NCBI GenBank assembly: GCA_041665005.1
Contig: JBAYJR010000006.1
Coordinates: forward strand, 13,309 to 77,308
Length of the DNA stretch: 64,000 bases
Direction of reading: 5' to 3'
Source of the DNA: Candidatus Buchananbacteria bacterium
GTDB lineage: Bacteria; Patescibacteriota; Patescibacteriia; 2-01-FULL-39-33; JBAYJR01
Part shown: positions 1 to 64,000 of the stretch, in pieces
Numbering within the stretch: the stretch's first letter is position 1
Layout of the letters: every line of letters begins with the position of its first letter
Program-made: the position numbers and the translations under genes
Notes under the pieces: generated by a model
Databases searched by the model: none
What the model was told of the DNA's origin: nothing
Seen by the model: the letters and a program-made list of their open reading frames with translations, nothing else

Positions 1-174
1 TTGGCGTTTTGTACTGTAATGGAGGCCACTTCTTCGTTGTTAATTTGGCCAATCAATGCGCCGAGGTCGATTTTTTTGACCTCAGTGGTTGGATAATTAT
101 ATAAACTAAAAATAAAGGCGAGAACTAAAAAAGAGGCCAAAAACCAGAAAAAGTTCTTATATAGCGATTTCATA
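1..174 (-). CDS. N-terminal fragment of a membrane-anchored protein; the gene starts at 174 and runs off the window start. Possibly an FtsH-like N-terminus.
   Basis: Reverse-complement ATG at 172-174 reads MKSLYKNFFWFLASFLVLAFIFSLYNYPTTEVKKIDLGALIGQINNEEVASITVQ. A single hydrophobic anchor is followed by a soluble segment. Truncated by the window edge. Confidence 0.35.
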
Positions 175-339
175 GGTAAAGATTTCATAGATAGAATTAA
201 ATTATTTAGCTGTTTAATGCTATCTTATTATAGCAAATCAGTCAAGATCTGGCTATAATTAATTTTGTTCGCCCTGGTTGCATTTTGTTGTAAGTATAGT
301 ATGATAAGATTAAATGTCTTTAGTTAGTAAATTATTTAT

Positions 340-813
340 ATGGAAGGTGTTATTAAAAAAGCGAGAATCCAAGATTTAAAAGCGGTGCAAGAATTAAATC
401 TATTACTATTTAAAAAAGAGTATCAAGAATTTGATCAGACTCTTGATCGCCAATGGACTTTTAGTTCAGCCGGCGAAAAGTATTTTAAACATCGCTTGAC
501 CAAAGATGATGGCTGTATCTTCTTAGCCTATGTAGATGATAAATTGGTTGGCTATTTAGCCGGCGGTCTGAATAATCATCTTCCTTGTCGGGTCTTACCA
601 AAATTAGCGGAGCTAGAAAACACCTTAGTGTTGGAGGAGTTTAGAAGTCAGGGCATCGGAACCAAGCTTTACCAGGCTTTTGTTGATTGGTGCAAAACTA
701 AAGGGGTTAAAAGGTTACGCGTGATTGCCTCGGTGCAAAATGTTAAAGGGATAAATTTTTATCGGAAAAGTGGTTTTGTGGATTATGATTTAATTTTAGA
801 AACCGAGTTATAA
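340..813 (+). CDS. GNAT family N-acetyltransferase
   Basis: 157 aa. Acetyl-CoA binding motif region 'RSQGIGTKLYQAFVDWCKTKGVKRLRV' (Q/RxxGxG/A) typical of GCN5-related acetyltransferases. Confidence 0.75.
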   Translation: MEGVIKKARIQDLKAVQELNLLLFKKEYQEFDQTLDRQWTFSSAGEKYFKHRLTKDDGCIFLAYVDDKLVGYLAGGLNNHLPCRVLPKLAELENTLVLEEFRSQGIGTKLYQAFVDWCKTKGVKRLRVIASVQNVKGINFYRKSGFVDYDLILETEL

Positions 814-856
814 AATATAAAAACTGACTTAAGGAAAATTAAATTTTTATTTCGTT

Positions 857-1438
857 ATGGAACTATCTGCTTCAACTTTTGAAAACCAAACCTGGCAAAA
901 TCTGGCTTGCCTTAATCAAGACTTGCGCCACAAGGAATTTGTTGGTTGTGTTTTTAAAAAATGTGATTTTAGTAACAGTCAATTTTCTGACTCAGCTTTT
1001 ATCAATTGCACCCTGGTGGATTGCAATTTAGCTAATATTAAAGTTGATGGCTGCAGTTTTCAGGAGGTGGCTTTTGAAAATTGCAAATTGGTGGGTGTTA
1101 TTTTTAATAAAATTAATACTTTATTGTTACGGTGGGCGTTTAAAAATTGTATTATTACCTTGTGTAATTTTAGTTTGTTAGATATTAGGCATAGCAAATT
1201 TACGGGTTGTGAAATTAAAGAAACAGATTTTATCAAGACTAATTTGTCGGGAGCGGATTTTGCTAAGGCCGATTTGCGTGGTAGTCGCTTTCAAAATACT
1301 AATTTAGAAAAGGCTAATTTTGTCGGCGCCAAAAATTATTTTATTGATCCAACGGGTAATAAATTAAAACAAGCACGCTTTGCTACCCCGGAGGTTTTGG
1401 CTTTATTGGTTCCTTTTGGGATTAAAATAGAGTACTAG
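857..1438 (+). CDS. Pentapeptide-repeat protein (Qnr/MfpA-like)
   Basis: 193 aa with tandem pentapeptide repeats ('CVFKKCDFSNSQFSDSAFINCTLVDCNLANIKVDGCSFQEVAFENCKLVGVIF', 'DFAKADLRGSRFQNTNLEKANFVGA'). Size and two-block repeat layout resemble Qnr-type DNA-gyrase protection proteins. Confidence 0.7.
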   Translation: MELSASTFENQTWQNLACLNQDLRHKEFVGCVFKKCDFSNSQFSDSAFINCTLVDCNLANIKVDGCSFQEVAFENCKLVGVIFNKINTLLLRWAFKNCIITLCNFSLLDIRHSKFTGCEIKETDFIKTNLSGADFAKADLRGSRFQNTNLEKANFVGAKNYFIDPTGNKLKQARFATPEVLALLVPFGIKIEY

Positions 1439-1465
1439 TCTATAAAAACACCCGCAGCTATCTAT

Positions 1466-1497
1466 CTTGACTGTGGTGCGAAGTATGGTATAATACA
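1466..1497 (+). promoter_or_regulatory. Sigma70-like promoter: ttgact - 17 nt - tataat with TG extension
   Basis: 'ttgactgtggtgcgaagtatggtataat' lies upstream of ORF 1523. Confidence 0.5.
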
Positions 1498-1522
1498 GTT
1501 ATATTATTAACTAAATAAATTT

Positions 1523-1834
1523 ATGGGAGTTGAAAACAAAGACGCTGGTTCGCCAGATAGCCAGCCAAAAAAGCAATTTAAAGTTGGTATAGAAATGGAA
1601 GTTCGTGGCAAAGATGGCACGGAAATTGAAGGTGGTAATTTATGGGAAGATGTGATAGTGGACGCGAGTAGTGAGGACGAAGCCCGAGATATCGTATTTA
1701 ATAAAATGGATTTCGGTAATAGAAAACCAAATGGTTATTCTGAGGTAGAAGAAATTATTAAACCGACAAGCAGTAGACCAACGTCGGGTAAATCAGAAGA
1801 GCCGCCATTATTTTTTACGCGTTTGGGTAAATAG
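1523..1834 (+). CDS. Hypothetical acidic small protein
   Basis: 103-aa ORF behind a strong promoter. No recognisable motif. Confidence 0.4.
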   Translation: MGVENKDAGSPDSQPKKQFKVGIEMEVRGKDGTEIEGGNLWEDVIVDASSEDEARDIVFNKMDFGNRKPNGYSEVEEIIKPTSSRPTSGKSEEPPLFFTRLGK

Positions 1835-1885
1835 AGTTTATCAATAAAAAACACCCCCAGAAATGGAGGTGTTTTTTAAAGAGAA

Positions 1886-3223
1886 CTATTCTTTGATTGG
1901 TTCTTCAGTCTTTGGTTCCTCGGATTTTACTGCCTCTTCCTTTTTTTCTTTTTTCGGTCGACCGCGATGTTTTTTGGCTTCAGCGGTTTCAGCGGTTGCT
2001 TCGTCGGTAACGGCTGTTTCGGTTTTTTCAATTTCCGCCTTTTCTTTTTTGGTTTCAGATTTCTTTTCGGTTTTAGCTTTAGGGGTTTGGACCTTGTCAT
2101 TGCTTAAGCTTAAACCTAAACGATGGTTTTGCGGTTCAATGGAAATAATTTTAAATTCTAAAGTATCGCCGGGCTTGGCAATGTCGGCTGGAGTTAAGCC
2201 TTGACTGGCTAATTCTGAAACGTGAGCTAAGCCATGAATGTCTGGATCAAGTTCTACAAACAAACCAAAAGGATTAACTTTTAAGACTTTGCCCGAAACG
2301 GTTTGGCCGACTTGATATTTAGTTTCTACGTCAGACCACGGATCTTTTTGGAGTTTTTTAATGGATAAGAAAAGCTTAGAGCCTTCAATACCGATAATTT
2401 GAGCGGAAATTTTTTGGCCGATTTGTAAAAAGTCGGCGGGGTTATCAATGCGTTGCCAAGCAATTTCGGAAATATGAATTAAGCCCTCTAATTTTTCGCC
2501 AAATTCTACAAAGGCGCCAAAATCGGTCGTGGCGGTAATTTTGCCTTCCACGGTATCGCCAATTTTGTATTTGGCCAAGACATGACGTTGTTGTTCTTCC
2601 CAAGCAGCTTTTTCAGAAACAATTAATTTATTATCGCGTTCTTGAGCATCCAAAACTTTGACTGGAAACTTTTTGCCCACGTAACTTTTTAAGACTTCTA
2701 AAATACGACCCTTATCACCACCAGGCACGCGAGGATATTTTTCGGGTGATAATTGAGAAACTGGTAAAAAACCAGAAACACCGAAGAGTTTAATCATTAA
2801 GCCGCCTTTGTTGGCGTCTAAAATTTCCACTTCGGTTACTTCGCCGCTGGCTTGTAGTTGGCTTAAATTGTCCCAAGCTTTTTGTTGACCGGCAAAGCGG
2901 AAAGAAAGTTCAATTTCACCGTTTTCATTTTCCAACTCCATAACTGTGGCTTCCACTTCTTGGCCGATGGCTAAGCTGGTAGTTTGGCTGGATTGGTCAA
3001 AAAATTCATGACCGCGAACTACGCCGGTAGCAATCCCGTCTAAGTCCACATAAACTTCATTATGGCCTAAGGCAATAATTTTTCCTTTAACTAAATCACC
3101 AACTTTAGGAAATTTTAAAAATTGGTTATCGGCTAATAATTTTTTGAATTCAGAATCATTAGCATCGGCGCTGAGAGTAGTATCTTCAGCAGGAACACTT
3201 TTTTTCTTTTTGAATAACATCAT
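1886..3223 (-). CDS. rpsA: 30S ribosomal protein S1
   Basis: 445 aa with several S1 RNA-binding repeats ('GDLVKGKIIALGHNEVYVDLDG', 'IGQEVEATVMELENENGEIELS', 'GDTVEGKITATTDFGAFVEF', 'VGQTVSGKVLKVNPFGLFVEL') and a lysine-rich C-terminal tail. Confidence 0.9.
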   Translation of the reverse strand: MMLFKKKKSVPAEDTTLSADANDSEFKKLLADNQFLKFPKVGDLVKGKIIALGHNEVYVDLDGIATGVVRGHEFFDQSSQTTSLAIGQEVEATVMELENENGEIELSFRFAGQQKAWDNLSQLQASGEVTEVEILDANKGGLMIKLFGVSGFLPVSQLSPEKYPRVPGGDKGRILEVLKSYVGKKFPVKVLDAQERDNKLIVSEKAAWEEQQRHVLAKYKIGDTVEGKITATTDFGAFVEFGEKLEGLIHISEIAWQRIDNPADFLQIGQKISAQIIGIEGSKLFLSIKKLQKDPWSDVETKYQVGQTVSGKVLKVNPFGLFVELDPDIHGLAHVSELASQGLTPADIAKPGDTLEFKIISIEPQNHRLGLSLSNDKVQTPKAKTEKKSETKKEKAEIEKTETAVTDEATAETAEAKKHRGRPKKEKKEEAVKSEEPKTEEPIKE

Positions 3224-3391
3224 AAAATAATAAAACCCTGATACTTGTCAGGGGGTTTTGGCTTTAACCCGGCCCCGAAGGGACAAGTCTCCCGATTAAA
3301 AGTGGGAGTTATTTAGTAAGGAGAGTATAACACGGGGTGATTATTACGTCAAGCAGGGGGAATTACTCCCCCTACTTGGCAATTTAGCCAC

Positions 3392-4102
3392 TTAAAAACT
3401 TTGTTGAGCCTGCCTAAAATCAATTCTACCGGAATACAGGGCTTGGCCGACAATTGCTTCTTTAATTCCTAAACGAGTCAAACGTTTAATTTGCGCTAAG
3501 CTAGCAATGCCACCAGAAGCGACTATTGATAAATTAGTTTGCTTAATTAGTTTAGTCAGCAGTTGATAGTTGGGTTGGGTTAAAGTGCCATCGCGCGTAA
3601 TGTCAGTAAAGATTATTTTTTTTATTCCCAGTTCGGTTACTTTTTTTACTAGGTCAAAAATTTTTAGCTGACTTGATTCTAACCAACCCCCGGTCATTAC
3701 TAAATTATTATGGGCATCAATCGCCACCACAATGATTTGGCCATATTTTTGGCTAACCAGTCTAAGTAGTTGAGGATTTTTAATGGCAGCACTGCCTAAG
3801 ATAACATTTTGCGCACCGGCGGCCAGATAAGCTTCAATATCTTTTTTAGTTCTAATGCCACCGCCAACTTGTATGGGAATATTAAGCGTGGCAATAATTT
3901 TTTTGATCAGAGTAAAGTTAGTCGGTCGACCATTTTTGGCACCATCCAGATCTACTAAGTGAATTAGCGTGGCGCCTAGTTTTTGCCAAATCAAGGCTTG
4001 GGCTAGGGGGTCACGATTCACCACGGTTTTTTGCTGATAATTTCCTTGGTATAAACGAACCGCCTGGCCGTTTAAGATATCAATGGCTGGAATAATAGTC
4101 AT
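3392..4102 (-). CDS. hisA: ProFAR isomerase HisA
   Basis: 'MTIIPAIDILNGQAVRLYQGNY...LIHLVDLDGAKNG...IQVGGGIRT' is the HisA signature. Confidence 0.85.
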   Translation of the reverse strand: MTIIPAIDILNGQAVRLYQGNYQQKTVVNRDPLAQALIWQKLGATLIHLVDLDGAKNGRPTNFTLIKKIIATLNIPIQVGGGIRTKKDIEAYLAAGAQNVILGSAAIKNPQLLRLVSQKYGQIIVVAIDAHNNLVMTGGWLESSQLKIFDLVKKVTELGIKKIIFTDITRDGTLTQPNYQLLTKLIKQTNLSIVASGGIASLAQIKRLTRLGIKEAIVGQALYSGRIDFRQAQQSF

Positions 4103-4108
4103 AGAGTT

Positions 4109-4426
4109 TTAATTAAATTTTTGGTAAAAGCAAGAAACTTGGCCGGTGTGACAAACACTTTGGCCGGCTAGTTTAACTAAAATCAACAGAGTGTCGTTAT
4201 CGCAATCTAAGTAAATCTTTTTTACCAGTAAATAATTGCCAGAAGTTTCGCCTTTGGTCCAGAGTTTTTTACGAGTGCGCGAATAAAAACAAACCTTTTT
4301 GGTGATACGGGTTTTTTGCCAAGCCGCTTGATTCATAAAGCCCAGCATCAGTACTTGTTTGGTGTTAATTTCTTGAATTATCACCGGAACTAAACCACAC
4401 ATTTTAGTAAAGTTAATTTTGAGCAT
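4109..4426 (-). CDS. hisI: Phosphoribosyl-AMP cyclohydrolase HisI
   Basis: 'GLVPVIIQE...VLMLGFMNQAAWQKT...FYSRTRKKLWTKGETSGN...DCDNDTLLILV...CHTG' matches the HisI cyclohydrolase motifs. Confidence 0.85.
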   Translation of the reverse strand: MLKINFTKMCGLVPVIIQEINTKQVLMLGFMNQAAWQKTRITKKVCFYSRTRKKLWTKGETSGNYLLVKKIYLDCDNDTLLILVKLAGQSVCHTGQVSCFYQKFN

Positions 4427-4438
4427 AAGAGTTTGTAT

Positions 4439-5302
4439 TTAGTAAATTATTTTTTCAATTGGCCACAGGACAATATCTTGCGCGCCAAGTGCTTTTAGTT
4501 GTTCAATGATTGGCCAACTAGCTTGACTGTCAATTACCGATTGAACAGCTAACATGCCAGGTTGGGCTAAGCGTAAAACTGTGGGAGCAGTTAGACCGGG
4601 GATAACTTTTTTAATTTTGGGTAGCAATTCTTCGGCTGCGTTTAAGGTTAGGTATTTTTTTTCTTTGGCGTTTAGCACGCTATCAAAGCGGAGTAGTAAG
4701 GATTTAACCAAGGCAAGTTTGGCGGGATTTAGGGCTTGGTTGCTAAGCAAAACCGTTTCGGATTCTAAAATGGTTTGCATAATTTTTAAACCATTTAGTT
4801 TTAAGGTTTCACCGGAGGAAACCAAATCAGCAATAGCCTCGGCTAAACCTAGGCGGGGAGTAATTTCTACGGCGCCTTCAATTTCAATCACTTGAGCAGA
4901 AATTTTTTGTTGAGCCAAAAATTCTTTAGTTAGGCGACCAAAAGAGGTGGCAATTCTTTTGCCATTAAGGTCACTTAACCGTTTAATTTTAGATTCGGCG
5001 CCAACGGCCAAGGTTAAATTGGTTTTGCCATAGCCCAGTTTTTTTAAGATAGTTACTTGGGCGGCTTTTTCTTGAACTAAATCGTAGCCAGTAATTCCTA
5101 AATCCGCTAAACCGGTTTGGACATATTGTGGAATGCAACTGGCTGAGATAAATAACAACTCTAAAGCAAAGTTTTGGGCAGGGCAGCAAAGTTGCCGTTC
5201 GGAGCAATTAAATTCTAAGTCAATCTTTTTTAAGAGCGCTAGAGTTGGCTCTTTAAGTCGGCCTTTATTAGGCACAGCTAAGCGTAAAGTATTGTTGGTC
5301 AT
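4439..5302 (-). CDS. hisG: ATP phosphoribosyltransferase HisG (long form)
   Basis: 287 aa. 'LRLAVPNKGRL...P' N-terminus and the C-terminal regulatory domain are typical of long-form HisG. Confidence 0.8.
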   Translation of the reverse strand: MTNNTLRLAVPNKGRLKEPTLALLKKIDLEFNCSERQLCCPAQNFALELLFISASCIPQYVQTGLADLGITGYDLVQEKAAQVTILKKLGYGKTNLTLAVGAESKIKRLSDLNGKRIATSFGRLTKEFLAQQKISAQVIEIEGAVEITPRLGLAEAIADLVSSGETLKLNGLKIMQTILESETVLLSNQALNPAKLALVKSLLLRFDSVLNAKEKKYLTLNAAEELLPKIKKVIPGLTAPTVLRLAQPGMLAVQSVIDSQASWPIIEQLKALGAQDIVLWPIEKIIY

Positions 5303-5307
5303 AAATT

Positions 5308-5589
5308 TTACTTAAAGCGTTTTTTTAGTTCAGTGGTAACTTGATTGGGGGTTAATTGACAATCAGCCAGCAAGACTAATAGGTTATAGATTAAATCAGC
5401 CGCTTCAGAGATTATTTCAGTTGGTTCATTTTTCATTCCCGCTAAAGCCACTTCCACCCCTTCTTCGCCGACCTTTTGGCAAATTCTGGCCCGGCCGCGT
5501 TTAAACAGCGAAGCGGTATAAGAATTAGCCGGTAAATCTTTTTGTCTTTGTTTAATGGTGTTAAATAAGGCAATAATAATTTTTTCCAT
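5308..5589 (-). CDS. hisE: Phosphoribosyl-ATP pyrophosphatase HisE
   Basis: 93 aa. 'SYTASLFKRGRARICQKVGEEGVEVALAG...EAADLIYNLLVLL' (MazG-like HisE). Confidence 0.8.
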   Translation of the reverse strand: MEKIIIALFNTIKQRQKDLPANSYTASLFKRGRARICQKVGEEGVEVALAGMKNEPTEIISEAADLIYNLLVLLADCQLTPNQVTTELKKRFK

Positions 5590-5611
5590 ATGATTATAAG
5601 TTAGAGTTAAT

Positions 5612-5640
5612 AAGAGTAAATAAAAAAATCTCGCCTTTCA
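5612..5640 (-). terminator. Intrinsic terminator (minus strand) between the yerC-like gene and hisE
   Basis: Hairpin tctcgc-ctttcag-cgagga, followed on the minus strand by a T-run. Confidence 0.5.
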
Positions 5641-5669
5641 GCGAGGATTAAAATTTTAAACAACTTAAA

Positions 5670-5990
5670 TTATCCTTGGCTGAAAGGCTTGGTATGGGGT
5701 AAGTGTAAATTTAATTTTTTTAAGGCAGTTTGATAGCCACCTTGGCCATTATTTAACCAATAAGCCACGCGGGCTACGGTGGTAGTACTAACTTGGAGTT
5801 TTTTGGCAATCTCGCGGTAAGTTTTTTGCTTAGTCAACAACAGAACAATTTGCCAACGTTCATTTATTTCTTTAAGTTCATCTAAAGTGCAAAGATCACG
5901 AAAAAAAGCCTTGAGGTCGCCAGGTTTTTTAAGAGCCAAAAGGATTTTGACTAAATCGTCGCTAAGTCGTTGATTATTTTGAGTGGTCAT
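5670..5990 (-). CDS. YerC/YecD family TrpR-like DNA-binding protein
   Basis: 106 aa. 'ELKEINERWQIVLLLTKQKTYREIAKKLQVSTTTVARVAYWLNNG' is the TrpR-like YerC/YecD helix-turn-helix region. Confidence 0.7.
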   Translation of the reverse strand: MTTQNNQRLSDDLVKILLALKKPGDLKAFFRDLCTLDELKEINERWQIVLLLTKQKTYREIAKKLQVSTTTVARVAYWLNNGQGGYQTALKKLNLHLPHTKPFSQG

Positions 5991-6049
5991 AAACTTGTAT
6001 TACTGTATTACTATAGTAACACAAGGACTAAAAGTAGTCAAGGGCTAAT

Positions 6050-6427
6050 TTGGGGATAACTAAATTTAGTCAGAAAATATTTGAATTTTTGGCTAAATTA
6101 TGGTATAAAGTAACAACTATGAGTCAAAAATTTCAAAAAACGGTAGAAGATTTTAATTGTGAACATTGTCAGGCGGTTATTAAGGGTAATGGTTATACTA
6201 ATCATTGCTCGCGATGTTTATGGTCTAAACACGTTGATATTAATCCGGGTGACCGGTTGGCTACTTGCGGTGGCTTAATGATGCCACAGGAGCTAATTTT
6301 AGAGCATGGCGAGCAACAATTAATTCATCGCTGCCGTAAATGCGGGCAAGTTAAAAAGAATAAAGTCTCGGCTAATGATGATTTTGAAGCTATTCTTAAG
6401 TTAATGAAAAACGTTTCAAAAATATGA
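6050..6427 (+). CDS. RNHCP-domain zinc-ribbon protein
   Basis: 125 aa. 'CEHCQAV...GYTNHCSRCLWSKHVD...CGG...HRCRKCG' is a Cys/His-rich RNHCP-like pattern. The stop overlaps the next gene's start (ATGA). Confidence 0.55.
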   Translation: MGITKFSQKIFEFLAKLWYKVTTMSQKFQKTVEDFNCEHCQAVIKGNGYTNHCSRCLWSKHVDINPGDRLATCGGLMMPQELILEHGEQQLIHRCRKCGQVKKNKVSANDDFEAILKLMKNVSKI

Positions 6428-7308
6428 AAGTCGGTTTAGTACTAGAAGGTGGTTTTATGCGTGGGGCTTATGTGGCCGGGGCTTTACGGGCCTTAGCAGA
6501 TTTAGGTTTGAAAAAGTTTGAAGTAATCAGTGCGGTTTCTATTTCTACTTTTTCGGCGGCTTATTTTGTGACTGGTCAATATGCCGAAATGGTGCATATT
6601 TGGCGCAACATAGTAACCAGCAAAGATTTTATTGGTTGGAGGGTTTTTTTAAAACACGGCCGAATTTATAATATTAATAAATTAGTGTTTGAGGTTTTTA
6701 CTAAACAAGTTCCTTTTGCCAAGCAAGTATTTAAAGATTCAGCCACAGAAGTATTTTTTGCCGTGACTAATCACGAGACTGGTGAAGTGGAATATTTAAA
6801 CAATCATACGCCGGGTGATATTTTTTATAAAATGATTTGTGCTACGGCTAATTTTCATGTACATCCGCCTAAATACAAAAGTGGGGGTCAGTATTATCAG
6901 GACGGCGGCTTTGTTTCACCCTTAACTTTGGATAAGGCGGTGGCCGAGGGTTGTGATAAAATTATTTTTATTCGGACCAAAAAAGAATATGGCCAAGAAT
7001 ATGATTATTTAATGCCCTTGACCAAATATTTTTGGCCTAAAATGTATCAAGCCTATCTTAAACGGGTGGCAAATTTTAAATTAAATCAAGAGCTGGTTGA
7101 AGATTTAACCAAGCGAGGTAAAATTTTGGTGATTGCGCCAAAAAATATTAGTCGTTACGAACGTTGGACGACTAAACCACATAAATTGGGGGCTTGGGTA
7201 GAGATGGGTTATCGTGAATGTTTGGAAGTCTTTACCAGAAATCAGGATTTTTTGCCAATTAACGACCCTAAAGAGTTTTTAGCCATAAAAAATCCAGGCC
7301 AGTTTTAG
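6424..7308 (+). CDS. Patatin-like phospholipase
   Basis: 294 aa. N-terminal 'LVLEGGFMRGAYVAGALRAL' (GGxxRG oxyanion motif) and 'YQDGGF' (catalytic DGG/DGA block). Confidence 0.75.
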   Translation: MKVGLVLEGGFMRGAYVAGALRALADLGLKKFEVISAVSISTFSAAYFVTGQYAEMVHIWRNIVTSKDFIGWRVFLKHGRIYNINKLVFEVFTKQVPFAKQVFKDSATEVFFAVTNHETGEVEYLNNHTPGDIFYKMICATANFHVHPPKYKSGGQYYQDGGFVSPLTLDKAVAEGCDKIIFIRTKKEYGQEYDYLMPLTKYFWPKMYQAYLKRVANFKLNQELVEDLTKRGKILVIAPKNISRYERWTTKPHKLGAWVEMGYRECLEVFTRNQDFLPINDPKEFLAIKNPGQF

Positions 7309-7382
7309 TTGAGATTATTAATTATAATTGGTTGAGGTTTGGAAGTTTTTTTAAAATAATTTTTTACAATACAGTAAGTTAC

Positions 7383-7420
7383 TTTTTTATTTGGCTAAAA
7401 AGTGATATAGTTTAAGCAAG
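7383..7420 (+). promoter_or_regulatory. Extended -10 promoter with conserved upstream palindrome-like box (copy A)
   Basis: 'ttttttatttggctaaaaagtgatatagtttaagcaag' lies 10 nt before the ATG of the acyl-CoA ligase gene. It is near-identical to the block at 9183-9222. Confidence 0.45.
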
Positions 7421-7429
7421 AATTTTTTT

Positions 7430-9154
7430 ATGGCAACTTTGCCCGAACAATTTTTTGTTACTGCAAAAAAGTTTCCCGATAAAACCGCTTTGAAATACAA
7501 ACAGAGTGGTGCTTATTTGGAATTAACGTTTAATGAATTAGCTAAGCAGATTAAAACCGTAGCCCAGGCTTTGCTAAAATTAGGCCTGAGCCCCACTGAA
7601 AGGGTGGCGGTGTTAGCGCCAAATTGTCCGGAATGGGTAATGCTAGATTTGGGTATAATGTTGGCGGGCGGTATCACGGTGCCAATTCACACCACCTTTA
7701 GCCCCAAATTGATCGCCGGAGTCATAAAAAATTCAAACGCACAGATTTTAGTAGTCTCCACTCAAGAACAGTTAAATAAGATTGGTTTAATCATTTCGGA
7801 GATTCCGCAAGTTAGAAAAATTATTTATTTAAATGCTGATTACCTAAACAATCTGCCCGCTAAGTTGGCTACGGCCTGGGCAGATTTTTTATGTTTAACT
7901 TCAACCGAAACTGTTTGGCCAAAAATTGAAGCGAAAGATATTTGTAGTATTATTTATACTTCTGGCACCACTGGGGAACCTAAGGGTGTAGCTTTAACTC
8001 ACAAAAATTTTTTGAGTGACGCACAGGCTTGTGCGCAGGTAGTGCCGGTCACCAAGGAAGATACTTTGTTATCTTTGTTACCGTTATCTCATGTATTTGA
8101 GCGAACGGCTGGTTATTATACACCATTACTTTTTGCTGGAGCGACCATTGCTTATGCTGAAAGTTTTAAGGAGTTTTCAAAAAATTTACGGGAGGTTAAT
8201 CCGACTATTTTAGTTTCGGTGCCACGAGTTTTTGAAAAGATGCAGGATAGTATTTGGCAAAAGATGCGCCAACGGGGTAAATTTACTTTAAAATTATTTT
8301 ATTGGGCTTTAAAGCAACCTAGCGGCAGTGTGACACAATGGTTGGCTGAACTGTTGATTTTAAAAAAGATTAGAAAGGCTTTAGGGACTAATTTTCGGTT
8401 TGCGATTGCCGGAGGTTCGGCCTTGAGTTTGCGCCAGGCTAAATTTTTTAATAAAATCGGCTTAGCGGTTTACCAGGGTTATGGCTTAACAGAAGCTTCA
8501 CCGGTTGTCGCCACTAATTATCCGGCTCAGCAGGAGCGGGGCACCGTCGGCAAGGCTTTGCCGGGGGTAGAAATAAAAATTGCTAATGACAAAGAAATTT
8601 TAGTGCGAGGACCTAACGTCATGAAGGGTTATTGGGAAGACGACGAGGCGACCAGGGAAGCGCTTGATGAACAAGGATATTTGCATACGGGTGATTTAGG
8701 CCACTTAAGTAATCAGGGCTATTTAACAATTATTGGTCGTAAAAAAGAAATGATTGTTACCGCCGGTGGTAAAAATTTTTGGCCGGAAATTTTGGAGGAA
8801 AAATTAAACGAAACCAAATATATTTCTCAAACCATGGTGATTGGGAATAACCGCAAGCATCTAGCCGCGTTGATTGTGCCAGATTGGATTAATTTAAAAC
8901 GTTACCTGCAAGAAAATAAAATTGAAGTGCCACAAGATGAGATTTTGAATCAGCCGTCAGTGTTGCAACTTTATCGTCAAAACATTAATACGGCCACCCA
9001 GTATTTGGCGGAATATGAAAAAATTATTAAATTCGTTTTAGTGGTTAATGAGTTTACTCAGGAACGGGAAGAATTAACCCCAACTTTAAAATTGCGTCGG
9101 TCGGTGATTGCTACGCATTATAAAAAAGAAATTGAGCAAATGTATTTTGAGTAA
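7430..9154 (+). CDS. Long-chain fatty-acid--CoA ligase (AMP-binding superfamily)
   Basis: 574 aa. AMP-binding motif 'YTSGTTGEPKGV', 'GYGLTE', 'YLHTGDLG...GRKKEMI'. Confidence 0.85.
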   Translation: MATLPEQFFVTAKKFPDKTALKYKQSGAYLELTFNELAKQIKTVAQALLKLGLSPTERVAVLAPNCPEWVMLDLGIMLAGGITVPIHTTFSPKLIAGVIKNSNAQILVVSTQEQLNKIGLIISEIPQVRKIIYLNADYLNNLPAKLATAWADFLCLTSTETVWPKIEAKDICSIIYTSGTTGEPKGVALTHKNFLSDAQACAQVVPVTKEDTLLSLLPLSHVFERTAGYYTPLLFAGATIAYAESFKEFSKNLREVNPTILVSVPRVFEKMQDSIWQKMRQRGKFTLKLFYWALKQPSGSVTQWLAELLILKKIRKALGTNFRFAIAGGSALSLRQAKFFNKIGLAVYQGYGLTEASPVVATNYPAQQERGTVGKALPGVEIKIANDKEILVRGPNVMKGYWEDDEATREALDEQGYLHTGDLGHLSNQGYLTIIGRKKEMIVTAGGKNFWPEILEEKLNETKYISQTMVIGNNRKHLAALIVPDWINLKRYLQENKIEVPQDEILNQPSVLQLYRQNINTATQYLAEYEKIIKFVLVVNEFTQEREELTPTLKLRRSVIATHYKKEIEQMYFE

Positions 9155-9182
9155 GATTTGATTTTAACAACCTCGTCCAGCG

Positions 9183-9222
9183 GGGTTTTTTATTTGGCCA
9201 AAAAATGGTATAGTAAAGGCAA
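9183..9222 (+). promoter_or_regulatory. Extended -10 promoter with conserved upstream palindrome (copy B)
   Basis: 'ttttttatttggccaaaaaatggtatagtaaaggcaag' contains the perfect 10-bp palindrome tttggccaaa and TGnTATAGT. It precedes the plsC-like gene. Confidence 0.45.
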
Positions 9223-9227
9223 GATTT

Positions 9228-9848
9228 ATGTTTTACTTTTTACTAAAACTTTTTTTAGCGCCAGTAGTTAAAGAGCTTTGGGTTAAAGAAATCAAAGGCC
9301 TGGAAAATTTTCCAGCCACTGGCCCAGTTGTAGTGGCAGCTAATCACACTAGTTATTTGGATTTTTTCATTTTAGCGGCCTTGTTGCCCCGGCGGGTTTA
9401 TTTTTTGGCCGGTGAAGTTTTTTTTAAAAAATGGTGGTGGTATCCGCTAGTAAAATTGACTGGGCAAATTAAGGTTGAACGTTATGGTGGTGGCGACAAA
9501 AGCGCGGTTGTTAATACGGCGGTGGAAATTTTAAAACAGGGCAAGATTTTGGGAATTTTTCCTGAAGGCACTAGGTCGGCCACGGGGGAAATTGGCTCAA
9601 CTTTTACTGGCGTGGCAAGGATTGCTTTAGCGGCGCAATGTTCGGTAGTGCCGGTGGGCATTAATGGCGCTTTTACGGTTTGGCCACGGCAAAAGAATCA
9701 GCCGAATTTTAAAAAAGCTATTATTATCAAGATTGGTCAGCCGATTAATTTAAGCCAGTATTATTCAGTGGTAGCTAGTCCGGAAGTGTTGCGTAAGATC
9801 ACCGATGAAATAGTTATGGGGGAAATAAAAAAATTGTTAAAATATTAG
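9228..9848 (+). CDS. plsC: 1-acyl-sn-glycerol-3-phosphate acyltransferase (PlsC family)
   Basis: 206 aa. HX4D motif 'AANHTSYLDFF', 'FPEGTRS', 'VPVGINGA'. Confidence 0.8.
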   Translation: MFYFLLKLFLAPVVKELWVKEIKGLENFPATGPVVVAANHTSYLDFFILAALLPRRVYFLAGEVFFKKWWWYPLVKLTGQIKVERYGGGDKSAVVNTAVEILKQGKILGIFPEGTRSATGEIGSTFTGVARIALAAQCSVVPVGINGAFTVWPRQKNQPNFKKAIIIKIGQPINLSQYYSVVASPEVLRKITDEIVMGEIKKLLKY

Positions 9849-9892
9849 TTTTTTAGTCTTAGTTTAAAAGTGGTATAATATACTAGACAAAT

Positions 9893-10546
9893 ATGTCCGA
9901 ACTTGTTTTTTTTGATGTAGATAATACCTTGGTTTCTGGCCAAACCCAAGAATATTTAATTAAATATCTTTTTAAATGTGGTAGGATTAGTTTTTGGTTT
10001 TTGCTTAAGTTGTATTTTTGGTTTTTGCTGTATCGGTTAGGTTTAATTAGAGATACAATAAAGATTAGAGAAAAAACTTTTAAATTAGTTTCTGGTTGGG
10101 ATAACGAAGAGACTAAGCAACTATTAGAGGATTTTTTTAACAGGGAAATAAAAGAGAAAATTTTTCCACAAGCCATAGAAATTATTAATAGCTATCAGAA
10201 GGAAGGGAGAAGGGTTGTTTTGCTTTCTGCTTCTTTAAAGCCTTTGATTGAGATTATTGGCAAATGGTTTAACATTACTGATGTCGTGGCAGTTGAACTG
10301 GAGACTAAGAATAAGAAGTATACAGGTAAGATTTTAGGATCAGTTGTTTATGGCCAACAAAAAGTTGAAGCGCTAAAAAATATAATTAATCGGTATAATC
10401 CAGAGAGGCTAATTGCTTACGCAGATCATTATTCAGATTTAGAATTATTAAGGTTTGTTTCCGAGCCCCACGTAGTTAACCCGGATAAGAAAATTCTGGT
10501 TATAGCGAAAAAGAATAATTGGCCGATACATTATTTTAAATTATGA
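9893..10546 (+). CDS. HAD-superfamily hydrolase (HAD-IB/SerB-like)
   Basis: 217 aa. Motif I 'FFDVDNTLV', followed by the later HAD motifs (K, DD). Confidence 0.65.
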   Translation: MSELVFFDVDNTLVSGQTQEYLIKYLFKCGRISFWFLLKLYFWFLLYRLGLIRDTIKIREKTFKLVSGWDNEETKQLLEDFFNREIKEKIFPQAIEIINSYQKEGRRVVLLSASLKPLIEIIGKWFNITDVVAVELETKNKKYTGKILGSVVYGQQKVEALKNIINRYNPERLIAYADHYSDLELLRFVSEPHVVNPDKKILVIAKKNNWPIHYFKL

Positions 10547-12711
10547 ACAGCTTTACAATTTCTTGCATTTTGACTTCGCTTATAAGTTTTTTAATGGGCG
10601 TCTTTGTTTATGCAAAAAATAAGGCTAGAACTAATCGTATTTGGTTTTGGCTTTCCATGGTTATTTCTTTTTGGAGTATTGGCTTATGGGGCGTGGTTGC
10701 CAGTCAAACTCCGGAAAATGCTATGCTTTGGCAATATGTTTTAGACTTCGGAGCAATTTTTATTGCCCCGCTTTACCTACATTTTATTTTAGCTTTATTA
10801 AGCCTAAACAAGGAAAAAAGAAAGATTATTATTGCTTGTTATGGTTTTAGCATTGTTTTATTTTTATTGAGTTTTACTGGCTTATTTAAAATTGGCATGA
10901 AGCCAATTTTCGGGTTTAGTTATTGGATAGAACCTGGTCCGCTTTATTTTTTATTTCCCCTGGCTTTTTTGGTATTCATTTTTTATTCAATTTTTTTAAT
11001 TATAAAATTTTATTATAAAGTTTCCGGTTATAAGAGGCAACAACTTAGGTATGTTTTATTAGCCGGAGTAGTTGGTTTTTCCGGTGGTTTGACTGACTTT
11101 TTTCCACAACTAATTAAATTTTATCCCATTGGTAACTACTTTATTGTTTTTTATGTAGCTTTTATTGCTTATGCTATTACTCGTTATCGTTTAATGGAAA
11201 TAAAAACTATTATTAAACGTTCTACAGTGTTTGGTGTTTTGGTGGTAGTAATCGCCAGTGCTTACACCTTATTAGCCATTTATTTAACAGGATTTTTGGA
11301 AGTATTTGTAGGCACTAACTCAGTAGTAGTAACTGGTTTAATTACCGCCGTGTTAGTAGTACTAGTTTTTCAGCCATTAAAAAATTGGTTACAAAAAGTT
11401 ACGGATCGGTTTTTATTCGTTGGGGCATATGAACCAGCGGTATTATTGGCTAAAGTTAATGAAATCTGTAGTTCTATTTTAAATTTAGATCAGCTATTAA
11501 CTTCCCTGGTTCAGGTAGTAAAGGATAATCTTAGAACTAGTAATTTAGCAGTTTTATTGTTAGATAAAAAGAAACAACTAGCGATAGCTAAAAAAGATGG
11601 TTGGCCTAAAGAGTTTGATAAATTTATTGCGGGTAAGGAAAAAATGTTGCCGTTATATTTTAAAAATAGCCGGGAAATTTATATTATTCCGGAATTAAAG
11701 GCTCGGTATGAAAGCGGTGATTATCAACCTAAAGACGCAACTTTTTTGTATGAGCTGGATGAATTGAACGTTAGTCTAATTGTGCCTTTATTTACTCATG
11801 AGAATTTAATTGGTGTTATTGTTTTTGGGCCCAAAAAATCCGGCGATCCATATTCGCAAGAAGACTTAAACACCTTAGGTATTATTGCCGGTCAGGCAGC
11901 GATTGCAATTACGAATACGGAATTATATGAAGAGCAACGAGGGTTCGCGGTTAAGCTACAAAAGGAAGTAGAAAAAGCCACGGCAGAGTTACGGGCGGCT
12001 AATGCCGAGTTAAAAAAGTTGGATGAAGCTAAGTCGGATTTTATTTCCATTGCTTCGCATCAGTTACGTACTCCGTTAACGGTGATCAAAGGTTACGGTT
12101 CTATGATTAAAGAGGGGAGTTTTGGTAAGGTGCCGAAAAAAATTATGGAGGTGGTGGGTAAAATGTATATTTCTAACGATCGTCTAATTGATTTGGTGGA
12201 AAATTTGTTAAATATTTCCCGGATTGAAAGCGGTCGGCTAGAGTTTAATTTAGAAAAAATGGATTTAGCAGATTTAGCTAAAGAAGTATTTGAAGAATTA
12301 TCGCAAAAAGCAGCGGCTAAAAAATTGGATTATCAATTGTCAGTAGAAAAAAAATTGCCGCCAATTATGGCGGATCGCAATCGCTTACACGATGTGGTTA
12401 GTAATTTAATTGATAATGCCATTAAATATACGCCTAGTGGTCAGGTTAAGGTGTTTGCTAGATTAGAACAGGGGCAAGTTTTGTTTGAGGTGATTGATAC
12501 TGGTTCGGGTGTGGATCCTAAAGATTTGCCACATTTATTTCAAAAATTTACTCGCGGTCAGGGGGCATTTCAAATTCATACCGAAGGTGTGGGGCTGGGG
12601 TTGTATGTCGCCAAAATGATGATGGATAAAATGCAAGGCAAAATTTGGGCCGAAAGTGCGGGTTTGAATAAAGGTAGTCGGTTTGTGTTTACTATTCCAC
12701 CGAGTAAGTAA
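10543..12711 (+). CDS. Sensor histidine kinase (multi-TM N-terminal domain, GAF, HisKA, HATPase)
   Basis: 722 aa. About 7 predicted TM helices, a GAF-like middle, H-box 'IASHQLRTPLT', N-box 'LIDNAIKYT', G-boxes 'DTGSGV' and 'GVGLGL'. No response regulator is adjacent. Confidence 0.85.
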   Translation: MNSFTISCILTSLISFLMGVFVYAKNKARTNRIWFWLSMVISFWSIGLWGVVASQTPENAMLWQYVLDFGAIFIAPLYLHFILALLSLNKEKRKIIIACYGFSIVLFLLSFTGLFKIGMKPIFGFSYWIEPGPLYFLFPLAFLVFIFYSIFLIIKFYYKVSGYKRQQLRYVLLAGVVGFSGGLTDFFPQLIKFYPIGNYFIVFYVAFIAYAITRYRLMEIKTIIKRSTVFGVLVVVIASAYTLLAIYLTGFLEVFVGTNSVVVTGLITAVLVVLVFQPLKNWLQKVTDRFLFVGAYEPAVLLAKVNEICSSILNLDQLLTSLVQVVKDNLRTSNLAVLLLDKKKQLAIAKKDGWPKEFDKFIAGKEKMLPLYFKNSREIYIIPELKARYESGDYQPKDATFLYELDELNVSLIVPLFTHENLIGVIVFGPKKSGDPYSQEDLNTLGIIAGQAAIAITNTELYEEQRGFAVKLQKEVEKATAELRAANAELKKLDEAKSDFISIASHQLRTPLTVIKGYGSMIKEGSFGKVPKKIMEVVGKMYISNDRLIDLVENLLNISRIESGRLEFNLEKMDLADLAKEVFEELSQKAAAKKLDYQLSVEKKLPPIMADRNRLHDVVSNLIDNAIKYTPSGQVKVFARLEQGQVLFEVIDTGSGVDPKDLPHLFQKFTRGQGAFQIHTEGVGLGLYVAKMMMDKMQGKIWAESAGLNKGSRFVFTIPPSK

Positions 12712-12733
12712 TAAGCAATAAGTTATAAGCAAT

Positions 12734-12803
12734 AGATACTCCATTTTAGCGGAGTATCTATTTGTTAATAAAATAACCCACGGTTTTATTCCGTGGGTTT
12801 TTT
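12734..12803. terminator. Two consecutive hairpins forming a bidirectional terminator between convergent genes
   Basis: 'agatactcc-attttagc-ggagtatct' (12734-12759) and 'cccacgg-ttttatt-ccgtggg' + tttttt (12777-12803). Confidence 0.6.
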
Positions 12804-13034
12804 GATTGCTTTAAAATGTTCGGGTAAAACCCCAAATAGATATGTCCCCGATATTAAGACTAAAGACATAATAGAGAGGGACATTATTAGTGTTATTTGG
12901 GCTCCCTGGCAAATGGTCATAAAATATTTCAGTACCAGGTACCACAATGAGGACAGTATAAAAATAATTATACTTGTTTCGTAGAAAAATGCCAACACAG
13001 CTATTATTTTTTTTATGGCTGTTATTTTTTTCAT
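12786..13034 (-). CDS. Small hypothetical membrane protein
   Basis: 82-aa ORF with two predicted TM helices. No motif. The ORF's 3' end overlaps the second terminator hairpin, so its extent is uncertain. Confidence 0.3.
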   Translation of the reverse strand: MKKITAIKKIIAVLAFFYETSIIIFILSSLWYLVLKYFMTICQGAQITLIMSLSIMSLVLISGTYLFGVLPEHFKAIKKPTE

Positions 13035-13166
13035 TTTTTTACCTCCTTTTGATATATTAATCTATAGCAAGTATTGCATTTTTTGTCAAGGGAACAGCTC
13101 GGCGTTATTTGAAAAATTATGAATTTTATCCGCCAGAGTATTAATCAGCCGGCTGATTTTTTAATA

Positions 13167-13195
13167 TTTGACAGTCAGTTTAAAAGGGGATACAA
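13167..13195 (+). promoter_or_regulatory. Sigma70-like promoter of the copper operon: ttgaca - 17 - tacaat
   Basis: 'ttgacagtcagtttaaaaggggatacaat'. Confidence 0.55.
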
Positions 13196-13200
13196 TATAC

Positions 13201-13221
13201 CTATACCTGGGGTCGGGGTAT
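13201..13221 (+). promoter_or_regulatory. Candidate CsoR operator
   Basis: GC-rich inverted repeat 'tatacc-tggggtcgg-ggtata' immediately downstream of the -10. It resembles known CsoR boxes (TACC-N-GGTA cores flanking a G/C tract). Confidence 0.5.
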
Positions 13222-13256
13222 AATAATTTAAAATTTAAAAGGCAAAATTAAAAATT

Positions 13257-13523
13257 ATGTCTAAAGAAAAAATTGCGGTTAATTTTAAAAAAGCTAACAG
13301 CTTGTTGGTTAAAATTTTAAAAATGCAGGAGTCCGGCGCTTACTGTGTGGATTTGATGCAACAAAATTTAGCCGTAATTGGTCTATTAAAATCCGCTCAT
13401 CAAATGCTAATGGAAGGGCATCTTAATTCTTGTTTTAAAAATGCTATGGCTTCCAAAAATGAAGCGCGTAAACAGCAGATGATTAAAGAAATTTTAACGG
13501 TTAGTAAATTAGCTAGTAAATAA
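13257..13523 (+). CDS. csoR: Copper-sensing transcriptional repressor CsoR family
   Basis: 88 aa. DUF156 fold signature with Cys ('GAYCVDLMQQ') and a later H-x3-C ('HLNSC'), the x-C-H-C fingerprint of Cu(I)-sensing CsoR. Confidence 0.75.
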   Translation: MSKEKIAVNFKKANSLLVKILKMQESGAYCVDLMQQNLAVIGLLKSAHQMLMEGHLNSCFKNAMASKNEARKQQMIKEILTVSKLASK

Positions 13524-13527
13524 TGGT

Positions 13528-14664
13528 ATGTCGGTAAAAAAGATAATAATTGGTTTATTGGTTTTGATTGCTTTGTCGTTAATCGGTGGCTGGTTTATTT
13601 TAGTGGGCAAGTTTCCGGCCTTAATTTTTCCTAGCTCTAATAGTTGGAGTTATTGGTTAATTTTTATGACCGGCTTAACCACGGGTGGTTTAACTTGTTT
13701 AGCAATTCAGGGGGGATTATTAATTAGTAGTATCTCGGCTCAGGAACAAGTAAACAAGCAGGTTAATAATTTAGCGGGACCACGGCGTAAGTTAGTGGCA
13801 ACTACGGCTTTTGTTTTAGCTAAGTTAATTGCTTATACGGTAGTTGGTTTTTTATTAGGTAGTTTGGGTTCAGTGTTGCAACTCAATGGGACGGTGCGGG
13901 CAAGTTTGCAGATTTTAATTGGGGTTTACATGCTGGCCGTGGCCTTAAATTTGTTATCAGTTCATCCGATTTTTCGTTATGTAGTGATACCGCCACCTCG
14001 TTTTTTGTATCGCTATTTAAAAAATTATTCACAACAGGGTGCGTGGTTTACGCCGGGTTTACTTGGAGCCTTAACAATTTTTTTGCCCTGTGCCACCACG
14101 CAAGCTATGGAAGTGTTAGCGCTAGGTAGTGGTAGCGCGGTACGCGGTGCAGCAATTATGCTTTGGTTTATTTTAGGTACTATTCCGATGTTTGTAATTT
14201 TAGGTTGGCTGATTACTCGTTTAGGTGAGAAAAAACAAAAACCCTTTTTTAAATTAGCGGGGGCGATTTTAATCGTCTTAGGCTTAATGACGGTTAATAG
14301 CGGTTTAATTTTAATTGGTAGTCCGGTTACCTGGCAGAGTGTGACTCAGGTTTTTGGTAAAGCAATAATATCTAACAACACTGAAATACAAGGTGGTAAA
14401 CAAGTGGTGACTATAAACATTGATAATTCTGGCTATAATCCTGGGCAGGTTGTGGTTAAAAAGGGCGTGCCGGTTCAGTTAATTTTAAAAACTAAAGAAA
14501 CTTATTCTTGCGCTCGGTCAGTGGTGTTTTCAGCCTTTAGTAAACGAGCGATTTTATTGCCGAATGATGAGCAGGTGGTAGAGTTTACTCCGGATAAGGT
14601 GGGAGATTTTTCTTTTTCTTGTAGTATGGGGATGTATCAAGGCATAATTAGAGTGGTGGATTAG
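13528..14664 (+). CDS. Membrane protein with DsbD/CcdA-like transmembrane core (Cys in TM helices) fused to a C-terminal cupredoxin-like domain
   Basis: 378 aa. TM cysteines 'TGGLTCLAIQGG' and 'FLPCATTQAMEV'. C-terminal beta-rich domain 'VVTINIDNSGYNPGQVVVKKGVPVQLILK...FSFSCSMGMYQG' (cupredoxin-like with C/M ligand candidates). Confidence 0.5.
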   Translation: MSVKKIIIGLLVLIALSLIGGWFILVGKFPALIFPSSNSWSYWLIFMTGLTTGGLTCLAIQGGLLISSISAQEQVNKQVNNLAGPRRKLVATTAFVLAKLIAYTVVGFLLGSLGSVLQLNGTVRASLQILIGVYMLAVALNLLSVHPIFRYVVIPPPRFLYRYLKNYSQQGAWFTPGLLGALTIFLPCATTQAMEVLALGSGSAVRGAAIMLWFILGTIPMFVILGWLITRLGEKKQKPFFKLAGAILIVLGLMTVNSGLILIGSPVTWQSVTQVFGKAIISNNTEIQGGKQVVTINIDNSGYNPGQVVVKKGVPVQLILKTKETYSCARSVVFSAFSKRAILLPNDEQVVEFTPDKVGDFSFSCSMGMYQGIIRVVD

Positions 14665-14673
14665 TTTTTTTCT

Positions 14674-14788
14674 TTGTCATTCCTGCGAAAGCAGGAATCC
14701 AGATTAATTTAGGTTGTTACTGTTACTCCCGAAGTGATTACTTCTCAGCAGAATATCCTCCTTAATTCTCTTGCCCTTTTGTAACCAA
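14674..14788 (+). repeat. About 115-nt intergenic repeat (copy 1), starting with a 'ttgtcattcc-N-ggaatc' hairpin
   Basis: About 88% identical over about 95 nt to 50417-50555: '...ggaatccagattaatttaggttgttactgttactcccgaagtgattacttctcagcagaatatcctccttaattctcttgcccttttgtaaccaa'. Confidence 0.7.
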
Positions 14789-14789
14789 T

Positions 14790-14996
14790 ATGAAAAAAAT
14801 AATTTTGAAAATAAAAACCATGCATTGTACAGGCTGTGCTTTGTTAATTGATGATGAATTACAAGCTCTGCCTGGAGTAATTAGCGCTAAAACCAGTTAT
14901 GCCAAAAGCCAAAGCGTAGTGGAATTTGAGGATGAGGTAAAAAATAGTGATTTAGTGGCCGCGGTCAAACGCGCCGGCTATGAAGTAGAAAACTAA
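14790..14996 (+). CDS. copZ: Copper chaperone CopZ (HMA domain)
   Basis: 68 aa. 'MHCTGCALLIDDEL' MxCxxC metal-binding motif. Confidence 0.85.
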   Translation: MKKIILKIKTMHCTGCALLIDDELQALPGVISAKTSYAKSQSVVEFEDEVKNSDLVAAVKRAGYEVEN

Positions 14997-15008
14997 TCAT
15001 TAATATTT

Positions 15009-17243
15009 ATGAATAAAAAAATTACTTTAGATATTAGTGGGATGCATTGTGCTTCTTGTGCGGTGCTAATTGAAAAAGCCTTAAAGCGAGTGTCAGGCGT
15101 AGTAGCAAGTAATGTCAATTATGCTTCGGAAAAGGCGCAGGTTGAAGCCGGACCAGAGGTTAAGTATGATGATTTAATTAAGGCGGTTAATGGTGTCGGC
15201 TATAAAGTTTTAGAAAACGCATTAACCGAACGTCCAGAAATGAACATGCCTGTGGGGCATGATCATGTAGCGATGTTGCGAGCTGAAGAGTTACAAGTAT
15301 TAAAACGTAAATTAATTTTTAGTATTATTTTAGCCATACCCATCGTAGTCTTGAGTATGGGCAGGTTAATTCCGGGTTGGCCTGAAATGTCATTAACTGT
15401 TTTGAATTCGGTTTTGTTAGTATTAACTACGCCAATTTTGTTTTGGGCCGGTGGGCAATTTTTTATTAGTGCCGTTAAATCCGCTCGTCACCTCCAGGCT
15501 AATATGGATACTTTGGTAGCGATGGGTACGGGAGTGGCTTATTTATATTCTTTAATTGCTACGCTGTGGCCCCAAATTTTTGTGATTGCGGGTAAAATGC
15601 CAGAGGTTTATTTTGATACCACGGCGGTAATCATTGCCTTAATTTTATTAGGTAAGTATTTAGAAAACCGGGCCAAGGGAAAAACCAATGAGGCAGTAAA
15701 GGAATTGATGGGCTTACAAGTTAAAATTGCACACGTTAAACGTCAGGGTCAGATAATTGATTTACCGATTGAGCAGGTAATTGTCGGTGATTTAATTTTA
15801 GTTAAACCGGGAGAAAAAATTCCCGTTGATGGTTTGATTGTTGAAGGATTATCGGCTGTTGATGAAGCAATGATTACGGGTGAGAGTTTGCCGATTGATA
15901 AAAAGGTGGGTGACATGGTGACTGGGGCGACGCTTAATATAATGGGAATGCTTATTTTTAGAGCGACGCAGGTGGGTTCGGGCACGGTTTTGGCGCAGAT
16001 AATTAAATTGGTACAAGAAGCGCAAGGTTCAAAAGCACCAATTCAACGTTTGGCTGATAAAATTTCAGGAATTTTTGTGCCGATGGTTATAATAATAGCA
16101 ATGGTTTCTTTTGTAACTTGGTTAGTTTTGGGTCCTGCGCCGGTTTTAACTTATGCTTTAATGGCTGCGGTAACCGTATTAATTATTGCTTGTCCTTGCG
16201 CCATGGGTCTGGCTACACCGACGGCGATTATGGTGGGTACTGGTCGAGGGGCCAAGCAGGGTATTTTATTTAAAGATGCTACTAGTTTGGAAAATTTACA
16301 AAAAGTAGCAGTGGTTGTTTTTGATAAAACTGGCACCCTAACCAAAGGTGAATTACAAGTGGTTAATTATAGTAATGATGAAGTTTTAAAAATTGCCGCC
16401 AGTCTAGAACAATATTCGGAACATCCTTTGGCTATGGCAGTGGTCACTAAGGCCAAAGACCAAAAAATTAATTTGTTAGCCGCGGCCGATTTTTTGGCCG
16501 TGGTGGGCTATGGTGTTAAAGCGAAAATTAAAAATCAAGAGTATATTTTAGGTAATCAAGCGTTATTAACCGAGAATAATATTAGTTTAACGGAAGTGGA
16601 ACAAAGTACAATTAAACAGTTAGAAGCTCAGGGACAAACCGTTTTATTACTAGCTGAGATTAGTCGCCGGCAATATTTAGGTTGTTTAGCTTTAGCTGAT
16701 ACGCTTAAATCAGAAGCGCGCGCGGCGGTGGCAAGTTTATTGCGTTTGAATATTATACCGATTATGTTGACTGGCGATAACGAAGCCACGGCGCAAACTA
16801 TTGCCGAGCAAGTGGGGATTAAAGAGTGGCGAGCAAAAGTAAAACCTGAGGATAAATTACGGATAGTGAGAGAATTAAAAAGTAAATATCAGACGGTGGC
16901 CATGGTGGGCGACGGTATTAATGATGCCCCAGCTTTAACCGAAGCCACGGTGGGCCTGGCGATGAGCACGGGGACAGATATTGCTATGGCGGCGGCTAGT
17001 GTTACAATTTTGCACGGCGACCTTAATAAAGTGGTGGAAGCAATAATACTTTCGCGCAAGACCATGAAAATAATCAAGGGTAATTTATTTTGGGCTTTTA
17101 TTTATAATATTTTAGGTTTACCGGTGGCCGCTGGAGTCCTTTATCCTTTAGGGGGAATAATGTTAAGTCCAATGTTGGCGGCCGGTGCCATGGCTTTTAG
17201 TTCGGTGTTTGTGGTTAGTAATTCTTTGCGTTTACGGCGTTAA
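15009..17243 (+). CDS. copA: Copper-translocating P1B-type ATPase CopA
   Basis: 744 aa. N-terminal HMA 'GMHCASCAV', 'CPC' in TM6 ('[11 protein letters not shown]'), 'DKTGTLT', 'GDGINDAP', 'TGES'. Confidence 0.92.
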
Positions 17244-17306
17244 GTGCCTTGATAAATTTTGTAATTTGTTCTATTCTATATAAAGCTTAGTAATAAAAAA
17301 TAGCTT

Positions 17307-17693
17307 ATGAAAAAAAATCAATTAATCATTACGGTCGTAGTTTTATTGGTGGTAGCACTAGGCGTTTCTTATTGGTTATCTCGACCGCAAGTTGAAGTTA
17401 AGGTGGTTAGCGAGGGTCCGATTTTATATTGGGGATCAGGTTGTCCACATTGTATTACAGTTGAGGAATTTATTAATCAGAATAAGATTGCCGATAAATT
17501 TAAGTTTGAACGGAAAGAAGTTTTTAATAATCAAGCCAATGCTCAAGAAATGTTAACGCATGCCGCAGATTGCGATACCCAGGGCGGCGGGATGGGCGTG
17601 CCATTATTGTGGGATGAAAAAAATTCTCCCAAGTGTTTAATTGGGGCCGAACCAATTATTAATTATTTTAAAGCCAAAACCAATGCTCAATAA
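17307..17693 (+). CDS. Membrane-anchored thioredoxin-fold protein with DsbA-type CPHC active site
   Basis: 128 aa. N-terminal TM anchor, then 'YWGSGCPHCI'. Further Cys residues in 'DCDTQGGG' and 'PKCL'. Confidence 0.6.
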   Translation: MKKNQLIITVVVLLVVALGVSYWLSRPQVEVKVVSEGPILYWGSGCPHCITVEEFINQNKIADKFKFERKEVFNNQANAQEMLTHAADCDTQGGGMGVPLLWDEKNSPKCLIGAEPIINYFKAKTNAQ

Positions 17694-18192
17694 AAGTGCT
17701 AAATATTTGTTGGTGCTTCCGGTTTTGTTGGTAGCAAGCCCGGCTTTAGCGGTTTGTCCAATTTGTACGGTGGCGGTAGTGGCTGGTTTAGGCTTATCGC
17801 GTTATTTAGGAATTGACGATACGGTTTCTGGTTTGTGGATTGGTGCTTTAATTTTAGCAACGGTGCTTTGGACTATTATTTGGTTTAATAAGAAGGGCTG
17901 GAGATTTGTTGGCCGTGATGTTTTGATTTTATTAACTTGGTATAGCTTAGTAGTTGGTCCGTTATTTTATTATGAAATAATTGGTCATCCTTTAAATAAA
18001 ATTTGGGGAATTGATAAATTAATATTGGGTATTTTGGTAGGCAGTTTGTCTTTTGCGGCCACAGAATGGCTGGATCAATTTATGCGGAAGCAACATCCGG
18101 AAAACAAGGCTCATTTTAAATTGCAAAAAGTAATTTTACCGATTTGTGGTTTGTTGATTTTTAGTTTAATTTTTTATTTAATTACTCGTTAG
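17683..18192 (+). CDS. Integral membrane protein with N-terminal CPIC motif
   Basis: Start refined to ATG 17683 (the track ORF begins at 17641, overlapping the previous gene). 'LAVCPICTVAVVAGLG' sits in the first TM helix. About 5 TM helices. A second Cys in 'LPICGLL'. Confidence 0.45.
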   Translation: MLNKSAKYLLVLPVLLVASPALAVCPICTVAVVAGLGLSRYLGIDDTVSGLWIGALILATVLWTIIWFNKKGWRFVGRDVLILLTWYSLVVGPLFYYEIIGHPLNKIWGIDKLILGILVGSLSFAATEWLDQFMRKQHPENKAHFKLQKVILPICGLLIFSLIFYLITR

Positions 18193-18223
18193 TTTTTTAT
18201 AAATAATAATTGCAGTTAATTAT

Positions 18224-18751
18224 ATGGAAATAACCAATGATAAAATTCAGGCTTTTGTGCAAAAAGTTAACGATAGTAAAACGCACAAATTAGATTTATC
18301 TTCGGATGAGGATCTATCCATCGCCATTATGAATTTAGTGTCTATTGAAGAACATTTTTTCTTTACGGGTAACAAAACCGGCAAACCGGAATATTTTGAT
18401 TTGTTAAATCAGGTACGAGAAATGCGCAAAGAACTGTTGAAAAAGATTATTAAAGAATACGAAGGTGAGGTTTGGTGTATTTCTAAACATTTATTAGCCG
18501 CTTCTTATCGTTTAATGGAAGTAGGTACAAAAGCGCAAGGCCAAGGCAAACCAGAAGAGGCCCAAGATTTGTTTAAAAAATCATACGAACTTTATTCCTT
18601 ATTTTGGGGTTTGAATTTAAAATTAATTGATGTAGGAGAAGTTAAAAAGATTGATGAAAACTCCCTAAATAAACACGACGAAAAAAAATCTGGTTTTATG
18701 GGAAAATTGGGTGATTTAGTTAAAAAGGCAATTGATTGTTGTTTGGAATAG
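18224..18751 (+). CDS. Hypothetical protein
   Basis: 175-aa ORF with no recognisable motif. A terminator follows. Confidence 0.4.
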   Translation: MEITNDKIQAFVQKVNDSKTHKLDLSSDEDLSIAIMNLVSIEEHFFFTGNKTGKPEYFDLLNQVREMRKELLKKIIKEYEGEVWCISKHLLAASYRLMEVGTKAQGQGKPEEAQDLFKKSYELYSLFWGLNLKLIDVGEVKKIDENSLNKHDEKKSGFMGKLGDLVKKAIDCCLE

Positions 18752-18778
18752 AAATTAGTAATTAGAGAAAGCGGCCAA

Positions 18779-18801
18779 GAGCCGCTTTTTTATTGTTATT
18801 G
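18779..18801 (+). terminator. Intrinsic terminator
   Basis: 'agcggccaagagccgct' + tttttt. Confidence 0.6.
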
Positions 18802-18925
18802 CGAGCATAGCGTGGCAATCTCAGTTATTAGGTAGAGCAAAAATTATTTCTTCCTTTTATTCCTTATAATAACAGCAGGGATTATTTTGGCCAAAAGTTT
18901 GTTTTTATGCTAAATTAATAGCAGT

Positions 18926-20662
18926 ATGATTAATTTTAGACAGGAAGTAGCCAAGCTAATTAAAGTAGCGACTAGCTTTAAGGTAGAAACTAGTAGCTTA
19001 ATTGTGCCACCAAATCCGGCTTGGGGGGATTTTGGTTGGTCAGTATTTGGTTTAGCTAAAGAGCAAAAGATAGATCCGGCTAAGTTGGCTAAAGATTTGG
19101 CGGCCAAAGTTAATCTTAAAATAAAAAGTGGTTCAACTATCAAGCGTTGTCAGGCGGTTGGCCCTTACCTTAATTTTTTTCTAGATCAAACAGCCGTCGC
19201 CCAAGAAGTGCTAGGGCAAATTGCCATGCAGGGTAAAAAATATGGTCAGCAAAAATTAGCCAAATCAAAGACGGTAATGTTGGAATATTCCGGACCCAAT
19301 ACTCATAAAGATTTTCATATTGGTCATTTACGCAATACAGTTTTGGGTGCCGCTTTAATTAATTTATATCAAGCGCAAGGCTTAAAGGTGATTAGCGCTA
19401 ATTATATCAATGATGTGGGTTCTCATGTTGCAAAAGTTTTGTGGTATTTAACCAAATCAAAAATTAGAAATGAAAAGCTAATAAGGTTAGAACCAGGAAC
19501 TTTAGGTCAGGCTTATGCTAGGGCCAGCCAGTTAATTAAAGAAAAGCCGGAGTTTGAAGGAGCGGTGTCGGAAGTAAAACAGCAATTAGAAAATATTTTA
19601 CCGCCACAAAAAGCCAAAACCAAAACAGAGCAAGAACTGTTTGAATTGTGGAAAAAAACCAAAGAATTTAGTTTGGCCGAGTTTAAAAAAATTTATAGTT
19701 TATTGGGAGCTAAGTTTAGCGTCTATTATTTTGAAAAAGATTTACGCACCAAAGGCAAAGCGATAGTGGAACAATTACTTAAGCAAAAAATTGCAGTTAG
19801 ATCTCAAGGGGCGGTGATTGTGGATTTAAAATCATACGGCTTGGATGTTTTATTAATTTTGCGAACCGACGGTACTGGGCTTTATGCTACTTCCGACCTG
19901 GCCTTAGCACAAGAAAAATTTAAAAAAGCAAAGTTAGCTGCCAGTATTTATGTGACGGATTCACGCCAGAGTTTTTATTTTAAGCAATTGTTTAAAATTT
20001 TAGAACTACAAGGCTTTAAAGGCAAATTAATTCATGTGCCTTATGAATTTGTTACTTTGGGTGGTAAGGTATTAGCTTCTCGCGAAGGGGTAACGATGAC
20101 CTTTTGGTCAGTATATGAGGAGGCGGTTAAATTAGCGGTGGCGGAAACCACTAAGCGCCATACTGAGTGGTCAGCTAAAAAGATTGCGCAAACGGCACAA
20201 ACGTTAGCTTTGGCAACTTTAAAATTTGAAATGTTAAAAACTTCGGCGCAAAATAAAATTGATTTTGTACTGGAGCAAGCTATTCGCTTTGAAGGCTTTA
20301 CGGGGCCTTATTTACTTTATACTTTAGCGCGAATTAACAGCATTTTTAGTAAAGGCAAAGTAAAAACCATCAAACATTTTGTCGCGGATAAATTAAATTC
20401 AGAAATTGAGAAAAAGATTATTAGTCAGCTGGCGCAGTTTTCGCCCGTCGTGGCTAAAGCGCAACAAACGCATAATCCAGCTTTATTAGCGCAGTATTTA
20501 TTTGAATTGGCTAGAAATTTTGCTTCATTTTATGAAAGTCAACCAGTATTGCAGGCGGAAATTGAAATAAAAAATTCGCGTTTATATCTATTGCAAAATA
20601 TTAGGCAGGTAATGGAAAATGGTTTGGCCTTGTTGGGGATTGAGACTTTGAAGGAGATGTAG
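18926..20662 (+). CDS. argS: Arginine--tRNA ligase
   Basis: 578 aa. Class I HIGH motif 'PNTHKDFHIGHLRN', anticodon-binding C-terminal DALR-type region. Confidence 0.9.
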   Translation: MINFRQEVAKLIKVATSFKVETSSLIVPPNPAWGDFGWSVFGLAKEQKIDPAKLAKDLAAKVNLKIKSGSTIKRCQAVGPYLNFFLDQTAVAQEVLGQIAMQGKKYGQQKLAKSKTVMLEYSGPNTHKDFHIGHLRNTVLGAALINLYQAQGLKVISANYINDVGSHVAKVLWYLTKSKIRNEKLIRLEPGTLGQAYARASQLIKEKPEFEGAVSEVKQQLENILPPQKAKTKTEQELFELWKKTKEFSLAEFKKIYSLLGAKFSVYYFEKDLRTKGKAIVEQLLKQKIAVRSQGAVIVDLKSYGLDVLLILRTDGTGLYATSDLALAQEKFKKAKLAASIYVTDSRQSFYFKQLFKILELQGFKGKLIHVPYEFVTLGGKVLASREGVTMTFWSVYEEAVKLAVAETTKRHTEWSAKKIAQTAQTLALATLKFEMLKTSAQNKIDFVLEQAIRFEGFTGPYLLYTLARINSIFSKGKVKTIKHFVADKLNSEIEKKIISQLAQFSPVVAKAQQTHNPALLAQYLFELARNFASFYESQPVLQAEIEIKNSRLYLLQNIRQVMENGLALLGIETLKEM

Positions 20663-20668
20663 ATTATT

Positions 20669-20722
20669 CGTCATCTTGAACTTGCTTGCCCCGCGTAGCG
20701 GGGACCCGGGGTGGCTCTGCTG
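20669..20722 (+). repeat. GC-rich hairpin repeat, copy 1 ('gtcatcttgaacttgcttgccccgcgtagcggggacccggggtggctctgc')
   Basis: Near-identical to 50702-50748. Contains the hairpin ccccgc-gta-gcgggg. Immediately 3' of argS. Confidence 0.65.
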
Positions 20723-20764
20723 GAGTGCTATCAGGTAAATTAAATCAATAAAAAAGCCAACAAG

Positions 20765-20950
20765 TTACTTGTTGGCGATTTTTTTAATTAGTTTTAATTT
20801 TGTTTCTTCTTTTTTGAGACGGCAGTCGTGACACTCTGCTAAATGTCTTTCTGCGTCTTGAATTTGTTTGGCAGTTAGTTCTTCTAAAATGTAAGCTTTT
20901 AAGCTAGCTGCCAGTAAGTGGTTGGTTCTGTTGAATAGATCTTTACTCAT
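20765..20950 (-). CDS. Small zf-HC2 (anti-sigma-factor-like) zinc-finger protein
   Basis: 61 aa. 'AERHLAECHDCR' H-x3-C-x2-C motif. Confidence 0.4.
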   Translation of the reverse strand: MSKDLFNRTNHLLAASLKAYILEELTAKQIQDAERHLAECHDCRLKKEETKLKLIKKIANK

Positions 20951-21082
20951 CTTATTTTCTCCTTTTAAATTTAATCCAGCTTAGCTTAAGTTGGGCTTTT
21001 TGTCAACCCTTTTAAAATAGGTCTATTGCTTTATGGGTTTTAGTGTAGTAAAATATAAATATAATTTTTTAATATAAACTTC

Positions 21083-21268
21083 ATGTCTCCCAAAGTTAAC
21101 GAAGATTTGTGTATTGGTTGTGGCACCTGCGAAGCCGTTTGTCCGGCGGTGTTTAAAATTGCCGAAGACGGTAAGGCTAAGGTATTAGCCGCGGATTACA
21201 TTGCTGAAGCTGATAAGATTAAGGAATCCATTGAATCTTGTCCGGTGCAGGCTATTAGTGAGGAATAA
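21083..21268 (+). CDS. Small 4Fe-4S ferredoxin
   Basis: 61 aa. 'CIGCGTCEAVCP' plus a distal 'CP'. Confidence 0.75.
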   Translation: MSPKVNEDLCIGCGTCEAVCPAVFKIAEDGKAKVLAADYIAEADKIKESIESCPVQAISEE

Positions 21269-21287
21269 ACACTTGTTTGGTAAAAAG

Positions 21288-21316
21288 GCCCCGGCAAACC
21301 GGGTCTTTTTGTTTTT
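21288..21316 (+). terminator. Probable intrinsic terminator after the ferredoxin gene
   Basis: 'cccgg-caaa-ccggg' followed by tctttttgtttttt. Confidence 0.45.
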
Positions 21317-21376
21317 TATGCAATCTTTACAGAGCGGTTAATAAATGTTAAAGTATAAAGGATATTTACATATTTT

Positions 21377-24316
21377 ATGACTGAGAAAAAATCAATTATT
21401 GCTTTGCAGGAAGAAGCCATTTTAGAGCAGTGGCAAAGTAAAAATATTTTTGCTAAAACCTTGGCCAAAGAGGCGCCGCAAGGTAGTTTTGTTTTTTTTG
21501 AAGGCCCACCGACGGCTAATGGTAAACCCGGCATCCATCACATTGAAGCGCGAGCTTATAAGGATGTGGTTTTGCGCTATAAAACCATGCAGGGTTTTAA
21601 AGTTGAGCGTAAGGCTGGTTGGGACACACATGGTTTGCCGGTAGAATTACAGGTGGAAAAAGAATTAGGTATTTCGGGTAAACCGCAAATTGAAAATTTG
21701 GTGCCAGGGCAAGTTATTGCCAGTATCAAACAGTTTAATGCTAAGTGTAAAGAGAGTGTTTGGTCTTACAAAAATGAATGGGAAGAAATGACCAAACGAA
21801 TTGGTTTTTGGCTTGATTTGGCCGACCCTTATGTTACTTATCAAAATGAATTTATTGAATCGGTTTGGTGGTTTATTAAGCAGGCGGCGGAAAAGGATTT
21901 GTTGTATAAAGGTTTTAAGGTAGTACCTTATTGTGCTCGGTGTGGCACAACGCTGTCTTCGCATGAAGTTGCGCAAGGTTATCAAAACATTAAAGAAAAT
22001 TCGGTTTATTTAAAATTTAAAATTACAGCGGCACAAGACAAAGAATTAATTGGGGCCAGTTTATTGGTTTGGACTACTACGCCTTGGACCTTGCCGGGTA
22101 ATTTGGCGTTGGCGGTAGGGAAGGATATCGAATATATAAAGGTAAAAAGGTTTACTGGCGAGTGGGATAAAAATGGTAAGGCTATTTATGATCAAGTTAT
22201 ATTAGCAAAAGAAATATATAAAGAATTAGAAAAAGACCCTGCTTTATTAAGGGCTCGGCCATTTAATTTTCTTTTTACGGAAACTCCTGAAGGTTATGAG
22301 GTTACTTCAATTCCAGAAATTTTAGGAACTTTTAGAGGTTCTGATTTAATTGGCACCGAATATCAGCCTTTGTTTAATGAATATGAAAATAATGGCCAAT
22401 ATTTTAAAGTTTATGCCGGTGATTTTGTTAGTACCACTGATGGCACGGGCATTGTGCATATTGCGCCACATTTTGGTGAAGATGATTTTAGTCTATTTGC
22501 TGCCAATAATTTAGTAGTACCAGAAAGAATTACGGTTGATGGTGAAGGAAAATTGCAAGCCAAGGTACCTGGTCAGGGCAAATTTGTTAAAGAGGCTGAT
22601 CCAGAAATTATTGAAGAATTAAAAGCCAAAAATATTTTGTTTAAAGTTGAGCCACATGCTCACGATTATCCTTTTTGTTGGCGTTGCAATACTCCATTAT
22701 TATATTACGCTCGCACCTCTTGGTTTATTCGCGTCTCCGCTTTACGCTCGGAGTTAAACAAAAATAATGAACAAATTAATTGGCACCCCGATTATTTAAA
22801 AGCCGGTCGGTTTGGTGAGTGGTTAAAAGAGGCCAAAGATTGGGCAATTTCTCGTGAACGTTATTGGGGCACGCCATTGCCAATTTGGGAATGTGTTTCT
22901 TGTAAAAAATATAAAGTAATTGGTAGCGCTCAAGAATTGTTACAGCCCTTAGACGATTTACATCGACCGTTTATTGATGAGGCTACCTTTAAATGTGAAT
23001 GTAGTGGTGAGATGAAAAGAGTGCCAGAAGTGTGCGATGTTTGGATGGACTCGGGTTGCATGCCTTTTGCGCAATGGGGTTATCCGGCCAAAAGTGGTAG
23101 CGCGGAGCAATTTAAAAAATTCTATCCGGCAGATTATATTGCCGAAGGCATTGATCAGACGCGCGGTTGGTTTTATACCTTGTTAACGGTGGCCACCATT
23201 TTAGGTTTTGACCCACCTTATAAAAATGTTTTAGCGGTGGGAATTATTTTAGACAAACAAGGTAAAAAAATGTCTAAATCCAAAGGTAATACTATAGAGC
23301 CGTGGTTTATTGCTGATAAATATGGCGTAGATGCTTTGCGTTATTATTTATACACCGTTAACCAATGTGCTGATTCTAAAAATTTTGATGAGAAAGATGT
23401 AGATCTAGTAGTTAAAAAAGTTATTTTGATTGCTAAAAATGTTGTTTCATTTTATAAATTATTTGCGAACAACACGCCGCAAACTTTACCGGTAGATTTA
23501 GCGGTGTTGGATCAATGGATTTTGTCACGTTTACAAGTATTAATTAAATCCGTGACGGAAAAGTTTGAATTATATCAATTAACTGATAGCCATCGAGAAA
23601 TTGGGGAGTTTATTAATGATTTGTCAACTTGGTATATTCGTCGTTCGCGCGAACGATTTAAGGGCGAAGGCAAGATTTCTGCTCAGGCAACTTTACGTGA
23701 GGTATTATTACAGCTCAGTAAATTATTAGCCCCAGGTTTACCATTTTTAGCGGAAGAAATTTATCAAGCCGTTGGCGGTCAGCTAGAATCAGTCCACCTA
23801 GAAACTTGGCCAGAAGTGAAGTTAGAATTAATTGATGAAAAATTAATAACTGAAATGGCACAGGCCAGAACCGATGTGGAAAAAGGCCTAGCTTTGCGCG
23901 CCGAGGCTAATCTTAAAGTGCGTCAGCCGTTAACTTCATTTACTTCACCTAATAATTATCAGCCAGAGATTAAAGAAATTTTAGCCCAAGAGTTAAATGT
24001 CTTAGAAATTATTAAGGGTGCTGATTACGCCATTGATACTAATTTAACCCCGGAATTAAAACAGCAAGGCTTGTTGCGCGAACTGGTTAGGCAAATTAAT
24101 ACTTTACGTAAAGAACTGAAATTAACTATTCAGGATCAAGTAACCCTTCAGTGGCAGACGGCTGATCAGGGATTATTAGAATTATTAGGCAATAAAGAAT
24201 TTAGAGAGCAACTGGCTAAAAATGTTTTAGCTAATGAAATAATTGAACAAGCCAATGAGGGAGTAGAATTAAAGGTTAACGAGTTAAGTGTTAAAATTAA
24301 GTTGGAAAAAGTTTAA
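21377..24316 (+). CDS. ileS: Isoleucine--tRNA ligase
   Basis: 979 aa. 'PPTANGKPGIHH' (HIGH), 'KMSKSKGN' (KMSKS), zinc-binding Cys cluster 'CARCGT...CWRC'. Confidence 0.92.
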   Translation: MTEKKSIIALQEEAILEQWQSKNIFAKTLAKEAPQGSFVFFEGPPTANGKPGIHHIEARAYKDVVLRYKTMQGFKVERKAGWDTHGLPVELQVEKELGISGKPQIENLVPGQVIASIKQFNAKCKESVWSYKNEWEEMTKRIGFWLDLADPYVTYQNEFIESVWWFIKQAAEKDLLYKGFKVVPYCARCGTTLSSHEVAQGYQNIKENSVYLKFKITAAQDKELIGASLLVWTTTPWTLPGNLALAVGKDIEYIKVKRFTGEWDKNGKAIYDQVILAKEIYKELEKDPALLRARPFNFLFTETPEGYEVTSIPEILGTFRGSDLIGTEYQPLFNEYENNGQYFKVYAGDFVSTTDGTGIVHIAPHFGEDDFSLFAANNLVVPERITVDGEGKLQAKVPGQGKFVKEADPEIIEELKAKNILFKVEPHAHDYPFCWRCNTPLLYYARTSWFIRVSALRSELNKNNEQINWHPDYLKAGRFGEWLKEAKDWAISRERYWGTPLPIWECVSCKKYKVIGSAQELLQPLDDLHRPFIDEATFKCECSGEMKRVPEVCDVWMDSGCMPFAQWGYPAKSGSAEQFKKFYPADYIAEGIDQTRGWFYTLLTVATILGFDPPYKNVLAVGIILDKQGKKMSKSKGNTIEPWFIADKYGVDALRYYLYTVNQCADSKNFDEKDVDLVVKKVILIAKNVVSFYKLFANNTPQTLPVDLAVLDQWILSRLQVLIKSVTEKFELYQLTDSHREIGEFINDLSTWYIRRSRERFKGEGKISAQATLREVLLQLSKLLAPGLPFLAEEIYQAVGGQLESVHLETWPEVKLELIDEKLITEMAQARTDVEKGLALRAEANLKVRQPLTSFTSPNNYQPEIKEILAQELNVLEIIKGADYAIDTNLTPELKQQGLLRELVRQINTLRKELKLTIQDQVTLQWQTADQGLLELLGNKEFREQLAKNVLANEIIEQANEGVELKVNELSVKIKLEKV

Positions 24317-24325
24317 GTAATATTT

Positions 24326-25399
24326 ATGCCCCAACTTTGCCCCGAACTTACTACCAAACTAGAAATTCTTAAACAACTCAAGCAACAGTTTGATTTGGAA
24401 TTAACCAAAGTCAAAAATCTAGACCCTAAAAAGTCTAATGACCTTATTTCCATCAGAGACTTTAAAGCCAAACTAAACCAAACCCTCCAAGATCTCCAAA
24501 ACGAACTCTGGCTAGAAACCCCCGAACTAACCCAAGAAAACCTTAAAGCCCAATATGAAGCCCAAGTAGACCTTCTCCGTAAAAACAACCTCCTTAAAAC
24601 CCTCGCCACTGGTGAATTAGGCATTGAAGCAATTGATAAGCAAGAATACCCTATACCCACCCTAGAACAGATTGAAAAAATGATGCTAGAAGAACCAGAA
24701 TTCTTTAAAACCAAAATCAATCAAGGTTTTGTTAAGCTAGTCCTTGTTCCCTTTGGTTCACCAATAAGTTCTCTAATAGAAGCTTATGACAAGGCTCTAA
24801 TGGAACATCATCAGCAAGGTGAACTATTAGACACCCAAAATAAACCTTTGGGGCTTAATAAAGGGATTGGTGAAAAGTTTATTTTTGATAATGCTGAATT
24901 GGTAGAGGCTGAAGCTACAGGAGAATTAGTCTATTTTCCCAAAGAATTCTCTAAAACTACTCATCAAGGTAAAACCAAACAAGAACTTTTACCAACCCAA
25001 GCTTGGCAAGTCCTACTACTTGAAGACTTGCCTGATCTTCGAGATAAAGGTCAAGGTAAAACCGTTAATGGTCGTAAGCAACTAGGAGCCAACCAATCAC
25101 CCAATGGCTATCTTAAACAACTTCAAACGGATCAATATAAAGGTGAACAAGGTTTAACTCCAGAATCCTGGCTAGTTTACGGCTTAGGTCATTTAGAACA
25201 AACCAACCAAATGATTGAGGGCGGGGAAAGTAAGTATGATTATAGGGGTTGTTTTTTGGTTGGTGGTTATTTTAAAAAAACTGGCAGCGTGCCGAGTGCT
25301 TTTTCCGACCGTGGTCGTGCGCAGATCTACTTGGATCGGAATGCTTCGGGCCTTCCCATTTCCTTCCGTGCCGGCCGTTTCTCGGTGAGCATTTCTTGA
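24326..25399 (+). CDS. Paralog family member A (unknown function, hypervariable C-terminal tail)
   Basis: 357 aa starting MPQLCPELTTKLE. Over 90% nucleotide identity to copy B across the first about 330 nt. C-rich codon usage. Ends ...GRFSVSIS. Confidence 0.75.
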   Translation: MPQLCPELTTKLEILKQLKQQFDLELTKVKNLDPKKSNDLISIRDFKAKLNQTLQDLQNELWLETPELTQENLKAQYEAQVDLLRKNNLLKTLATGELGIEAIDKQEYPIPTLEQIEKMMLEEPEFFKTKINQGFVKLVLVPFGSPISSLIEAYDKALMEHHQQGELLDTQNKPLGLNKGIGEKFIFDNAELVEAEATGELVYFPKEFSKTTHQGKTKQELLPTQAWQVLLLEDLPDLRDKGQGKTVNGRKQLGANQSPNGYLKQLQTDQYKGEQGLTPESWLVYGLGHLEQTNQMIEGGESKYDYRGCFLVGGYFKKTGSVPSAFSDRGRAQIYLDRNASGLPISFRAGRFSVSIS

Positions 25400-25404
25400 T
25401 TTTT

Positions 25405-25434
25405 TTGTCATTCCGGACTTGATCCGGAATCTAG
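25405..25434 (+). repeat. 'ttgtcattcc-ggacttgatcc-ggaatc' hairpin repeat (copy between the tandem paralogs)
   Basis: Same 'gtcattcc...ggaatc' stem motif as at 14676, 50419 and 51887. Confidence 0.6.
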
Positions 25435-25454
25435 GTTATATCTTAGATAAATTT

Positions 25455-26537
25455 ATGCCCCAACTTTGCCCAGAACTTACTACCAAACTAGAATCCCTTA
25501 AAACGCTTAAACAACAGTTTGATTTGGAATTTATTAAAATTAAAAAGTTAGGCTCTAAAAAGTCTAATGACCTTATTTCCATCAGAGACTTTAAAGCCAA
25601 ACTAAACCAAACTCTCCAAGACCTCCAAAATGAACTCTGGCTAGAAACCCCCGAACTAACCCAAGAAAACCTTAAAGTTCAATATGAATTCCAGAAAGAT
25701 GTTCTTATTAAGGCTGGCCTCCTGAAAACCCTCTCTACTGGCGAATTAGGTATTAAAGCAATTAATAACAAAGAATACCCGATACCCACCCTAGAACAGA
25801 TTGAAGAAATGATGCTAGAAAAACCAGAATTTTTTAAAACTAAAATTAATCAGGGCTTTATTAAACTAATTATGGTTCCCTTTGGCTTACCAATAAGTTC
25901 CCTAATAGAGGCTTATGACAAGGCTCTTATGGAACATCATCAGCGAGGTGAGCTGCTAGACACCCAAAATAAACCATTGGGGCTTAATAAAGAGATTGGT
26001 AAAAAGTTTATTGATGATGATCAGGCTAAACATTATGTCCAAGCCGAAGCCACAGGGGACTTAGTATATTTCCCCCAAAAATTCTCTAAAACTGCTCATC
26101 AAGGTAAAACCAAACAGGAACTTTTGTCCACTCAAGCTTGGCAGGTTCTATTGCTTGAAGACCTACCCAACCTTCCAGATCAAGGTCAAGGTAAAATCAT
26201 AGCTAATCGCGAGCAACCAGAAGCCAGTCGATCACCAAATAGTTATCTTAAACAACTCCAAATCGACCTTCAATATGAAGGTGAACAAGGTTTAACCCCA
26301 GAATCCTGGTTAGTTTATGCCCTAAACCATTTAGCCCAAACTAATAAAGTGATTGGAAGCGGGGAAAGTAAGTATGGTTATATGGGCTGTTTTTTGCTTA
26401 ATAGTTTTTTTAAAGAATCTGGCAGCGTGCCGGGCACCTATTTCCGCTGTGGTAGTGCACAGGTCGATTTGGATCAGTATGCTCCGAATCATCCCTATTC
26501 CAACTATGCCGGCCGTTTTTTGGTGAGTATTATTTGA
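25455..26537 (+). CDS. Paralog family member B
   Basis: Start refined to ATG 25455 (MPQLCPELTTKLESLK...). The track ORF begins at 25419 with a non-ATG start. Ends ...GRFLVSII. Confidence 0.75.
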   Translation: MPQLCPELTTKLESLKTLKQQFDLEFIKIKKLGSKKSNDLISIRDFKAKLNQTLQDLQNELWLETPELTQENLKVQYEFQKDVLIKAGLLKTLSTGELGIKAINNKEYPIPTLEQIEEMMLEKPEFFKTKINQGFIKLIMVPFGLPISSLIEAYDKALMEHHQRGELLDTQNKPLGLNKEIGKKFIDDDQAKHYVQAEATGDLVYFPQKFSKTAHQGKTKQELLSTQAWQVLLLEDLPNLPDQGQGKIIANREQPEASRSPNSYLKQLQIDLQYEGEQGLTPESWLVYALNHLAQTNKVIGSGESKYGYMGCFLLNSFFKESGSVPGTYFRCGSAQVDLDQYAPNHPYSNYAGRFLVSII

Positions 26538-26594
26538 TCTTTGGTTTTTGATTTTATTTTTGTTTTTTGACTTTAGACCTTAGTTTTTATTTTT

Positions 26595-27206
26595 TTGAAT
26601 TTAAAATTTATATCTATGATTGCCTACCTCAAGGGAAAAATTTTAGTGCTTAAACCTTCTACCAAAAAGGATAGTTTTATTATTTTGGAAGTTAATGGGG
26701 TGGGTTACGAAATAATGTGTCCGCCTCAGTTGTTGGTTAAACGTAAATTGGGCGAAGAAGTAGAAATTTATACTTATCACAGTGTGCGGGAAGATAATCA
26801 AGAACTATTTGGTTTAAGTAGTTTGGAAGATTTGGAATTTTTTAAATTGTTGTTAACCGTTTCCGGGATTGGTCCACGCTCGGCTTTAAGTGTTATGTCG
26901 GCGGCTACGCGGGAACAAATTAAAAAAGCAGTGGTGCAAAATCAGCCGGATCTATTGCATAAAATTTCTGGTCTAGGCGCCAAGACTGCTCAAAAAGTGG
27001 TGGATGGTCTTAAAGATAAGCTAGGGGTAGAAGAACTTGGTCGGGGCGAAGGCTTTGATGACGACTTTGCTCAGGCTTTGGACGGTTTACTAGCTTTAGG
27101 TTATAATCTGTTTGATGCTAGAAAAGCTTTGGAAAAAACCTCGGCCATTAGCGGGGCGTCTAGTAAAATTAAGGAAGCATTAAAAAGGTTGAGTAATAGA
27201 AATTAA
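26595..27206 (+). CDS. ruvA: Holliday junction branch-migration complex subunit RuvA
   Basis: 203 aa. 'MIAYLKGKI', OB domain, HhH pairs 'LLTVSGIGPRSAL' and 'ISGLGAKTAQKV', C-terminal domain III. Confidence 0.88.
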   Translation: MNLKFISMIAYLKGKILVLKPSTKKDSFIILEVNGVGYEIMCPPQLLVKRKLGEEVEIYTYHSVREDNQELFGLSSLEDLEFFKLLLTVSGIGPRSALSVMSAATREQIKKAVVQNQPDLLHKISGLGAKTAQKVVDGLKDKLGVEELGRGEGFDDDFAQALDGLLALGYNLFDARKALEKTSAISGASSKIKEALKRLSNRN

Positions 27207-27257
27207 TAAAAAGCTTGTGCTCGTCGTTTAATTAGTTATCCGCCTGCCATTACCTGT

Positions 27258-27329
27258 GCCCTCATCGTTCAGTGGATAGGACACCAGATTCCGGATCTGG
27301 CAACAGAGGTTCGAGTCCTCTTGAGGGCA
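27258..27329 (+). tRNA. tRNA-Arg (anticodon CCG)
   Basis: Folded by hand. Acceptor gccctca/tgagggc, D-arm gttc-agtggata-ggac, anticodon arm ccaga-ttCCGga-tctgg, variable caac, T-arm agagg-ttcgagt-cctct, discriminator A. No encoded CCA. Confidence 0.85.
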
Positions 27330-27345
27330 AAGGCAACGGCAGGCG

Positions 27346-27403
27346 GGAAGCGTCAGCCTCCGGAGCTGAAAGACCGTGCGTTCAAATCGCACCGGGGACA
27401 CCA
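27346..27403 (+). other. tRNA 3'-half-like fragment ending in encoded CCA (anticodon arm + T arm + 3' acceptor strand, no matching 5' acceptor strand)
   Basis: 'tcagc-ctCCGga-gctga ... gtgcg-ttcaaat-cgcac-cggggac-a-cca'. No complementary 'gtccccg' upstream. An 8-bp inverted repeat cgcctgcc (27241) / ggcaggcg (27338) brackets the intact tRNA-Arg. Confidence 0.4.
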
Positions 27404-27516
27404 AATTAAATATTGTTGCGGGGCGGATCTCGTAACAGAGGTTTCCCAAAGGTATTACTTTGTGACGAGTCTCTGTCTGCCGGCAGGCAGGCTCTTGGGA
27501 GCACACGAGATTTATT

Positions 27517-27547
27517 ATCAACCAGACTAGGGTCTTGGTTTTTTTAA
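27517..27547 (+). terminator. Intrinsic terminator closing the tRNA/RNA locus
   Basis: 'accagac-tagg-gtcttggt' + ttttttt. Confidence 0.5.
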
Positions 27548-27562
27548 TTTAAAAAGCGACTC

Positions 27563-28210
27563 TTAGGTTAAGAGTCGCTTGGTTGTTTCTAAAACTTTTT
27601 TAAAAATTTCTTCTTTGGTTTGACCAGCATCTATTTTTAGATACGGTCCAGCTGATAAAGAAGGGTTGGCGAGGAAATTAGCAAAACCCTTTCTGACTTG
27701 TTGGTGAAAAGCCAGGCCTTCACTTTCTAAACGATCTAAAGGTAGATTAGGGTTTTTGCGGGCAAAGGCAATTTTGGGGTCAAGATCTAACCAAAAAGTG
27801 AAATGTGGCACTAAACTGCGGGTAACAAAATTATTCAATTGAATAAATTCGTCTTTAGTACAGGCTTTGCGAGCGATGCATTGATAGGCGTAGCTATCCA
27901 TGTTATAGCGATCACAAATGACGATTTTTCCCGCTTCCAAATTAGGAATAATTGTTTGATCGATGTGTTGGGCGCGGTCAGCTAGATAAAGCAAGAGTTC
28001 GGCGCGTCCGGTTAAGATGATTCCTGGGAAAGGGGTTAACAGTAATTGGCGAATTTTTTGGCAGTAATTAAGATCACCGCCCGGTTCTTTGGTCAAGATA
28101 GTATTTCGACCATTTTTTAATAGCCACTCGTGTAATAATTGGGCTTGGGTGGTCTTGCCGCAGCCTTCACCACCGGTAAAGACTAAAAATAAACCTGGCT
28201 TGTTTGACAT
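27563..28210 (-). CDS. tmk: Thymidylate kinase
   Basis: Start refined to the internal ATG at 28210, which has a GGAGG Shine-Dalgarno site 7 nt upstream. 'LFLVFTGGEGCGKTTQ' P-loop, 'DRY' motif. A terminator hairpin overlaps the stop codon. Confidence 0.85.
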   Translation of the reverse strand: MSNKPGLFLVFTGGEGCGKTTQAQLLHEWLLKNGRNTILTKEPGGDLNYCQKIRQLLLTPFPGIILTGRAELLLYLADRAQHIDQTIIPNLEAGKIVICDRYNMDSYAYQCIARKACTKDEFIQLNNFVTRSLVPHFTFWLDLDPKIAFARKNPNLPLDRLESEGLAFHQQVRKGFANFLANPSLSAGPYLKIDAGQTKEEIFKKVLETTKRLLT

Positions 28211-28307
28211 GATTTTACCTCCTAAGATTGTTGTCAGTAAATTATCACGTTGCTGCAGTCGTGTCAAATAAATTGAAAAAGTTAAGCAAATAAGCTATAG
28301 TAGTGGT

Positions 28308-28907
28308 ATGAAAAAAACTAAGCTACCAAAGATTGTTTTTCGTTATTCTTGGATTTATGATGATTTGCGACGGCGTAAGGCTATGCCAGATTTTAAATAT
28401 CCAGAGATTAAAGAAATTAAAAAGTTTACTTGGGGTTTTGAAAAATATTGGCGTTTAAGGGAAAAGAAAGTTTTATTAGCCATTAGTCAAATTTTTGATT
28501 TGTCTTGGGCCGAAGCTGAGATTTTGGTTTATGTGGTTGGTGGTGGTTTAAGTTATTCTGATCCTTTAACAGTTAGTTTACGCGGTGGCCACCAATATTT
28601 TTTTAATACCATAGTACACGAATTAATCCACCGTTTTTTAGCGGTTAGAACCGGTGACCAAGAAGTGTCACATGTAATTAAGAAATGGGAAAAAAAATAT
28701 CAGACTGAGACCATTACCACTAAGAATCATATTATTATTTACGCCACCTTGGCTAAGTTGCACGAGTTGTTGCCAGAATTATTTGGTGATAAAAAGGAAC
28801 GCCCCGGTAATTCTTTTAGTCCAGAATATGTACGCGCTAAAGAAATTGCAGTAGAACTTGGTTATGATAACGTTTTGCAGCAGTTTAAAAAACAATATCA
28901 AAAATGA
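28308..28907 (+). CDS. Hypothetical protein with HExxH motif
   Basis: 199 aa. 'IVHELIHRF' is a possible metallopeptidase-like site. The stop overlaps the start of the Mur ligase gene. Confidence 0.35.
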   Translation: MKKTKLPKIVFRYSWIYDDLRRRKAMPDFKYPEIKEIKKFTWGFEKYWRLREKKVLLAISQIFDLSWAEAEILVYVVGGGLSYSDPLTVSLRGGHQYFFNTIVHELIHRFLAVRTGDQEVSHVIKKWEKKYQTETITTKNHIIIYATLAKLHELLPELFGDKKERPGNSFSPEYVRAKEIAVELGYDNVLQQFKKQYQK

Positions 28908-30211
28908 AAGCTTTTGTTAAAAAATTATTACCTAAGTTTTTATTAAGCTATTACCACAAATTTTTAGCGGTCGCGGCTAATTTTTATTATGGCCGACCAT
29001 CGGAAAAATTAATAGTCATTGGCATTACTGGCACAACCGGCAAATCTACTACGGTAGCTATGTTGGATTTTGTTTTGACGCAAGCCGGCTATAAGGTTGG
29101 ATATACTTCTACTATTGCTTTTAAATATCCTGGCTATTATGAATTAAATAAGAAGAAGATGACCATGCTGGGTCGTTTTCAATTACAAAAGATTTTGCGG
29201 CAAATGGTTAGTGCGGGTTGCCAATATGCCATCGTGGAAACCACTTCGCAGGGGATTGAGCAATGGCGACATTGGGGAGTTCATTACGATTTAGCAGTTT
29301 TAACTAATTTATATCCCGAACATTTAGAAGCGCACGGCGGGTTTGATAATTATAAAGCGGCGAAATTAAAATTGTTTGCCCGTTTGTCTCAATTGGCGCC
29401 AAAAATCATTGCCGGCCAAAAAATTAAACGACAAATTGTGGTTAATTTAGATGATCAACATGCTACGGAATTTTTAGCTTGGCCGGTGGAGCAAAAAATT
29501 GGCTATACTACCAAGGCTAATCATAATATTAGCGGGGTAAAAGAAATTAAGGCTGAATTATTTAGTGATAAATTTTATATCCAACAGGTAGAATTCAGTT
29601 TACCGATGCCTGGCCAGCCTAATTTACTTAATGCTTTCGCTGCGGTGAATATTGGCTTAGCCTTGGGGCTTTCTTTGGAACCAATGGCCAAAGCGTTAAA
29701 AGAATTTCAAGGTGTACCAGGACGCTTGGAAGAAATAAAAGTTGGCCAAAGTTTTAGAGTAATTGTGGATTATGCTTTTGAACCACAGGCGTTAACAAAT
29801 TTGTATCAAACAGTCAAAATTTGGCCACACCAAAAGATAATTTCGGTTTTAGGTTCTACTGGCGGCGGTCGGGATATTTGGCGGCGGGCAGTTTTAGGGG
29901 AATTAGCGGGAAAAAATGCTGAAGTAGTAATTGTTACTAATGAAGATCCTTACGATGAAGACCCGCAGCAGATTATTGATCAAGTGGCCACGGGAGCGGT
30001 AAAAGCGGGCAAGATCTTAGAACAAAATTTGTTTAAAATCTTAGATCGGCGGCAAGGGATTGCTAAGGCAATTTCTTTAGCGCAAGCCGGCGATATTGTT
30101 TTAATTACTGGCAAAGGTTGTGAACCAGTGATGGCGGTAGCGAACGGTAAGTTAATTCCTTGGGATGATCGAGAAGTAGTAAGAGAGGAGATAGGCCGGT
30201 TAGTAAATTAG
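28904..30211 (+). CDS. Mur ligase family protein (MurE/MurF-like)
   Basis: 435 aa. P-loop 'IGITGTTGKSTT', middle-domain 'DNYKAAKLKLF', C-terminal 'ITGKGCE'. Confidence 0.7.
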   Translation: MKAFVKKLLPKFLLSYYHKFLAVAANFYYGRPSEKLIVIGITGTTGKSTTVAMLDFVLTQAGYKVGYTSTIAFKYPGYYELNKKKMTMLGRFQLQKILRQMVSAGCQYAIVETTSQGIEQWRHWGVHYDLAVLTNLYPEHLEAHGGFDNYKAAKLKLFARLSQLAPKIIAGQKIKRQIVVNLDDQHATEFLAWPVEQKIGYTTKANHNISGVKEIKAELFSDKFYIQQVEFSLPMPGQPNLLNAFAAVNIGLALGLSLEPMAKALKEFQGVPGRLEEIKVGQSFRVIVDYAFEPQALTNLYQTVKIWPHQKIISVLGSTGGGRDIWRRAVLGELAGKNAEVVIVTNEDPYDEDPQQIIDQVATGAVKAGKILEQNLFKILDRRQGIAKAISLAQAGDIVLITGKGCEPVMAVANGKLIPWDDREVVREEIGRLVN

Positions 30212-30243
30212 TAAAATTATAGACTAATAGTTAAAAAGAAAAA

Positions 30244-30268
30244 CGATCATTGTTGATCGTTTTTTTAT
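30244..30268 (+). terminator. Intrinsic terminator after the Mur ligase gene
   Basis: 'aacgatca-ttgt-tgatcgtt' + ttttttt. Confidence 0.6.
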
Positions 30269-30273
30269 TCAGA

Positions 30274-30342
30274 GTCTGATTCATCCAAAGATATGGTTTG
30301 CGCGTGAGGGTCTGGGTGCATGCTTTCCTTTTTCCTCAGCCA
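30274..30342. repeat. Perfect 13-bp inverted repeat (tccaaagatatgg ... ccatatctttgga) enclosing a 43-nt GC-richer loop
   Basis: Read directly: 30274-30286 and 30330-30342 are reverse complements. Confidence 0.6.
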
Positions 30343-30404
30343 TATCTTTGGACGTATTTTTAGTATAAATTAACAATAAAATATTGTCAAGAGTAGATAA
30401 ACCA

Positions 30405-30433
30405 TAAAAAAGACGGTCAAGGTTTTGACCGTC
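30405..30433 (-). terminator. Intrinsic terminator (minus strand)
   Basis: 'agacggtc-aaggtttt-gaccgtct', followed on the minus strand by ttttt. It implies a minus-strand transcript in 30436-30690. Confidence 0.5.
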
Positions 30434-30656
30434 TGCTTAGTAACTGGTGGAAAGGGGGTCGAGGCTGGTTTCGACAACCAAAGTGAGCTGTTTACTCAGA
30501 CAGCATGAAGTCTGTTTTGTTCAATGTCTTTGGTAAGACCCAATTGAATAAACCCCCATACTGGAACTTTGGCATACACCTTCCCACAAAGTACTAATAA
30601 TATTAGCAGAGAATTACTATTGCGTCAAGTAGAAAGGTGGGTTTTTTGAATAAAAA

Positions 30657-30690
30657 AGGGTGATTTTATTAATCACCCTGGGTTTTGACA
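30657..30690. terminator. Bidirectional hairpin terminator immediately 3' of the minus-strand tRNA cluster
   Basis: 'agggtgatt-ttat-taatcaccct' flanked by A-run and T-run. Confidence 0.5.
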
Positions 30691-30691
30691 G

Positions 30692-30784
30692 TGGAGCGGG
30701 AGAAAGGAGTCGAACCTTCGGCTTTTTGGTCGTCTAATTGTTTAGACAGAGAACCAAATACTCTACCCACTGAGTTACCCCCGC
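30692..30784 (-). tRNA. tRNA-like gene (Gly-like acceptor/discriminator U73, encoded CCA) with a 24-nt anticodon-loop region containing a 17-nt hairpin insertion
   Basis: Reverse complement: gcggggg-ta-actc-agtgggta-gagt-a-tttgg-[ttctctgtctaaacaattagacga]-ccaaa-aagcc-gaagg-ttcgact-ccttt-ctcccgc-t-cca. All arms canonical except the loop. If an insert is spliced out, one reading gives loop ttCTCga. Confidence 0.6.
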
Positions 30785-30789
30785 TTTGT

Positions 30790-30864
30790 TGGAGCGTATA
30801 GGATTTGAACCTATTATCTCTTGCTTGAAAGGCAAGCGCTTATCCTGATTTCAGCTTACGCTCC
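30790..30864 (-). tRNA. tRNA-Glu (anticodon UUC)
   Basis: Reverse complement: ggagcgt-aa-gct-gaaatcaggata-agc-g-cttgc-ctTTCaa-gcaag-agata-atagg-ttcaaat-cctat-acgctcc-a. Confidence 0.8.
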
Positions 30865-30890
30865 ATCGGAAATAATAGCTTTAATAAATT

Positions 30891-30966
30891 TGGTGAAGCG
30901 TATAGGATTTGAACCTACAACCTCTTTCTTTGCAAGAAAGGGCTCAACCAGTTGAGCTTACGCTTC
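30891..30966 (-). tRNA. tRNA-Cys (anticodon GCA), CCA encoded
   Basis: Reverse complement: gaagcgt-aa-gctc-aactggtt-gagc-c-ctttc-ttGCAaa-gaaag-aggtt-gtagg-ttcaaat-cctat-acgcttc-a-cca. The discriminator is A (the E. coli Cys identity element U73 is not present). Confidence 0.75.
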
Positions 30967-31175
30967 GCCATTAAAGAACAATAATTATCTTTAGAATATT
31001 ATCTTAGCGGATAGTTAGTTGTTTGTAAATATCTGCTCTAGTGGCTAGTTGTGGATAAGTTGTTGACTACCCAGAAAGTTGATTGTTTGTTATAATAGGG
31101 ATAATTATTGTCAAAATCGTAAAATTTTGGCTAAACAAAGCTATAATTCAGATTTTAAATAACCAGCAAGTCAAA

Positions 31176-31205
31176 TATTTGACATTTTTTTTATTTCTTG
31201 TTAGA
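31176..31205 (+). promoter_or_regulatory. Sigma70-like promoter upstream of rpoB: ttgaca - 17 - tagaat
   Basis: 'ttgacattttttttatttcttgttagaat'. Confidence 0.45.
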
Positions 31206-31427
31206 ATTTAAACACTTTTTATTATTCCTAGCTATCTTAAAGGTAGGGGGTAAGGTAACTAAAAGTCAAATTCCCATTAAGGGAATTGCCCGCAGGCCAA
31301 AACATATTTTATTAAATTCATTGCCGTGGGAGACAATTTCTTAAAAATTTAATTATAATAACTCATCTTCTATTTGTCGGCTAAAGGCCTAAACCTCCGC
31401 GGGCAAAGACTGAGATGGGGCATTTTT

Positions 31428-34400
31428 ATGTCTTTTTCTAAACAACCAACCCATACTTTGGCATTTAAAAACTTTAAGTCAGCTGGCGATGCGATACCCA
31501 TGCCAAACCTGATTGAAGTGCAGAAAAATTCTTATGAATGGTTTTTTCGTGAAGGTTTAAAAGAGTTGTTTGATGAAGTTTCACCGATTAGAGATTTTAC
31601 GGGTCGTGATTTAGAATTATATTTTGATGATTTTTATTTAGATGAGCCTAAATTTGACGAGAGTACTTCTCGGGCTAAAAATTTAACTTATGAAGCGCCG
31701 ATGCGCATTAAGGCTCGCTTGACCAACAAACGAACTGGCGAATCGCGCGAGCAAGAAGTTTATTTAGGAGATTTTCCCTTAATGACCGACCGCGGCACTT
31801 TTGTAGTTAACGGCGTAGAACGCGCCGTAGTTTCCCAGTTGATTAGATCAGCTGGTGTTTTTTTTGACGCAGAGTTTGCAGCCGGACGTTATTATTATGG
31901 GGCTAAAATTATTCCTAATCGCGGTTCTTGGTTAGAATTTGAAACGGATCAAAACAACGTACTGTGGGTTAAGATTGATCGTAAGCGCAAAGTGGCAGTT
32001 ACTTCTTTATTACGGGCGTTTGGTTTTAGCAGTGACGAGGATATTCAAAAATTATTTGCGGAAGTAGATACGCATCCAGTTAATCGCTATATTGAATCCA
32101 CTTTTAAAAAAGATATTTCTCATAATGAAGCCGAAGGCTTGATTGAAATTTATAAACGAATTCGTCCGGGCGATCTAGCAACTGCCGATAACGCTAAACA
32201 GTTGATTCATAACATGTTTTTTAATTTTTCGCGTTATGATTTTGGTCGAGTCGGTCGTTATAAATTAAATCAACGTTTTGGTTTTGATGTGCCTAATACC
32301 AAAGAAAATCGGATTTTACGTCCCGAAGATTTAATGGCCATTATTTCAGAAATTATTAAATTAAATAATACTCAACAGTTGCCCGACGATATTGATCATT
32401 TAGGTAATCGTCGCGTGCGAACGGTTGGTGAATTAGTCCAAATGAAGTTTCGGGTTGGTTTAGCGCGGATGGAACGGATTATTAAAGATCGGATGTCTAC
32501 TTTGGATGTGGCAGCTATTACGCCAGGCAAATTAATTAATGCCCGGCCAGTCATTGGGGCGATTAAAGAATTTTTCATGTCTTCGCAGTTATCTCAGTTT
32601 ATGGATCAGATCAATCCGTTGGCCGAGTTGGAACATAAGCGTCGTTTATCCGCCATGGGTCCTGGTGGTTTGTCTCGTGAACGGGCCGGTTTTGAAGTGC
32701 GTGATGTACATACTTCTCACTACGGTCGGATTTGTCCAATTGCTACTCCGGAAGGTCCAAACATTGGCTTGGTTGGTCATTTAGCTTCTTATGCGCGGGT
32801 TAACGATTTTGGTTTTTTAGAAACTCCTTTCCGTAAAATAGAAAAAGATAAGAATGGTAAGCCACGGGTGACTAATCAAATAGATTGGTTGGATGCTTTT
32901 GCTGAAGATAAGACCACCACCACTCCAGCCACCACGCCAATTGATGAGCAGGGCTATTTTATGGAAGAAAAAGCGGAAGTTCGGATGAATATGAAGCCAA
33001 CTGTCGCTTACGTGGAAAATATTGATTACATGGATGTTTCTTCAAAACAAATTATTTCCATTGCCACGGCCTTGATTCCTTTTTTGGAGCATGATGATGC
33101 AATTCGCGCTTTGATGGGTTCAAATATGCAACGTCAGGCGGTTTCGGTTATTAAGCCCGAAGCACCGTTAATTGGCACGGGGGTAGAATATCGCGCGGCT
33201 TGTGATTCGGGTCACGTGCTATTAGCTAAAAATGATGGTAAGGTAATTACCGTGCAAGGTGACAAAGTAGAAATTTTAACTAAAGATAATAAAATTGATA
33301 AATACTCTTTTAATAAATTTTTAAAGTCAAATTCTTCAACCGCCATTAACCAACGTCCGATTGTTGCTAAGGGACAGTCGATCAAAAAAGGCGAGGTAGT
33401 AGCTGATGGTCCGGCTACTGACCATGGCTATTTGGCTTTAGGTCAAAATATTTTAGTGGCCTTTATGCCTTATGAAGGCTATAACTATGAAGATGCGATT
33501 GTTCTATCAGAACGCTTAGTGCAAGACGATCGTTATTCTTCGATTCATATTGAAAACTATACAATTGATGTCCGTGATACTAAATTAGGCTTGGAAGTAA
33601 TTACTTCTGATATTCCGAATGTCTCGGAGGAAAAATTAAAAGATTTGGACGAAGAAGGTGTGGTTCGGGTTGGGGCAACGGTTTCTTCTGGGGATATTTT
33701 GGTCGGAAAAATTACGCCTAAAGGTGAAACTGAATTATCAGCTGAAGAAAAATTATTAAGAGCAATTTTTGGAGAAAAAGCTCGCGATGTCCGCGACTCT
33801 TCCTTATACTTAGAACATGGATCACGGGGTAAGGTAATTGATGTTAAAGTTTTTTCTCGAGAAAATAGTGATAAATTATCGGCCGGAGTAATTAAGTCTA
33901 TTCAAGTGACTGTTGCTTCTTTACGCAAAGTTCAGGTTGGTGATAAGATGGCCGGACGTCACGGTAATAAAGGGGTAATTTCTAAAATTGTTCCAGTCGA
34001 AGATTTGCCTTATATGGCTGACGGCACGCCAGTTGATATTGTGCTTAGTCCTTTAGGTATTATTTCACGTATGAATTTGGGTCAGGTTTTAGAAACTCAT
34101 TTAGGTTTAGCGGCCAAAACTTTGGGTTATCGTGCCGCCACGCCACCTTTGAACGGTATTCCGGAAGAAATGATCAATCAAGAATTAGTTAAAGCTGGCT
34201 ATTCAGCCGAAGGCAAAATGATTTTGTATGATGGTCGCAACGGACAACCTTTTGCTCAGCCAATCACCGTGGGTTATATTTACATGCTGAAATTGAATCA
34301 CTTAGTAGAAGATAAGATTCATCAACGCTCAATTGGTCCGTACTCTTTAATTACCCAGCAACCGTTAGGCGGTAAAGCACAAATGGGTGGTCAGCGTTTT

Positions 34401-34661
34401 GGTGAAATGGAAGTTTGGGCTTTGGAAGGTTACGGTGCCGCTCATACTTTGCAAGAAATTTTAACCATTAAATCCGATGATGTGCCCGGCCGTTCTAAGG
34501 CTTATGAGGCGATTATTAAAGGAGAAAAGATTCAAAAATTAAATGTTCCTGAATCCTTTAATGTTTTAGTGCGAGAATTAAAAGGTCTAGGTTTAAATGT
34601 AGAATTATTAGGAGAAAAGGTCATAGAAGAAAGCCAAGATCGTCCGGATAAAATAAATTAA
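31428..34661 (+). CDS. rpoB: DNA-directed RNA polymerase subunit beta
   Basis: Track ORF 31374-34661. The probable true start is ATG 31428 ([11 protein letters not shown]...). Conserved blocks: '[10 protein letters not shown]', '[24 protein letters not shown]', 'NMQRQAV', 'GYNYEDA', '[13 protein letters not shown]'. Confidence 0.93.
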
Positions 34662-34685
34662 TTTGCCAATTAGCTATAAATTTTT

Positions 34686-37600
34686 ATGATACCAGAACAA
34701 AATGTAAAAATTGCGGACTTTGAAGCGATGCGCTTAAGTATTGCTTCGCCCGAAGACATTTTAAAGTGGTCTTATGGCGAAGTTGCTCGCGCGGAGACGA
34801 TTAATTACCGTACCCAAAAACCGGAAAAAGATGGGTTATTTGATGAACGTATTTTTGGTCCGACTAAAGATTGGGAATGCTATTGTGGCAAGTATAAAAA
34901 AATTCGTTATAAAGGAATAATTTGTGACAAATGCGGAGTGGAAGTTACTCGTTCCATTGTGCGTCGTGAACGGATGGGGCATATTGCTTTGGCCACCCCG
35001 GTTTCGCATATTTGGTTTTTACGTGGGGTGCCTTCCAAGATTGGTTTGGTGTTAGATTTGTCGGTGCAGGGCTTAGAAAAAGTAATTTATTTTGCCGATT
35101 TTATTATTACTAAAGTTGATGAAGACTTAAAGCAAGAAACGATTAGTCAATTAAAACAAGAATTTAAAAATCGTAAACAACAAATTGAAAGCGAAACCAA
35201 CCGTCAAATTAATCAAGTAAAAGTTAAAAAAGGTTTGGCGGAAGAAGCTACTGACGATGAAGTGGTTGGTTTGGCCCGGCAAAAAGAGGAGCAGTTAAAG
35301 GAATTAATGGAGACCTTTCATTTAGCTGAGCAAGAATTAAAAGAGTTAAAACCGTTGCGTATTATTTCGGAACATTCTTATCAAGAATTGTCTTTGCGGT
35401 ATGGTCATATTTTTGAAGCAGGAATTGGTGCCGAGGCGGTTCGTGATTTGTTAGAAAAAGTTGATTTTGAAAAAACGATTAATGAATTAGAAACCGAATT
35501 AAAGGTTGCTACGGGAGCAAAAAGAGAAAAAATTATTCGCCGGATAAAATTATTTAAAAATTTAGAAAAAAATAAATTGCGGCCAGAATGGATGATTATG
35601 ACTATGGTGCCGGTGATTCCTCCAGATTTACGGCCAATGGTACCGTTAGATGGCGGTCGGTTTGCGACTTCAGATCTGAATGACTTATATCGTCGAGTTA
35701 TTAATCGCAATAACCGTTTAAAGCAGTTATTGGAATTAAATGCGCCAGAAGTAATTATTCGTAATGAAAAGCGCATGCTGCAGGAAGCGGCTGATGCCTT
35801 AATTGATAATAATGCTCGGCAGGGTAAAACGGTAACAGCCTCTACAGGGCAACGTCGGATGCTTAAATCTTTAGCGGATATGTTAAAGGGTAAGCAAGGA
35901 CGTTTTCGTCAAAATTTATTAGGTAAGCGGGTGGATTATTCTGGTCGCTCGGTTATTATTGTCGGTCCTTCTTTAAAATTAGATCAATGTGGTTTGCCAA
36001 AGATTATGGCTTTAGAGCTTTATCGTCCCTTTGTAATTTCGCAGTTGATTAAACGAGAATTAGTTCATAATATCCGCTCGGCTAATCGTTTTATTGAAAG
36101 TGGTCGGATTGAGGTTTGGGATATTTTAGAAGAAGTGGTAGCTAAATCTCACGTGTTATTAAATCGAGCGCCAACTTTACATCGTTTGGGTATTCAAGCT
36201 TTTAAGCCGATTTTGATTGAAGGTAAAGCGATTCAGGTACATCCCTTAGTTTGTCCCGCTTTTAATGCTGACTTTGATGGTGACCAGATGGCGGTACATC
36301 TACCTTTAACGGAGGAAGCCCAATGGGAAGCCGCTAATTTGATGTTAGCCACCAAAAATTTACTTAAACCAGCCACCGGTGATCCAATTGTAGCACCAGA
36401 TAAAGATATTGTTTGGGGCTGTTATTACTTAACTAGATTATTAGAGGCCGAAAAAGAACTTAAAGTTTTTAGTGATTGGTCGGAAGTGTTGTTGGCTTGG
36501 CAAACTGATAATTTGAAGTTGCAAGAAAAAATTAAGGTTAGAGTTGAATTAGATAAAGATGGTCGGATTATTAAATATGGGCAGAGAAAAGCTAAGTCTG
36601 TTAAGAACCAACTATTTGAAACTTCAGCTGGTCGGATTATTTTTAATCAAGTTTTGCCGCCTGAAGTTGATTATTTAAATGAGCAAGTAGCTAAATCACA
36701 TTTATCTGGTATTTTACGCCAAGTTTTGCGCAAATGCGGACCAGAGGTCACGGTAGAGTTATTAGACACCATAAAATCTTTGGCCTATAAACATTTAACG
36801 ATGGCGGGTGTTTCTTTGGGTATGTCGGATTTTCCAGATATTCCCAAGGTTAAAGAATTAATTAAAGCCGGTGATCAACAGGTGGATGAAATTATTGAAC
36901 AATATGAAGCAGGTTTATTAACCCAAGATGAACGTTATACTAAAATTATTGGGGTTTGGACAGAAATCAAGGATCAAATTGCTACAGAAAGCAAAAAAGC
37001 AATTGATAAAAATAGTTCAGTTTTTGCCATGGTAGATTCTAATGCTCGTGGTTCTTGGGCACAGTTGGTACAAATGATTGGTATGAAGGGTTTGGTAATT
37101 AATCCCGCTGGCCAAATTATTGAATTACCGGTTAAAGGTAATTTTAAACGAGGCTTTGATGTTTTGGAATTTTTTATTTCTACTCATGGTGCTCGCAAAG
37201 GTTTATCTGATACTGCTTTAAGAACTTCTTCAGCCGGTTACTTGACTCGTCGCTTAGTAGATGTGGCGCAGGAGTTAATTATTCGGGAAGACGATTGTAA
37301 AGATGAAGAGGGTTTGATTGTGACTAAAGCAGAAAGCGAAGAAATGGGTAAAAATTTAGCTGATCGGGTGTCTGGCCGTTATACCATTGAAGCAATTATT
37401 GACACTAAGACTAAAAAGACAATCGTGGAAGCCGGTGAACTAATCACTGAAGATTTAGTTAAAAAGGTAAAAGAGGCCGATGTTTCTGAAATAAAAATTC
37501 GTTCACTGCTAACCTGTCGCAGTTTGCGTGGTATTTGTAAAAAATGTTATGGCATTGATTTGGCTTATAATAAATTAGTCGAAACTGGCACCGCGGTTGG

Positions 37601-38573
37601 GGTAATTGCCGCCCAAAGTATTGGTGAACCTGGTACTCAGTTGACCATGAGAACCTTCCACACTGGTGGGGTAGCGGCAGCTAGTGATATTACCCAGGGT
37701 TTACCGCGCGTGGAAGAAATTTTTGAAGTTAGACCGCCTAAATATAGTGCTTTAGTGGCCGAAGAGGGCGGTTTTGTTAGTATTAAAGAAGGACCCAAGG
37801 GTTCACGTCAACGTTTGTTGCAAATTGAGTATCAAAAATTAACTGAAGAGGTGTATAATTTTGGAGTTAAGGATGAAAAAATTAATTTGCAAGTCAAAGA
37901 AGGTGAAAAAGTAGCTGTGGGTAGTGTTTTGTATATTAGAAATAAAGAGAAGATTTTGGCCAAAAAAGCCGGCCTAATTAAACTTGAAGAAGGACAGGTA
38001 AAAATAATTAGCGAAGGTCCAGCCGTTAGCGAATATGTTATTTCTCCGGATATGATTTTGTTAGTTCATGAAGGACAAACGGTTTTAGCCGGTGACCAAT
38101 TGACCGAAGGCTCCTTAGATTTAAAAAATCTATTTAGACAAAAAGGTAAATTGGCCACACAAAAATATATTATTAAAGAAATTCAAGGAATTTATTCTTC
38201 GCAGGGTCAAAAATTAAATGATAAACACATTGAAACAATTGTTAGACAAATGTTTTCTAAGGGTTATATTAAGGATGCTGGCGACACCGAATTATTGCCA
38301 GGCGAAATAGTTGATATCTCTGAGGCGATAGAAGAAAATCTCAAACTACCAAAAACCAAAGGACAGGAAGCGGTCTTTGATCAATTGTTGTTGGGTATTA
38401 CCAAAATTTCCTTGGCTACTCGTAGCTTTTTAGCCTCCGCCTCTTTCCAGGAAACTTCTCGAGTTTTAATCAATGCGGCAGTCTCTGGTAAGATTGATAA
38501 ACTAGAAGGTTTAAAGGAAAATATTATCATCGGTCGATTAATTCCAGCTGGTACAGGTTTTAGAAAAATTTAA
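34686..38573 (+). CDS. rpoC: DNA-directed RNA polymerase subunit beta'
   Basis: 1295 aa. Zinc-binding 'CYCGKY...CDKCGVEV', catalytic 'NADFDGDQMAVH', bridge-helix and trigger-loop regions. Confidence 0.93.
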   Translation: MIPEQNVKIADFEAMRLSIASPEDILKWSYGEVARAETINYRTQKPEKDGLFDERIFGPTKDWECYCGKYKKIRYKGIICDKCGVEVTRSIVRRERMGHIALATPVSHIWFLRGVPSKIGLVLDLSVQGLEKVIYFADFIITKVDEDLKQETISQLKQEFKNRKQQIESETNRQINQVKVKKGLAEEATDDEVVGLARQKEEQLKELMETFHLAEQELKELKPLRIISEHSYQELSLRYGHIFEAGIGAEAVRDLLEKVDFEKTINELETELKVATGAKREKIIRRIKLFKNLEKNKLRPEWMIMTMVPVIPPDLRPMVPLDGGRFATSDLNDLYRRVINRNNRLKQLLELNAPEVIIRNEKRMLQEAADALIDNNARQGKTVTASTGQRRMLKSLADMLKGKQGRFRQNLLGKRVDYSGRSVIIVGPSLKLDQCGLPKIMALELYRPFVISQLIKRELVHNIRSANRFIESGRIEVWDILEEVVAKSHVLLNRAPTLHRLGIQAFKPILIEGKAIQVHPLVCPAFNADFDGDQMAVHLPLTEEAQWEAANLMLATKNLLKPATGDPIVAPDKDIVWGCYYLTRLLEAEKELKVFSDWSEVLLAWQTDNLKLQEKIKVRVELDKDGRIIKYGQRKAKSVKNQLFETSAGRIIFNQVLPPEVDYLNEQVAKSHLSGILRQVLRKCGPEVTVELLDTIKSLAYKHLTMAGVSLGMSDFPDIPKVKELIKAGDQQVDEIIEQYEAGLLTQDERYTKIIGVWTEIKDQIATESKKAIDKNSSVFAMVDSNARGSWAQLVQMIGMKGLVINPAGQIIELPVKGNFKRGFDVLEFFISTHGARKGLSDTALRTSSAGYLTRRLVDVAQELIIREDDCKDEEGLIVTKAESEEMGKNLADRVSGRYTIEAIIDTKTKKTIVEAGELITEDLVKKVKEADVSEIKIRSLLTCRSLRGICKKCYGIDLAYNKLVETGTAVGVIAAQSIGEPGTQLTMRTFHTGGVAAASDITQGLPRVEEIFEVRPPKYSALVAEEGGFVSIKEGPKGSRQRLLQIEYQKLTEEVYNFGVKDEKINLQVKEGEKVAVGSVLYIRNKEKILAKKAGLIKLEEGQVKIISEGPAVSEYVISPDMILLVHEGQTVLAGDQLTEGSLDLKNLFRQKGKLATQKYIIKEIQGIYSSQGQKLNDKHIETIVRQMFSKGYIKDAGDTELLPGEIVDISEAIEENLKLPKTKGQEAVFDQLLLGITKISLATRSFLASASFQETSRVLINAAVSGKIDKLEGLKENIIIGRLIPAGTGFRKI

Positions 38574-38733
38574 AACAATTAGTTATCAAAAAGACGGGCC
38601 CGTTTGGCCCGTCTTTTTGATTAGTTGGGTCTTTTTTGCCTAGTTTATTAGGTTTTTAGACAAACTGCTAAGGGCTTACCTTTTGGTTAAAAATATGTTA
38701 AAATTACCTTGCTATTAATTATTTTTTATCCAC

Positions 38734-41070
38734 ATGTCAAACGTTGTTTCGCCAAAAAATTCTAGCAAAAATAAGGCTGATTTTAAGCTTAATATTCACC
38801 CCGAGACCAAAAAAGGTATTGTGGTGATTTTATTTTTTGCTTTAGCCGGGGTAAGTTTGCTAAGTTTTTTTAGTTTAGCCGGTAGTTTAGGGGTTTTTTT
38901 GCATCATTATTTGGCCTTGGGTTTTGGCTGGGGAAAATGGTTAGTACCGGCTTTATTGGCCTTGGTTGGTTATCTTATTTTGCGAGAAGAAACCTTAGAA
39001 GTTAGAATTGTTAATTATTTAGGAGTAGTTTTATTTATTTTTACTTTTCAGGCTTTGTTGCAGGTGGGTTATTTGCCATCAGAAATGCTAAGTATCGATC
39101 AAGCCGGTTTGGGTGGTGGTTTGGTAGGTTTAATTTTAGCTTGGCCGGCTGTGACTTATTTGGGTTTTTGGGCTAGCCTAATTAGCTTGGCGTCTTTGGT
39201 AGTTATTGCTATTCTGTTGACTTGGCAAACCACGTTAATAAAATTGTTTTTTCCAGTTAAGTGGCTAGCTCAAGGTTTACTTAGTTTTACTCGAGGGTTT
39301 GGTGAGTGGCAATTACATCAACAGGCTAAAAAAATGGCTAGACCAGAATTATATCGGCAACAACCAGACTTGACTGAGGAATCGACGCCAACCCCTCAGT
39401 TTGAAGCTAAACCAGTAGTTAAAATTCCAACCGCAAAGGTGGCTTCTAAAGAAAGAACCGAAAGTGATCAGCAGCAATTAATTGAAGTTAGACCAGCTAA
39501 ACTTCACCAGAAAAAAATTGATTTACCATTGAGTTTATTAACGCAGAATAATTCTAAGGCAGCGGCGGGGGATGTTAAGTTGAATCAAGCGATTATTCAA
39601 AAAACTTTAGAAAATTTTGGGATTATTTCCGAAATGGGAGAAGTTAATATCGGACCAACCTTTACTCAGTTTACTTTACGCCCAGCCGATGGAGTCAAGC
39701 TTTCTCGGATTACTACTTTAAACAACGATTTAGCATTATCTTTGGCGGCGCACCCAATTCGGATGGAAGCACCAATTCCCGGACGTAGTTTAGTAGGTAT
39801 TGAAGTGCCAAATCAAACCAAAGCTTTGGTTGGTTTGCGAGAAATGTTAGAAAGTACCGAATTTCATTCTCGTAAATCAAATTTATCTTTGGCCTTAGGT
39901 AAAGATGTGACGGGTAAAAGTTGGTTTATTGATTTAGCTCGCTTGCCACATTTATTGGTAGCCGGAGCAACTAATTCTGGTAAGACGGTTTGTTTAAATG
40001 CGATTATTACTTCTTTGCTTTATCAAAATGGCCCGGAAGATTTAAAGTTTATTTTAATTGATCCTAAAAAAGTTGAATTGCATTCATATAATGACATTCC
40101 ACATTTAATTACGCCAGTGATTATGGATGTTAAGAAAACCATTAACGCTTTAAAATGGTGTATTTTAGAAATGGATCGTCGATTTGAAGTTTTGTCAAAA
40201 ATGGGTAAGCGAAATATTGAGGCTTATAATCAAGATGCCGCAGAAAAATTGCCGTATATTGTGGTAATTGTGGACGAATTGGCGGACTTAATGGCTGCAG
40301 CTTATTCGGAAATGGAAGCTTTGATTGTGCGATTAACCCAAATGGCTCGGGCAGTGGGTATTCATTTAATTTTGGCCACGCAACGCCCCTCAGTCGATGT
40401 AATTACCGGTTTGATTAAAGCTAATGTGCCAGCGCGTATTGCTTTTTCCGTTGCCTCCTTGGTTGATTCACGGACCATCTTAGATACTTCCGGTGCGGAA
40501 AAATTAGTTGGTTGTGGCGATATGTTGTATGTTTCAGCAGAAATTTCTAAACCTAAACGTTTGCAGGGTGTGTATCTTTCGGATAAGGAAATAAAGAATA
40601 TGGTTGATTATTTAAAAGAAAATGGCTCGCCGGAATATGTAGAAGAGGTTACTGAAGGACGTGGTTCGGTGGTTAATTTGTCGGGTGGAAATTCTTTTGG
40701 TGAGGAAGATGGCGATGAATTATTGCCGCAGACTAAAGAAATAATTCAGCAGTCTGGTAAAGCTTCAGCCACTTTACTACAACGGCGATTAAAGGTGGGC
40801 TACGCTAGAGCGGCTAGGTTATTAGATTTGCTAGAACAAGATGGTTTTATTGGACCAGGTGAAGGCGCTAAACCTCGAGAAATTCACTGGGAAAAATTTG
40901 AGGGTCGGCCAGGAGTTGATAATTTTGCCAACGAGGAGCCATTAGTGGCAGTTCAGCCGGAAGTTTTTCAAGAAGAAGTTGAAGAAGAGCCGACCATAGC
41001 TGAGGAAGTAGTTGATGAGGAAGAGTCTGAGGCTGAGGAAAAATTAGCGGCCAAAGAGGATAAATTTTAA
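38734..41070 (+). CDS. ftsK: DNA translocase FtsK/SpoIIIE
   Basis: 778 aa. N-terminal TM helices, motor domain with Walker A 'AGATNSGKTVCLN' and 'ATQRPSVDV', C-terminal winged-helix gamma-like domain, acidic tail. Confidence 0.88.
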   Translation: MSNVVSPKNSSKNKADFKLNIHPETKKGIVVILFFALAGVSLLSFFSLAGSLGVFLHHYLALGFGWGKWLVPALLALVGYLILREETLEVRIVNYLGVVLFIFTFQALLQVGYLPSEMLSIDQAGLGGGLVGLILAWPAVTYLGFWASLISLASLVVIAILLTWQTTLIKLFFPVKWLAQGLLSFTRGFGEWQLHQQAKKMARPELYRQQPDLTEESTPTPQFEAKPVVKIPTAKVASKERTESDQQQLIEVRPAKLHQKKIDLPLSLLTQNNSKAAAGDVKLNQAIIQKTLENFGIISEMGEVNIGPTFTQFTLRPADGVKLSRITTLNNDLALSLAAHPIRMEAPIPGRSLVGIEVPNQTKALVGLREMLESTEFHSRKSNLSLALGKDVTGKSWFIDLARLPHLLVAGATNSGKTVCLNAIITSLLYQNGPEDLKFILIDPKKVELHSYNDIPHLITPVIMDVKKTINALKWCILEMDRRFEVLSKMGKRNIEAYNQDAAEKLPYIVVIVDELADLMAAAYSEMEALIVRLTQMARAVGIHLILATQRPSVDVITGLIKANVPARIAFSVASLVDSRTILDTSGAEKLVGCGDMLYVSAEISKPKRLQGVYLSDKEIKNMVDYLKENGSPEYVEEVTEGRGSVVNLSGGNSFGEEDGDELLPQTKEIIQQSGKASATLLQRRLKVGYARAARLLDLLEQDGFIGPGEGAKPREIHWEKFEGRPGVDNFANEEPLVAVQPEVFQEEVEEEPTIAEEVVDEEESEAEEKLAAKEDKF

Positions 41071-41114
41071 AAAACAAAAATTAAATATTAATTAAAAAGT
41101 TTTACCAGTTAAGT

Positions 41115-41780
41115 ATGACCAGTTTTGTGGTTAAAAAGTTGATACCCGAAAATTTTGTTGGTGGCTTATTAAAAGAAGCTAGAGAATCTTTTGGTTTGAG
41201 CTTAAAACAAGCGGCGGATAATTTACGGATTGCCGCTAAGTATTTGCAGGCCTTAGAGGATAACGCCTATAATTTAATTCCGGGTGAGGTTTATGCTAAA
41301 AGCTTTTTAAAAAGTTATGCTAAATTTTTAAAACTAGACAGTAGTTTAATTTTAAGGCAATATGAACAAGAAAAGAAGCTTCGCCAAAAAATTATTTATA
41401 AAAAAACGGTCGGGGAAGTTTCTAATCAAGAGTTAAGACGGTGGCCCCGGATTTTAAAAGTTTCTTTGGCTAGTTTGGCAGTAACGCTTTGTTTAGTTTA
41501 TTTGGTGGTGCAAGCGCAAAAGATTTTTGCTTCACCAGTTTTAGAAATTAATGACCCAATTGATAATTTAGTAACCAACCAAAGTATGCTGGCGATTAAG
41601 GGCTTGACTGATCATGAGGCGGGTTTAACGATTAATGGTTTAGCGGTTTTGGTCAATCCCGATGGTAGTTTTAGTCAAGATATTGAGTTGCAAAAAGATG
41701 TTAATAATATTAAAATAGTAGCGAGTAAAAAACATAGTCAAAATACAGTGGTTGAAAGGCGAGTAGTTTTTAATCCTTAG
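41115..41780 (+). CDS. Helix-turn-helix, single-TM membrane protein (RodZ-like)
   Basis: 221 aa. XRE-type HTH 'FGLSLKQAADNLRIAAKYLQALED', one TM helix, C-terminal beta domain. Confidence 0.55.
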   Translation: MTSFVVKKLIPENFVGGLLKEARESFGLSLKQAADNLRIAAKYLQALEDNAYNLIPGEVYAKSFLKSYAKFLKLDSSLILRQYEQEKKLRQKIIYKKTVGEVSNQELRRWPRILKVSLASLAVTLCLVYLVVQAQKIFASPVLEINDPIDNLVTNQSMLAIKGLTDHEAGLTINGLAVLVNPDGSFSQDIELQKDVNNIKIVASKKHSQNTVVERRVVFNP

Positions 41781-41803
41781 TTAATAAAAGCTAACAAAAA
41801 TAT

Positions 41804-42871
41804 ATGCCCAAAGAGGACAAAAGTCAGGTTAATGAGAAGTTAAAAGCGGTCAATGAGGCCTTAAGCCAAATCAAAGAAAGGTTTGGTGAGGGTTCAATTA
41901 TGAGATTAGGCGAAGCTAAAAAGATGCAGGTAGACTCAGTTACTACCGGTTGTCTTTCTTTGGATATCGCTTTAGGGGTTGGAGGTGTACCTCGTGGTCG
42001 GATTATTGAAATTTTTGGCCCTGAGGCTTCGGGTAAAACCACCTTAGCTCAGCATATTGTGGCGGAAGTACAAAAAGCTGGCGGCACGGCGGCTTTTGTG
42101 GATGCTGAGCACGCTTTAGATCCAGATTACGCTAGAAAAATCGGAGTTAAGGTTGATGATTTATTAATTTCTCAACCCGACACTGGTGAGCAAGCTTTGG
42201 ATATTGTAGAAACCTTAGTCCGTTCTAATGCGGTGGACGTGATTGTCGTAGATTCGGTTGCAGCCTTAACTCCCAAGGCAGAAATTGAAGGGGATATGGG
42301 GGATTCTCATATGGGTTTGCAGGCTCGGTTGATGTCACAAGCCTTAAGAAAGTTGACGGCGATTATCAGCAAGAGCCACACTATTTTAGTTTTTATCAAC
42401 CAAACGCGACAAAAGATCGGGGTATTTTTCGGTAATCCGGAAACCACTACCGGTGGTAATGCTTTAAAATTTTATTGTTCGGTGCGGATTGAAGTCCGCC
42501 GTGCGGCTCAGATTAAACAAGGGGAGCAAATTATTGGTAACCGAGTCAAGGCTAAGGTAGTTAAAAATAAGGTCGCCGCGCCATTTAGAACTTGTGAGTT
42601 TGATATTATGTATAATGAAGGTATTTCAATTTCTGGTGATGTAATTGATGCTGGGTTGTTGAATAAAGTGATTGAAAAATCTGGCAATACTTATAATTTT
42701 GGTGAAATTAAATTAGGAGTAGGCCGAGAAATCGCTAAAACTTTTTTGCGAGAAAATCCTAAATTAATTGCGGAGATTAAAAAACAGGTTTGGGAAGTAA
42801 TTAAAGCCGGCGGCGATGCCGAAAAAAATATTGACCTCGAGGCGGAAGTACCACCAGCGGAGGAAGCATAA
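41804..42871 (+). CDS. recA: Recombinase RecA
   Basis: 355 aa. '[13 protein letters not shown]' Walker A, 'VDSVAAL', L1/L2 loop regions, 'IMYNEGIS'. Confidence 0.93.
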
Positions 42872-42949
42872 AAATATCTAAAAAATAAAAATCAGTCCCA
42901 TTTAAGGGACTGATTTTTATTTAGCTAGTGAATTTATTATGTTAGTTGT

Positions 42950-43519
42950 TTAATTTACTCTTTCTACGTATTCGCCGGTGTCGGTATTAACTCGGATCAT
43001 TTCATCCTCTTTAATAAACAAGGGGACCATTACTTTAATGCCACCTTCTAGAGTTGCTTCTTTCATGGCGGAAGTACCAGTGGCCGAATCACCCTTGATG
43101 GCGGGTGGGGCTTCTACTACTTTTAATTCCACTTTTTTGGGTAATTCTACGGAGGCAGGTTTGTTTTCAAAATAAACAATATCCAAAGTTGCCCCTTCTT
43201 TTAAGTATTTACCAGAATCACCTAAAACGTCATCAGTTAAGAAAAATTGTTCGTAGTCATCAACGGTCATAAATTGATAACCTTGAGCGTCTTTGTATAA
43301 AAAATTAGCTTTGCGACGATTCATGTCGGCAAATTCAATGGCATCTGAGGCGTTGAAGGTTTTTTCTAAAGTCCGGCCAGTAGTTAAACTTTTTAATTTG
43401 GTCCGGGCAAAGGCGCGCCGTTGAGCGGTTCGGGCATTTTGGTAAAAAGTTACTAAAAATGGTTCATTTTGGATTTTGATGATTGAACCGGTTTTAATAT
43501 CATTGATTCCTAGAGACAT
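42950..43519 (-). CDS. efp: Elongation factor P
   Basis: Start refined to ATG 43519 (MSLGINDIKTGSIIKIQNEPF...). The track ORF begins at a TTG 8 codons upstream. KOW-like N-domain with the conserved modification-loop K. Confidence 0.85.
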   Translation of the reverse strand: MSLGINDIKTGSIIKIQNEPFLVTFYQNARTAQRRAFARTKLKSLTTGRTLEKTFNASDAIEFADMNRRKANFLYKDAQGYQFMTVDDYEQFFLTDDVLGDSGKYLKEGATLDIVYFENKPASVELPKKVELKVVEAPPAIKGDSATGTSAMKEATLEGGIKVMVPLFIKEDEMIRVNTDTGEYVERVN

Positions 43520-43624
43520 AATAGATAGATTAACAATAAACAATCCAGCCAGACAGCGGATTAGTAAATCAGTGTAAATTTTTTGCTGAGATACCGACTT
43601 GCTGGTCAGCTTAGATGTTTATTT

Positions 43625-43885
43625 TTATTTATTAACAAAGGGCAATAAAGCCATGATGCGAGATTGTTTGATGGCCGTGGCTAATTTGCGTTGATGAAAA
43701 GCACAGCAACCACTTCGTTTGCGCGGGGCAATTTTACCATAGGAAGAAGTAAAACGTCTTAATAAATTAGCATTTTTATAGTCTAATTCGTTAAGATTAT
43801 TTTGACAAAAATAACATTCTTTGGCTTCGGCGGGAGCGCTACTGTTATTTCGTTGATTGTTTCTTGATTGATTGTTCATAAGCAA
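43625..43885 (-). CDS. rpsR: 30S ribosomal protein S18
   Basis: 'CYFC...YKNANLLRRFTSSYGKIAPRKRSG...HQRKLATAIKQSRIMALLPF'. Confidence 0.88.
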   Translation of the reverse strand: MLMNNQSRNNQRNNSSAPAEAKECYFCQNNLNELDYKNANLLRRFTSSYGKIAPRKRSGCCAFHQRKLATAIKQSRIMALLPFVNK

Positions 43886-43900
43886 GGGATTGATAAGTTA

Positions 43901-44365
43901 TTAAAAAGGAATATCTTCAACTTTGATTTCAGCTTCGGTGTTGGTATTAGGTGTTGGTGATTCAAAATTTTCAACATTATTAGCTTGATTGTCGGTTGGG
44001 GTGTAAGAATTTTCGGAACTAGCAGTTTTGGCGCCACCAGGTTGCGGGCCCATTTGAATATTTTCGGCAATAATTTCGGTGCGATAACGCTTAATACCAT
44101 CTTGGCCTTCCCAGGAGCGGGTTTGTAAGCGCCCTTCTACCATAATTAATCGGCCCTTAGTCATATATTGATTAATAATTTCCGCTAAGCGACCCCAGGC
44201 CACAATATTATGAAATTCAACTTGTTGTTTTTTTTGTTTGTTCTGGTCTAACCAAACTCGGTTGGTAGCCACCGAAAAGGAAACTACGGACTGACCACTG
44301 GGGGTAGTGCGCATTTCTGGATTTTGAGTTAAATTGCCCAAGATGAAAGTTTTGTTTAAATTCAT
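43901..44365 (-). CDS. ssb: Single-stranded DNA-binding protein
   Basis: OB fold 'ILGNLTQNPEMRTTPSGQSVVSFSVATN...HNIVAWGRLAE', acidic C-terminal tip 'DIPF'. Confidence 0.9.
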   Translation of the reverse strand: MNLNKTFILGNLTQNPEMRTTPSGQSVVSFSVATNRVWLDQNKQKKQQVEFHNIVAWGRLAEIINQYMTKGRLIMVEGRLQTRSWEGQDGIKRYRTEIIAENIQMGPQPGGAKTASSENSYTPTDNQANNVENFESPTPNTNTEAEIKVEDIPF

Positions 44366-44393
44366 ACAATTAAGCTAAAAAATTATTAAATAA

Positions 44394-44843
44394 TTAAGAA
44401 ATTTTTTCTTCTAAAATCTCTTCTAATTTTTTATCCAGCTCGTCAATATTCATAACCGTCGGGGCGGGCGGAGTTTCTATTTTTCTAGGGGCCGGGGCTT
44501 CCGTTCTGATTGGCAAAGGGGTTTCTATCTTTAATTCTGCCGCTACACCAGAGCCCACCGTTTCTTTGGCTAAAATTTGGTGACGTAAAATTTCTGGAGT
44601 CATGCGTAATTCGTTTTCTAATTTTTGTAAATTAGTTGGTTCTAGATCAAACTCACAAACATAATAGTAGCCGGTATAAAAGTTTTTAATGGGGTAAGCT
44701 AATTTGCGACGACCCATTAATTCGTTGAAAGTCAACTTAGCTCCATATTTGTAAAGCAAAGCTAAAACTTTTTCAATTTGGGGTTTTAGTTCTTCTTCCG
44801 TGTATTTGGCCGGAAAAAGGTACAAAATTTCGTAGTGGTTCAT
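44394..44843 (-). CDS. rpsF: 30S ribosomal protein S6 (with C-terminal extension)
   Basis: 'MNHYEILYLFPAKYTEEELK...GRRKLAYPIKNFYTGYYYVCEFD'. Classic rpsF-ssb-rpsR order. Confidence 0.88.
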   Translation of the reverse strand: MNHYEILYLFPAKYTEEELKPQIEKVLALLYKYGAKLTFNELMGRRKLAYPIKNFYTGYYYVCEFDLEPTNLQKLENELRMTPEILRHQILAKETVGSGVAAELKIETPLPIRTEAPAPRKIETPPAPTVMNIDELDKKLEEILEEKIS

Positions 44844-45187
44844 AAGGTAAAAGTTTAAATTATTATTTTAATAAATAAAAAACTCGGACTTTTCCGAGTC
44901 AAACGACAAAATGGCTTAAAGGCCCCTTGAGTCAATTGACCCGTCCAGCTGATTTTGGTCAGTGGAAATGGAAAAAGGCTAAATAGTTTTAATAGAGCTA
45001 GTTTAACACGGTTAAAAAGCTTTGTCAAGATTAGCCGATTTAAGAGCAATTTTAGTAATACTGGTCATTGGTTCTGTTTGGCTTTGACGCTTCTGGGTGG
45101 CTAATTTAGGGGCCTTGGTGGAGTTTTGGTGAGATAACTTGGGTTTGGCCTCTTATTAGTACTCAGGGTTTATGTTATAATAAGGCC

Positions 45188-46411
45188 ATGAAACAAATCT
45201 TTATTTTGGGGCAAAATCCCGCTTTGTCAACGGCCGAAATTATCACTTTGACCAAGCGTTTAGAACTGTTTGTGGGGCTAATTGAGGTTAGTCCAGAATT
45301 TTTATTGTTAGAATTACGCCAAGCATTGGATTTGCGACAGCTGGGTGGAACGGTTAAAACCGGTGTAGTTATTGATGAAGTAGCCGAAGCAAATTTAGAA
45401 TTGTTTGTTGGTCGGGCCTTGCAGGAATTACAAAAATTAGCCTTGCCTAAAGTTTGGTTTGGTTTTTCTTTTTATGGTCAAAACTCAAATTATTTTCAAG
45501 CTAAAGACGCCGGCATGATGATTAAGCGACGATTGGAGTTGGTAGACATTGCTTCGCGGTTTGTTGTCGCAAAAGGTAAACAACTTTCTTCGGTAATTGT
45601 CCAAAAAGAACACTTACTGGATAAGGGTCGAGATTTTTTGGTGGCCGCAATTGGTTCAAAGGTTTATTTTGGCTATACTACGGCGGTACAAGAATTTGAA
45701 GCTTATGGCGAACGTGATTTTGGCCGGCCGAGTCGTGATGCGGTTTCGGGAATGTTACCACCAAAACTAGCTAAAATGATGTTAAATTTGGCCGGGATTA
45801 AATCAAACACTAAAACTTTGGATCCTTTTTGTGGTTCTGGTACCGTTTTGCAGGAAGCCTTGTTGCTGGGAGTTAAAAAGGTTTACGGCACTGATTCCTC
45901 GGCCAAAGCGGTGGCCGACGCGCAACGGAATTTAAATTGGTTAAAAACTAAACAGCCAAATTTAAGTCAACAAGAAGTAAAAATCTTTCAAGCCGACGTA
46001 AAATTTATTGATAAGTATTTTAATGAATCCAAAGTTGATGTTATTGTAACCGAACCGTATTTAGGGCCAGCCTTAAAGATTAAAGATTTGATTAGTTTTA
46101 GAAAAGAACCGCTTAAATTGCAAATGCTGGTTAAAGAAATAGAGCAACTATACAGTTTAGCCCTGACGGTTTTTGTAGAAATTTTAAATCCCAAAGGACG
46201 GGTGGTTATGATTTGGCCAAATTGGAAAATCGGTAACAAAATTTATCGTTTGGAGCTAGTTAAAAAACTTAATCAGTTAGGTTTTAAAATTATTAATCCT
46301 TTAGCAGAAGTAAAATTTGGTTTTAAAGAAAAAACCGAGCGTCAGACTATTATTTATCAGCGCAATGAGCAGATTATTTTGCGCGAAGTGGTTATTTTAG
46401 AACGAGATTAA
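45188..46411 (+). CDS. Putative RNA (guanine-N2/adenine-N6 class) methyltransferase, UPF0020/Trm11-like
   Basis: 407 aa. SAM motif I 'LDPFCGSGTVLQEA', motif IV-like 'VIVTEPYLG'. Confidence 0.55.
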   Translation: MKQIFILGQNPALSTAEIITLTKRLELFVGLIEVSPEFLLLELRQALDLRQLGGTVKTGVVIDEVAEANLELFVGRALQELQKLALPKVWFGFSFYGQNSNYFQAKDAGMMIKRRLELVDIASRFVVAKGKQLSSVIVQKEHLLDKGRDFLVAAIGSKVYFGYTTAVQEFEAYGERDFGRPSRDAVSGMLPPKLAKMMLNLAGIKSNTKTLDPFCGSGTVLQEALLLGVKKVYGTDSSAKAVADAQRNLNWLKTKQPNLSQQEVKIFQADVKFIDKYFNESKVDVIVTEPYLGPALKIKDLISFRKEPLKLQMLVKEIEQLYSLALTVFVEILNPKGRVVMIWPNWKIGNKIYRLELVKKLNQLGFKIINPLAEVKFGFKEKTERQTIIYQRNEQIILREVVILERD

Positions 46412-46419
46412 TATTTTTT

Positions 46420-47493
46420 ATGTTTAAACTCAAGACCAGGACAATTTGGCTGATGTTGCCAATAATTATATTATTGGCTTTTTTAGATTATCAGGTTTTA
46501 ACGGGGCGAACGGTACAGACTATTGCTGGGTGGCAAAATAAATTGGTAGCCACGAAGGTTTTACCGTCTGAGTTGCCAAAAAGTATTTCCACGGTTATTT
46601 TTGGGGGCGATGTAATGTTGTCGCGAGTAGTTGGTCAACAAATGGCAAAACAGCAAGATTATACCTGGCCGTTTAAAAAAATTGCGGCAAGTTTGGCCGA
46701 GGCCGATTTAACGGTAGTTAATTTAGAATCTCCTTTGGCCAAAACCGGACCATATTTAGTTAAAACCGGTTCATTTGCTTTTAAGGCTGATCCTTTGGCG
46801 GTAGTCGGCTTAAAAACAGCGGGTATTGATGTGGTTAGTTTGGCGAATAATCACGCTTTAAATGCAGGGTTGGATAATTTATTATTTACCAAAGAATTTT
46901 TGCAACAACAGGGGATTAAGGCCTTGGGAGCGGGCGTGAATAAACAGCAGGCTAGTTTGCCGGTAATTATTAAAGTCAATGATTTGGTCTTGGGTTTTTT
47001 GGCTTATACCTATAATAGTGAACCATATTTAGCCGAGTTATCATCAAAGACGATGGCCAAAGAAGTTGAGCAGTTAAAAAAACAAGTTGATCAGGTGGTG
47101 GTGATTATGCATGCGGGTGAAGAATATAGTGCTCAGCCGACTTTGGAACAACAAAAGTTTGCCGACCGGGCGATTGCCGCGGGAGCGGCGCTAGTAGTGG
47201 GACATCATGCTCATTGGCCACAAAAAATTAAAGTGGTGTTAGACGAAAATGGTCAAACTAAGGGTTTAATAATTTATGGTTTAGGTAATTTGGTGTTTGA
47301 TCAAATGTGGTCACGCGAAACTCAGCGCGGGGTTTTGGCTAAAATTAGCTGGCAAGGCCAGACTTTAAAAAGTTTAGAAATAATTCCAGTGCGAATTTTA
47401 AATTATGGCCAGGCTAATTTAGCTACCAGCACTATGGATATTGATTGGGTGTTGCAAAGTTTAGGAATTTCAAAAACTAAATTAGAGTTTTAA
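46420..47493 (+). CDS. CapA/PgsA-family metallophosphatase-like protein
   Basis: 357 aa. 'FGGDVMLSR' and 'NLESPL', 'ANNHALN', 'HAGEEY', 'GHHAH' calcineurin-like blocks typical of CapA (PGA_cap). Confidence 0.7.
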   Translation: MFKLKTRTIWLMLPIIILLAFLDYQVLTGRTVQTIAGWQNKLVATKVLPSELPKSISTVIFGGDVMLSRVVGQQMAKQQDYTWPFKKIAASLAEADLTVVNLESPLAKTGPYLVKTGSFAFKADPLAVVGLKTAGIDVVSLANNHALNAGLDNLLFTKEFLQQQGIKALGAGVNKQQASLPVIIKVNDLVLGFLAYTYNSEPYLAELSSKTMAKEVEQLKKQVDQVVVIMHAGEEYSAQPTLEQQKFADRAIAAGAALVVGHHAHWPQKIKVVLDENGQTKGLIIYGLGNLVFDQMWSRETQRGVLAKISWQGQTLKSLEIIPVRILNYGQANLATSTMDIDWVLQSLGISKTKLEF

Positions 47494-47586
47494 TTTTGAT
47501 TAGGTATTAAAAAAATTTAGGGCGTAAAAAACTTTCCCAGTAGGAAAGTTTTTTGTTTCAATAGGTAATTGGCAAGCGATTGAAAA

Positions 47587-49038
47587 TTATAATTTGTCCA
47601 ATTCTAAGTATTCGGTAATTTTTATTTTTTTTACAAAATCTGGCATATGGCTAATCATAATCATGGCGCCCTGATATTCATTTAAAGCCGCGGCGATAAC
47701 TGGCAGGTGACGAAAATTAATATGGTTGGTGGGTTCATCTAAAATTAACAAGCCGGGCTTCATTAGAACTAGGCGAGCAAAAGCGAGTAGGCCTTTTTGT
47801 CCTTCGGATAAGTCGCCCACTTTATGATCCATTAGCTCGCCGGTGAGTAAAAAGCCGGCCGCTACGGCCCGCATTTCTTGTAGACTATAATTTTCTGATC
47901 GAGCACTATTTAAGGAATCAAAAACGGTTTGGGAAAAATCCAGGCTAGAAAAATCTTGGCTATAATAACCAACTACTACTTCGGGTAAAATTATCGCGCC
48001 TTCATTCTTTCCCGCCACCAGGGAACGCAAAAAAGTGCTTTTACCAATACCGTTGGGGCCAGAGATTAAAAGTTTTTGTCTTTTTCGCAAAATTAATTCT
48101 TTGGGTTTTAAAACTGGTTCATGGTTAACAATTATTTTTATAGAATTTATGGTGACGATAGCACCATTAATTTCTTGCATAGGAATATTAAAATCACGGA
48201 TAGTTTTGTCTTCCCGGCGAACTTCCACCATATTTTCTTCTGATTCTTCAATTTCTTCACGTAATTTTTTGGCCAATTTTCGCATCTTGCCGCCCTTGTT
48301 GGCAAAAAAGTTTACTTTTTCTTTACGATCTTGAATATTTTTTTGTAATTGAGCATTTTTCATTTGTTCACGTTCTACTCGCTTGGTAATTTCTTCCGTG
48401 ACACTATAATAATCGCCGACATAAATTTCGGTTTGCTTAGTAAAACTATCCAAATAAATAACGCCCTCGGTAAAACAATTTAAAAAATCCGCATCATGAG
48501 AAATAACAATAACGGTTTTGTTGTACATTACTAAAAATTCAATTAAATGGTCAATGCCGGCTTGATCCAGGTTGTTGGTTGGTTCGTCAAGTAATAAAAC
48601 GTCTGGGTCTTCAATTAAAGCAAAGGCCAGTAATAAACGGGCTTGCTGACCGCCAGATAATTCACCAACTTTGCGGTCTAAAGGAATTGATAAATTTATC
48701 GCTTCTAATACCTTACCAATTCTGCCAGGTAAATTATGAGGCACCGGCGAAAAAGCTTTAGCAAAATATTCTTTAACCGTTAAAGTTAAATCAGCGCGGG
48801 CAATCATTTGTCGGGCCGTTCCTACGCTTACTCCCTTATTGACCGAAACTACGCCTTGTTTGGGTTTTAATTCACCTAAAATCAAACCAAAAATTGTGCT
48901 TTTGCCAGCCCCATTTTGTCCCATTAAGGCTACTTTAGCGCCACGACGTAAACTAAAACAAGCACTACTTAAAATAGGCTTTTTTTCTTGATATTCAAAT
49001 TCCACATTATCAAAACGTAAAATTACTTCTTCGGCCAT
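47587..49038 (-). CDS. ABC-F family ATPase (two fused ABC domains, no TM domain)
   Basis: 483 aa. Walker A 'GQNGAGKST' and 'GPNGIGKST', signatures 'LSGGQQARL' and 'LSEGQKGLL', Walker B 'LLLDEPTNNLD' and 'LILDEPTNHIN'. Confidence 0.85.
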   Translation of the reverse strand: MAEEVILRFDNVEFEYQEKKPILSSACFSLRRGAKVALMGQNGAGKSTIFGLILGELKPKQGVVSVNKGVSVGTARQMIARADLTLTVKEYFAKAFSPVPHNLPGRIGKVLEAINLSIPLDRKVGELSGGQQARLLLAFALIEDPDVLLLDEPTNNLDQAGIDHLIEFLVMYNKTVIVISHDADFLNCFTEGVIYLDSFTKQTEIYVGDYYSVTEEITKRVEREQMKNAQLQKNIQDRKEKVNFFANKGGKMRKLAKKLREEIEESEENMVEVRREDKTIRDFNIPMQEINGAIVTINSIKIIVNHEPVLKPKELILRKRQKLLISGPNGIGKSTFLRSLVAGKNEGAIILPEVVVGYYSQDFSSLDFSQTVFDSLNSARSENYSLQEMRAVAAGFLLTGELMDHKVGDLSEGQKGLLAFARLVLMKPGLLILDEPTNHINFRHLPVIAAALNEYQGAMIMISHMPDFVKKIKITEYLELDKL

Positions 49039-49112
49039 AGATTTAAGGTAGTAAAATAGTAGTTAAACAGCTAACAGAGTTTAACAGATTATTGAGGAAA
49101 TGTCCAGCCGGA

Positions 49113-50357
49113 TTAATTTTGGTTGGTTATGGTTAAAGCGTTTTCACCGGCCAAGTGGCCAGTACTCCAGCAAGCTTGTAGATTGAAGCCACCAGTTGGT
49201 CCGGCCAAATCTAAGATTTCTCCGGCGAGTAGTAAATTGGGAATAATTTTTGAGCGCAGGGTTTTGGGGTCCACTTCGTTAAGAGCCACGCCGCCAGTGG
49301 TTAACATCGCCTTAGTATAATCTTCAACCTTGGTAACTTCCAGGCTAAAATTTTTAATTAAGTGGCTCAAGGTTTGGCGATTGGTTTTAGTAATTTGGTT
49401 AACTTCGGTTTCTGGTTTTATTTGGGCTTTAGTTAACAGGGTCAGCACTAATTTTGGGGTTAAAAGATTAGCTAAGACGTTTTTAATTTGTTTATTTTTA
49501 TTTTCCGAAAAAATAGTCCGTAAACGTAAATCTAGGCTGGCACTGGTTTCTTGAGGTAAAAAATCAAGATTTAAAGCAACGTGGGGCAAGGCGCGAGCGA
49601 CTTCACCGCTAGCATCAAAAATTGCCGGGCCACTAAGACCTTGGGCGGTAAAAATAGCTTCCCCGTGCTGACTGGCAATAACTTTATTATTTTTTAGCCA
49701 AGTAAAATTGACCTCGGTTAAACTCGTACCTTCTAATTGTTTGACAATTTTATCTTTAACGATAATTGGGGTTAGAGCGGGATAAGTTTTAGTAATGGTA
49801 TGACCCAGCTTAGCCAACCAAGTGTAGCCATCACCAGTAGAACCGGTTATCGGATAGGCTAAACCTCCGGTAGCAATTAAATAGTTATTAGCCGAAAATT
49901 CTTGGCCATCAGTTAAGACAATCTTGGTAATTAAATTTTTTTGTTTAATAATTTTTTTTACAGTTGCTCGAGTTATAACTTTTACCGAAGACTTCCGCAA
50001 ATAATCAAGCATAACCCTGAGAACATCGTTAGCTTTATTACTAACGGGAAAAACGCGGTTGGCTGTTTCTGTTTTTAGGGGCACGCCCCGGCTAGTAAAA
50101 AATTTAATAGTGTCAGAGGAATCAAATTTGGTTAAAGCCGAAAAAAGAAATTTACCGTTATTGCCAAAGGCTTTAACCAATGCTCGGACGTTGACGGCAT
50201 TAGTTAAATTGCAACGTTGGTTGCCAGTCAGTAGGAGTTTTAGGCCAGGTTGGTTGTTTTTTTCCAATAATAAAACTCGTGCGCCTAGTTCGCCGGCTCG
50301 GCCCGCCGCCATTAGGCCGGCTGGTCCGCCACCAATAACAATTAAATCGTAGTTCAT
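49113..50357 (-). CDS. HI0933-like (BaiN/aminoacetone-oxidase family) NAD(P)/FAD-dependent oxidoreductase
   Basis: 414 aa. 'YDLIVIGGGPAGLMAAGRA...GARVLLLEK' dinucleotide-binding motif, C-terminal 'GGFNLQ'. Confidence 0.75.
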   Translation of the reverse strand: MNYDLIVIGGGPAGLMAAGRAGELGARVLLLEKNNQPGLKLLLTGNQRCNLTNAVNVRALVKAFGNNGKFLFSALTKFDSSDTIKFFTSRGVPLKTETANRVFPVSNKANDVLRVMLDYLRKSSVKVITRATVKKIIKQKNLITKIVLTDGQEFSANNYLIATGGLAYPITGSTGDGYTWLAKLGHTITKTYPALTPIIVKDKIVKQLEGTSLTEVNFTWLKNNKVIASQHGEAIFTAQGLSGPAIFDASGEVARALPHVALNLDFLPQETSASLDLRLRTIFSENKNKQIKNVLANLLTPKLVLTLLTKAQIKPETEVNQITKTNRQTLSHLIKNFSLEVTKVEDYTKAMLTTGGVALNEVDPKTLRSKIIPNLLLAGEILDLAGPTGGFNLQACWSTGHLAGENALTITNQN

Positions 50358-50416
50358 GGTAATTATTTACCGTTTAAGTATAACAGCCATTTATAAAAAA
50401 TAAAAATATACACTTT

Positions 50417-50555
50417 TTGTCATTCCGGCCTACGAAAACCGCCTGCCTACCGGTAGGCAGGGAATCCAGATTAATTAAGGTTGTCACTATTACTCTCGAA
50501 GTGATTAAATCTCAGTAGAATGCCCTCCTTAATATCCTTGTCCTTTTGTAACCAA
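50417..50555 (+). repeat. About 115-nt repeat copy 2 (with an expanded first hairpin)
   Basis: 'ttgtcattcc-ggcctacgaaaaccgcctgcctaccggtaggcag-ggaatccagattaattaaggttgtcactattactctcgaagtgattaaatctcagtagaatgccctccttaatatccttgtccttttgtaaccaa'. Opposite orientation to the adjacent gene, unlike copy 1. Confidence 0.7.
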
Positions 50556-50701
50556 AAGGACCCACCGCCATGCGGGGCAGGCAAAAGTTTTGGGGGCCCA
50601 AATTTCCGCCCAAGGCGGACCAGCCTAGGGCTGGCGCTCTGCTATCTTATAAATTACTTGTTTTTATTTTTTAATCCTTGACGCTCAATTGTCACTTAGC
50701 T

Positions 50702-50748
50702 TGCCCCGCGTAGCGGGGACCCGGGGTGGTTCTGCCAGGATTTTTAAT
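50702..50748 (+). repeat. GC-rich hairpin repeat, copy 2
   Basis: 'tgtcacttagcttgccccgcgtagcggggacccggggtggttctgcc' matches 20669-20722. Confidence 0.65.
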
Positions 50749-50767
50749 AAATGTTTTTAAACAAAAA

Positions 50768-50806
50768 AATTAGGCGAGAATCACTTGGTGTGACTCTCGC
50801 CTAAAA
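50768..50806 (-). terminator. Intrinsic terminator of the 291-aa gene (minus strand)
   Basis: 'aggcgagaatcac-ttggtgt-gactctcgcct', followed on the minus strand by ttttttt. Confidence 0.55.
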
Positions 50807-50812
50807 GTTGGG

Positions 50813-51688
50813 TTAGCGAGTTAGTTGTGCTAACTCCTGTTTGGTGTGTTTCCGGCTTGTTCTGGCCGGAATTTTTACACCACGCCCTTTAGCGTTGGTG
50901 AGGGGGATTTTTTTCCCTTTTGCTTTCGCTTTGGGAGTGGCGACAATAATTTCTTCCGGATCAGGTTCGTCGGTCGTTACCATGGCAACTTCGTCAGTTG
51001 CCAAAGTGGTGACCGTAATCATCGGTTCCGGTGCCGGTTTTTCGATTGGGGCCGGGGCATTGTACCCCGGGATTTCGATATGGAAAGTCTCGTGACCTTC
51101 CAACTCTTTTTGCCAGTTTGCTTTGGAAAGCATTTCCTGGACTTTGGCGACGGCTTTTTTTGCCGCGACCTTGGTTGCCGGATCGGGGATCCGGTCAATT
51201 TCGTTCCAGTTTCCAACCAACACTTCGCCGGATTGTTGGTGGAGATACATTGGCTTTATTTCAACCATTTTTTCGCCGGTGCTGCGAACAGCACTGGCGG
51301 TTACCAGAGAGTAATCTCTGGCAAACGGTGTCGCCGATGCGACGGTGAATTGGAGGACACCGTGTTCAAAACGTCCTTCCGGTTGAGTTTTGATGCAGTA
51401 ATGATACTGCACCCTGTCCACTTGATTTTTAATATTTTTTATTTCTGTGATGACCCAGGAAAGGTCATCGGGGTTGTCACCTTTGACGGTGACAAATAAG
51501 TTTCCGCTGGCTTTGTCAAGCCAGGAGAACATTTGCGGAAGTCGGCGGTTTGCCTCTAACTGAAAAAAGTTTTCCAGATTTCCCTCTGGTTTGAGGGAAA
51601 TCGCCACTGCCGCATGGCAGTGGATAAAAGTCATCCAGGCTTCATAGCCTGGTTGACCTTTCTTTTTGGGATATACACGGGTAAACAT
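50813..51688 (-). CDS. Hypothetical 291-aa protein encoded in a GC-rich (about 50%) island, with a basic Lys/Arg-rich C-terminus
   Basis: Shine-Dalgarno 'aaggagggtaaact' before ATG 51688. No recognisable catalytic motif. Tail 'KAKAKGKKIPLTNAKGRGVKIPARTSRK'. Several overlapping spurious ORFs in other frames reflect the high GC. Confidence 0.6.
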   Translation of the reverse strand: MFTRVYPKKKGQPGYEAWMTFIHCHAAVAISLKPEGNLENFFQLEANRRLPQMFSWLDKASGNLFVTVKGDNPDDLSWVITEIKNIKNQVDRVQYHYCIKTQPEGRFEHGVLQFTVASATPFARDYSLVTASAVRSTGEKMVEIKPMYLHQQSGEVLVGNWNEIDRIPDPATKVAAKKAVAKVQEMLSKANWQKELEGHETFHIEIPGYNAPAPIEKPAPEPMITVTTLATDEVAMVTTDEPDPEEIIVATPKAKAKGKKIPLTNAKGRGVKIPARTSRKHTKQELAQLTR

Positions 51689-51844
51689 AGTTTACCCTCC
51701 TTTAAAAAAATTCTTGACCTCGTTAAACTAATTGTTTATTGAGGTGATCTACCAAGCGGTAGACTCTTGTTGTAAGGAACTATACATAATAGCATATTAA
51801 TAATATTTTGTCAAGGCATTTTGGGTTATTTTTGTTTAAATAAT

Positions 51845-51868
51845 TAAAAAAGTGGCTATAATTAGCCA
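51845..51868. terminator. Hairpin 'aagtggctataattagccactt', a probable terminator downstream of paralog C
   Basis: 10-bp stem flanked by A/T runs. Confidence 0.45.
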
Positions 51869-51884
51869 CTTTTGTTGTTTAACT

Positions 51885-51957
51885 TTGTTATTCCGTACTT
51901 GTTTGACCCATCATCGGCGGTGAATGCGCCTGCCTGCTGTTAGGCAAGTGCGGAATG
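51885..51957 (+). repeat. Divergent copy of the 'ttgt(c/t)attcc...ggaat' hairpin element with a long loop containing cgcctgcct...aggcaag
   Basis: 'ttgttattccgtacttg...gcgcctgcctgctgttaggcaagtgcggaatg'. Resembles the expanded hairpin at 50417-50465. Confidence 0.4.
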
Positions 51958-51968
51958 ATAAAGAAAAT

Positions 51969-53018
51969 TTAAAGAATACTCACCGCAAAACGAACAGAAT
52001 CATCAGAGCTGGGATCGCCCGGAGTGCTCTGATACAAATCAACCGTCTCACTGTCACGGCTGAAATCGGCGTCTGGCACACTGCTAGATTTAAAATAGCT
52101 ATTAAGTAAACAACAAGCCTTACCCGAGCCTTGCCAGTCATCAATCACTTGATCGGTTTGGGTTAGATGAGTTAGGGCATAAACTAGCCAGGATTCTAGG
52201 GTTAAACCTTGCTCACCTTTATATTGAGGGTCAGTTTGGAGTTGTTTAAGATAGTCATTGGGTGATTTATTAGCTTCTGGTTGTTTACGACCAGCTAAAA
52301 CTTTGCCCTTTCCTTCACCTGGAAGATCAGGCAAGTCTTCAAGTAACAGGACTTGCCAGGCTTGGGTGGCTAGGAGTTGTTTTTTAGTTTTACCTTGATG
52401 AGTAGTTTTAGAGTATTCTTGAGGGAAATATACTAAATATCCTTTAGCTTCAGCCTTGGCGCATCCAAACCAATCATTGATAGGTTCTTCCCTAAGTCTT
52501 AAAGGTTTATCTTGAGTGTCCAAGAGTTTACCTTGTTGATGGTGTTTGGTTAAGGAGTTGCCATAGGCCTTAATTAGAGAATCTAGAGGCAAGCCAAAGG
52601 GGACAATGATTAGTTTAACAAAGCCTTGATTAATTTTGGTTTTCAAGAACTCTTTGTTTTTTAACATTTTATTCTCAATCTGTTCTAGGGTGGGTATCGG
52701 GTATTCTTGGTGGTTAATTGCCTCAATACCCAATTCGCCAGTGGCGAGGGTTTTAAGGAGGTTGGTTTTACGGAGGAGGTCTACTTGGGCTTCATATTGG
52801 GCTTTAAGATTTTCTTTAGTTAGTTCGGGGGTTTCTAGCCAGAGTTCGTTTTGGAGTTCTTGGAGAGTTCGTTCTAATCTAAATTTAACAACCCTAATAA
52901 ACATCAGATCGTCTGACTTACCTGTTTGAGGCAAACTGGCTAATTCTTGATTGAACGTTTGTTTCAGTTGTTTGAGGGACTCTAATTCACTGGTGAGTCT
53001 TTGGCAGGATTGGGACAT
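51969..53018 (-). CDS. Paralog family member C (inverted, about 27 kb from A/B)
   Basis: 349 aa. About 70-75% aa identity to A/B through the body ('LWLETPELT.ENLKAQYEAQVDLLRK.NLLKTLATGELGIEAI', 'KTKINQGFVKLI.VPFG', 'HQGKTK', 'TQAWQVLLLEDLPDL', 'ESWLVY'). Divergent tail ending ...VRFAVSIL. Confidence 0.75.
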   Translation of the reverse strand: MSQSCQRLTSELESLKQLKQTFNQELASLPQTGKSDDLMFIRVVKFRLERTLQELQNELWLETPELTKENLKAQYEAQVDLLRKTNLLKTLATGELGIEAINHQEYPIPTLEQIENKMLKNKEFLKTKINQGFVKLIIVPFGLPLDSLIKAYGNSLTKHHQQGKLLDTQDKPLRLREEPINDWFGCAKAEAKGYLVYFPQEYSKTTHQGKTKKQLLATQAWQVLLLEDLPDLPGEGKGKVLAGRKQPEANKSPNDYLKQLQTDPQYKGEQGLTLESWLVYALTHLTQTDQVIDDWQGSGKACCLLNSYFKSSSVPDADFSRDSETVDLYQSTPGDPSSDDSVRFAVSIL

Positions 53019-53296
53019 AAAAATAATTTAAAGTTTGACTGATTTTTGACAGCTAAACTTGTGTCTATCTTAACAAAAACCCTTACTTTTTACAAATAAG
53101 TTAGACCAGAATAAGCCGGTAAGCAAGTCAGCATATCAGCAAGTCAGAAAACTTGGGGTTACAAGTGGGCCAGATTCTGAATTCACCACCAATGGCGTGA
53201 CCGGCAAACTTAGGATGGCGGGGATCCCTAAGTGCTTCTGTTAGAGTTTTGTTAAGTAACTTAAAATAAGTAAAAATTATTTTTTAGAAAACAAAA

Positions 53297-53330
53297 AAGC
53301 CGATTGTGGTATTACGCTTTCGGCTTGTTT
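53297..53330 (-). terminator. Intrinsic terminator (minus strand)
   Basis: 'aagccg-attgtggtattacgcttt-cggctt' preceded by aaaaaa (T-run on the minus strand). Confidence 0.45.
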
Positions 53331-53621
53331 TGGTTTGAGTTTCTTGTTGGTCAAAATAATGGCAGAATAATAGAAATCCTTTTTATAAATATCAGCACGG
53401 CAATAACATCAAGGGTCAGGCTAATAAAAATAACAATACACCAAAATAATTTCCAAACAGCTTTAGTTGCAAAGGTTAGCGCTATTAGACTAATTACCAG
53501 TAAAATAAAACTACCCACGAGGTACGCTATTATAATCAGATACCCTCCAGTACGTGTTTATGTTGATAATATAATCTTTTTTTAATTTTGTCAATAACTA
53601 CTTTTTTGTATTTTATGTTAT

Positions 53622-54905
53622 TTATTTTTCTATAATTTTTTCAATATTATAAGCACCTAATTTGTTGCCGTCGATAAAACCTTGCATGGCCGCTTCGGCT
53701 AAAAAGCCGTTTTGGTGCCAATCTAACAGCCATTCATTGGTATAGCGCGGATCTTCTTGTTCTAAACCCGCCCCCATTTTGCGAATATATTGGCGGTTGA
53801 ATTTTTCTTGCGAGCCAATTGGCGGGGCAATAATAATTGGTAGGCCTAAGGCGGAATAAAAACTTAATTCACTCGGTTTGGTCCATAAAACATCAGTTTG
53901 ATGCAGTAGACGATTAAATTCCGCCAAATATTTTAATTTATTATGGTTATAAATTATTTTGACATAGCGGCTAAGTTTGAGTTTAGAAAGTTCTTGTTTA
54001 AAATATAAATAAATTTCTTCACGTGAGCCGGCAATCAAAATAAAATAAACTTTTTTTTGTAAAATTTCTTGGCGCAAACTTTTGACAATAGTAATACCTA
54101 ATTCCTGTTGCGCTCCGGCCCCACCGACGGCAAAAGCAATTGTTAGGGGATGATGATCGGTGTCGGGCAGCCGGGAAATACCCAGCCAAGTGGCGATATT
54201 TTTTTTGTATTCATTAAAATAAATACGGTTAGGGTCTAGATGGGCCAGTCTTTCTTTGAGGTCACGTTTAAGTCGGGGTAAAGTTGGTCCACCCAAATTT
54301 TCTTTAGGCAAAGGAAAGCCGGTTAAAAAAATATTTTCTGCTTTAACCGCATAAAGTTTAAGTCGTTCCACTACTCGAGTGGTTGGCGCAAAATATTTTA
54401 TCTTGCTAGAGCGACTGTCCAGGGGAGCCCAGGCGCGGGAGATGTCTGCGTCACAAACAATTAAGTAAATTTCCCCGGGGTAACCAAAAATTTCAGCCAT
54501 GTAGGCAGTAGTAAAAAAGGGAGTAATTAAAGGCAGGGGATTTTGGGCTAATTTGTTGATTAAATGTTTACCCCAGCTTTTTTGCTTGATCATTTTGTAG
54601 GTCATTTTTAATTGCAGGGTGGGTTTGGATAAATCACGGCGGGGGTAAAAATTTTCAATACTTTGAAAATAGTCAAACAAGTCAAAACTAAGCTCGCCAA
54701 CCAAGGGGACTTTTTTAAAACGAGAGATTGCTTCGTAACCCGAAGTACTTTGCTCCCAAATTTTACGGTCAGCGGCGGGCATACCAGGGTAGTTGTTGGC
54801 ATCAATAATTTCGCCGACCGCTAAGTCTTTTAGCGGGTAAGTGGCGCGTTGGTGGCCATAACCCATATCAACTGTCACCACCCAGGCTTTGGGTTTTTTA
54901 TTCAT
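53622..54905 (-). CDS. Putative GT-B glycosyltransferase (MGDG-synthase/UgtP-like)
   Basis: 427 aa. N-terminal 'WVVTVDMGYGHQRATYPL' resembles the 'G-x-GH' start of MGDG synthase-family enzymes. C-terminal 'FAVGGAGAQQ'. Confidence 0.45.
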   Translation of the reverse strand: MNKKPKAWVVTVDMGYGHQRATYPLKDLAVGEIIDANNYPGMPAADRKIWEQSTSGYEAISRFKKVPLVGELSFDLFDYFQSIENFYPRRDLSKPTLQLKMTYKMIKQKSWGKHLINKLAQNPLPLITPFFTTAYMAEIFGYPGEIYLIVCDADISRAWAPLDSRSSKIKYFAPTTRVVERLKLYAVKAENIFLTGFPLPKENLGGPTLPRLKRDLKERLAHLDPNRIYFNEYKKNIATWLGISRLPDTDHHPLTIAFAVGGAGAQQELGITIVKSLRQEILQKKVYFILIAGSREEIYLYFKQELSKLKLSRYVKIIYNHNKLKYLAEFNRLLHQTDVLWTKPSELSFYSALGLPIIIAPPIGSQEKFNRQYIRKMGAGLEQEDPRYTNEWLLDWHQNGFLAEAAMQGFIDGNKLGAYNIEKIIEK

Positions 54906-55028
54906 AAAGATTTTTAGAAATATTCTGTTTTAATTATATACTATTTATTTTTATTAGTCATTGTGGCAGTCATTAAAAAAAAGAAGCCTAGAAGGCCTCT
55001 GATTATTCTGCTAGTAGAAAATAAATGA

Positions 55029-56093
55029 TTAAACGCTAAATCTGAAGTTACAAATATCACCATCTTGAACTACATAATCTTTGCCTTCTAAACGCATCAA
55101 GCCTAACTCCTTAGCCTTCAGCTCACTGCCGGCTTTAATAAAATCAGCATAGGCAATTACCTCGGCGCGGATAAAGCCTCGTTCAAAATCAGTATGAATG
55201 GCGCCGGCCGCTTGAGGCGCTTTACTGCCACGTTTAATGGTCCAAGCCCTGGTTTCGTCAGTGCCAGTAGTTAAAAAAGTGATTAAATCTAGGTTTTGAT
55301 AAGCCACTTTAATAAGTTGGTCTAGGCCGGATTGAGCTAAGCCCAGTTCTTGCAAATAATTTTTGGCTTCGGCCGGTTCAAGCTCTGATAATTCGGCTTC
55401 AATTTTGGCGGAAATGTATAAATCATTGGGTCGGTGAGTGGCGAAATTTTTAATATCTTCTTCAGCAATATTGTAAACGTAAAATTGTGGTTTAAAAGTC
55501 AAAAGTTGTAAATCTTTTAAAGCCAATTTTTCTTCCTCAGTTAAATCTAAGGTTTGCGCCAATAAACCGGCTTCCAGATGTTGTTTTAATTTTTCTAACA
55601 ACTGATAGTAGGCTAACAATTTGGCATCTTTATTAGCTTGAGCGGTTTTTATGCCACCCTCACAACGCTTAGTTACCGTAGCCAGGTCGGCTAAAATTAA
55701 TTCTAGGTTAATAATTTCTTTGTCGGCTTCAGGGTCAACCCGATCCTGGACATGGATAATATTTTTGTCAGAAAAATTACGCAAAACTTGCACAATAGCA
55801 TCAACTTCTCTAATGTGAGATAAAAATTTGTTACCCAAGCCTTCGCCCAAAGAAGCACCCTTAACTAAACCAGCAATATCTACAAATTCAATGGTAGTGT
55901 AAATAGTTTTGGCGGAATTATTTAGTTTAGTTAAAACTTCCAAACGTTCATCAGGCACCGCGACTACCCCCACGTTAGGATCAATGGTGCAAAAAGGGTA
56001 ATTAGCAATATCTACCTGTTTTTTGGTCAGGGCTTTGAATAGAGTAGATTTGCCAACATTGGGTAAACCGACAATTCCTACGGCTAAGCTCAT
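55029..56093 (-). CDS. ychF: Ribosome-binding ATPase YchF
   Basis: 354 aa. G1 'GIVGLPNVGKSTLF', 'DIAGLV', C-terminal TGS domain. Confidence 0.9.
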   Translation of the reverse strand: MSLAVGIVGLPNVGKSTLFKALTKKQVDIANYPFCTIDPNVGVVAVPDERLEVLTKLNNSAKTIYTTIEFVDIAGLVKGASLGEGLGNKFLSHIREVDAIVQVLRNFSDKNIIHVQDRVDPEADKEIINLELILADLATVTKRCEGGIKTAQANKDAKLLAYYQLLEKLKQHLEAGLLAQTLDLTEEEKLALKDLQLLTFKPQFYVYNIAEEDIKNFATHRPNDLYISAKIEAELSELEPAEAKNYLQELGLAQSGLDQLIKVAYQNLDLITFLTTGTDETRAWTIKRGSKAPQAAGAIHTDFERGFIRAEVIAYADFIKAGSELKAKELGLMRLEGKDYVVQDGDICNFRFSV

Positions 56094-56265
56094 AAAGGTA
56101 AAAGGATAAAAAGTTAACTTCAGTTAGAGGTGATTGGTTGCAAAACAACCGTTATCACTATGGTAGCGAATTAGAGTTGCTTTGGCAAGGGGGTAAATGT
56201 TATAATATAAGCAAGTTTTATAAATAAGTTTTGGGCTAAAAACATTTTTTTCACCTTTTTTAACT

Positions 56266-56958
56266 ATGCCAAAAATCAAAGTTATCATTTTAGGTCTTGG
56301 TTGGTTAATTTTAGCCTGGCCGGTTTTGGCGGCGATGGATTCAGCTAATTATACTATTTACGCTGATGTGCTTTCTACTGGGGGCAATTATGGCACTTCA
56401 GACACTAATTATAAATTATGGGATACTTTAGGTGAGGCGATTATTAGCACCGCTTCTAGTACTAGCTATGGGGTTAAGCAGGGTTTTCAGTTGATGAATC
56501 GCGACAATAATGTAATTACCTTGAGTCTTTCGGCGGCTAGTTTAAATTTTGGCACGCTTTCGGCCAGTGAAACTAAAACTGCTAGTCATACTTTAACTGT
56601 TAGTACTAATGCGGCGAATGGCTATACTATTAGTTATGCGGGGTCTACTTTAAGTTTTGATACTTATACAATTAGTCCGATTGGTGCTAGTCCGGTAGTG
56701 CCGGCGACCCCTGGTAGTATCCAACAATTTGGTTTAAATGTAATCAATCCCACTGGTTCGGCGCCAATTGGTAGTACGGTGGCTAATTATGGTGATGCAA
56801 GTAAATACGCTTTTTCTAGCGGTGACGTGGTGGCACAAGCTAATAGTGCGGTTAATCAAACTGTTTATACGGTTGGTTATGTGGCCAATATTCAAGCCGG
56901 CATGCAGGCGGGTACCTACACTACTAATTTGGTATTTACCGCCACGGGAAATTTTTAA
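56266..56958 (+). CDS. Secreted Ser/Thr-rich hypothetical protein
   Basis: Signal peptide 'MPKIKVIILGLGWLILAWPVLAA', low-complexity S/T/N-rich body. Confidence 0.5.
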   Translation: MPKIKVIILGLGWLILAWPVLAAMDSANYTIYADVLSTGGNYGTSDTNYKLWDTLGEAIISTASSTSYGVKQGFQLMNRDNNVITLSLSAASLNFGTLSASETKTASHTLTVSTNAANGYTISYAGSTLSFDTYTISPIGASPVVPATPGSIQQFGLNVINPTGSAPIGSTVANYGDASKYAFSSGDVVAQANSAVNQTVYTVGYVANIQAGMQAGTYTTNLVFTATGNF

Positions 56959-56961
56959 AAT

Positions 56962-57882
56962 TTGATTATGAAAAAAAGGATATTTTTGATGGTAACTCTA
57001 GCCGTAATGATTTTTTTGCCAACTAAAGTTTGGGGGATTACTCTGGCTCCGGCCACTTTGGAGTTAAAAGTAGCGGCTGGTCAAAGCCAGGAGTTTAAAA
57101 TTAAGTTGTTTAATGAAGAGGATAAAACCGTATTTTTACTAGCGAGTTTAAAAAAATTTGTTAGCCAGGGTACAGAGGGGTCGGCTAAAATTTTAGTCAC
57201 CACGGCGCAAGATGAATATTTAAATTGGTTTAATTTGCCGGGCCGCTATACTAAGTTAGCGCCTGGTGAAATGCAAGAAATTACTTTAAAAATTAGTATT
57301 CCGGCCAAAGCCGCACCAGCCGAATATTTTCCGGTGCTGGCCTGGCAAACTTTGACCGGAACAAATTCCGGGGATAATTTAGCAGTTTCGTCTGAGGTTG
57401 GCACCTTAATTTTTTTACAAATAACAGGCCCTAAGGAAGAAAAGTTGAGTCTACAAAATTTTTCTTTACCTACTAAGCAACAAATACTCTGGTCTTGGCC
57501 TAAAAAGTTTTTAGTGCAAGTTCAAAATGAAGGCAATATTCATCTAGTACCACAAGGGAATATTAAACTGGCTGGTTATTGGCAGAAAACCCCATTAATT
57601 TTAGCGGTTAATGAAGGTCAAGGAAAAATTTTGCCCAACAGTCAACGAGTCTATGAGGTTTTTTTGCCTCAGCGTAGTAGTTCAATGCTGGCTAGCTTAA
57701 AAAAGTTTTTAGTAATTGGTAAATATCAAGCCACTTTAAATTTAACTTATGGCGAAACGAATAAAAGTTTGACTCAGATGATTAATTTTTGGGTAATTTC
57801 TTGGCCAGCGGTCAGCTTGTTTGGGGTGTTACTAATTATTTTAGGTTATAATCTAATTAAATTTAATGCCAAAAGACAATAA
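56962..57882 (+). CDS. Secreted protein with C-terminal membrane anchor
   Basis: Signal peptide, beta-rich body, C-terminal TM 'ISWPAVSLFGVLLIILGYNLI' + KR. Confidence 0.5.
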   Translation: MIMKKRIFLMVTLAVMIFLPTKVWGITLAPATLELKVAAGQSQEFKIKLFNEEDKTVFLLASLKKFVSQGTEGSAKILVTTAQDEYLNWFNLPGRYTKLAPGEMQEITLKISIPAKAAPAEYFPVLAWQTLTGTNSGDNLAVSSEVGTLIFLQITGPKEEKLSLQNFSLPTKQQILWSWPKKFLVQVQNEGNIHLVPQGNIKLAGYWQKTPLILAVNEGQGKILPNSQRVYEVFLPQRSSSMLASLKKFLVIGKYQATLNLTYGETNKSLTQMINFWVISWPAVSLFGVLLIILGYNLIKFNAKRQ

Positions 57883-60800
57883 AATATTTTTTAGTTTAGG
57901 TTTGGTAGTAGCCGGTTTATTGGTGGCTAATTTTTTTGGTGCGGCTAGTTATTTGATTGCCGCTAATGCTAATGTCACAATTTCTGGCACGATTGAAGGT
58001 GTAACCCCGCCGCCAGATTGTTTTTTGGCCGGTACTAAAATTTTAATGACTGACGGTAGTCAAAAAGATATTGAGCAGATTAAAGTCGGGGAAAAAGTCT
58101 TGAGTAAAAATTTAACTTACGGACAATTAACTAGTAATACAGTTGAACAAACTTACACTCACCAGGATATTCGGCGCATTATTGTCATAAACCAAAAATT
58201 ATTCGTGACTGGTTGGCACCCTTTATATTTAAATGGTAGTTGGCAATTGGCCCGACTGGCAAATTTGGGTGATGAATTACAAACTGTTGATGGTGCGGTA
58301 GAAAAAATTAATTCGTTGCAAGAAATTACGGGTCCCTTTACGGTTTATAATTTAGCAGTGGCCCAAGATAATAATTATTTTGCGGAAAATATTTTAGTCC
58401 ATAATAAAGGGGGCGGCTGTACTCCAGTGGCTATTACTTGTGGCGAATGTGTTTATAGCAATAACCAGTGGACTAAAACTTGTTCAGATGGTTGTAGTAG
58501 TAACTCATTTTCTTGTAGTGCTCCAGCTCCGGTGGCAGCTTTTGTGGTGCAAGATCCGGCGACGGGTGTTGAAATTTTTCAAGGTGATGGCCCTTTAGTT
58601 TTAAATTATTTAGATCGTTCTACCAATAATCCTACGCAATGGAAATGGGAATTTTTAGATGGTAGTCGTAGCAATCATTTAATTTTTACTAGTAATCAGC
58701 AAAATTTACTCGCTTATGTTTTGTATAATACTTCGACTGCCCAAAAAACTTATACGGTTAAGTTAACAGTTAATAGTAGTTCTTGGGCGACTACACAAGT
58801 TAAGGTTTTTCCCGATGCTACCACGGTTTTTAATATAAGTAGTGACAAATTAAATAATCAAGTGGAACAATTTGATCCGGCAGATCCTAGCGACACTAAT
58901 GCGCTTGTGCAATTTAAAATGAATTATGTTTCTGGTGGGTTGCCACAGACTTATTTGTGGGATTTCGGTGATGGTCGAACTAGTACCGAAGGTTCAATTG
59001 TTACCCACTATTATTCTAATCTGGGTAGCTACTGCGTTACTTTAAAAACTTGTAATGATAAGGGCTGTACCTTTAATACTAACAAGCAATGTAGTGGCAA
59101 TAATACCGGTATTAAAATGTCGGTGGTTAAAACCATTAATTGTTCAGCCTTTTTTGATGCTACAGTAGTCGATCCTGATCCGTTGACTTTAACTTTTAAC
59201 GCTAAAAAGTCCGTGCAATTTAATAATGGTTCAGCCGGCAAAGGAATTTTAAGTTATTTATGGACTTTTACTAATCGGCAAACTGGGCAAGTTTTTACGC
59301 GCACTGACAAAGAGCCATTAATTGAGTTTGATAATCAAACAGCTGTGGCTCATAATTATAACGTTTCTTTGGTTACTACTTGCTCTGGTTATACAAAAAA
59401 TAGTACTCAAGCTCGGACGAATTATATTAATGTTAAGCCGCGGCCACCGGAAGCAGATTTTAATTGTTATATTAATGATCAAAATTCTATAACTTGTAGT
59501 GGCCTTTCGCCGTTAGTGGTGAATTTAAGAGATGCAACAACCGAAAGCACACCTAGTTCTTGGGCTTGGTCTTTTGTAGTTAATCGTACCGGACAACGAG
59601 CACCTGTTTGTGGAAGTAAAACAGTAGCTAATCCTAGCTGTACTTTTACCGGTAATCGCGGTGATATTTGGAATGCAACTTTATTAGTAAATAATGCCGC
59701 TGGTTTGCCCAGCAGTAAAATGAAGCAAATTAAAATTGGTAATCCCGAAGCACCAATACCTTGGTTTACTGTGGACAAGGCCATAGCTTATAGTGGCGAA
59801 ACTATTACTTTTACTGATAAGTCGCAAAACATTACTAACGTCCCAATTACGGGTTGGGATTGGAATTTCGATGGCTTTAATCATTCTACACAAGTTAGTG
59901 GCACTTTAACGCATGTTTACGTCGTAGATAAGCAAACCACTTTTACTCCCACCCTAACCTTAACTGATAAATTTGGTCAGAAAAATACTTTTACTATCCC
60001 CGTTGTTATTTATCCTTCAGCTCCGCCGGTGGCGCAGTTTAGTTGTCAGCCAACTAGTCCGCCGGCTTGGCCGGCCCCTAAGGCAGTTAATTTAATTGAT
60101 CAATCTACTAATAAGCCAAATTATTGGCAATGGACCATTACTTTACCGGATGGCCAAAAGGCAATTTATTACGAACAGAATCCCACGGTTACTTTAGCGC
60201 CGACGGCCGAACATTCTTATGAAGTAGCCTTAAAAGTTTGCAATAAAATTTGTTCAGATTTTGTTAATCCTCATTGTAATTGTACCGAAAGAAGCCAAGC
60301 GGGTTGTATTACAGTGGCCCCTTTGCCAGTTGTGGCCTTAAGGTTGACGCCAAATTTAATTAATCAGGGTCAGAGTGCTAGTTTGGCTTGGCAAAGTTTA
60401 AATGCCCGGGAGATTAATTTAGATCAAGGTTTAGGACAAGTTTCAACTAACGGTAGTAATTCTAATGGTAGTGTGCAAGTTAGTCCGACCAAAACCACTA
60501 CTTACACGGCTACGGCTACTAATGAAGTGGGCAGTAGTCAGGCCATGGCCACTTTAAGTGTTTCTTCTTCGGCTATGGTGACTGTTAGTATTACTGCTAC
60601 TCCAACTTTAATTAAAGCCGGGCAAACTTCCTTGTTAACTTGGAATTCACAAAATGCCCAAACTTTAAATATTGAAGGGATCGGTCCGGTTAGTGCTTCG
60701 GGTAGTGCAGAAGTTTCGCCTACCAAGACTACCACTTACACCATAACCGGCCAAGGAGAAAATGGTTTGTCCGCTAGTGCTAGTATTACGGTGGCGGTAG

Positions 60801-62344
60801 AACCAGTTTATCCACCGATTACTCCCGACCCACCAGAGTTGCCGCCAACTATTCCACCTTTTATTGAAAATTTATTACCGCCAATTGTTAATGAAGTAAT
60901 TAAAGATATTATTAACAATCCGGTGGTGGTAATGGTGCGAAAGTTTATCAGTCAGCCGGAAGTGAAACGAGTAACCAGACAGACTGTCGCGCCAATTATT
61001 GTTGCCACTTCGGCGATAGCCGTTAGTACTTCTTTTGGTTTGTTGGATTTATTATCGTTGTTGCGTTTTATTTTTACCGAACCATTTTATTTATTATTTC
61101 GTCGTCGTCGGCAAGGTTGGGGGACGGTCTACAACACTTTTACTAAACAGCCAATTGATTTGGCGGTAGTGCGTTTGTATAGCACTAAAGATAATAAATT
61201 AGTGACCAGTCGAGTGACCAATACGCGAGGGCAGTATTTAATTTTAATAGAGCCAGGAGAATATTATTTGGAAGTAACTAAACAGGATTTTGTTTTTCCG
61301 TCTAATGTTTTGTTTGGCAAAACACAAGATGAAAAATTTACTGATCTTTATACTGGCGGTAAAATTATCATCACGGCCGAACAGCCAAATATTGCCTTAA
61401 ATATTCCGCTGGATTCGCATTTGCCAGAATTATCCGACAATCAAATTATTAGACATTATCATCGACAGGCTTTACGTTTAGTATTACTATCTTTAGGGCC
61501 AATTGCCGCTGTAGTTTCTTTTGTGATTGCGCCTAGTTATTTAATGTTTAGTTTAATTTTAGTGCATTTATTCTTTTATTGGTTATTCCGCAAGCTATCT
61601 TATCGCGGGGTGCCCAAGAGTTGGGGTTCGGTGTTTGATAAGCTAAAATCCTCACCGGTGGCAACAGCGGTAACGAGAATTTATGAACCAACTTATCATC
61701 GTTTGTTAGAAGTTCAGGTAACGGATCGCCAAGGACGCTATGGCTTTTTAGCGGATAATAATATTTATTATGTTACGGCGCAAAAGGCCGGCTACAAAAC
61801 GGCGCAGTCAACCTTAGTAGATTTGCGACAAAAGGATTCTTCGGTAGTTAAGTTGGATTTACCATTAGAATTAGAAAGTGGTGGGGCTAATTTGGAAATT
61901 GAAAAACAAAAATCTATTTTGGGTTTAGCTACGGCCAAAGAATTAAACCGAGTAGAAGAAAAGGTTCACGCGGTTAAGGGGCAAGTGGATCGAGTACAGT
62001 TACGGGTTGGTAAAACGGAATTAGGTTTGGCCGGAGCCAAAAAACAATTAACCAAACAACATAAAATTTTGGAAGAGAGATTAGCGGAGCAAGAAAAAAG
62101 TATTAAAGCGGTAGAAACTAAGCCAGTTACCAAAACTATTGAAGAAAAAGTTGTGGTGACAAAGCCCGAAGCCTTACCAGAAGTAATTTTGTTGCCACCA
62201 GCCAGCCAGCCAGTTGAGTTACCAAAAAATTTGGTAGAAAATGAACCAGCAACCGAGGAAAATAATTTGTCTGGGGATAAGTCAGTCGGGGAGGAGTCAT
62301 CAGATGACCCGACCAAACAACCGCCGGAGGGTTTAGTTGGCTAA
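57866..62344 (+). CDS. Giant (1492-aa) surface protein: signal peptide, Hint (bacterial intein-like) domain, PKD/Ig-like repeats, Pro-rich linker, TM segments, two carboxypeptidase-regulatory-like domains, coiled-coil
   Basis: Hint blocks 'CFLAGTKILMTDGS', 'TGWHPL', terminal 'ILVHN' followed by Lys. Two tandem ~90-aa repeats ('...SVQVSPTKTTTYTATATNEVG' and '...AEVSPTKTTTYTITGQGENG'). 'EPVYPPITPDPPELPPTIPP'. 'VVRLYSTKDNKLVTSRVTNTRGQYLILIEPGEYYLEV'. Confidence 0.8.
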   Translation: MPKDNKIFFSLGLVVAGLLVANFFGAASYLIAANANVTISGTIEGVTPPPDCFLAGTKILMTDGSQKDIEQIKVGEKVLSKNLTYGQLTSNTVEQTYTHQDIRRIIVINQKLFVTGWHPLYLNGSWQLARLANLGDELQTVDGAVEKINSLQEITGPFTVYNLAVAQDNNYFAENILVHNKGGGCTPVAITCGECVYSNNQWTKTCSDGCSSNSFSCSAPAPVAAFVVQDPATGVEIFQGDGPLVLNYLDRSTNNPTQWKWEFLDGSRSNHLIFTSNQQNLLAYVLYNTSTAQKTYTVKLTVNSSSWATTQVKVFPDATTVFNISSDKLNNQVEQFDPADPSDTNALVQFKMNYVSGGLPQTYLWDFGDGRTSTEGSIVTHYYSNLGSYCVTLKTCNDKGCTFNTNKQCSGNNTGIKMSVVKTINCSAFFDATVVDPDPLTLTFNAKKSVQFNNGSAGKGILSYLWTFTNRQTGQVFTRTDKEPLIEFDNQTAVAHNYNVSLVTTCSGYTKNSTQARTNYINVKPRPPEADFNCYINDQNSITCSGLSPLVVNLRDATTESTPSSWAWSFVVNRTGQRAPVCGSKTVANPSCTFTGNRGDIWNATLLVNNAAGLPSSKMKQIKIGNPEAPIPWFTVDKAIAYSGETITFTDKSQNITNVPITGWDWNFDGFNHSTQVSGTLTHVYVVDKQTTFTPTLTLTDKFGQKNTFTIPVVIYPSAPPVAQFSCQPTSPPAWPAPKAVNLIDQSTNKPNYWQWTITLPDGQKAIYYEQNPTVTLAPTAEHSYEVALKVCNKICSDFVNPHCNCTERSQAGCITVAPLPVVALRLTPNLINQGQSASLAWQSLNAREINLDQGLGQVSTNGSNSNGSVQVSPTKTTTYTATATNEVGSSQAMATLSVSSSAMVTVSITATPTLIKAGQTSLLTWNSQNAQTLNIEGIGPVSASGSAEVSPTKTTTYTITGQGENGLSASASITVAVEPVYPPITPDPPELPPTIPPFIENLLPPIVNEVIKDIINNPVVVMVRKFISQPEVKRVTRQTVAPIIVATSAIAVSTSFGLLDLLSLLRFIFTEPFYLLFRRRRQGWGTVYNTFTKQPIDLAVVRLYSTKDNKLVTSRVTNTRGQYLILIEPGEYYLEVTKQDFVFPSNVLFGKTQDEKFTDLYTGGKIIITAEQPNIALNIPLDSHLPELSDNQIIRHYHRQALRLVLLSLGPIAAVVSFVIAPSYLMFSLILVHLFFYWLFRKLSYRGVPKSWGSVFDKLKSSPVATAVTRIYEPTYHRLLEVQVTDRQGRYGFLADNNIYYVTAQKAGYKTAQSTLVDLRQKDSSVVKLDLPLELESGGANLEIEKQKSILGLATAKELNRVEEKVHAVKGQVDRVQLRVGKTELGLAGAKKQLTKQHKILEERLAEQEKSIKAVETKPVTKTIEEKVVVTKPEALPEVILLPPASQPVELPKNLVENEPATEENNLSGDKSVGEESSDDPTKQPPEGLVG

Positions 62345-62374
62345 AGTTAGATTAAATTATAAATAAAAATAGCT

Positions 62375-62400
62375 AGTTAGCTATTTTTATTTTGTCCAAA
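62375..62400 (+). terminator. Intrinsic terminator
   Basis: 'aaaatagctagttagctatttt' + tatttt. Confidence 0.5.
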
Positions 62401-62560
62401 AAATGATTTTGTTTGACTACTTGGTTTATGTTATAATATATAGCGTAAATGATTAGAATGGCCTCCAAAAATTGTGTCTAGGCTAAACCTTTGTATATGG
62501 AGGGATTTTTGGCGTGGTTAAGAGAAAAAACAAAATAAAAATCATAAAAAATTATCAGTA

Positions 62561-64000
62561 ATGAACGCTTCACAGTTCAGAATTAAAAAGTTATACACAA
62601 CTGCCATGATACTTGGTCTATTTTTGGTCGTGATTTTATTATCACAATTTTTTGATAATTCAAAGTTTGCTCAAGCGGCGGTGGGAGTGCCAAGGCTATT
62701 AAATTATCAAGGCAAAGTAGCTAATTCGGCCGGCACCGCTGTTACTGACGGCAATTATAATTTTAGATTTAGACTTTATACAGTTAGTTCTGGCGGTACG
62801 GCCGTTTGGACTGAACGTTGGACTTCAACTTCTACGGCAGTTACGCTTAATCACGGAATTTTCTCGGTCAATTTAGGAAATATCGCCACTTTAGCTAATG
62901 TGGATTTTAGTCAGGACACTTATTATTTGCAAGTAGACTTTGATTCGGATAGTAATGGCAGTTGGGATGAATCCTTTAGTCCGCGTAAACAAATAACTTC
63001 TGCCGTGTATGCCTTTAATGCCAATATTGTGACTGGTACAGCCACTACCACCGAAGCGACTTCCACCAAAGCGTATATTGCTAATGTCTTAAAAGTTGCC
63101 ACTACTACCGAAGCGGCTGGTCAAAAATTGATAGTCGGTGGTGATTCTTATTTCGGTGGTAATATTTATGTTACCGGTAATGCTACGACTAGCATTTTGC
63201 GAGTAAATTCGTTTAACTTAAACGGTGACGATATTACAGACATTACCGGTTCAGGGCTTTCAATTATTGACGGCGCTTTAACAGCTACCGGCTTTGCCCC
63301 GACGGGTTTTAGTGGCGCTTGGCAAACCTTAACCGGGAATATTTTAACGCCTACTTCTACCGGTGCCGGAATTTTAATAAATGCCGCTTCGTCAACAATT
63401 ACGCAGTTAAATGTTAATAGTGTTACTAGTACTAGCCGTTTAGTAGTTGGTTCAATCACTCCTACTACTAATGATCCTTTGTGGGTGGGGGGCAGTGCTT
63501 ATGTTTCCAGTAATCTTGGTATAGGCACAACGCCAACTGTTGGTTTAGATTTAGCAGCCGATAAATCAATTCGTCTAACGGGTGGAACTAGTTTTCCAAT
63601 CGCTCCCGCTGAAGGTCAAATATTTTTTAGAACTGATACTTATCAGCTTTATGTTTATGCAAACGGTAAATGGCAAGCTGATCGTTCTACGGCCACCAAA
63701 ATTGTGGCGGCTAATAATTCTGTAAACAAAGAAAAGGCGGATTATGTGGTTCCTGACGGGTCAACTTCTGCTCAAAATACTATTAATACTGCTTTGGCCG
63801 CGCTACCTATTGGTGGCGGCATAGTTTATTTGTCAGAAGGCACCTACGTTGTTGATGGTAGTGTTAATATTAATGCCTCCAGTACTACTTTAATGGGCAC
63901 AGGCGCTGGTACGGTTATTAAACTTAAAGATAATTTTAATAGTGCAATTAAAATTATTAAAGCTACGGGACTACTTAGCAAGGTTTTAATTAGAGATTTA
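62561..64000 (+). CDS. Partial (5' portion) large secreted protein, probable right-handed beta-helix/pectin-lyase-like fold; runs off the window end
   Basis: Open frame from ATG 62561 to the window end. Signal-anchor 'TAMILGLFLVVILL', T/S/N/G-rich beta repeats, 'DGSTSAQNTINTALAALPIGGGIVYLSEGTYVVDGSVNIN'. Confidence 0.6.
   Translation, partial: MNASQFRIKKLYTTAMILGLFLVVILLSQFFDNSKFAQAAVGVPRLLNYQGKVANSAGTAVTDGNYNFRFRLYTVSSGGTAVWTERWTSTSTAVTLNHGIFSVNLGNIATLANVDFSQDTYYLQVDFDSDSNGSWDESFSPRKQITSAVYAFNANIVTGTATTTEATSTKAYIANVLKVATTTEAAGQKLIVGGDSYFGGNIYVTGNATTSILRVNSFNLNGDDITDITGSGLSIIDGALTATGFAPTGFSGAWQTLTGNILTPTSTGAGILINAASSTITQLNVNSVTSTSRLVVGSITPTTNDPLWVGGSAYVSSNLGIGTTPTVGLDLAADKSIRLTGGTSFPIAPAEGQIFFRTDTYQLYVYANGKWQADRSTATKIVAANNSVNKEKADYVVPDGSTSAQNTINTALAALPIGGGIVYLSEGTYVVDGSVNINASSTTLMGTGAGTVIKLKDNFNSAIKIIKATGLLSKVLIRDL

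Follow-up and report, generated by a model that had tools for sequence, protein, structure and literature searches.

A local anomaly in G+C content, or in the G+C content of third codon positions (GC3), is a classic sign of horizontal transfer. Among the described systems closest to the locus analyzed here are phage 'morons', single genes that carry a promoter and a terminator of their own and deviate in GC content from the genes beside them (PMC2920897). In REP/BIME and RAYT systems, short GC-rich extragenic palindromes are stacked and a single-copy gene is flanked by palindromes (PMC2817692, PMC3733652). Perfect inverted repeats also occur within functional coding sequences, where protein function and strict structure coexist; these coding palindromes are limited in number, reach lengths of up to 284 bp and lie in conserved respiratory genes of animal mitochondria (PMC6649704). 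Short template-switch mutations can perfect imperfect inverted repeats and alter coding sequence in the process, and the reported cases are scattered across genomes (PMC8604942, PMC5453318). TIGR units are non-coding and combine spacers of 8-12 nt, box C/D motifs and an adjoining Nop-domain gene, and one Buchananbacteria genome carries TasR (PMC12045711).

The subject of this analysis is a 291-aa orphan coding sequence (NCBI WCW02_03095; positions 50813-51688, minus strand) within a 64,000-nt stretch of contig JBAYJR010000006.1 from a Candidatus Buchananbacteria bacterium, referred to below as the window. Like a moron, it is a single gene that has a predicted promoter and terminator to itself and differs in GC content from its surroundings, but it sits among core chromosomal genes and no phage copy was found. 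As in the coding palindromes, perfect inverted repeats occur far above expectation within a functional coding sequence, except that here about 25 short hairpins tile one bacterial orphan gene. Template switching could create such hairpins, although the published events do not saturate a single gene. The stacked GC-rich palindromes around the gene resemble REP/BIME and RAYT arrangements but differ in their low copy number, in the lack of a Y1 transposase signature and in an HUH-like motif that is not conserved; REP systems are also not known to fill their own coding sequence with hairpins. None of the TIGR-unit traits is present in the gene. Such hairpin tiling is highly unusual among bacterial protein genes, and it differs from the usual sign of foreign DNA. 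The explanation favored here, tentatively and as a whole, is a structural constraint, probably acting through an unusually stable mRNA, rather than simple horizontal transfer.

The G+C-rich patch at 50400-51700 contains 47.5% GC compared with 38.3% for the whole window. Among 1300-nt windows (mean 0.383, sd 0.022) it ranks highest in the 64 kb, with a z of about 4, and GC peaks at 0.52 among 300-nt windows. An earlier, sequence-only reading of this DNA had described an island of about 50% GC in a genome of about 36%, which is correct as to the patch but slightly overstates the contrast; the sliding-window and codon checks that it proposed do reveal the expected deviation. The gene itself has 48.6% GC and a GC3 of 0.512, compared with 0.337 ± 0.038 across all 43 ORFs of the window (z 6.6 relative to the other 42), and sixteen further genes of the same organism on contig L083 have GC3 values of 0.26-0.39. 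Its codon-usage distance (scaled chi-square) is the largest among same-strand genes. At 4-fold sites the fraction of T is 0.176, compared with 0.375 in same-strand genes (z -5.1), and relative to those genes T is depleted while C, G and A are gained. Selection for C-ending codons was considered on account of a C-over-T bias at third positions, which is confounded by strong strand skew; this bias is discounted because C-rich third positions are common to all minus-strand genes. A codon bias like that of the 291-aa gene is absent from the genes for ribosomal proteins, RpoB/C and EF-P.

The G+C excess of the patch is located in hairpin stems. The whole coding sequence forms a chain of about 25 local hairpins with stems of 5-10 bp and loops of 3-8 nt, a feature that the sequence-only reading missed, and 87% of its base pairs span no more than 40 nt. 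Its minimum free energy is -343.4 kcal/mol, where synonymous shuffles average -237.2 ± 8.6 (z -12.3); dinucleotide shuffles give a z of -11.5 and a further computation gives -13.8. The fold z of 16 control genes ranges from +0.85 to -3.08 (-0.67, -1.19 and -3.08 for ribosomal proteins S1, S21 and S6). Perfect hairpins with stems of at least 7 bp number 12 versus 0.96 ± 0.98 in 300 synonymous shuffles, and their density is 13.7 per kb versus 0.40 ± 0.68 in 42 other genes. No tandem or shared repeat unit was found in the hairpin array. Paired bases are 59% GC and unpaired bases 33.4%, and the corresponding values for native genes are 0.45-0.48 and 0.31-0.34. The GC excess is therefore structural and not uniform, since the unpaired positions are native-like in GC (0.334). 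Unpaired third positions carry T at a frequency of 0.14 in this gene versus about 0.3, the single-stranded linkers consist of 51% A and 16% U, and the initial stretch of about 27 nt of the coding sequence has no local hairpin.

Almost all pairing in the palindromes is Watson-Crick, and the antisense strand also folds (z -10.2), with a stability gain over shuffles that is greater for the sense strand (-105 kcal/mol) than for the antisense strand (-77). Mismatches of the G·T and A·C kinds at stem ends number 2 and 4, where a ratio of 0.5 is expected, and do not separate RNA-level from DNA-level selection. The coding sequence of the sole homologue (L002) is GC-richer and over-structured too, with a GC3 of 0.455 and a fold z of -4.2 that lies only slightly past the most structured control (-3.1), and its unpaired composition is likewise A-rich and U-poor. 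Hairpin positions are mostly unshared between the two genes (38% of pairs versus 33% by chance). Residue identity to the homologue is 0.47 in stems and 0.37 elsewhere.

The gene lies in what its predicted signals delineate as a self-contained, single-gene expression cassette on the minus strand (50760-51814). The promoter-like site at 51786-51814 (minus strand) is close to the sigma-70 consensus (11 of 12 matches) and consists of TTGACA, a 17-nt spacer and TATTAT, with a TG before the -10 element; L002 carries TTGACA-17-TATACT at the equivalent place. A 5' leader with a putative start site is predicted at 51689-51779 (minus strand), and both leaders were folded. Hairpin 1 of the window's leader is predicted at 51747-51764 and hairpin 2 at 51717-51745 (both minus strand). 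The latter is conserved: 9 of its pairs are invariant between the window and L002, which also have a block of about 30 nt in common. The strong Shine-Dalgarno site and the terminator noted in the sequence-only reading are both present: the Shine-Dalgarno site AAAGGAGGG (51695-51703, minus strand) stands 6 nt before the ATG, and the gene has its own strong predicted intrinsic terminator at 50760-50804 (minus strand) with a 15-bp stem, a 5-nt loop and a T-run (stem and T-run, 50770-50804). A blastn comparison of L002 with the window aligns nothing but this terminator (77% over 48 nt). Both it and the leader hairpin are conserved with the sole homologue, although synonymous sites are saturated, third positions being 36% identical. 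Upstream, a hairpin with an 11-bp stem at 51848-51873, predicted to act as a terminator in both directions, would insulate the cassette from the preceding 349-aa gene. Rfam covariance models give nothing credible in 50300-52000 at E values up to 10, and tRNAs alone reach an Rfam gathering score in the window, which sets aside a known structured RNA family.

The product is a soluble protein of very narrow lineage. That WCW02_03095 is a real protein-coding gene follows from the identities at its three codon positions when compared with the homologue (0.59/0.65/0.36). An exhaustive HMMER search of 1.84 billion representative proteins recovers one relative only (P0002; 44% identity, E 9.4e-30), and word-indexed searches with the sequence and with a two-member profile recover no more. 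Pfam, PHROGs, NCBIfam and PADLOC yield nothing above noise for both members or for separate domains, and a PDB profile search at E values up to 10 yields no match. The description of the protein as unrecognized in the sequence-only reading is borne out by these searches. There is likewise no match by tblastn in phage and plasmid collections, no match among 50,697 phage records, and no relative in profile scans of GTDB species genomes, IMG/VR and JGI metagenomes. AlphaFold models reach a pLDDT of 43 for the full length and 46 for the N-domain with a two-sequence alignment and provide no usable fold, and fold searches return only noise. The N-domain of the protein, folded and about 200 aa long, is followed by a Pro/Thr-rich acidic linker (net charge -9) and a basic tail. 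The tail, already noted in the sequence-only reading, spans residues 251-291 and has a net charge of +12 (+8 in the homologue's tail). This charge pattern is the sole feature that suggests nucleic-acid binding, and no domain is recognized.

The neighbors of the cassette are core chromosomal genes (ABC-F, flavoprotein, YchF, S6, SSB, EF-P, RecA and RpoB/C). The annotated ORFs of the 64-kb window include no integrase, transposase or phage gene, and no tRNA lies within 19 kb. The closest fetched genomes lack the 291-aa gene; in these the flanking flavoprotein is 55-65% identical and gene order is different. An assembly artefact is rejected, as an independent contig matches 52242-50700, and with it the whole gene, at 100% identity.

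The spacer toward the flavoprotein gene measures 455 nt (50358-50812) and does contain the repeat, the hairpin repeat and the GC-rich tract that had been reported there, although spacer and repeat had been given as 400 and 115 nt. The dispersed repeat is 100 nt long (50461-50560, plus strand), folds as a long imperfect hairpin and is 85% identical to a copy at 14694-14793, upstream of a copper-chaperone-like gene. The GC-rich hairpin repeat is 37 nt long (CCCCGC-GTA-GCGGGG plus flank; 50699-50735, plus strand) and is 97% identical to 20684-20720; the independent Logan contig L001 ends inside it. The GC-rich tract at 50561-50645 (plus strand) comprises three or four short GC hairpins, and its segment 50565-50585 repeats the 37-nt element in inverted and diverged form. 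Flanking the cassette are low-copy palindromic elements, present 2-3 times in the 89 kb examined, which includes extra DNA of the same genome (L083, 21 kb; L084, 4.2 kb). The left element (50416-50470, plus strand) has an ATTCCG...GGAAT bracket around a nested CCTGCCT-ACCGG-TAGGCAGG hairpin. The right element (51888-51964, plus strand), just past the stop of the 349-aa gene, has an ATTCCG...CGGAAT bracket and a CGCCTGCCT-N5-TAGGCA core that matches the core and orientation of the left element; the outer 12-mers of the two are inverted and the cores direct. The proposal that repeats bound the island gains some suggestive support from related palindromes on both sides, but no target-site duplication surrounds the cassette. 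Exact-pattern scans found 0 matches to the hairpin repeat in metagenomes and 0 to the 100-nt repeat in viral contigs, and among 84 other loci no repeat copies occur except in L001, which represents the same region.

Under the favored explanation, the hairpins would be kept because they give a compact mRNA with a long life. At 5-10 bp, the stems would be too short for a double-strand-specific RNase, and linkers with 51% A and 16% U are expected to be poor substrates for single-strand-specific endonucleases that prefer AU. The hairpin-free start of the coding sequence would leave space for ribosome loading. Individual hairpins were probably born by short template-switch (inverted-copy) mutations and then turn over, such that overall foldedness, and not any individual hairpin, would persist. 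The conserved leader hairpin is probably regulatory, possibly through feedback by the protein via its basic tail. Consistent with this explanation are the cassette signals, the conserved cis elements, the hairpin tiling with its excess of perfect hairpins over the controls, the concentration of GC in stems, the depletion of T, the over-structured homologue and the greater stability gain of the sense strand. Against it are the Watson-Crick palindromes that fold on both strands, the mismatch counts at stem ends, the largely unconserved hairpin positions and a homologue little more structured than the most structured control. High expression alone is insufficient, because ribosomal protein genes of the same genome lack such structure. 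The case for selection on the coding structure rests on two family members, too few for statistics.

Recent horizontal acquisition from a GC-richer relative or a mobile element, possibly with a single-stranded DNA stage, would make both the composition and the hairpins donor-derived. The anomalous GC3 and codon usage fit such an origin, as do the own promoter and terminator, the related palindromic elements on both sides, the occurrence of only two family members in about 15 billion proteins and the absence of the gene from the closest fetched genomes, which themselves have about 46% GC and GC3 values of 0.39-0.59. This origin is nevertheless rather unlikely. The composition is of the kind used to recognize genomic islands, yet the excess is confined to hairpin stems with native-like GC between them, and neither mobility genes nor a tRNA border was found in the 64-kb window. 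Phage, plasmid and viral collections contain no match, the homologue has the same bias, and the flanking repeats are native because copies occur elsewhere in the same genome. Of the two possibilities raised by the sequence-only reading, a horizontally acquired cargo gene or a gene under different compositional constraints, the latter is nearer the mark. A neutral mutational by-product, in which template switching between short inverted repeats 'perfected' functionless palindromes, is also improbable. A strongly transcribed gene head-on to the replication fork is the likely cause in such a case, and the gene is indeed encoded opposite the G-rich strand, which is presumably the leading one. The near-perfect Watson-Crick stems that fold on both strands agree with this origin, and some palindromes needed residue changes (P13/A17) or 3-aa insertions (LSW, PEG) relative to the homologue, template switching being a documented source of coding change (PMC8604942). 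Other head-on, probably well-expressed genes (S1, S6, SSB, EF-P and YchF) show nothing similar, however, and 12 perfect hairpins in a single gene where one is expected are hard to obtain without selection. In addition, a homologue from another organism is over-structured too, and the stem residues are not more diverged than the remainder.

A function at the DNA level appears very unlikely. It would make the protein a divergent HUH/RAYT-like ssDNA nuclease with REP-like palindromes as substrates, and the unit an IS200/IS605-type element, either domesticated or non-autonomous. Related palindromes flank the gene and recur in the genome, as RAYT genes are REP-flanked (PMC2817692), and the fast evolution of RAYTs could explain the missing sequence matches (PMC2817692). 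The window protein also contains FIHCHAAV (His-hydrophobic-His) at residues 21-28 and YHYCIK at 95-100, of which Y95 and Y97 are conserved in the homologue, but the second His is a Lys there (HCK versus HCH). Neither member matches Y1_Tnp (PF01797) or any other HUH model at E values up to 10, the PDB profile search is empty, and AlphaFold confidence is limited to pLDDT 43-46. The repeats occur only 2-3 times per 89 kb, and the hairpin cores flank the gene directly, not inverted. Close to refuted is a non-protein array, such as a REP cluster or a TIGR or CRISPR-like array, in which the ORF would have arisen by chance. Long ORFs on both strands, the density of hairpins and the occurrence of TIGR-Tas in some Buchananbacteria, together with the fact that some TIGR arrays are tandem stem-loops (PMC12045711), bring it into consideration. 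Against it stand the codon-position identity and the protein match (E 9.4e-30), a Shine-Dalgarno site and ATG in place, and loops of 3-8 nt, too small for spacers. The hairpins share no repeat unit and form no tandem repeat, the adjoining gene has no Nop-domain match, and a TIGR array or tandem repeat is rejected.

If the hairpin tiling is selected, the gene is a natural case of a coding sequence stretched to carry structure while encoding a conserved protein, and a test case for the control of bacterial mRNA life and protein yield by coding-region structure. There is a small chance that it exemplifies an undescribed kind of bacterial gene, a 'coding hairpin array' of continuous short hairpins with selected structure, serving either as an extremely nuclease-resistant messenger or as the ssDNA stage of a small mobile cassette with an unrecognized hairpin-specific nuclease of its own. 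If the DNA-level reading is true, a new family of hairpin-processing proteins is indicated. For genome scans, the locus cautions that a GC or GC3 anomaly can stem from a secondary-structure constraint instead of transfer. The host belongs to the Candidate Phyla Radiation, in which gene regulation is almost unstudied.

The four overlapping ORFs that the sequence-only reading listed in the patch are all present. The longest antisense ORF (50846-51499, plus strand, 217 aa) is rejected as a real gene, as a codon-table count places 7 stops in the homologue's equivalent frame and the ORF is therefore not conserved. It corresponds to the exact reverse-complement frame of the 291-aa gene, whose scarcity of TTA, CTA and TCA codons keeps that frame open.

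The coding sequence of the 291-aa protein gene (50813-51688, minus strand) is predicted to form, as RNA, a chain of short hairpins, and this is the main new finding. Its minimum free energy is -343.4 kcal/mol compared with -237.2 ± 8.6 in synonymous-codon shuffles (z -12.3); a second synonymous-shuffle run gives z -13.8 and dinucleotide shuffles give z -11.5. By the same measure, 16 control genes from the same organism, including those for ribosomal proteins S1, S6 and S21, range from z +0.85 to -3.08. In the predicted fold, some 25 local helices, each 5-10 bp long and closed by a loop of 3-8 nt, are distributed gene-wide except for the first ~27 nt, where no local hairpin occurs, and 87% of all pairs span 40 nt or less. 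With a perfect hairpin defined as a stem of at least 7 bp and a loop of 3-8 nt, the gene carries 12 (13.7 per kb), versus 0.40 ± 0.68 per kb (maximum 2.6) in the other 42 genes of the window and 0.96 ± 0.98 (maximum 5) in 300 synonymous shuffles. Codons are paired in phase with their reverse-complement codons in 13 of 24 hairpins. The real interest of the locus lies in this hairpin-tiled coding sequence, for which a literature search found no described bacterial counterpart. The closest described phenomenon is the coding palindromes of Nematomorpha mitochondria (PMC6649704), which differ in host, repeat length and repeat number.

The sequence-only reading had proposed a GC-rich island at 50400-51700, explained as horizontally acquired cargo or as a conserved nucleic-acid-binding protein under different compositional constraints. 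The island is real: in the proposed windowed GC check, no other 1300-nt stretch of the 64 kb is as GC-rich (mean over these stretches 0.383, sd 0.022), and the overlapping open reading frames noted in the gene region are present; the contrast is smaller than was claimed, at 47.5% versus 38.3% window-wide, with a peak of 0.52 in 300-nt windows. The observation thus holds, and its interpretation is supported in part. The gene itself has 48.6% GC, and in its predicted fold GC accounts for 59% of the paired and 33.4% of the unpaired bases, compared with 45-48% and 31-34% in native genes. Because the GC excess sits in stems and unpaired GC is native-like, the island is not uniformly foreign in composition, and is best seen as a single gene laden with structure, next to a spacer full of GC-rich palindromes.

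The codon-usage check, also run, finds GC at third positions of 0.512 in the gene versus 0.337 ± 0.038 across the window's 43 ORFs (z 6.6 against the other 42) and 0.26-0.39 in 16 additional genes that this organism carries on contig L083. Third positions are strongly strand-skewed throughout the window, with G3 exceeding C3 in plus-strand genes and C3 exceeding G3 in minus-strand genes, so codon-usage comparisons must stay within one strand and the gene must be compared with same-strand genes. Measured in this way, the true codon signal is a shortage of T3 (0.197 versus 0.332; at four-fold sites 0.176 versus 0.375, z -5.1), offset by gains split over C, G and A. Cumulative GC skew climbs over most of the profiled 46000-55900 interval.

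The protein (NCBI source 'Candidatus Buchananbacteria bacterium', gene WCW02_03095) was rightly called unrecognised and is nearly an orphan. HMMER searches of 1.84 billion representative proteins return, apart from the protein itself, a single relative: P0002 (266 aa, E 9.4e-30), which is 44% identical over residues 1-198 and is encoded on a 1.16-kb contig. Pfam, PHROGs, NCBIfam, PADLOC and PDB gave no match, and neither did phage and plasmid records, GTDB species genomes, IMG/VR and JGI metagenomes. AlphaFold models were unusable (pLDDT 43-46), and fold searches gave noise. The protein has no hydrophobic segment and consists of a ~200-aa domain, an acidic Pro/Thr-rich linker (net -9) and the basic tail reported earlier (net +12); the relative keeps this charge pattern (linker -3, tail +8) without keeping the linker and tail sequences.

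The Shine-Dalgarno site and dedicated terminator reported for the gene are present, the latter with a 15-bp stem, and the upstream gene has a separate terminator of its own. The predicted minus-strand promoter (TTGACA, 17 nt, TATTAT, with an upstream TG) matches at 11/12 positions. The relative has an identical layout of TTGACA-17-TATACT, AGGAGG and a homologous terminator. Synonymous sites are saturated between the two genes (36% identity), yet the terminator stem and a ~30-nt leader block, which forms the second leader hairpin (51717-51745), can still be aligned, so these non-coding elements are under constraint. In both leaders the predicted fold is a pair of neighbouring hairpins, after which come an A/U-rich spacer and the Shine-Dalgarno site. 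The basic tail and conserved leader hairpin make nucleic-acid binding and feedback regulation plausible. An independent Logan assembly (run SRR6484324) is 100% identical over 52242-50700, covering the whole gene, and its contig ends inside the hairpin repeat at 50699-50735.

That hairpin repeat lies in the 455-nt spacer (50358-50812), where repeats had been correctly noted. The spacer also contains a palindromic element (50416-50470; ATTCCG...GGAAT with a nested CCTGCCT hairpin), a 100-nt repeat (50461-50560) and, at 50561-50645, a run of short GC hairpins, part of which is a decayed copy of the hairpin repeat in inverted orientation. Further copies occur in the window at 14.7, 20.7 and 27.5 kb, and 25 kb from other contigs of this genome yielded none, so the elements are native and low-copy. 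Beyond the gene, at 51888-51964, a related element shares the bracket and the CGCCTGCCT-N5-TAGGCA core with the palindromic element, a hint, though no proof, that the cassette lies inside or between elements of this kind. Within 14665-14793, the second copy of the 100-nt repeat stops right at the start codon (ATG) of a gene for a 68-aa heavy-metal-associated (CopZ-like) protein, which precedes a P-type ATPase gene; this copy may supply or disturb that operon's leader. Intergenic region 27207-27562 (50% GC) contains a tRNA-Arg(CCG) enclosed by the inverted repeat ccgcctgcc...ggcaggcgg, then a sequence resembling a tRNA 3' half (gttcaaatcgcaccgggg...cca) and, beyond it, a third, degenerate CCTGCC hairpin copy (27474-27492).

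We tentatively favor an insulated, probably strongly expressed cassette whose coding sequence is kept highly folded, which would yield a long-lived messenger. Given the general properties of bacterial RNases, the stems would be too short for double-strand-specific enzymes, and the linkers are poor in U; unpaired stretches in both family members are 51% A and 16% U. The hairpins would arise via template switching and then turn over. They could instead be a neutral template-switch by-product of head-on transcription, which we consider unlikely. Most of the gene's hairpins do not keep their position, as 38% of their pairs can form in the relative versus 33% by chance, with a few exceptions (e.g. 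one encoding VQYHYCI); the relative's coding sequence is also over-structured, though far less (z -4.2, one perfect hairpin). From these data, selection on the hairpins as RNA cannot be told apart from selection on them as DNA.

Horizontal acquisition of the cassette is doubtful. The cassette resembles a phage moron (PMC2920897) in its own promoter and terminator and odd GC, but does not lie among phage genes, and no integrase, transposase or phage gene occurs within the 64-kb window. The DNA of the window is ordinary chromosome from a member of the Candidate Phyla Radiation, and the genes around the cassette include those for RpoB/RpoC, FtsK, RecA, EF-P, SSB, ribosomal proteins S6 and S1, an ABC-F protein, an HI0933-type flavoprotein and YchF. 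We consider it very improbable that a divergent HUH or RAYT-like nuclease acts here in a DNA-level system: palindromes flank the gene, as they do in RAYT loci (PMC2817692), but it fails the sequence and motif tests. That the stretch is not a gene at all is scarcely credible, as identity to the relative of 0.59/0.65/0.36 at positions 1/2/3 of the codon alignment marks a real gene under purifying selection. TIGR arrays are present in some Buchananbacteria (PMC12045711); a TIGR-array reading of the gene region is excluded here.

Several observations concern the surroundings. The 349-aa gene adjoining the cassette belongs to a greatly expanded family, with at least 20 paralogues (43-71% identity) in one small genome; members lie at 51969-53018 (minus), 24326-25399 (plus) and 25419-26537 (plus) in the window, and at L083 10001-11059 and L084 2232-3257 on other contigs of the organism. 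The 349-aa product lacks any Pfam domain; outside this genome its relatives come mostly from short metagenome contigs, with a few on contigs of 11-82 kb. In the plus-strand copies, third positions are C-rich in the manner of minus-strand genes, which points to a recent inversion or copying event. Next to this gene, 53019-53621 (603 nt, 32.8% GC) is without a convincing gene, holding only a 93-aa TTG-start ORF, and is long for so compact a genome. In the closest relative found (L005 7044-9753; flavoprotein 65% identical, 46% GC genome), ABC-F lies upstream of the flavoprotein gene, unlike its downstream position in the window; the neighbourhood has therefore been rearranged between these lineages. 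The 1492-aa protein encoded at 57866-62344 (plus) carries a Hint/intein-like domain at its N-terminus, with PKD and carboxypeptidase-regulatory-like domains after it, an unusual order for a large surface protein. In the tRNA cluster at 30692-30966 (minus), Rfam annotates three tRNAs (30695-30784, 30790-30864 and 30894-30966) and ARAGORN only two, the first an unusually long (93-nt) tRNA-Glu. Finally, L083 5768-6010, between a 94-aa ORF and pth, carries a consensus promoter (TTGACA...TATACT), then a structured non-coding stretch of ~200 nt and finally a terminator, and may be a small RNA gene.

Follow-up and report, generated by a model that had tools for sequence, protein, structure and literature searches.

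A bacterial intein-like Hint domain behind a candidate donor strand in a putative reduced Pam-type gene cassette of Candidatus Buchananbacteria

Bacteria of the CPR (Patescibacteria) rely on contact with host cells, and their attachment machinery is barely known. Bacterial intein-like (BIL) domains were first described in 2003. The Pam pilus was first described in 2026 as a CPR-specific, chaperone-assisted, donor-strand pilus in Ca. Mycosynbacter amalyticus, its reported prevalence being highest in Saccharimonadia and Microgenomatia (bioRxiv 10.64898/2026.03.03.709456). In that preprint, a tail-fibre-like gene adjoins the pam operons, PamR is predicted on AlphaFold-based grounds to insert its N-terminal strand into the last pilin, and the words Hint and intein occur zero times each (bioRxiv 10.64898/2026.03.03.709456). 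WxLIP proteins bind their partner via strand insertion (PMC10599100). Among BIL domains, those of type A act through thioester formation, Asn cyclisation and aminolysis (PMC4031507 section 8, PMC7664689), and in vitro their cleavage products dominate (PMC4031507, PMC7664689).

In this context, we analysed a window of 64,000 nucleotides from a Candidatus Buchananbacteria (CPR/Patescibacteria) genome (GCA_041665005.1 JBAYJR010000006.1:13309-77308), in which a giant protein carries a Hint domain near its N-terminus. The domain type is already known, and what is new is its placement in a reduced Pam gene cluster. Our best explanation, which we consider fairly probable when taken as one whole, is that genes 1 to 3 of this locus form a reduced Pam-type surface-appendage cassette, with a strand-docked cap and a Hint domain that processes itself.

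Gene order and the proteins beside the giant gene

All features described here lie on the + strand. Gene 1 (56266..56958) encodes a single-domain PamT-like pilin of 230 aa, in which a signal peptide comes first and a truncated Ig-like Pam pilin domain forms the C-terminal part; gene 2 (56962..57882), a membrane-tethered pilus chaperone-like protein of 306 aa; and gene 3 (57866..62344), a giant anchor/stalk protein of 1492 aa, at the gene position held by PamR in L005. This last locus is a true Pam operon: its PamT scores 288.8 (cut-off 240), and both a PamR-like and a fibre gene accompany it. Gene 4, present only in part (62561..64000), codes for a fibre-like secreted protein that contains a parallel beta-helix. 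Genes 1 and 2 are spaced by 3 nt and genes 2 and 3 overlap by 17 nt, while a gap of 216 nt upstream of gene 4 suggests that it is probably a separate transcript. The sequence-only reading had taken all this for a four-gene secreted-protein locus. Signal-peptide-like N-termini on all three genes flanking the giant one agree with their predicted secretion; the grouping itself gave way to a cassette of pilin, chaperone and anchor, plus a beta-helix fibre gene probably transcribed on its own.

The giant reading frame was recovered at exactly the coordinates first proposed and is the deposited 'PKD domain-containing protein [Candidatus Buchananbacteria bacterium]' (P0010, 100% identity); a close orthologue was not found in the collections searched. 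The cassette of pilin, chaperone and anchor is present across dozens of Patescibacteria genomes, in this same order in most complete loci (80 loci retrieved). Stripped down to a cap pilin, a tethered chaperone and a giant anchor, the cassette is widely distributed among Buchanan-, Magasanik-, Falkow- and Uhrbacteria-type lineages.

The gene 1 product passed the NCBIfam model CPR_Pam_pilin_C (NF058581; 96.9 bits, cut-off 55), and aligned over its full length with the PamT equivalog (NF058579) at 107.6 bits, under the cut-off of 240; by profile score it is classed as PamT-like, not as a PamT equivalog. It is without a donor strand of its own, had no Pfam match at E<=1, and no WxL domain was detected in it. 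The gene 2 product combines a signal peptide with two beta-sandwich domains and ends in a TM helix (res 281-305). Its AF2 model (pLDDT 81.5) had the WxLIP of E. faecium as best Foldseek matches (9I1Y/9I25, E 2e-12), followed by the chaperone-usher chaperones CfaA, YadV, CsuC, Caf1M, DraB and FimC. Homology links the product to the chaperone of the bona fide Pam operon L005 (E 3.5e-23), and PF06030 and PF11797 are found in its more distant relatives by sequence. The modelled fold is that of a membrane-tethered PapD/WxLIP-type chaperone, and a chaperone role is predicted. As for gene 4, a longer copy (L002:14696-18121) matched Beta_helix (67.6 bits) and NosD (57.3 bits), with a weak match to the fibre N-terminus Bdello_MAT_N.

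The giant protein and its Hint domain

The gene 3 product opens with a signal peptide or signal anchor ending in AANA (res 1-35, 57866..57970; hydropathy 2.19 over res 5-33), presumably followed by cleavage at an AxA-type site. The hydrophobic segment itself counts 25 residues, which is long for a signal peptide. The N-extein behind it is a 16-residue strand plus proline linker, NVTISGTIEGVTPPPD (res 36-51, 57971..58018), and nothing else; the Hint domain follows directly. The motif [VIL]x[VILF]x[AGS]x[VI] was found at the mature N-terminus of 17/66 related anchors against an expectation of about 1%, the expression having been derived from the same sequences on which it was counted. It occurred in 0/28 single-domain pilins of related loci and, within inter-domain linkers, in only two of the 11 two-domain Pam pilins. 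The PamR-like protein of L005 opens with the same strand-plus-proline pattern ('GTINLSGQVKGKPPEIP'). In the single-chain AF2 model the N-extein is disordered (pLDDT <50). Taken with the AlphaFold-based proposal for PamR, the conservation of the motif points to residues 36-51 as a candidate donor strand.

The Hint domain extends from C52 to N180 (58019..58405), starting with CFLAGTKILMTDGS, including TGWHPL and ending in ILVHN, with K181 next. At 129 aa it is shorter than the about 135 aa first assigned to it; the module was otherwise rightly recognised. The match is well outside chance: three Pfam models scored above their cut-offs, namely PT-HINT (43.6 bits, cut-off 27.7), Hom_end_hint (34.6, 32.1) and Vint (32, 27), and phmmer against PDB sequences returned 8W20 (4.5e-9) and the C. 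thermocellum BIL 2LWY (2.7e-7, end-to-end alignment). The AF2 model, with a core pLDDT >90, superposes on solved BIL domains; Foldseek gave matches to BILs, inteins and Hedgehog with E from 1e-11 to 1e-6, the best being the BIL domains 6Y75/6TMM/2LWY (E ~1e-11, TM up to 0.87). Membership in the HINT superfamily is confirmed by profiles and fold.

The blocks of the domain are C52 (A), T115-x-x-H118 as T115-G-W-H118 (B), VYNL...NNYFA (F) and H179-N180 (G). Since Cys1, T-x-x-H and His-Asn are present and a +1 nucleophile is absent (K181), the domain is a type A BIL, in agreement with the intein-like type that had been proposed. The Lys after the terminal Asn, to which the sequence-only reading drew attention, is indeed there but is no peculiarity, being the consensus of a large subfamily ('VHN-KG(G)(G)C') in which Lys stands at +1 in 204 of the 288 modules and Cys1 is found in 271.

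Downstream, residues 181-222 (58406..58531) comprise the +1 Lys, a 'KGGG' spacer and a small conserved Cys module (CTPVAITCGEC...TK.CSDGCSS), homologous to that of Hint-less relatives. The variable ectodomain (res 223-815, 58532..60310) contains PKD/Ig-like domains and scattered Cys pairs, with PKD_4 matching three stretches at 1e-20 overall (segments of 48.7 and 27.8 bits, weaker ones of 18-20 bits), and is followed by two tandem Ig-like repeats of ~87 aa (res 816-902 and 903-990, 60311..60835), 46% identical to each other (E 3e-10). The PKD/Ig-like repeats and tandem pair of the earlier description were thus recovered, and its 'polyproline linker' proved to be proline-rich (res 979-1008, 60800..60889; 12 P/30 residues) rather than polyproline as such. 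Next comes a conserved membrane module (res 1041-1335, 60986..61870), ordered as a hydrophobic stretch (1041-1075), RRRR, a first beta-sandwich (CarboxypepD_reg), a TM hairpin (1201-1241) and a second beta-sandwich. The two hydrophobic stretches correspond to the TM segments already suspected; as to the two suspected carboxypeptidase-regulatory-like domains, the first is just over the cut-off (33.1 vs 32.3) and the second below it (25.2). The C-terminal end (res 1340-1492, 61883..62341) is a coiled-coil-like region with an acidic low-complexity tail, where all matches to coiled-coil families are sub-threshold and the supposed coiled coil is accordingly retained only as a likeness; the tails of relatives are similar, ending in ..IFG or ..LVG.

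The membrane module is 41% identical to those of L003 and L004, with 97 invariant columns, and a GTDB genome scan with it returned 111 relatives; the C-terminal ~450 residues are conserved and common to >100 Patescibacteria loci, most of them without a Hint. Gene 3 is, as predicted from sequence, a polytopic membrane protein, and its ~450-residue C-terminal membrane module replaces the earlier picture of a simply secreted giant adhesin. The description of a self-processing, possibly variable surface protein remains reasonable, given a highly variable ectodomain family and intact Hint motifs.

This architecture bears on whether the domain could be the pretoxin-type Hint of a polymorphic toxin, which would free a toxin domain at the C-terminus to act against other bacteria. 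PT-HINT ranks first among the Pfam models, and the best PDB sequence match, 8W20, is a large protein with its Hint near the C-terminal end. In gene 3, however, the Hint is N-terminal and ~1300 residues follow it, ending in the conserved membrane module; no toxin domain was found in the giant protein by Pfam or segment-wise profile matches, and the gene downstream encodes a beta-helix fibre rather than a small immunity protein. We regard this reading as largely refuted by the architecture and as extremely improbable.

Distribution and possible fates of the Hint domain

The Hint was found in only 8 anchors, whereas the cassette itself occurs far more widely. In 8/8 of these Hints Cys1, T-x-x-H, His-Asn and 'HN-KG' are kept despite 39-66% identity, and the insertion site is always the same linker position. 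Compared with L003, L010, L011, L008 and L025, the Hint is a clean indel: in the Hint-less relatives the site is contiguous, with strand and Cys module joined. The further the host proteins have diverged, the further their Hints have too (Spearman 0.67, p 8.5e-4), implying long residence and then clean losses. As read from these alignments, the Hint is an optional element at one fixed position of the linker, and a single clade has lost it cleanly at least three times. In the tree of C-terminal modules the window protein lies outside the Hint-positive clade, so that its Hint may have a separate origin. A subset of cassettes has kept an intact Hint long-term at the junction of the putative docking strand and the stalk.

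We consider it unlikely that the Hint is a degenerate, catalytically dead structural spacer or else a canonical mobile intein. At a block F position that is His in most relatives, the window copy carries Asn (DNNYFA vs DHNYFA), a change that could slow Asn cyclisation and would suit a dead domain; Cys1, T-x-x-H and His-Asn are nevertheless all kept at only ~40% identity. Presence or absence at a fixed site is intein-like, but the domain has 129 aa with no homing-endonuclease domain and no Cys, Ser or Thr at +1, it co-diverges with its host rather than moving, and its GC is not foreign (0.349 vs 0.393, SD 0.026). A canonical (class 1) intein was likewise rejected on its Lys at +1, its size without endonuclease domain and its host, a variable, fast-evolving surface protein and not a conserved enzyme.

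In the mechanism that we favour, gene 1 would be a cap pilin with an incomplete Ig fold, and gene 3 a membrane-embedded anchor expanded into a ~1000-residue stalk. After Sec export, the free N-terminus of the anchor (NVTISGTIEGV) would act as donor strand and complete the cap pilin at the stalk tip. The type A BIL Hint behind the strand (C52-N180) would then fold extracellularly and process itself in a single turnover, an N-to-S acyl shift producing a thioester at Asp51-Cys52 and the cyclisation of Asn180 cutting the Asn180-Lys181 bond. Attack of the freed Lys181 amine on the thioester would excise the Hint and rejoin strand and stalk, giving the equivalent of the Hint-less orthologues, while attack by water would shed the donor strand with its bound cap. 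Most likely, by analogy with homologues, from which both activity and product ratio are taken, the Hint excises itself outside the cell, after which it either reunites the two flanking parts or releases the docking strand with the pilin cap. If it merely splices out, the locus would be one more variable surface protein with a BIL, a tidy case but an ordinary one.

The balance between these two products is the point at which a second reading, tentative and of limited probability, departs from the first: the Hint would be mainly an autoprotease that cuts the tip, donor strand and PamT-like cap, off the anchored stalk. The same judgement covers a variant in which the signal anchor is uncleaved and the Hint cuts an N-terminal membrane tether from the stalk; should the signal segment stay uncleaved, the strand would remain membrane-tethered and the model would change. 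Cleavage products prevail for type A BILs in vitro (PMC4031507, PMC7664689), the module's nearest relatives by sequence are placed at the very C-terminal end of their proteins (as in '...ILVHNK*'), a position at which scission can matter only on the N-terminal side, and the N-extein of the window protein is the strand alone. On the other side, strand and stalk are permanently joined in the Hint-less orthologues, the Hint-positive anchors still conserve the strand motif, and the repeated clean losses within one clade fit more easily with a mature product in the Hint-less form. If true, a shed adhesin or a detachment mechanism would be at hand.

The thioester at Asp51 might also be resolved by the amine of another molecule, for instance a lysine on the PamT-like cap, the cell wall or a protein on the host-cell surface, leaving a covalent (iso)peptide link. 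BUBL BIL2 needs no ATP to attach its N-extein to the epsilon-amines of lysines in various substrates (PMC8616854 section 2.4), and Lys is strongly conserved at +1 in the Hint subfamily. Aminolysis in cis, however, explains the conserved Lys equally well, and the similarity to the BIL2 structure is no higher than that to the C. thermocellum BIL; we judge such ligation in trans quite improbable. Somewhat broader, though still doubtful, is the idea that the Hint is a working part of the appendage, through a thioester that joins the donor strand to a lysine of the cap or of a host-cell molecule, or through programmed tip release. Both the invariant Lys +1 and the exact position behind the strand would in that case be adaptations to function; the covalent variant would provide an ATP-independent and sortase-independent covalent joint or adhesion outside the cell, and the release variant an adhesive tip shed during the attach/detach cycle of an episymbiont. 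A fragment of ~300 residues with its 230-residue partner offers a small system for donor-strand docking in CPR bacteria and for extracellular BIL function.

Comparison with described systems

The locus shares with the Pam system its restriction to CPR bacteria, a PapD-like chaperone with a C-terminal TM helix (PamC/D), likened by fold and by homology to L005, and an anchor gene after the chaperone, with an N-terminal strand, a C-terminal membrane anchor and an adjacent fibre gene. Unlike Pam, it has no two-domain major pilins of the PamA/B/E type, a second pilin paralogue being absent from the 64-kb window, and related loci of the window clade likewise have a single-domain pilin only. PamR is an RbmA-like protein of ~300 aa, whereas the window anchor has 1492 aa, PKD/Ig repeats and a multi-pass membrane module, and had no match to the PamR model NF058578 at E<=1. 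With a pilin below the PamT cut-off, no PamR match and no PamA/B pilin in the window, the appendage may not be a filament. The host, moreover, belongs to a Buchananbacteria-type lineage and not to the classes in which Pam is most prevalent.

With WxLIP (9I1Y, 9I25; PMC10599100), gene 2 shares two Ig-like domains and a C-terminal TM helix at ~15% sequence identity. The WxL clusters of Firmicutes include a WxL-domain partner, of which none was detected in gene 1. WxL clusters are not known to carry a Hint. Among other Hint families, the Pretoxin Hint (PF07591) supplies the best Pfam profile, PT-HINT, and, as in Hedgehog HhC, several close relatives of the window Hint stand at the C-terminal end. 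The Hedgehog Hint performs N-terminal scission only. In contrast to both, the window locus has neither a toxin/immunity pair nor a sterol-recognition region, and its Hint is N-terminal with the bulk of the protein downstream.

The BUBL BIL2 of Tetrahymena thermophila (6Y75/6TMM) is the best structural match (E 2.5e-11, TM ~0.8), and is a BIL whose N-terminal thioester passes the N-extein to an amine. It is eukaryotic and cytoplasmic, with ubiquitin-like flanks, whereas the window protein has nothing ubiquitin-like; by this analogy, isopeptide chemistry is only a possibility here. The BIL4 of C. thermocellum (2LWY) shares the fold (TM 0.87, rmsd 1.9 A, end-to-end alignment), Cys1, the block B T-x-x-H, the C-terminal His-Asn, the absence of a +1 nucleophile and the mini size, and type A BILs in general share the setting in a secreted or variable bacterial protein. 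Identity to 2LWY is ~29% only, and the window Hint belongs to the 'HN-KG' subfamily with Lys at +1; unlike 2LWY, it is found in a CPR host, where 16 residues separate it from the mature N-terminus of a polytopic membrane protein.

The N-terminal Hint module and its class

The giant protein encoded at 57866-62344 (+) comprises 1492 residues, as the sequence-only reading had stated, and carries the database title 'PKD domain-containing protein [Candidatus Buchananbacteria bacterium]'. Its hydrophobic N-terminal segment (residues 1-35, with a hydrophobic stretch of 25 residues and ending in AANA) is followed by a 16-residue peptide, NVTISGTIEGVTPPPD, and by a 129-residue module (C52-N180) that begins CFLAGTKILMTDGS, contains T115-G-W-H118 and ends ILVH179-N180, directly before K181. 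Pfam profiles, alignments to PDB entries and a structural model all place this module in the Hint superfamily of self-processing domains, and the Hint domain proposed from sequence is therefore real; the refuting condition named in the sequence-only reading does not hold. Curated Pfam cut-offs were exceeded for PT-HINT (43.6 vs 27.7 bits), Hom_end_hint (34.6 vs 32.1) and Vint (32 vs 27), and the module aligned end to end with the Hint found in 8W20 (E 4.5e-9) and with 2LWY, a solved domain of the bacterial intein-like (BIL) kind from Clostridium thermocellum (E 2.7e-7). In an AlphaFold2 model built from ten sequences the Hint core had pLDDT >90, and BIL domains were its top Foldseek matches in the PDB (E 2.5e-11 for Tetrahymena BUBL BIL2, 6Y75/6TMM; TM 0.87 and rmsd 1.9 A for 2LWY), mini-inteins and Hedgehog HhC scoring lower.

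Type A BIL domains are recognized by an N-terminal Cys, a block B T-x-x-H, a C-terminal His-Asn and a residue other than Cys, Ser or Thr at +1, right after the domain (PMC4031507, section 8). All of these are present in the window Hint, with Lys at +1, and its placement among the BILs is well supported. A canonical intein was rejected, since the 129-residue module contains no endonuclease domain and the host protein does not belong to the conserved enzymes; the pretoxin Hint known from polymorphic toxins was likewise rejected, since the module is N-terminal and the part downstream carries no toxin domain. Architecture and motif conservation also spoke against a dead domain, and that reading was rejected. 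In the window copy the block F His is replaced by Asn (DNNYFA vs DHNYFA).

With the N-terminal 252 aa as query, a word-indexed search returned only 9 homologues and missed the giant protein itself, whereas an exhaustive HMMER search of the Hint module against 1.84 billion cluster representatives revealed a very large family (13,669 proteins at E<=1e-3; 2,381 at E<=1e-10), many members having 2-13 tandem copies and the Hint being N-terminal, internal or C-terminal. Among the 288 modules counted in the best 150 proteins, 271 start with Cys, 204 have Lys at +1, and 48 begin <=90 residues from the N-terminus, typically directly behind a signal peptide; the junction consensus '...VHN-K-G-(G)-(G)-C' is the exact junction of the window protein. 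Therefore, both the +1 Lys and the position after the signal peptide are ordinary for this subfamily. The search also yielded a large protein class (P0140-P0287; e.g., P0140, P0162, P0214, and P0247) with a signal peptide, 'ARGGGG' and tandem Hints spaced only by 'KG(G)(G)', in which up to 13 matched stretches occur in one protein and exteins are nearly absent. Two proteins of ~190 aa (P0002 and P0003) consist of nothing but a ~50-residue leader and a Hint at the C-terminus, which closes with '...FAENILVHN' and has 2-14 residues after it, a Hedgehog-like layout with peptide-sized cargo.

The giant anchor and its gene cassette

Downstream of the Hint, the PKD domains anticipated from sequence were recovered in three stretches (PKD_4, 1e-20), the two tandem Ig-like repeats proved 46% identical to each other (E 3e-10), the polyproline linker is a proline-rich segment (12 P per 30 residues), and the TM segments correspond to hydrophobic stretches at 1041-1075 and 1201-1241. 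Of the two CarboxypepD_reg domains claimed, one barely passed the threshold and the second fell under it, while the coiled coil is retained as a coiled-coil-like tail with sub-threshold matches only. The charge bias of the C-terminal module leans to a cytoplasmic placement of both beta-sandwich domains and does not by itself settle the topology; such a location would be unusual for CarboxypepD_reg-like folds. An assembly or fusion artefact was rejected, since the same gene occurs on an NCBI contig of 78.5 kb and an ENA contig of 40 kb, and the Hint-in-anchor layout recurs in seven further genomes. No full-length orthologue was present in a 5.8-billion-cluster collection, which gave generic PKD matches only, and a contig scan of JGI metagenome contigs found no close relative of residues 35-375.

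A 2026 preprint described Pam pili, filaments specific to CPR bacteria (10.64898/2026.03.03.709456). Their pilins have a truncated Ig-like domain at the C-terminus and link up via donor-strand exchange, PamC/D are PapD-like chaperones with a C-terminal TM helix, and PamR is an RbmA-like anchor whose extra N-terminal strand is predicted to enter the last pilin; the words Hint and intein are both absent from the preprint. The first gene of the window locus (56266-56958) matched 'Pam pilus system pilin subunit' of NCBIfam at 96.9 bits (cut-off 55) and aligned over its full length with the model of the tip pilin PamT at 107.6 bits, under the cut-off of 240. In a confident model (pLDDT 81.5) of the protein encoded by the second gene (56962-57882), a signal peptide is followed by two beta-sandwich domains and, at the C-terminus, a TM helix; its top structural match was the Enterococcus WxL-interacting protein, including a WxLIP-WxL complex, followed by the chaperone-usher chaperones CfaA, YadV, CsuC, Caf1M, DraB, and FimC. 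This gene is homologous (E 3.5e-23) to one in L005, a bona fide Pam operon with PamT (288.8 bits vs the cut-off of 240), a two-domain Pam pilin, this homologous chaperone, a PamR-like protein (207 bits) and a Peptidase_S74 fibre of 1427 aa. The window order, i.e., PamT-like pilin, chaperone, giant protein and then a beta-helix fibre gene, parallels that operon, and the giant protein therefore occupies the PamR position. The first three genes are tightly spaced (a 3-nt gap, then a 17-nt overlap), and 216 nt separate the giant-protein gene from the fibre gene. The L005 operon, on a Logan contig (3411-11754), looks complete and is a useful reference for the reduced cassette. Elsewhere in the window, ARAGORN called a 93-nt tRNA-Glu(CTC) at 30692-30784 (-), ~17-20 nt over the usual length, which may reflect an intron or insertion, or a miscall.

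The anchor's C-terminal membrane module, in which a hydrophobic segment and RRRR precede one beta-sandwich, a TM hairpin and then another beta-sandwich, is conserved, with 41% identity and 97 invariant columns against the anchors of loci L003 and L004. A GTDB genome search with this module as a probe returned 111 relatives, of which 80 loci were fetched; informative record titles denote Patescibacteria-type MAGs (Buchanan-, Magasanik-, Falkow-, Uhrbacteria, and Paceibacter), the others being differently or uninformatively titled. Most loci with complete context have the order pilin-like gene, chaperone-like gene and large anchor, beneath diverse ectodomains (PKD, fn3, Cys-rich DUF4215/myxo repeats, and others). 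The setting, a widespread, undescribed, reduced Pam-type cassette that may make either a filament or a capped stalk alone, is new.

The module itself (window 60986-61870; L003-L085) occurs in at least 111 GTDB loci beneath very unlike ectodomains, with an R/K cluster, 'WGxVYN', and a following coiled-coil and acidic tail often ending ..IFG or ..LVG; it is not spanned as a whole by any one Pfam or NCBIfam family. Four anchors (L023:1368-4205, L026:7915-10572, L034:8384-11113, and L061:8225-11272) open with a pilin-type motif ('SSTNYQIE.DSINFGGG...') instead of a strand and look like natural pilin-anchor fusions, and those of L042, L044, L045, L053, L066, L073, and L084 open with a 'S.S..RH..S..ANH.F.F.TPTGVD' domain and adjoin two-domain pilins. 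Many GTDB records with this Patescibacteria-type cassette (L007, L012, L014, L016, L017, and others) bear the title 'uncultured Gammaproteobacteria bacterium' (TPA MAGs), probably as a placeholder or mislabel.

Distribution and history of the Hint in anchors

Only eight anchors carry the Hint (window, L004, L009, L012, L013, L015, L017, and L024), and in all eight copies, with pairwise identities of 39-66%, Cys1, T-x-x-H, VYNL...NYFA and His-Asn are preserved, and the 'KG' after His-Asn is invariant. In the N-terminal alignment, Hint plus KG is a clean indel at one site, with a small, conserved Cys module (C[ITV]P..C..C..GC) directly downstream of it: L013 reads 'CVCGAPA[Hint]KGECIPGDQVCSYGEC' and the window protein 'GVTPPPD[Hint]KGGGCTPVAITCGEC', and the site is contiguous in the Hint-less L003 ('CQVVG-PSCIPVATTCSYGAC'), L010, L011, L008, and L025. 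In the C-terminal-module tree the seven other Hint-positive proteins form one clade with Hint-less members interleaved, and the window protein lies elsewhere. Moreover, Hint identity correlates with C-terminal-module identity (Spearman 0.67, p 8.5e-4, with the window left out; 0.85 with it included), and the GC content of the Hint is not foreign (0.349 vs 0.393, SD 0.026, not significant). A recent mobile element or recent horizontal acquisition was rejected, since the GC test was not significant and the Hint co-diverges with its host protein; the simplest reading of these sequences is long residence and co-divergence with several clean losses. The window copy shares 39-41% Hint identity and 40-45% C-terminal identity with the other seven, and may have a common ancestry with them or have been gained independently at that position. 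Loci of the Hint-positive clade have the cassette between two conserved membrane proteins of ~180 aa (L003:8587-9144 and 14366-14929; L004:8624-9151 and 14765-15334), which the window locus lacks, its flanks being ychF and a DUF6938 gene.

Candidate donor strand and proposed processing

In many anchors, the mature sequence opens with an alternating-hydrophobic strand (VNINATVSG, IDITATVP, VNVNAHV, VTVEATVP, and VNISATVP; NVTISGTIEGVTPPP in the window protein), followed by a Pro/Gly-rich linker. This pattern, derived from the same sequence set, lies <=30 residues from the hydrophobic core in 17/66 anchors vs ~1% expected, and usually occurs once per protein. Loci of strand-bearing anchors all have single-domain PamT-like pilins, themselves devoid of the motif (0/28), and the PamR-like protein of L005 shows the same opening after its membrane anchor ('GTINLSGQVKGKPPEIP'). 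According to cryo-EM work, the inter-domain linker of two-domain Pam pilins is the donated strand (10.64898/2026.03.03.709456); the motif was found there in 2 of 11 such pilins ('AINLTATVD-ETLTF' and 'QVTVTADVP-SILSF') and not in the linkers of the other nine, so this line of support is thin. The N-terminal peptide is disordered in the single-chain model (pLDDT <50), as would be expected of a strand folding only upon docking. From motif enrichment, the L005 opening, the linker matches and the modelled disorder, we infer that residues 36-46 would act as a donor strand completing a PamT-like pilin. An N-x-S/T sequon (NVT, NAT, or NVS) is frequent in the motif (window 57971-57990; L003, L004, L009, L010, L012, L013, and L015) and could be a glycosylation site; IDITATV-type variants lack it.

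Inside a Pam-type cassette, the space between this candidate donor strand and the membrane-anchor stalk is thus occupied by a type A BIL that, judged by its residues, is catalytically complete. Following established BIL chemistry, after export the Hint would form a thioester at Asp51-Cys52, and Asn180 would cyclise, cutting the bond before Lys181. We regard active autoprocessing as quite probable, and the whole model (Pam-type cassette, donor strand, and self-processing Hint) as moderately likely. Given an active domain, the freed Lys181 amine could carry out aminolysis, leaving a spliced protein equal to the Hint-less orthologues; splicing as the dominant outcome stands close to an even chance, and is favored by the fact that the Hint was cleanly and repeatedly lost and by the strand being kept in Hint-positive proteins. 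Hydrolysis would instead shed the strand and any bound cap, and dominance of this cleavage is only slightly less likely, in line with BIL behavior in vitro, where cleavage products dominate (PMC4031507; PMC7664689), and with the C-terminal position of the Hint in the closest sequence relatives. BUBL BIL2 makes Lys isopeptides (PMC8616854); a similar attack on the thioester by some other amine seems improbable as the main outcome here.

In brief, the Hint domain is of a known type and has the +1 Lys usual in its subfamily; the novel point is that the giant anchor of a reduced Pam-type cassette, in a few lineages, keeps a self-processing-type Hint exactly behind a candidate docking strand.
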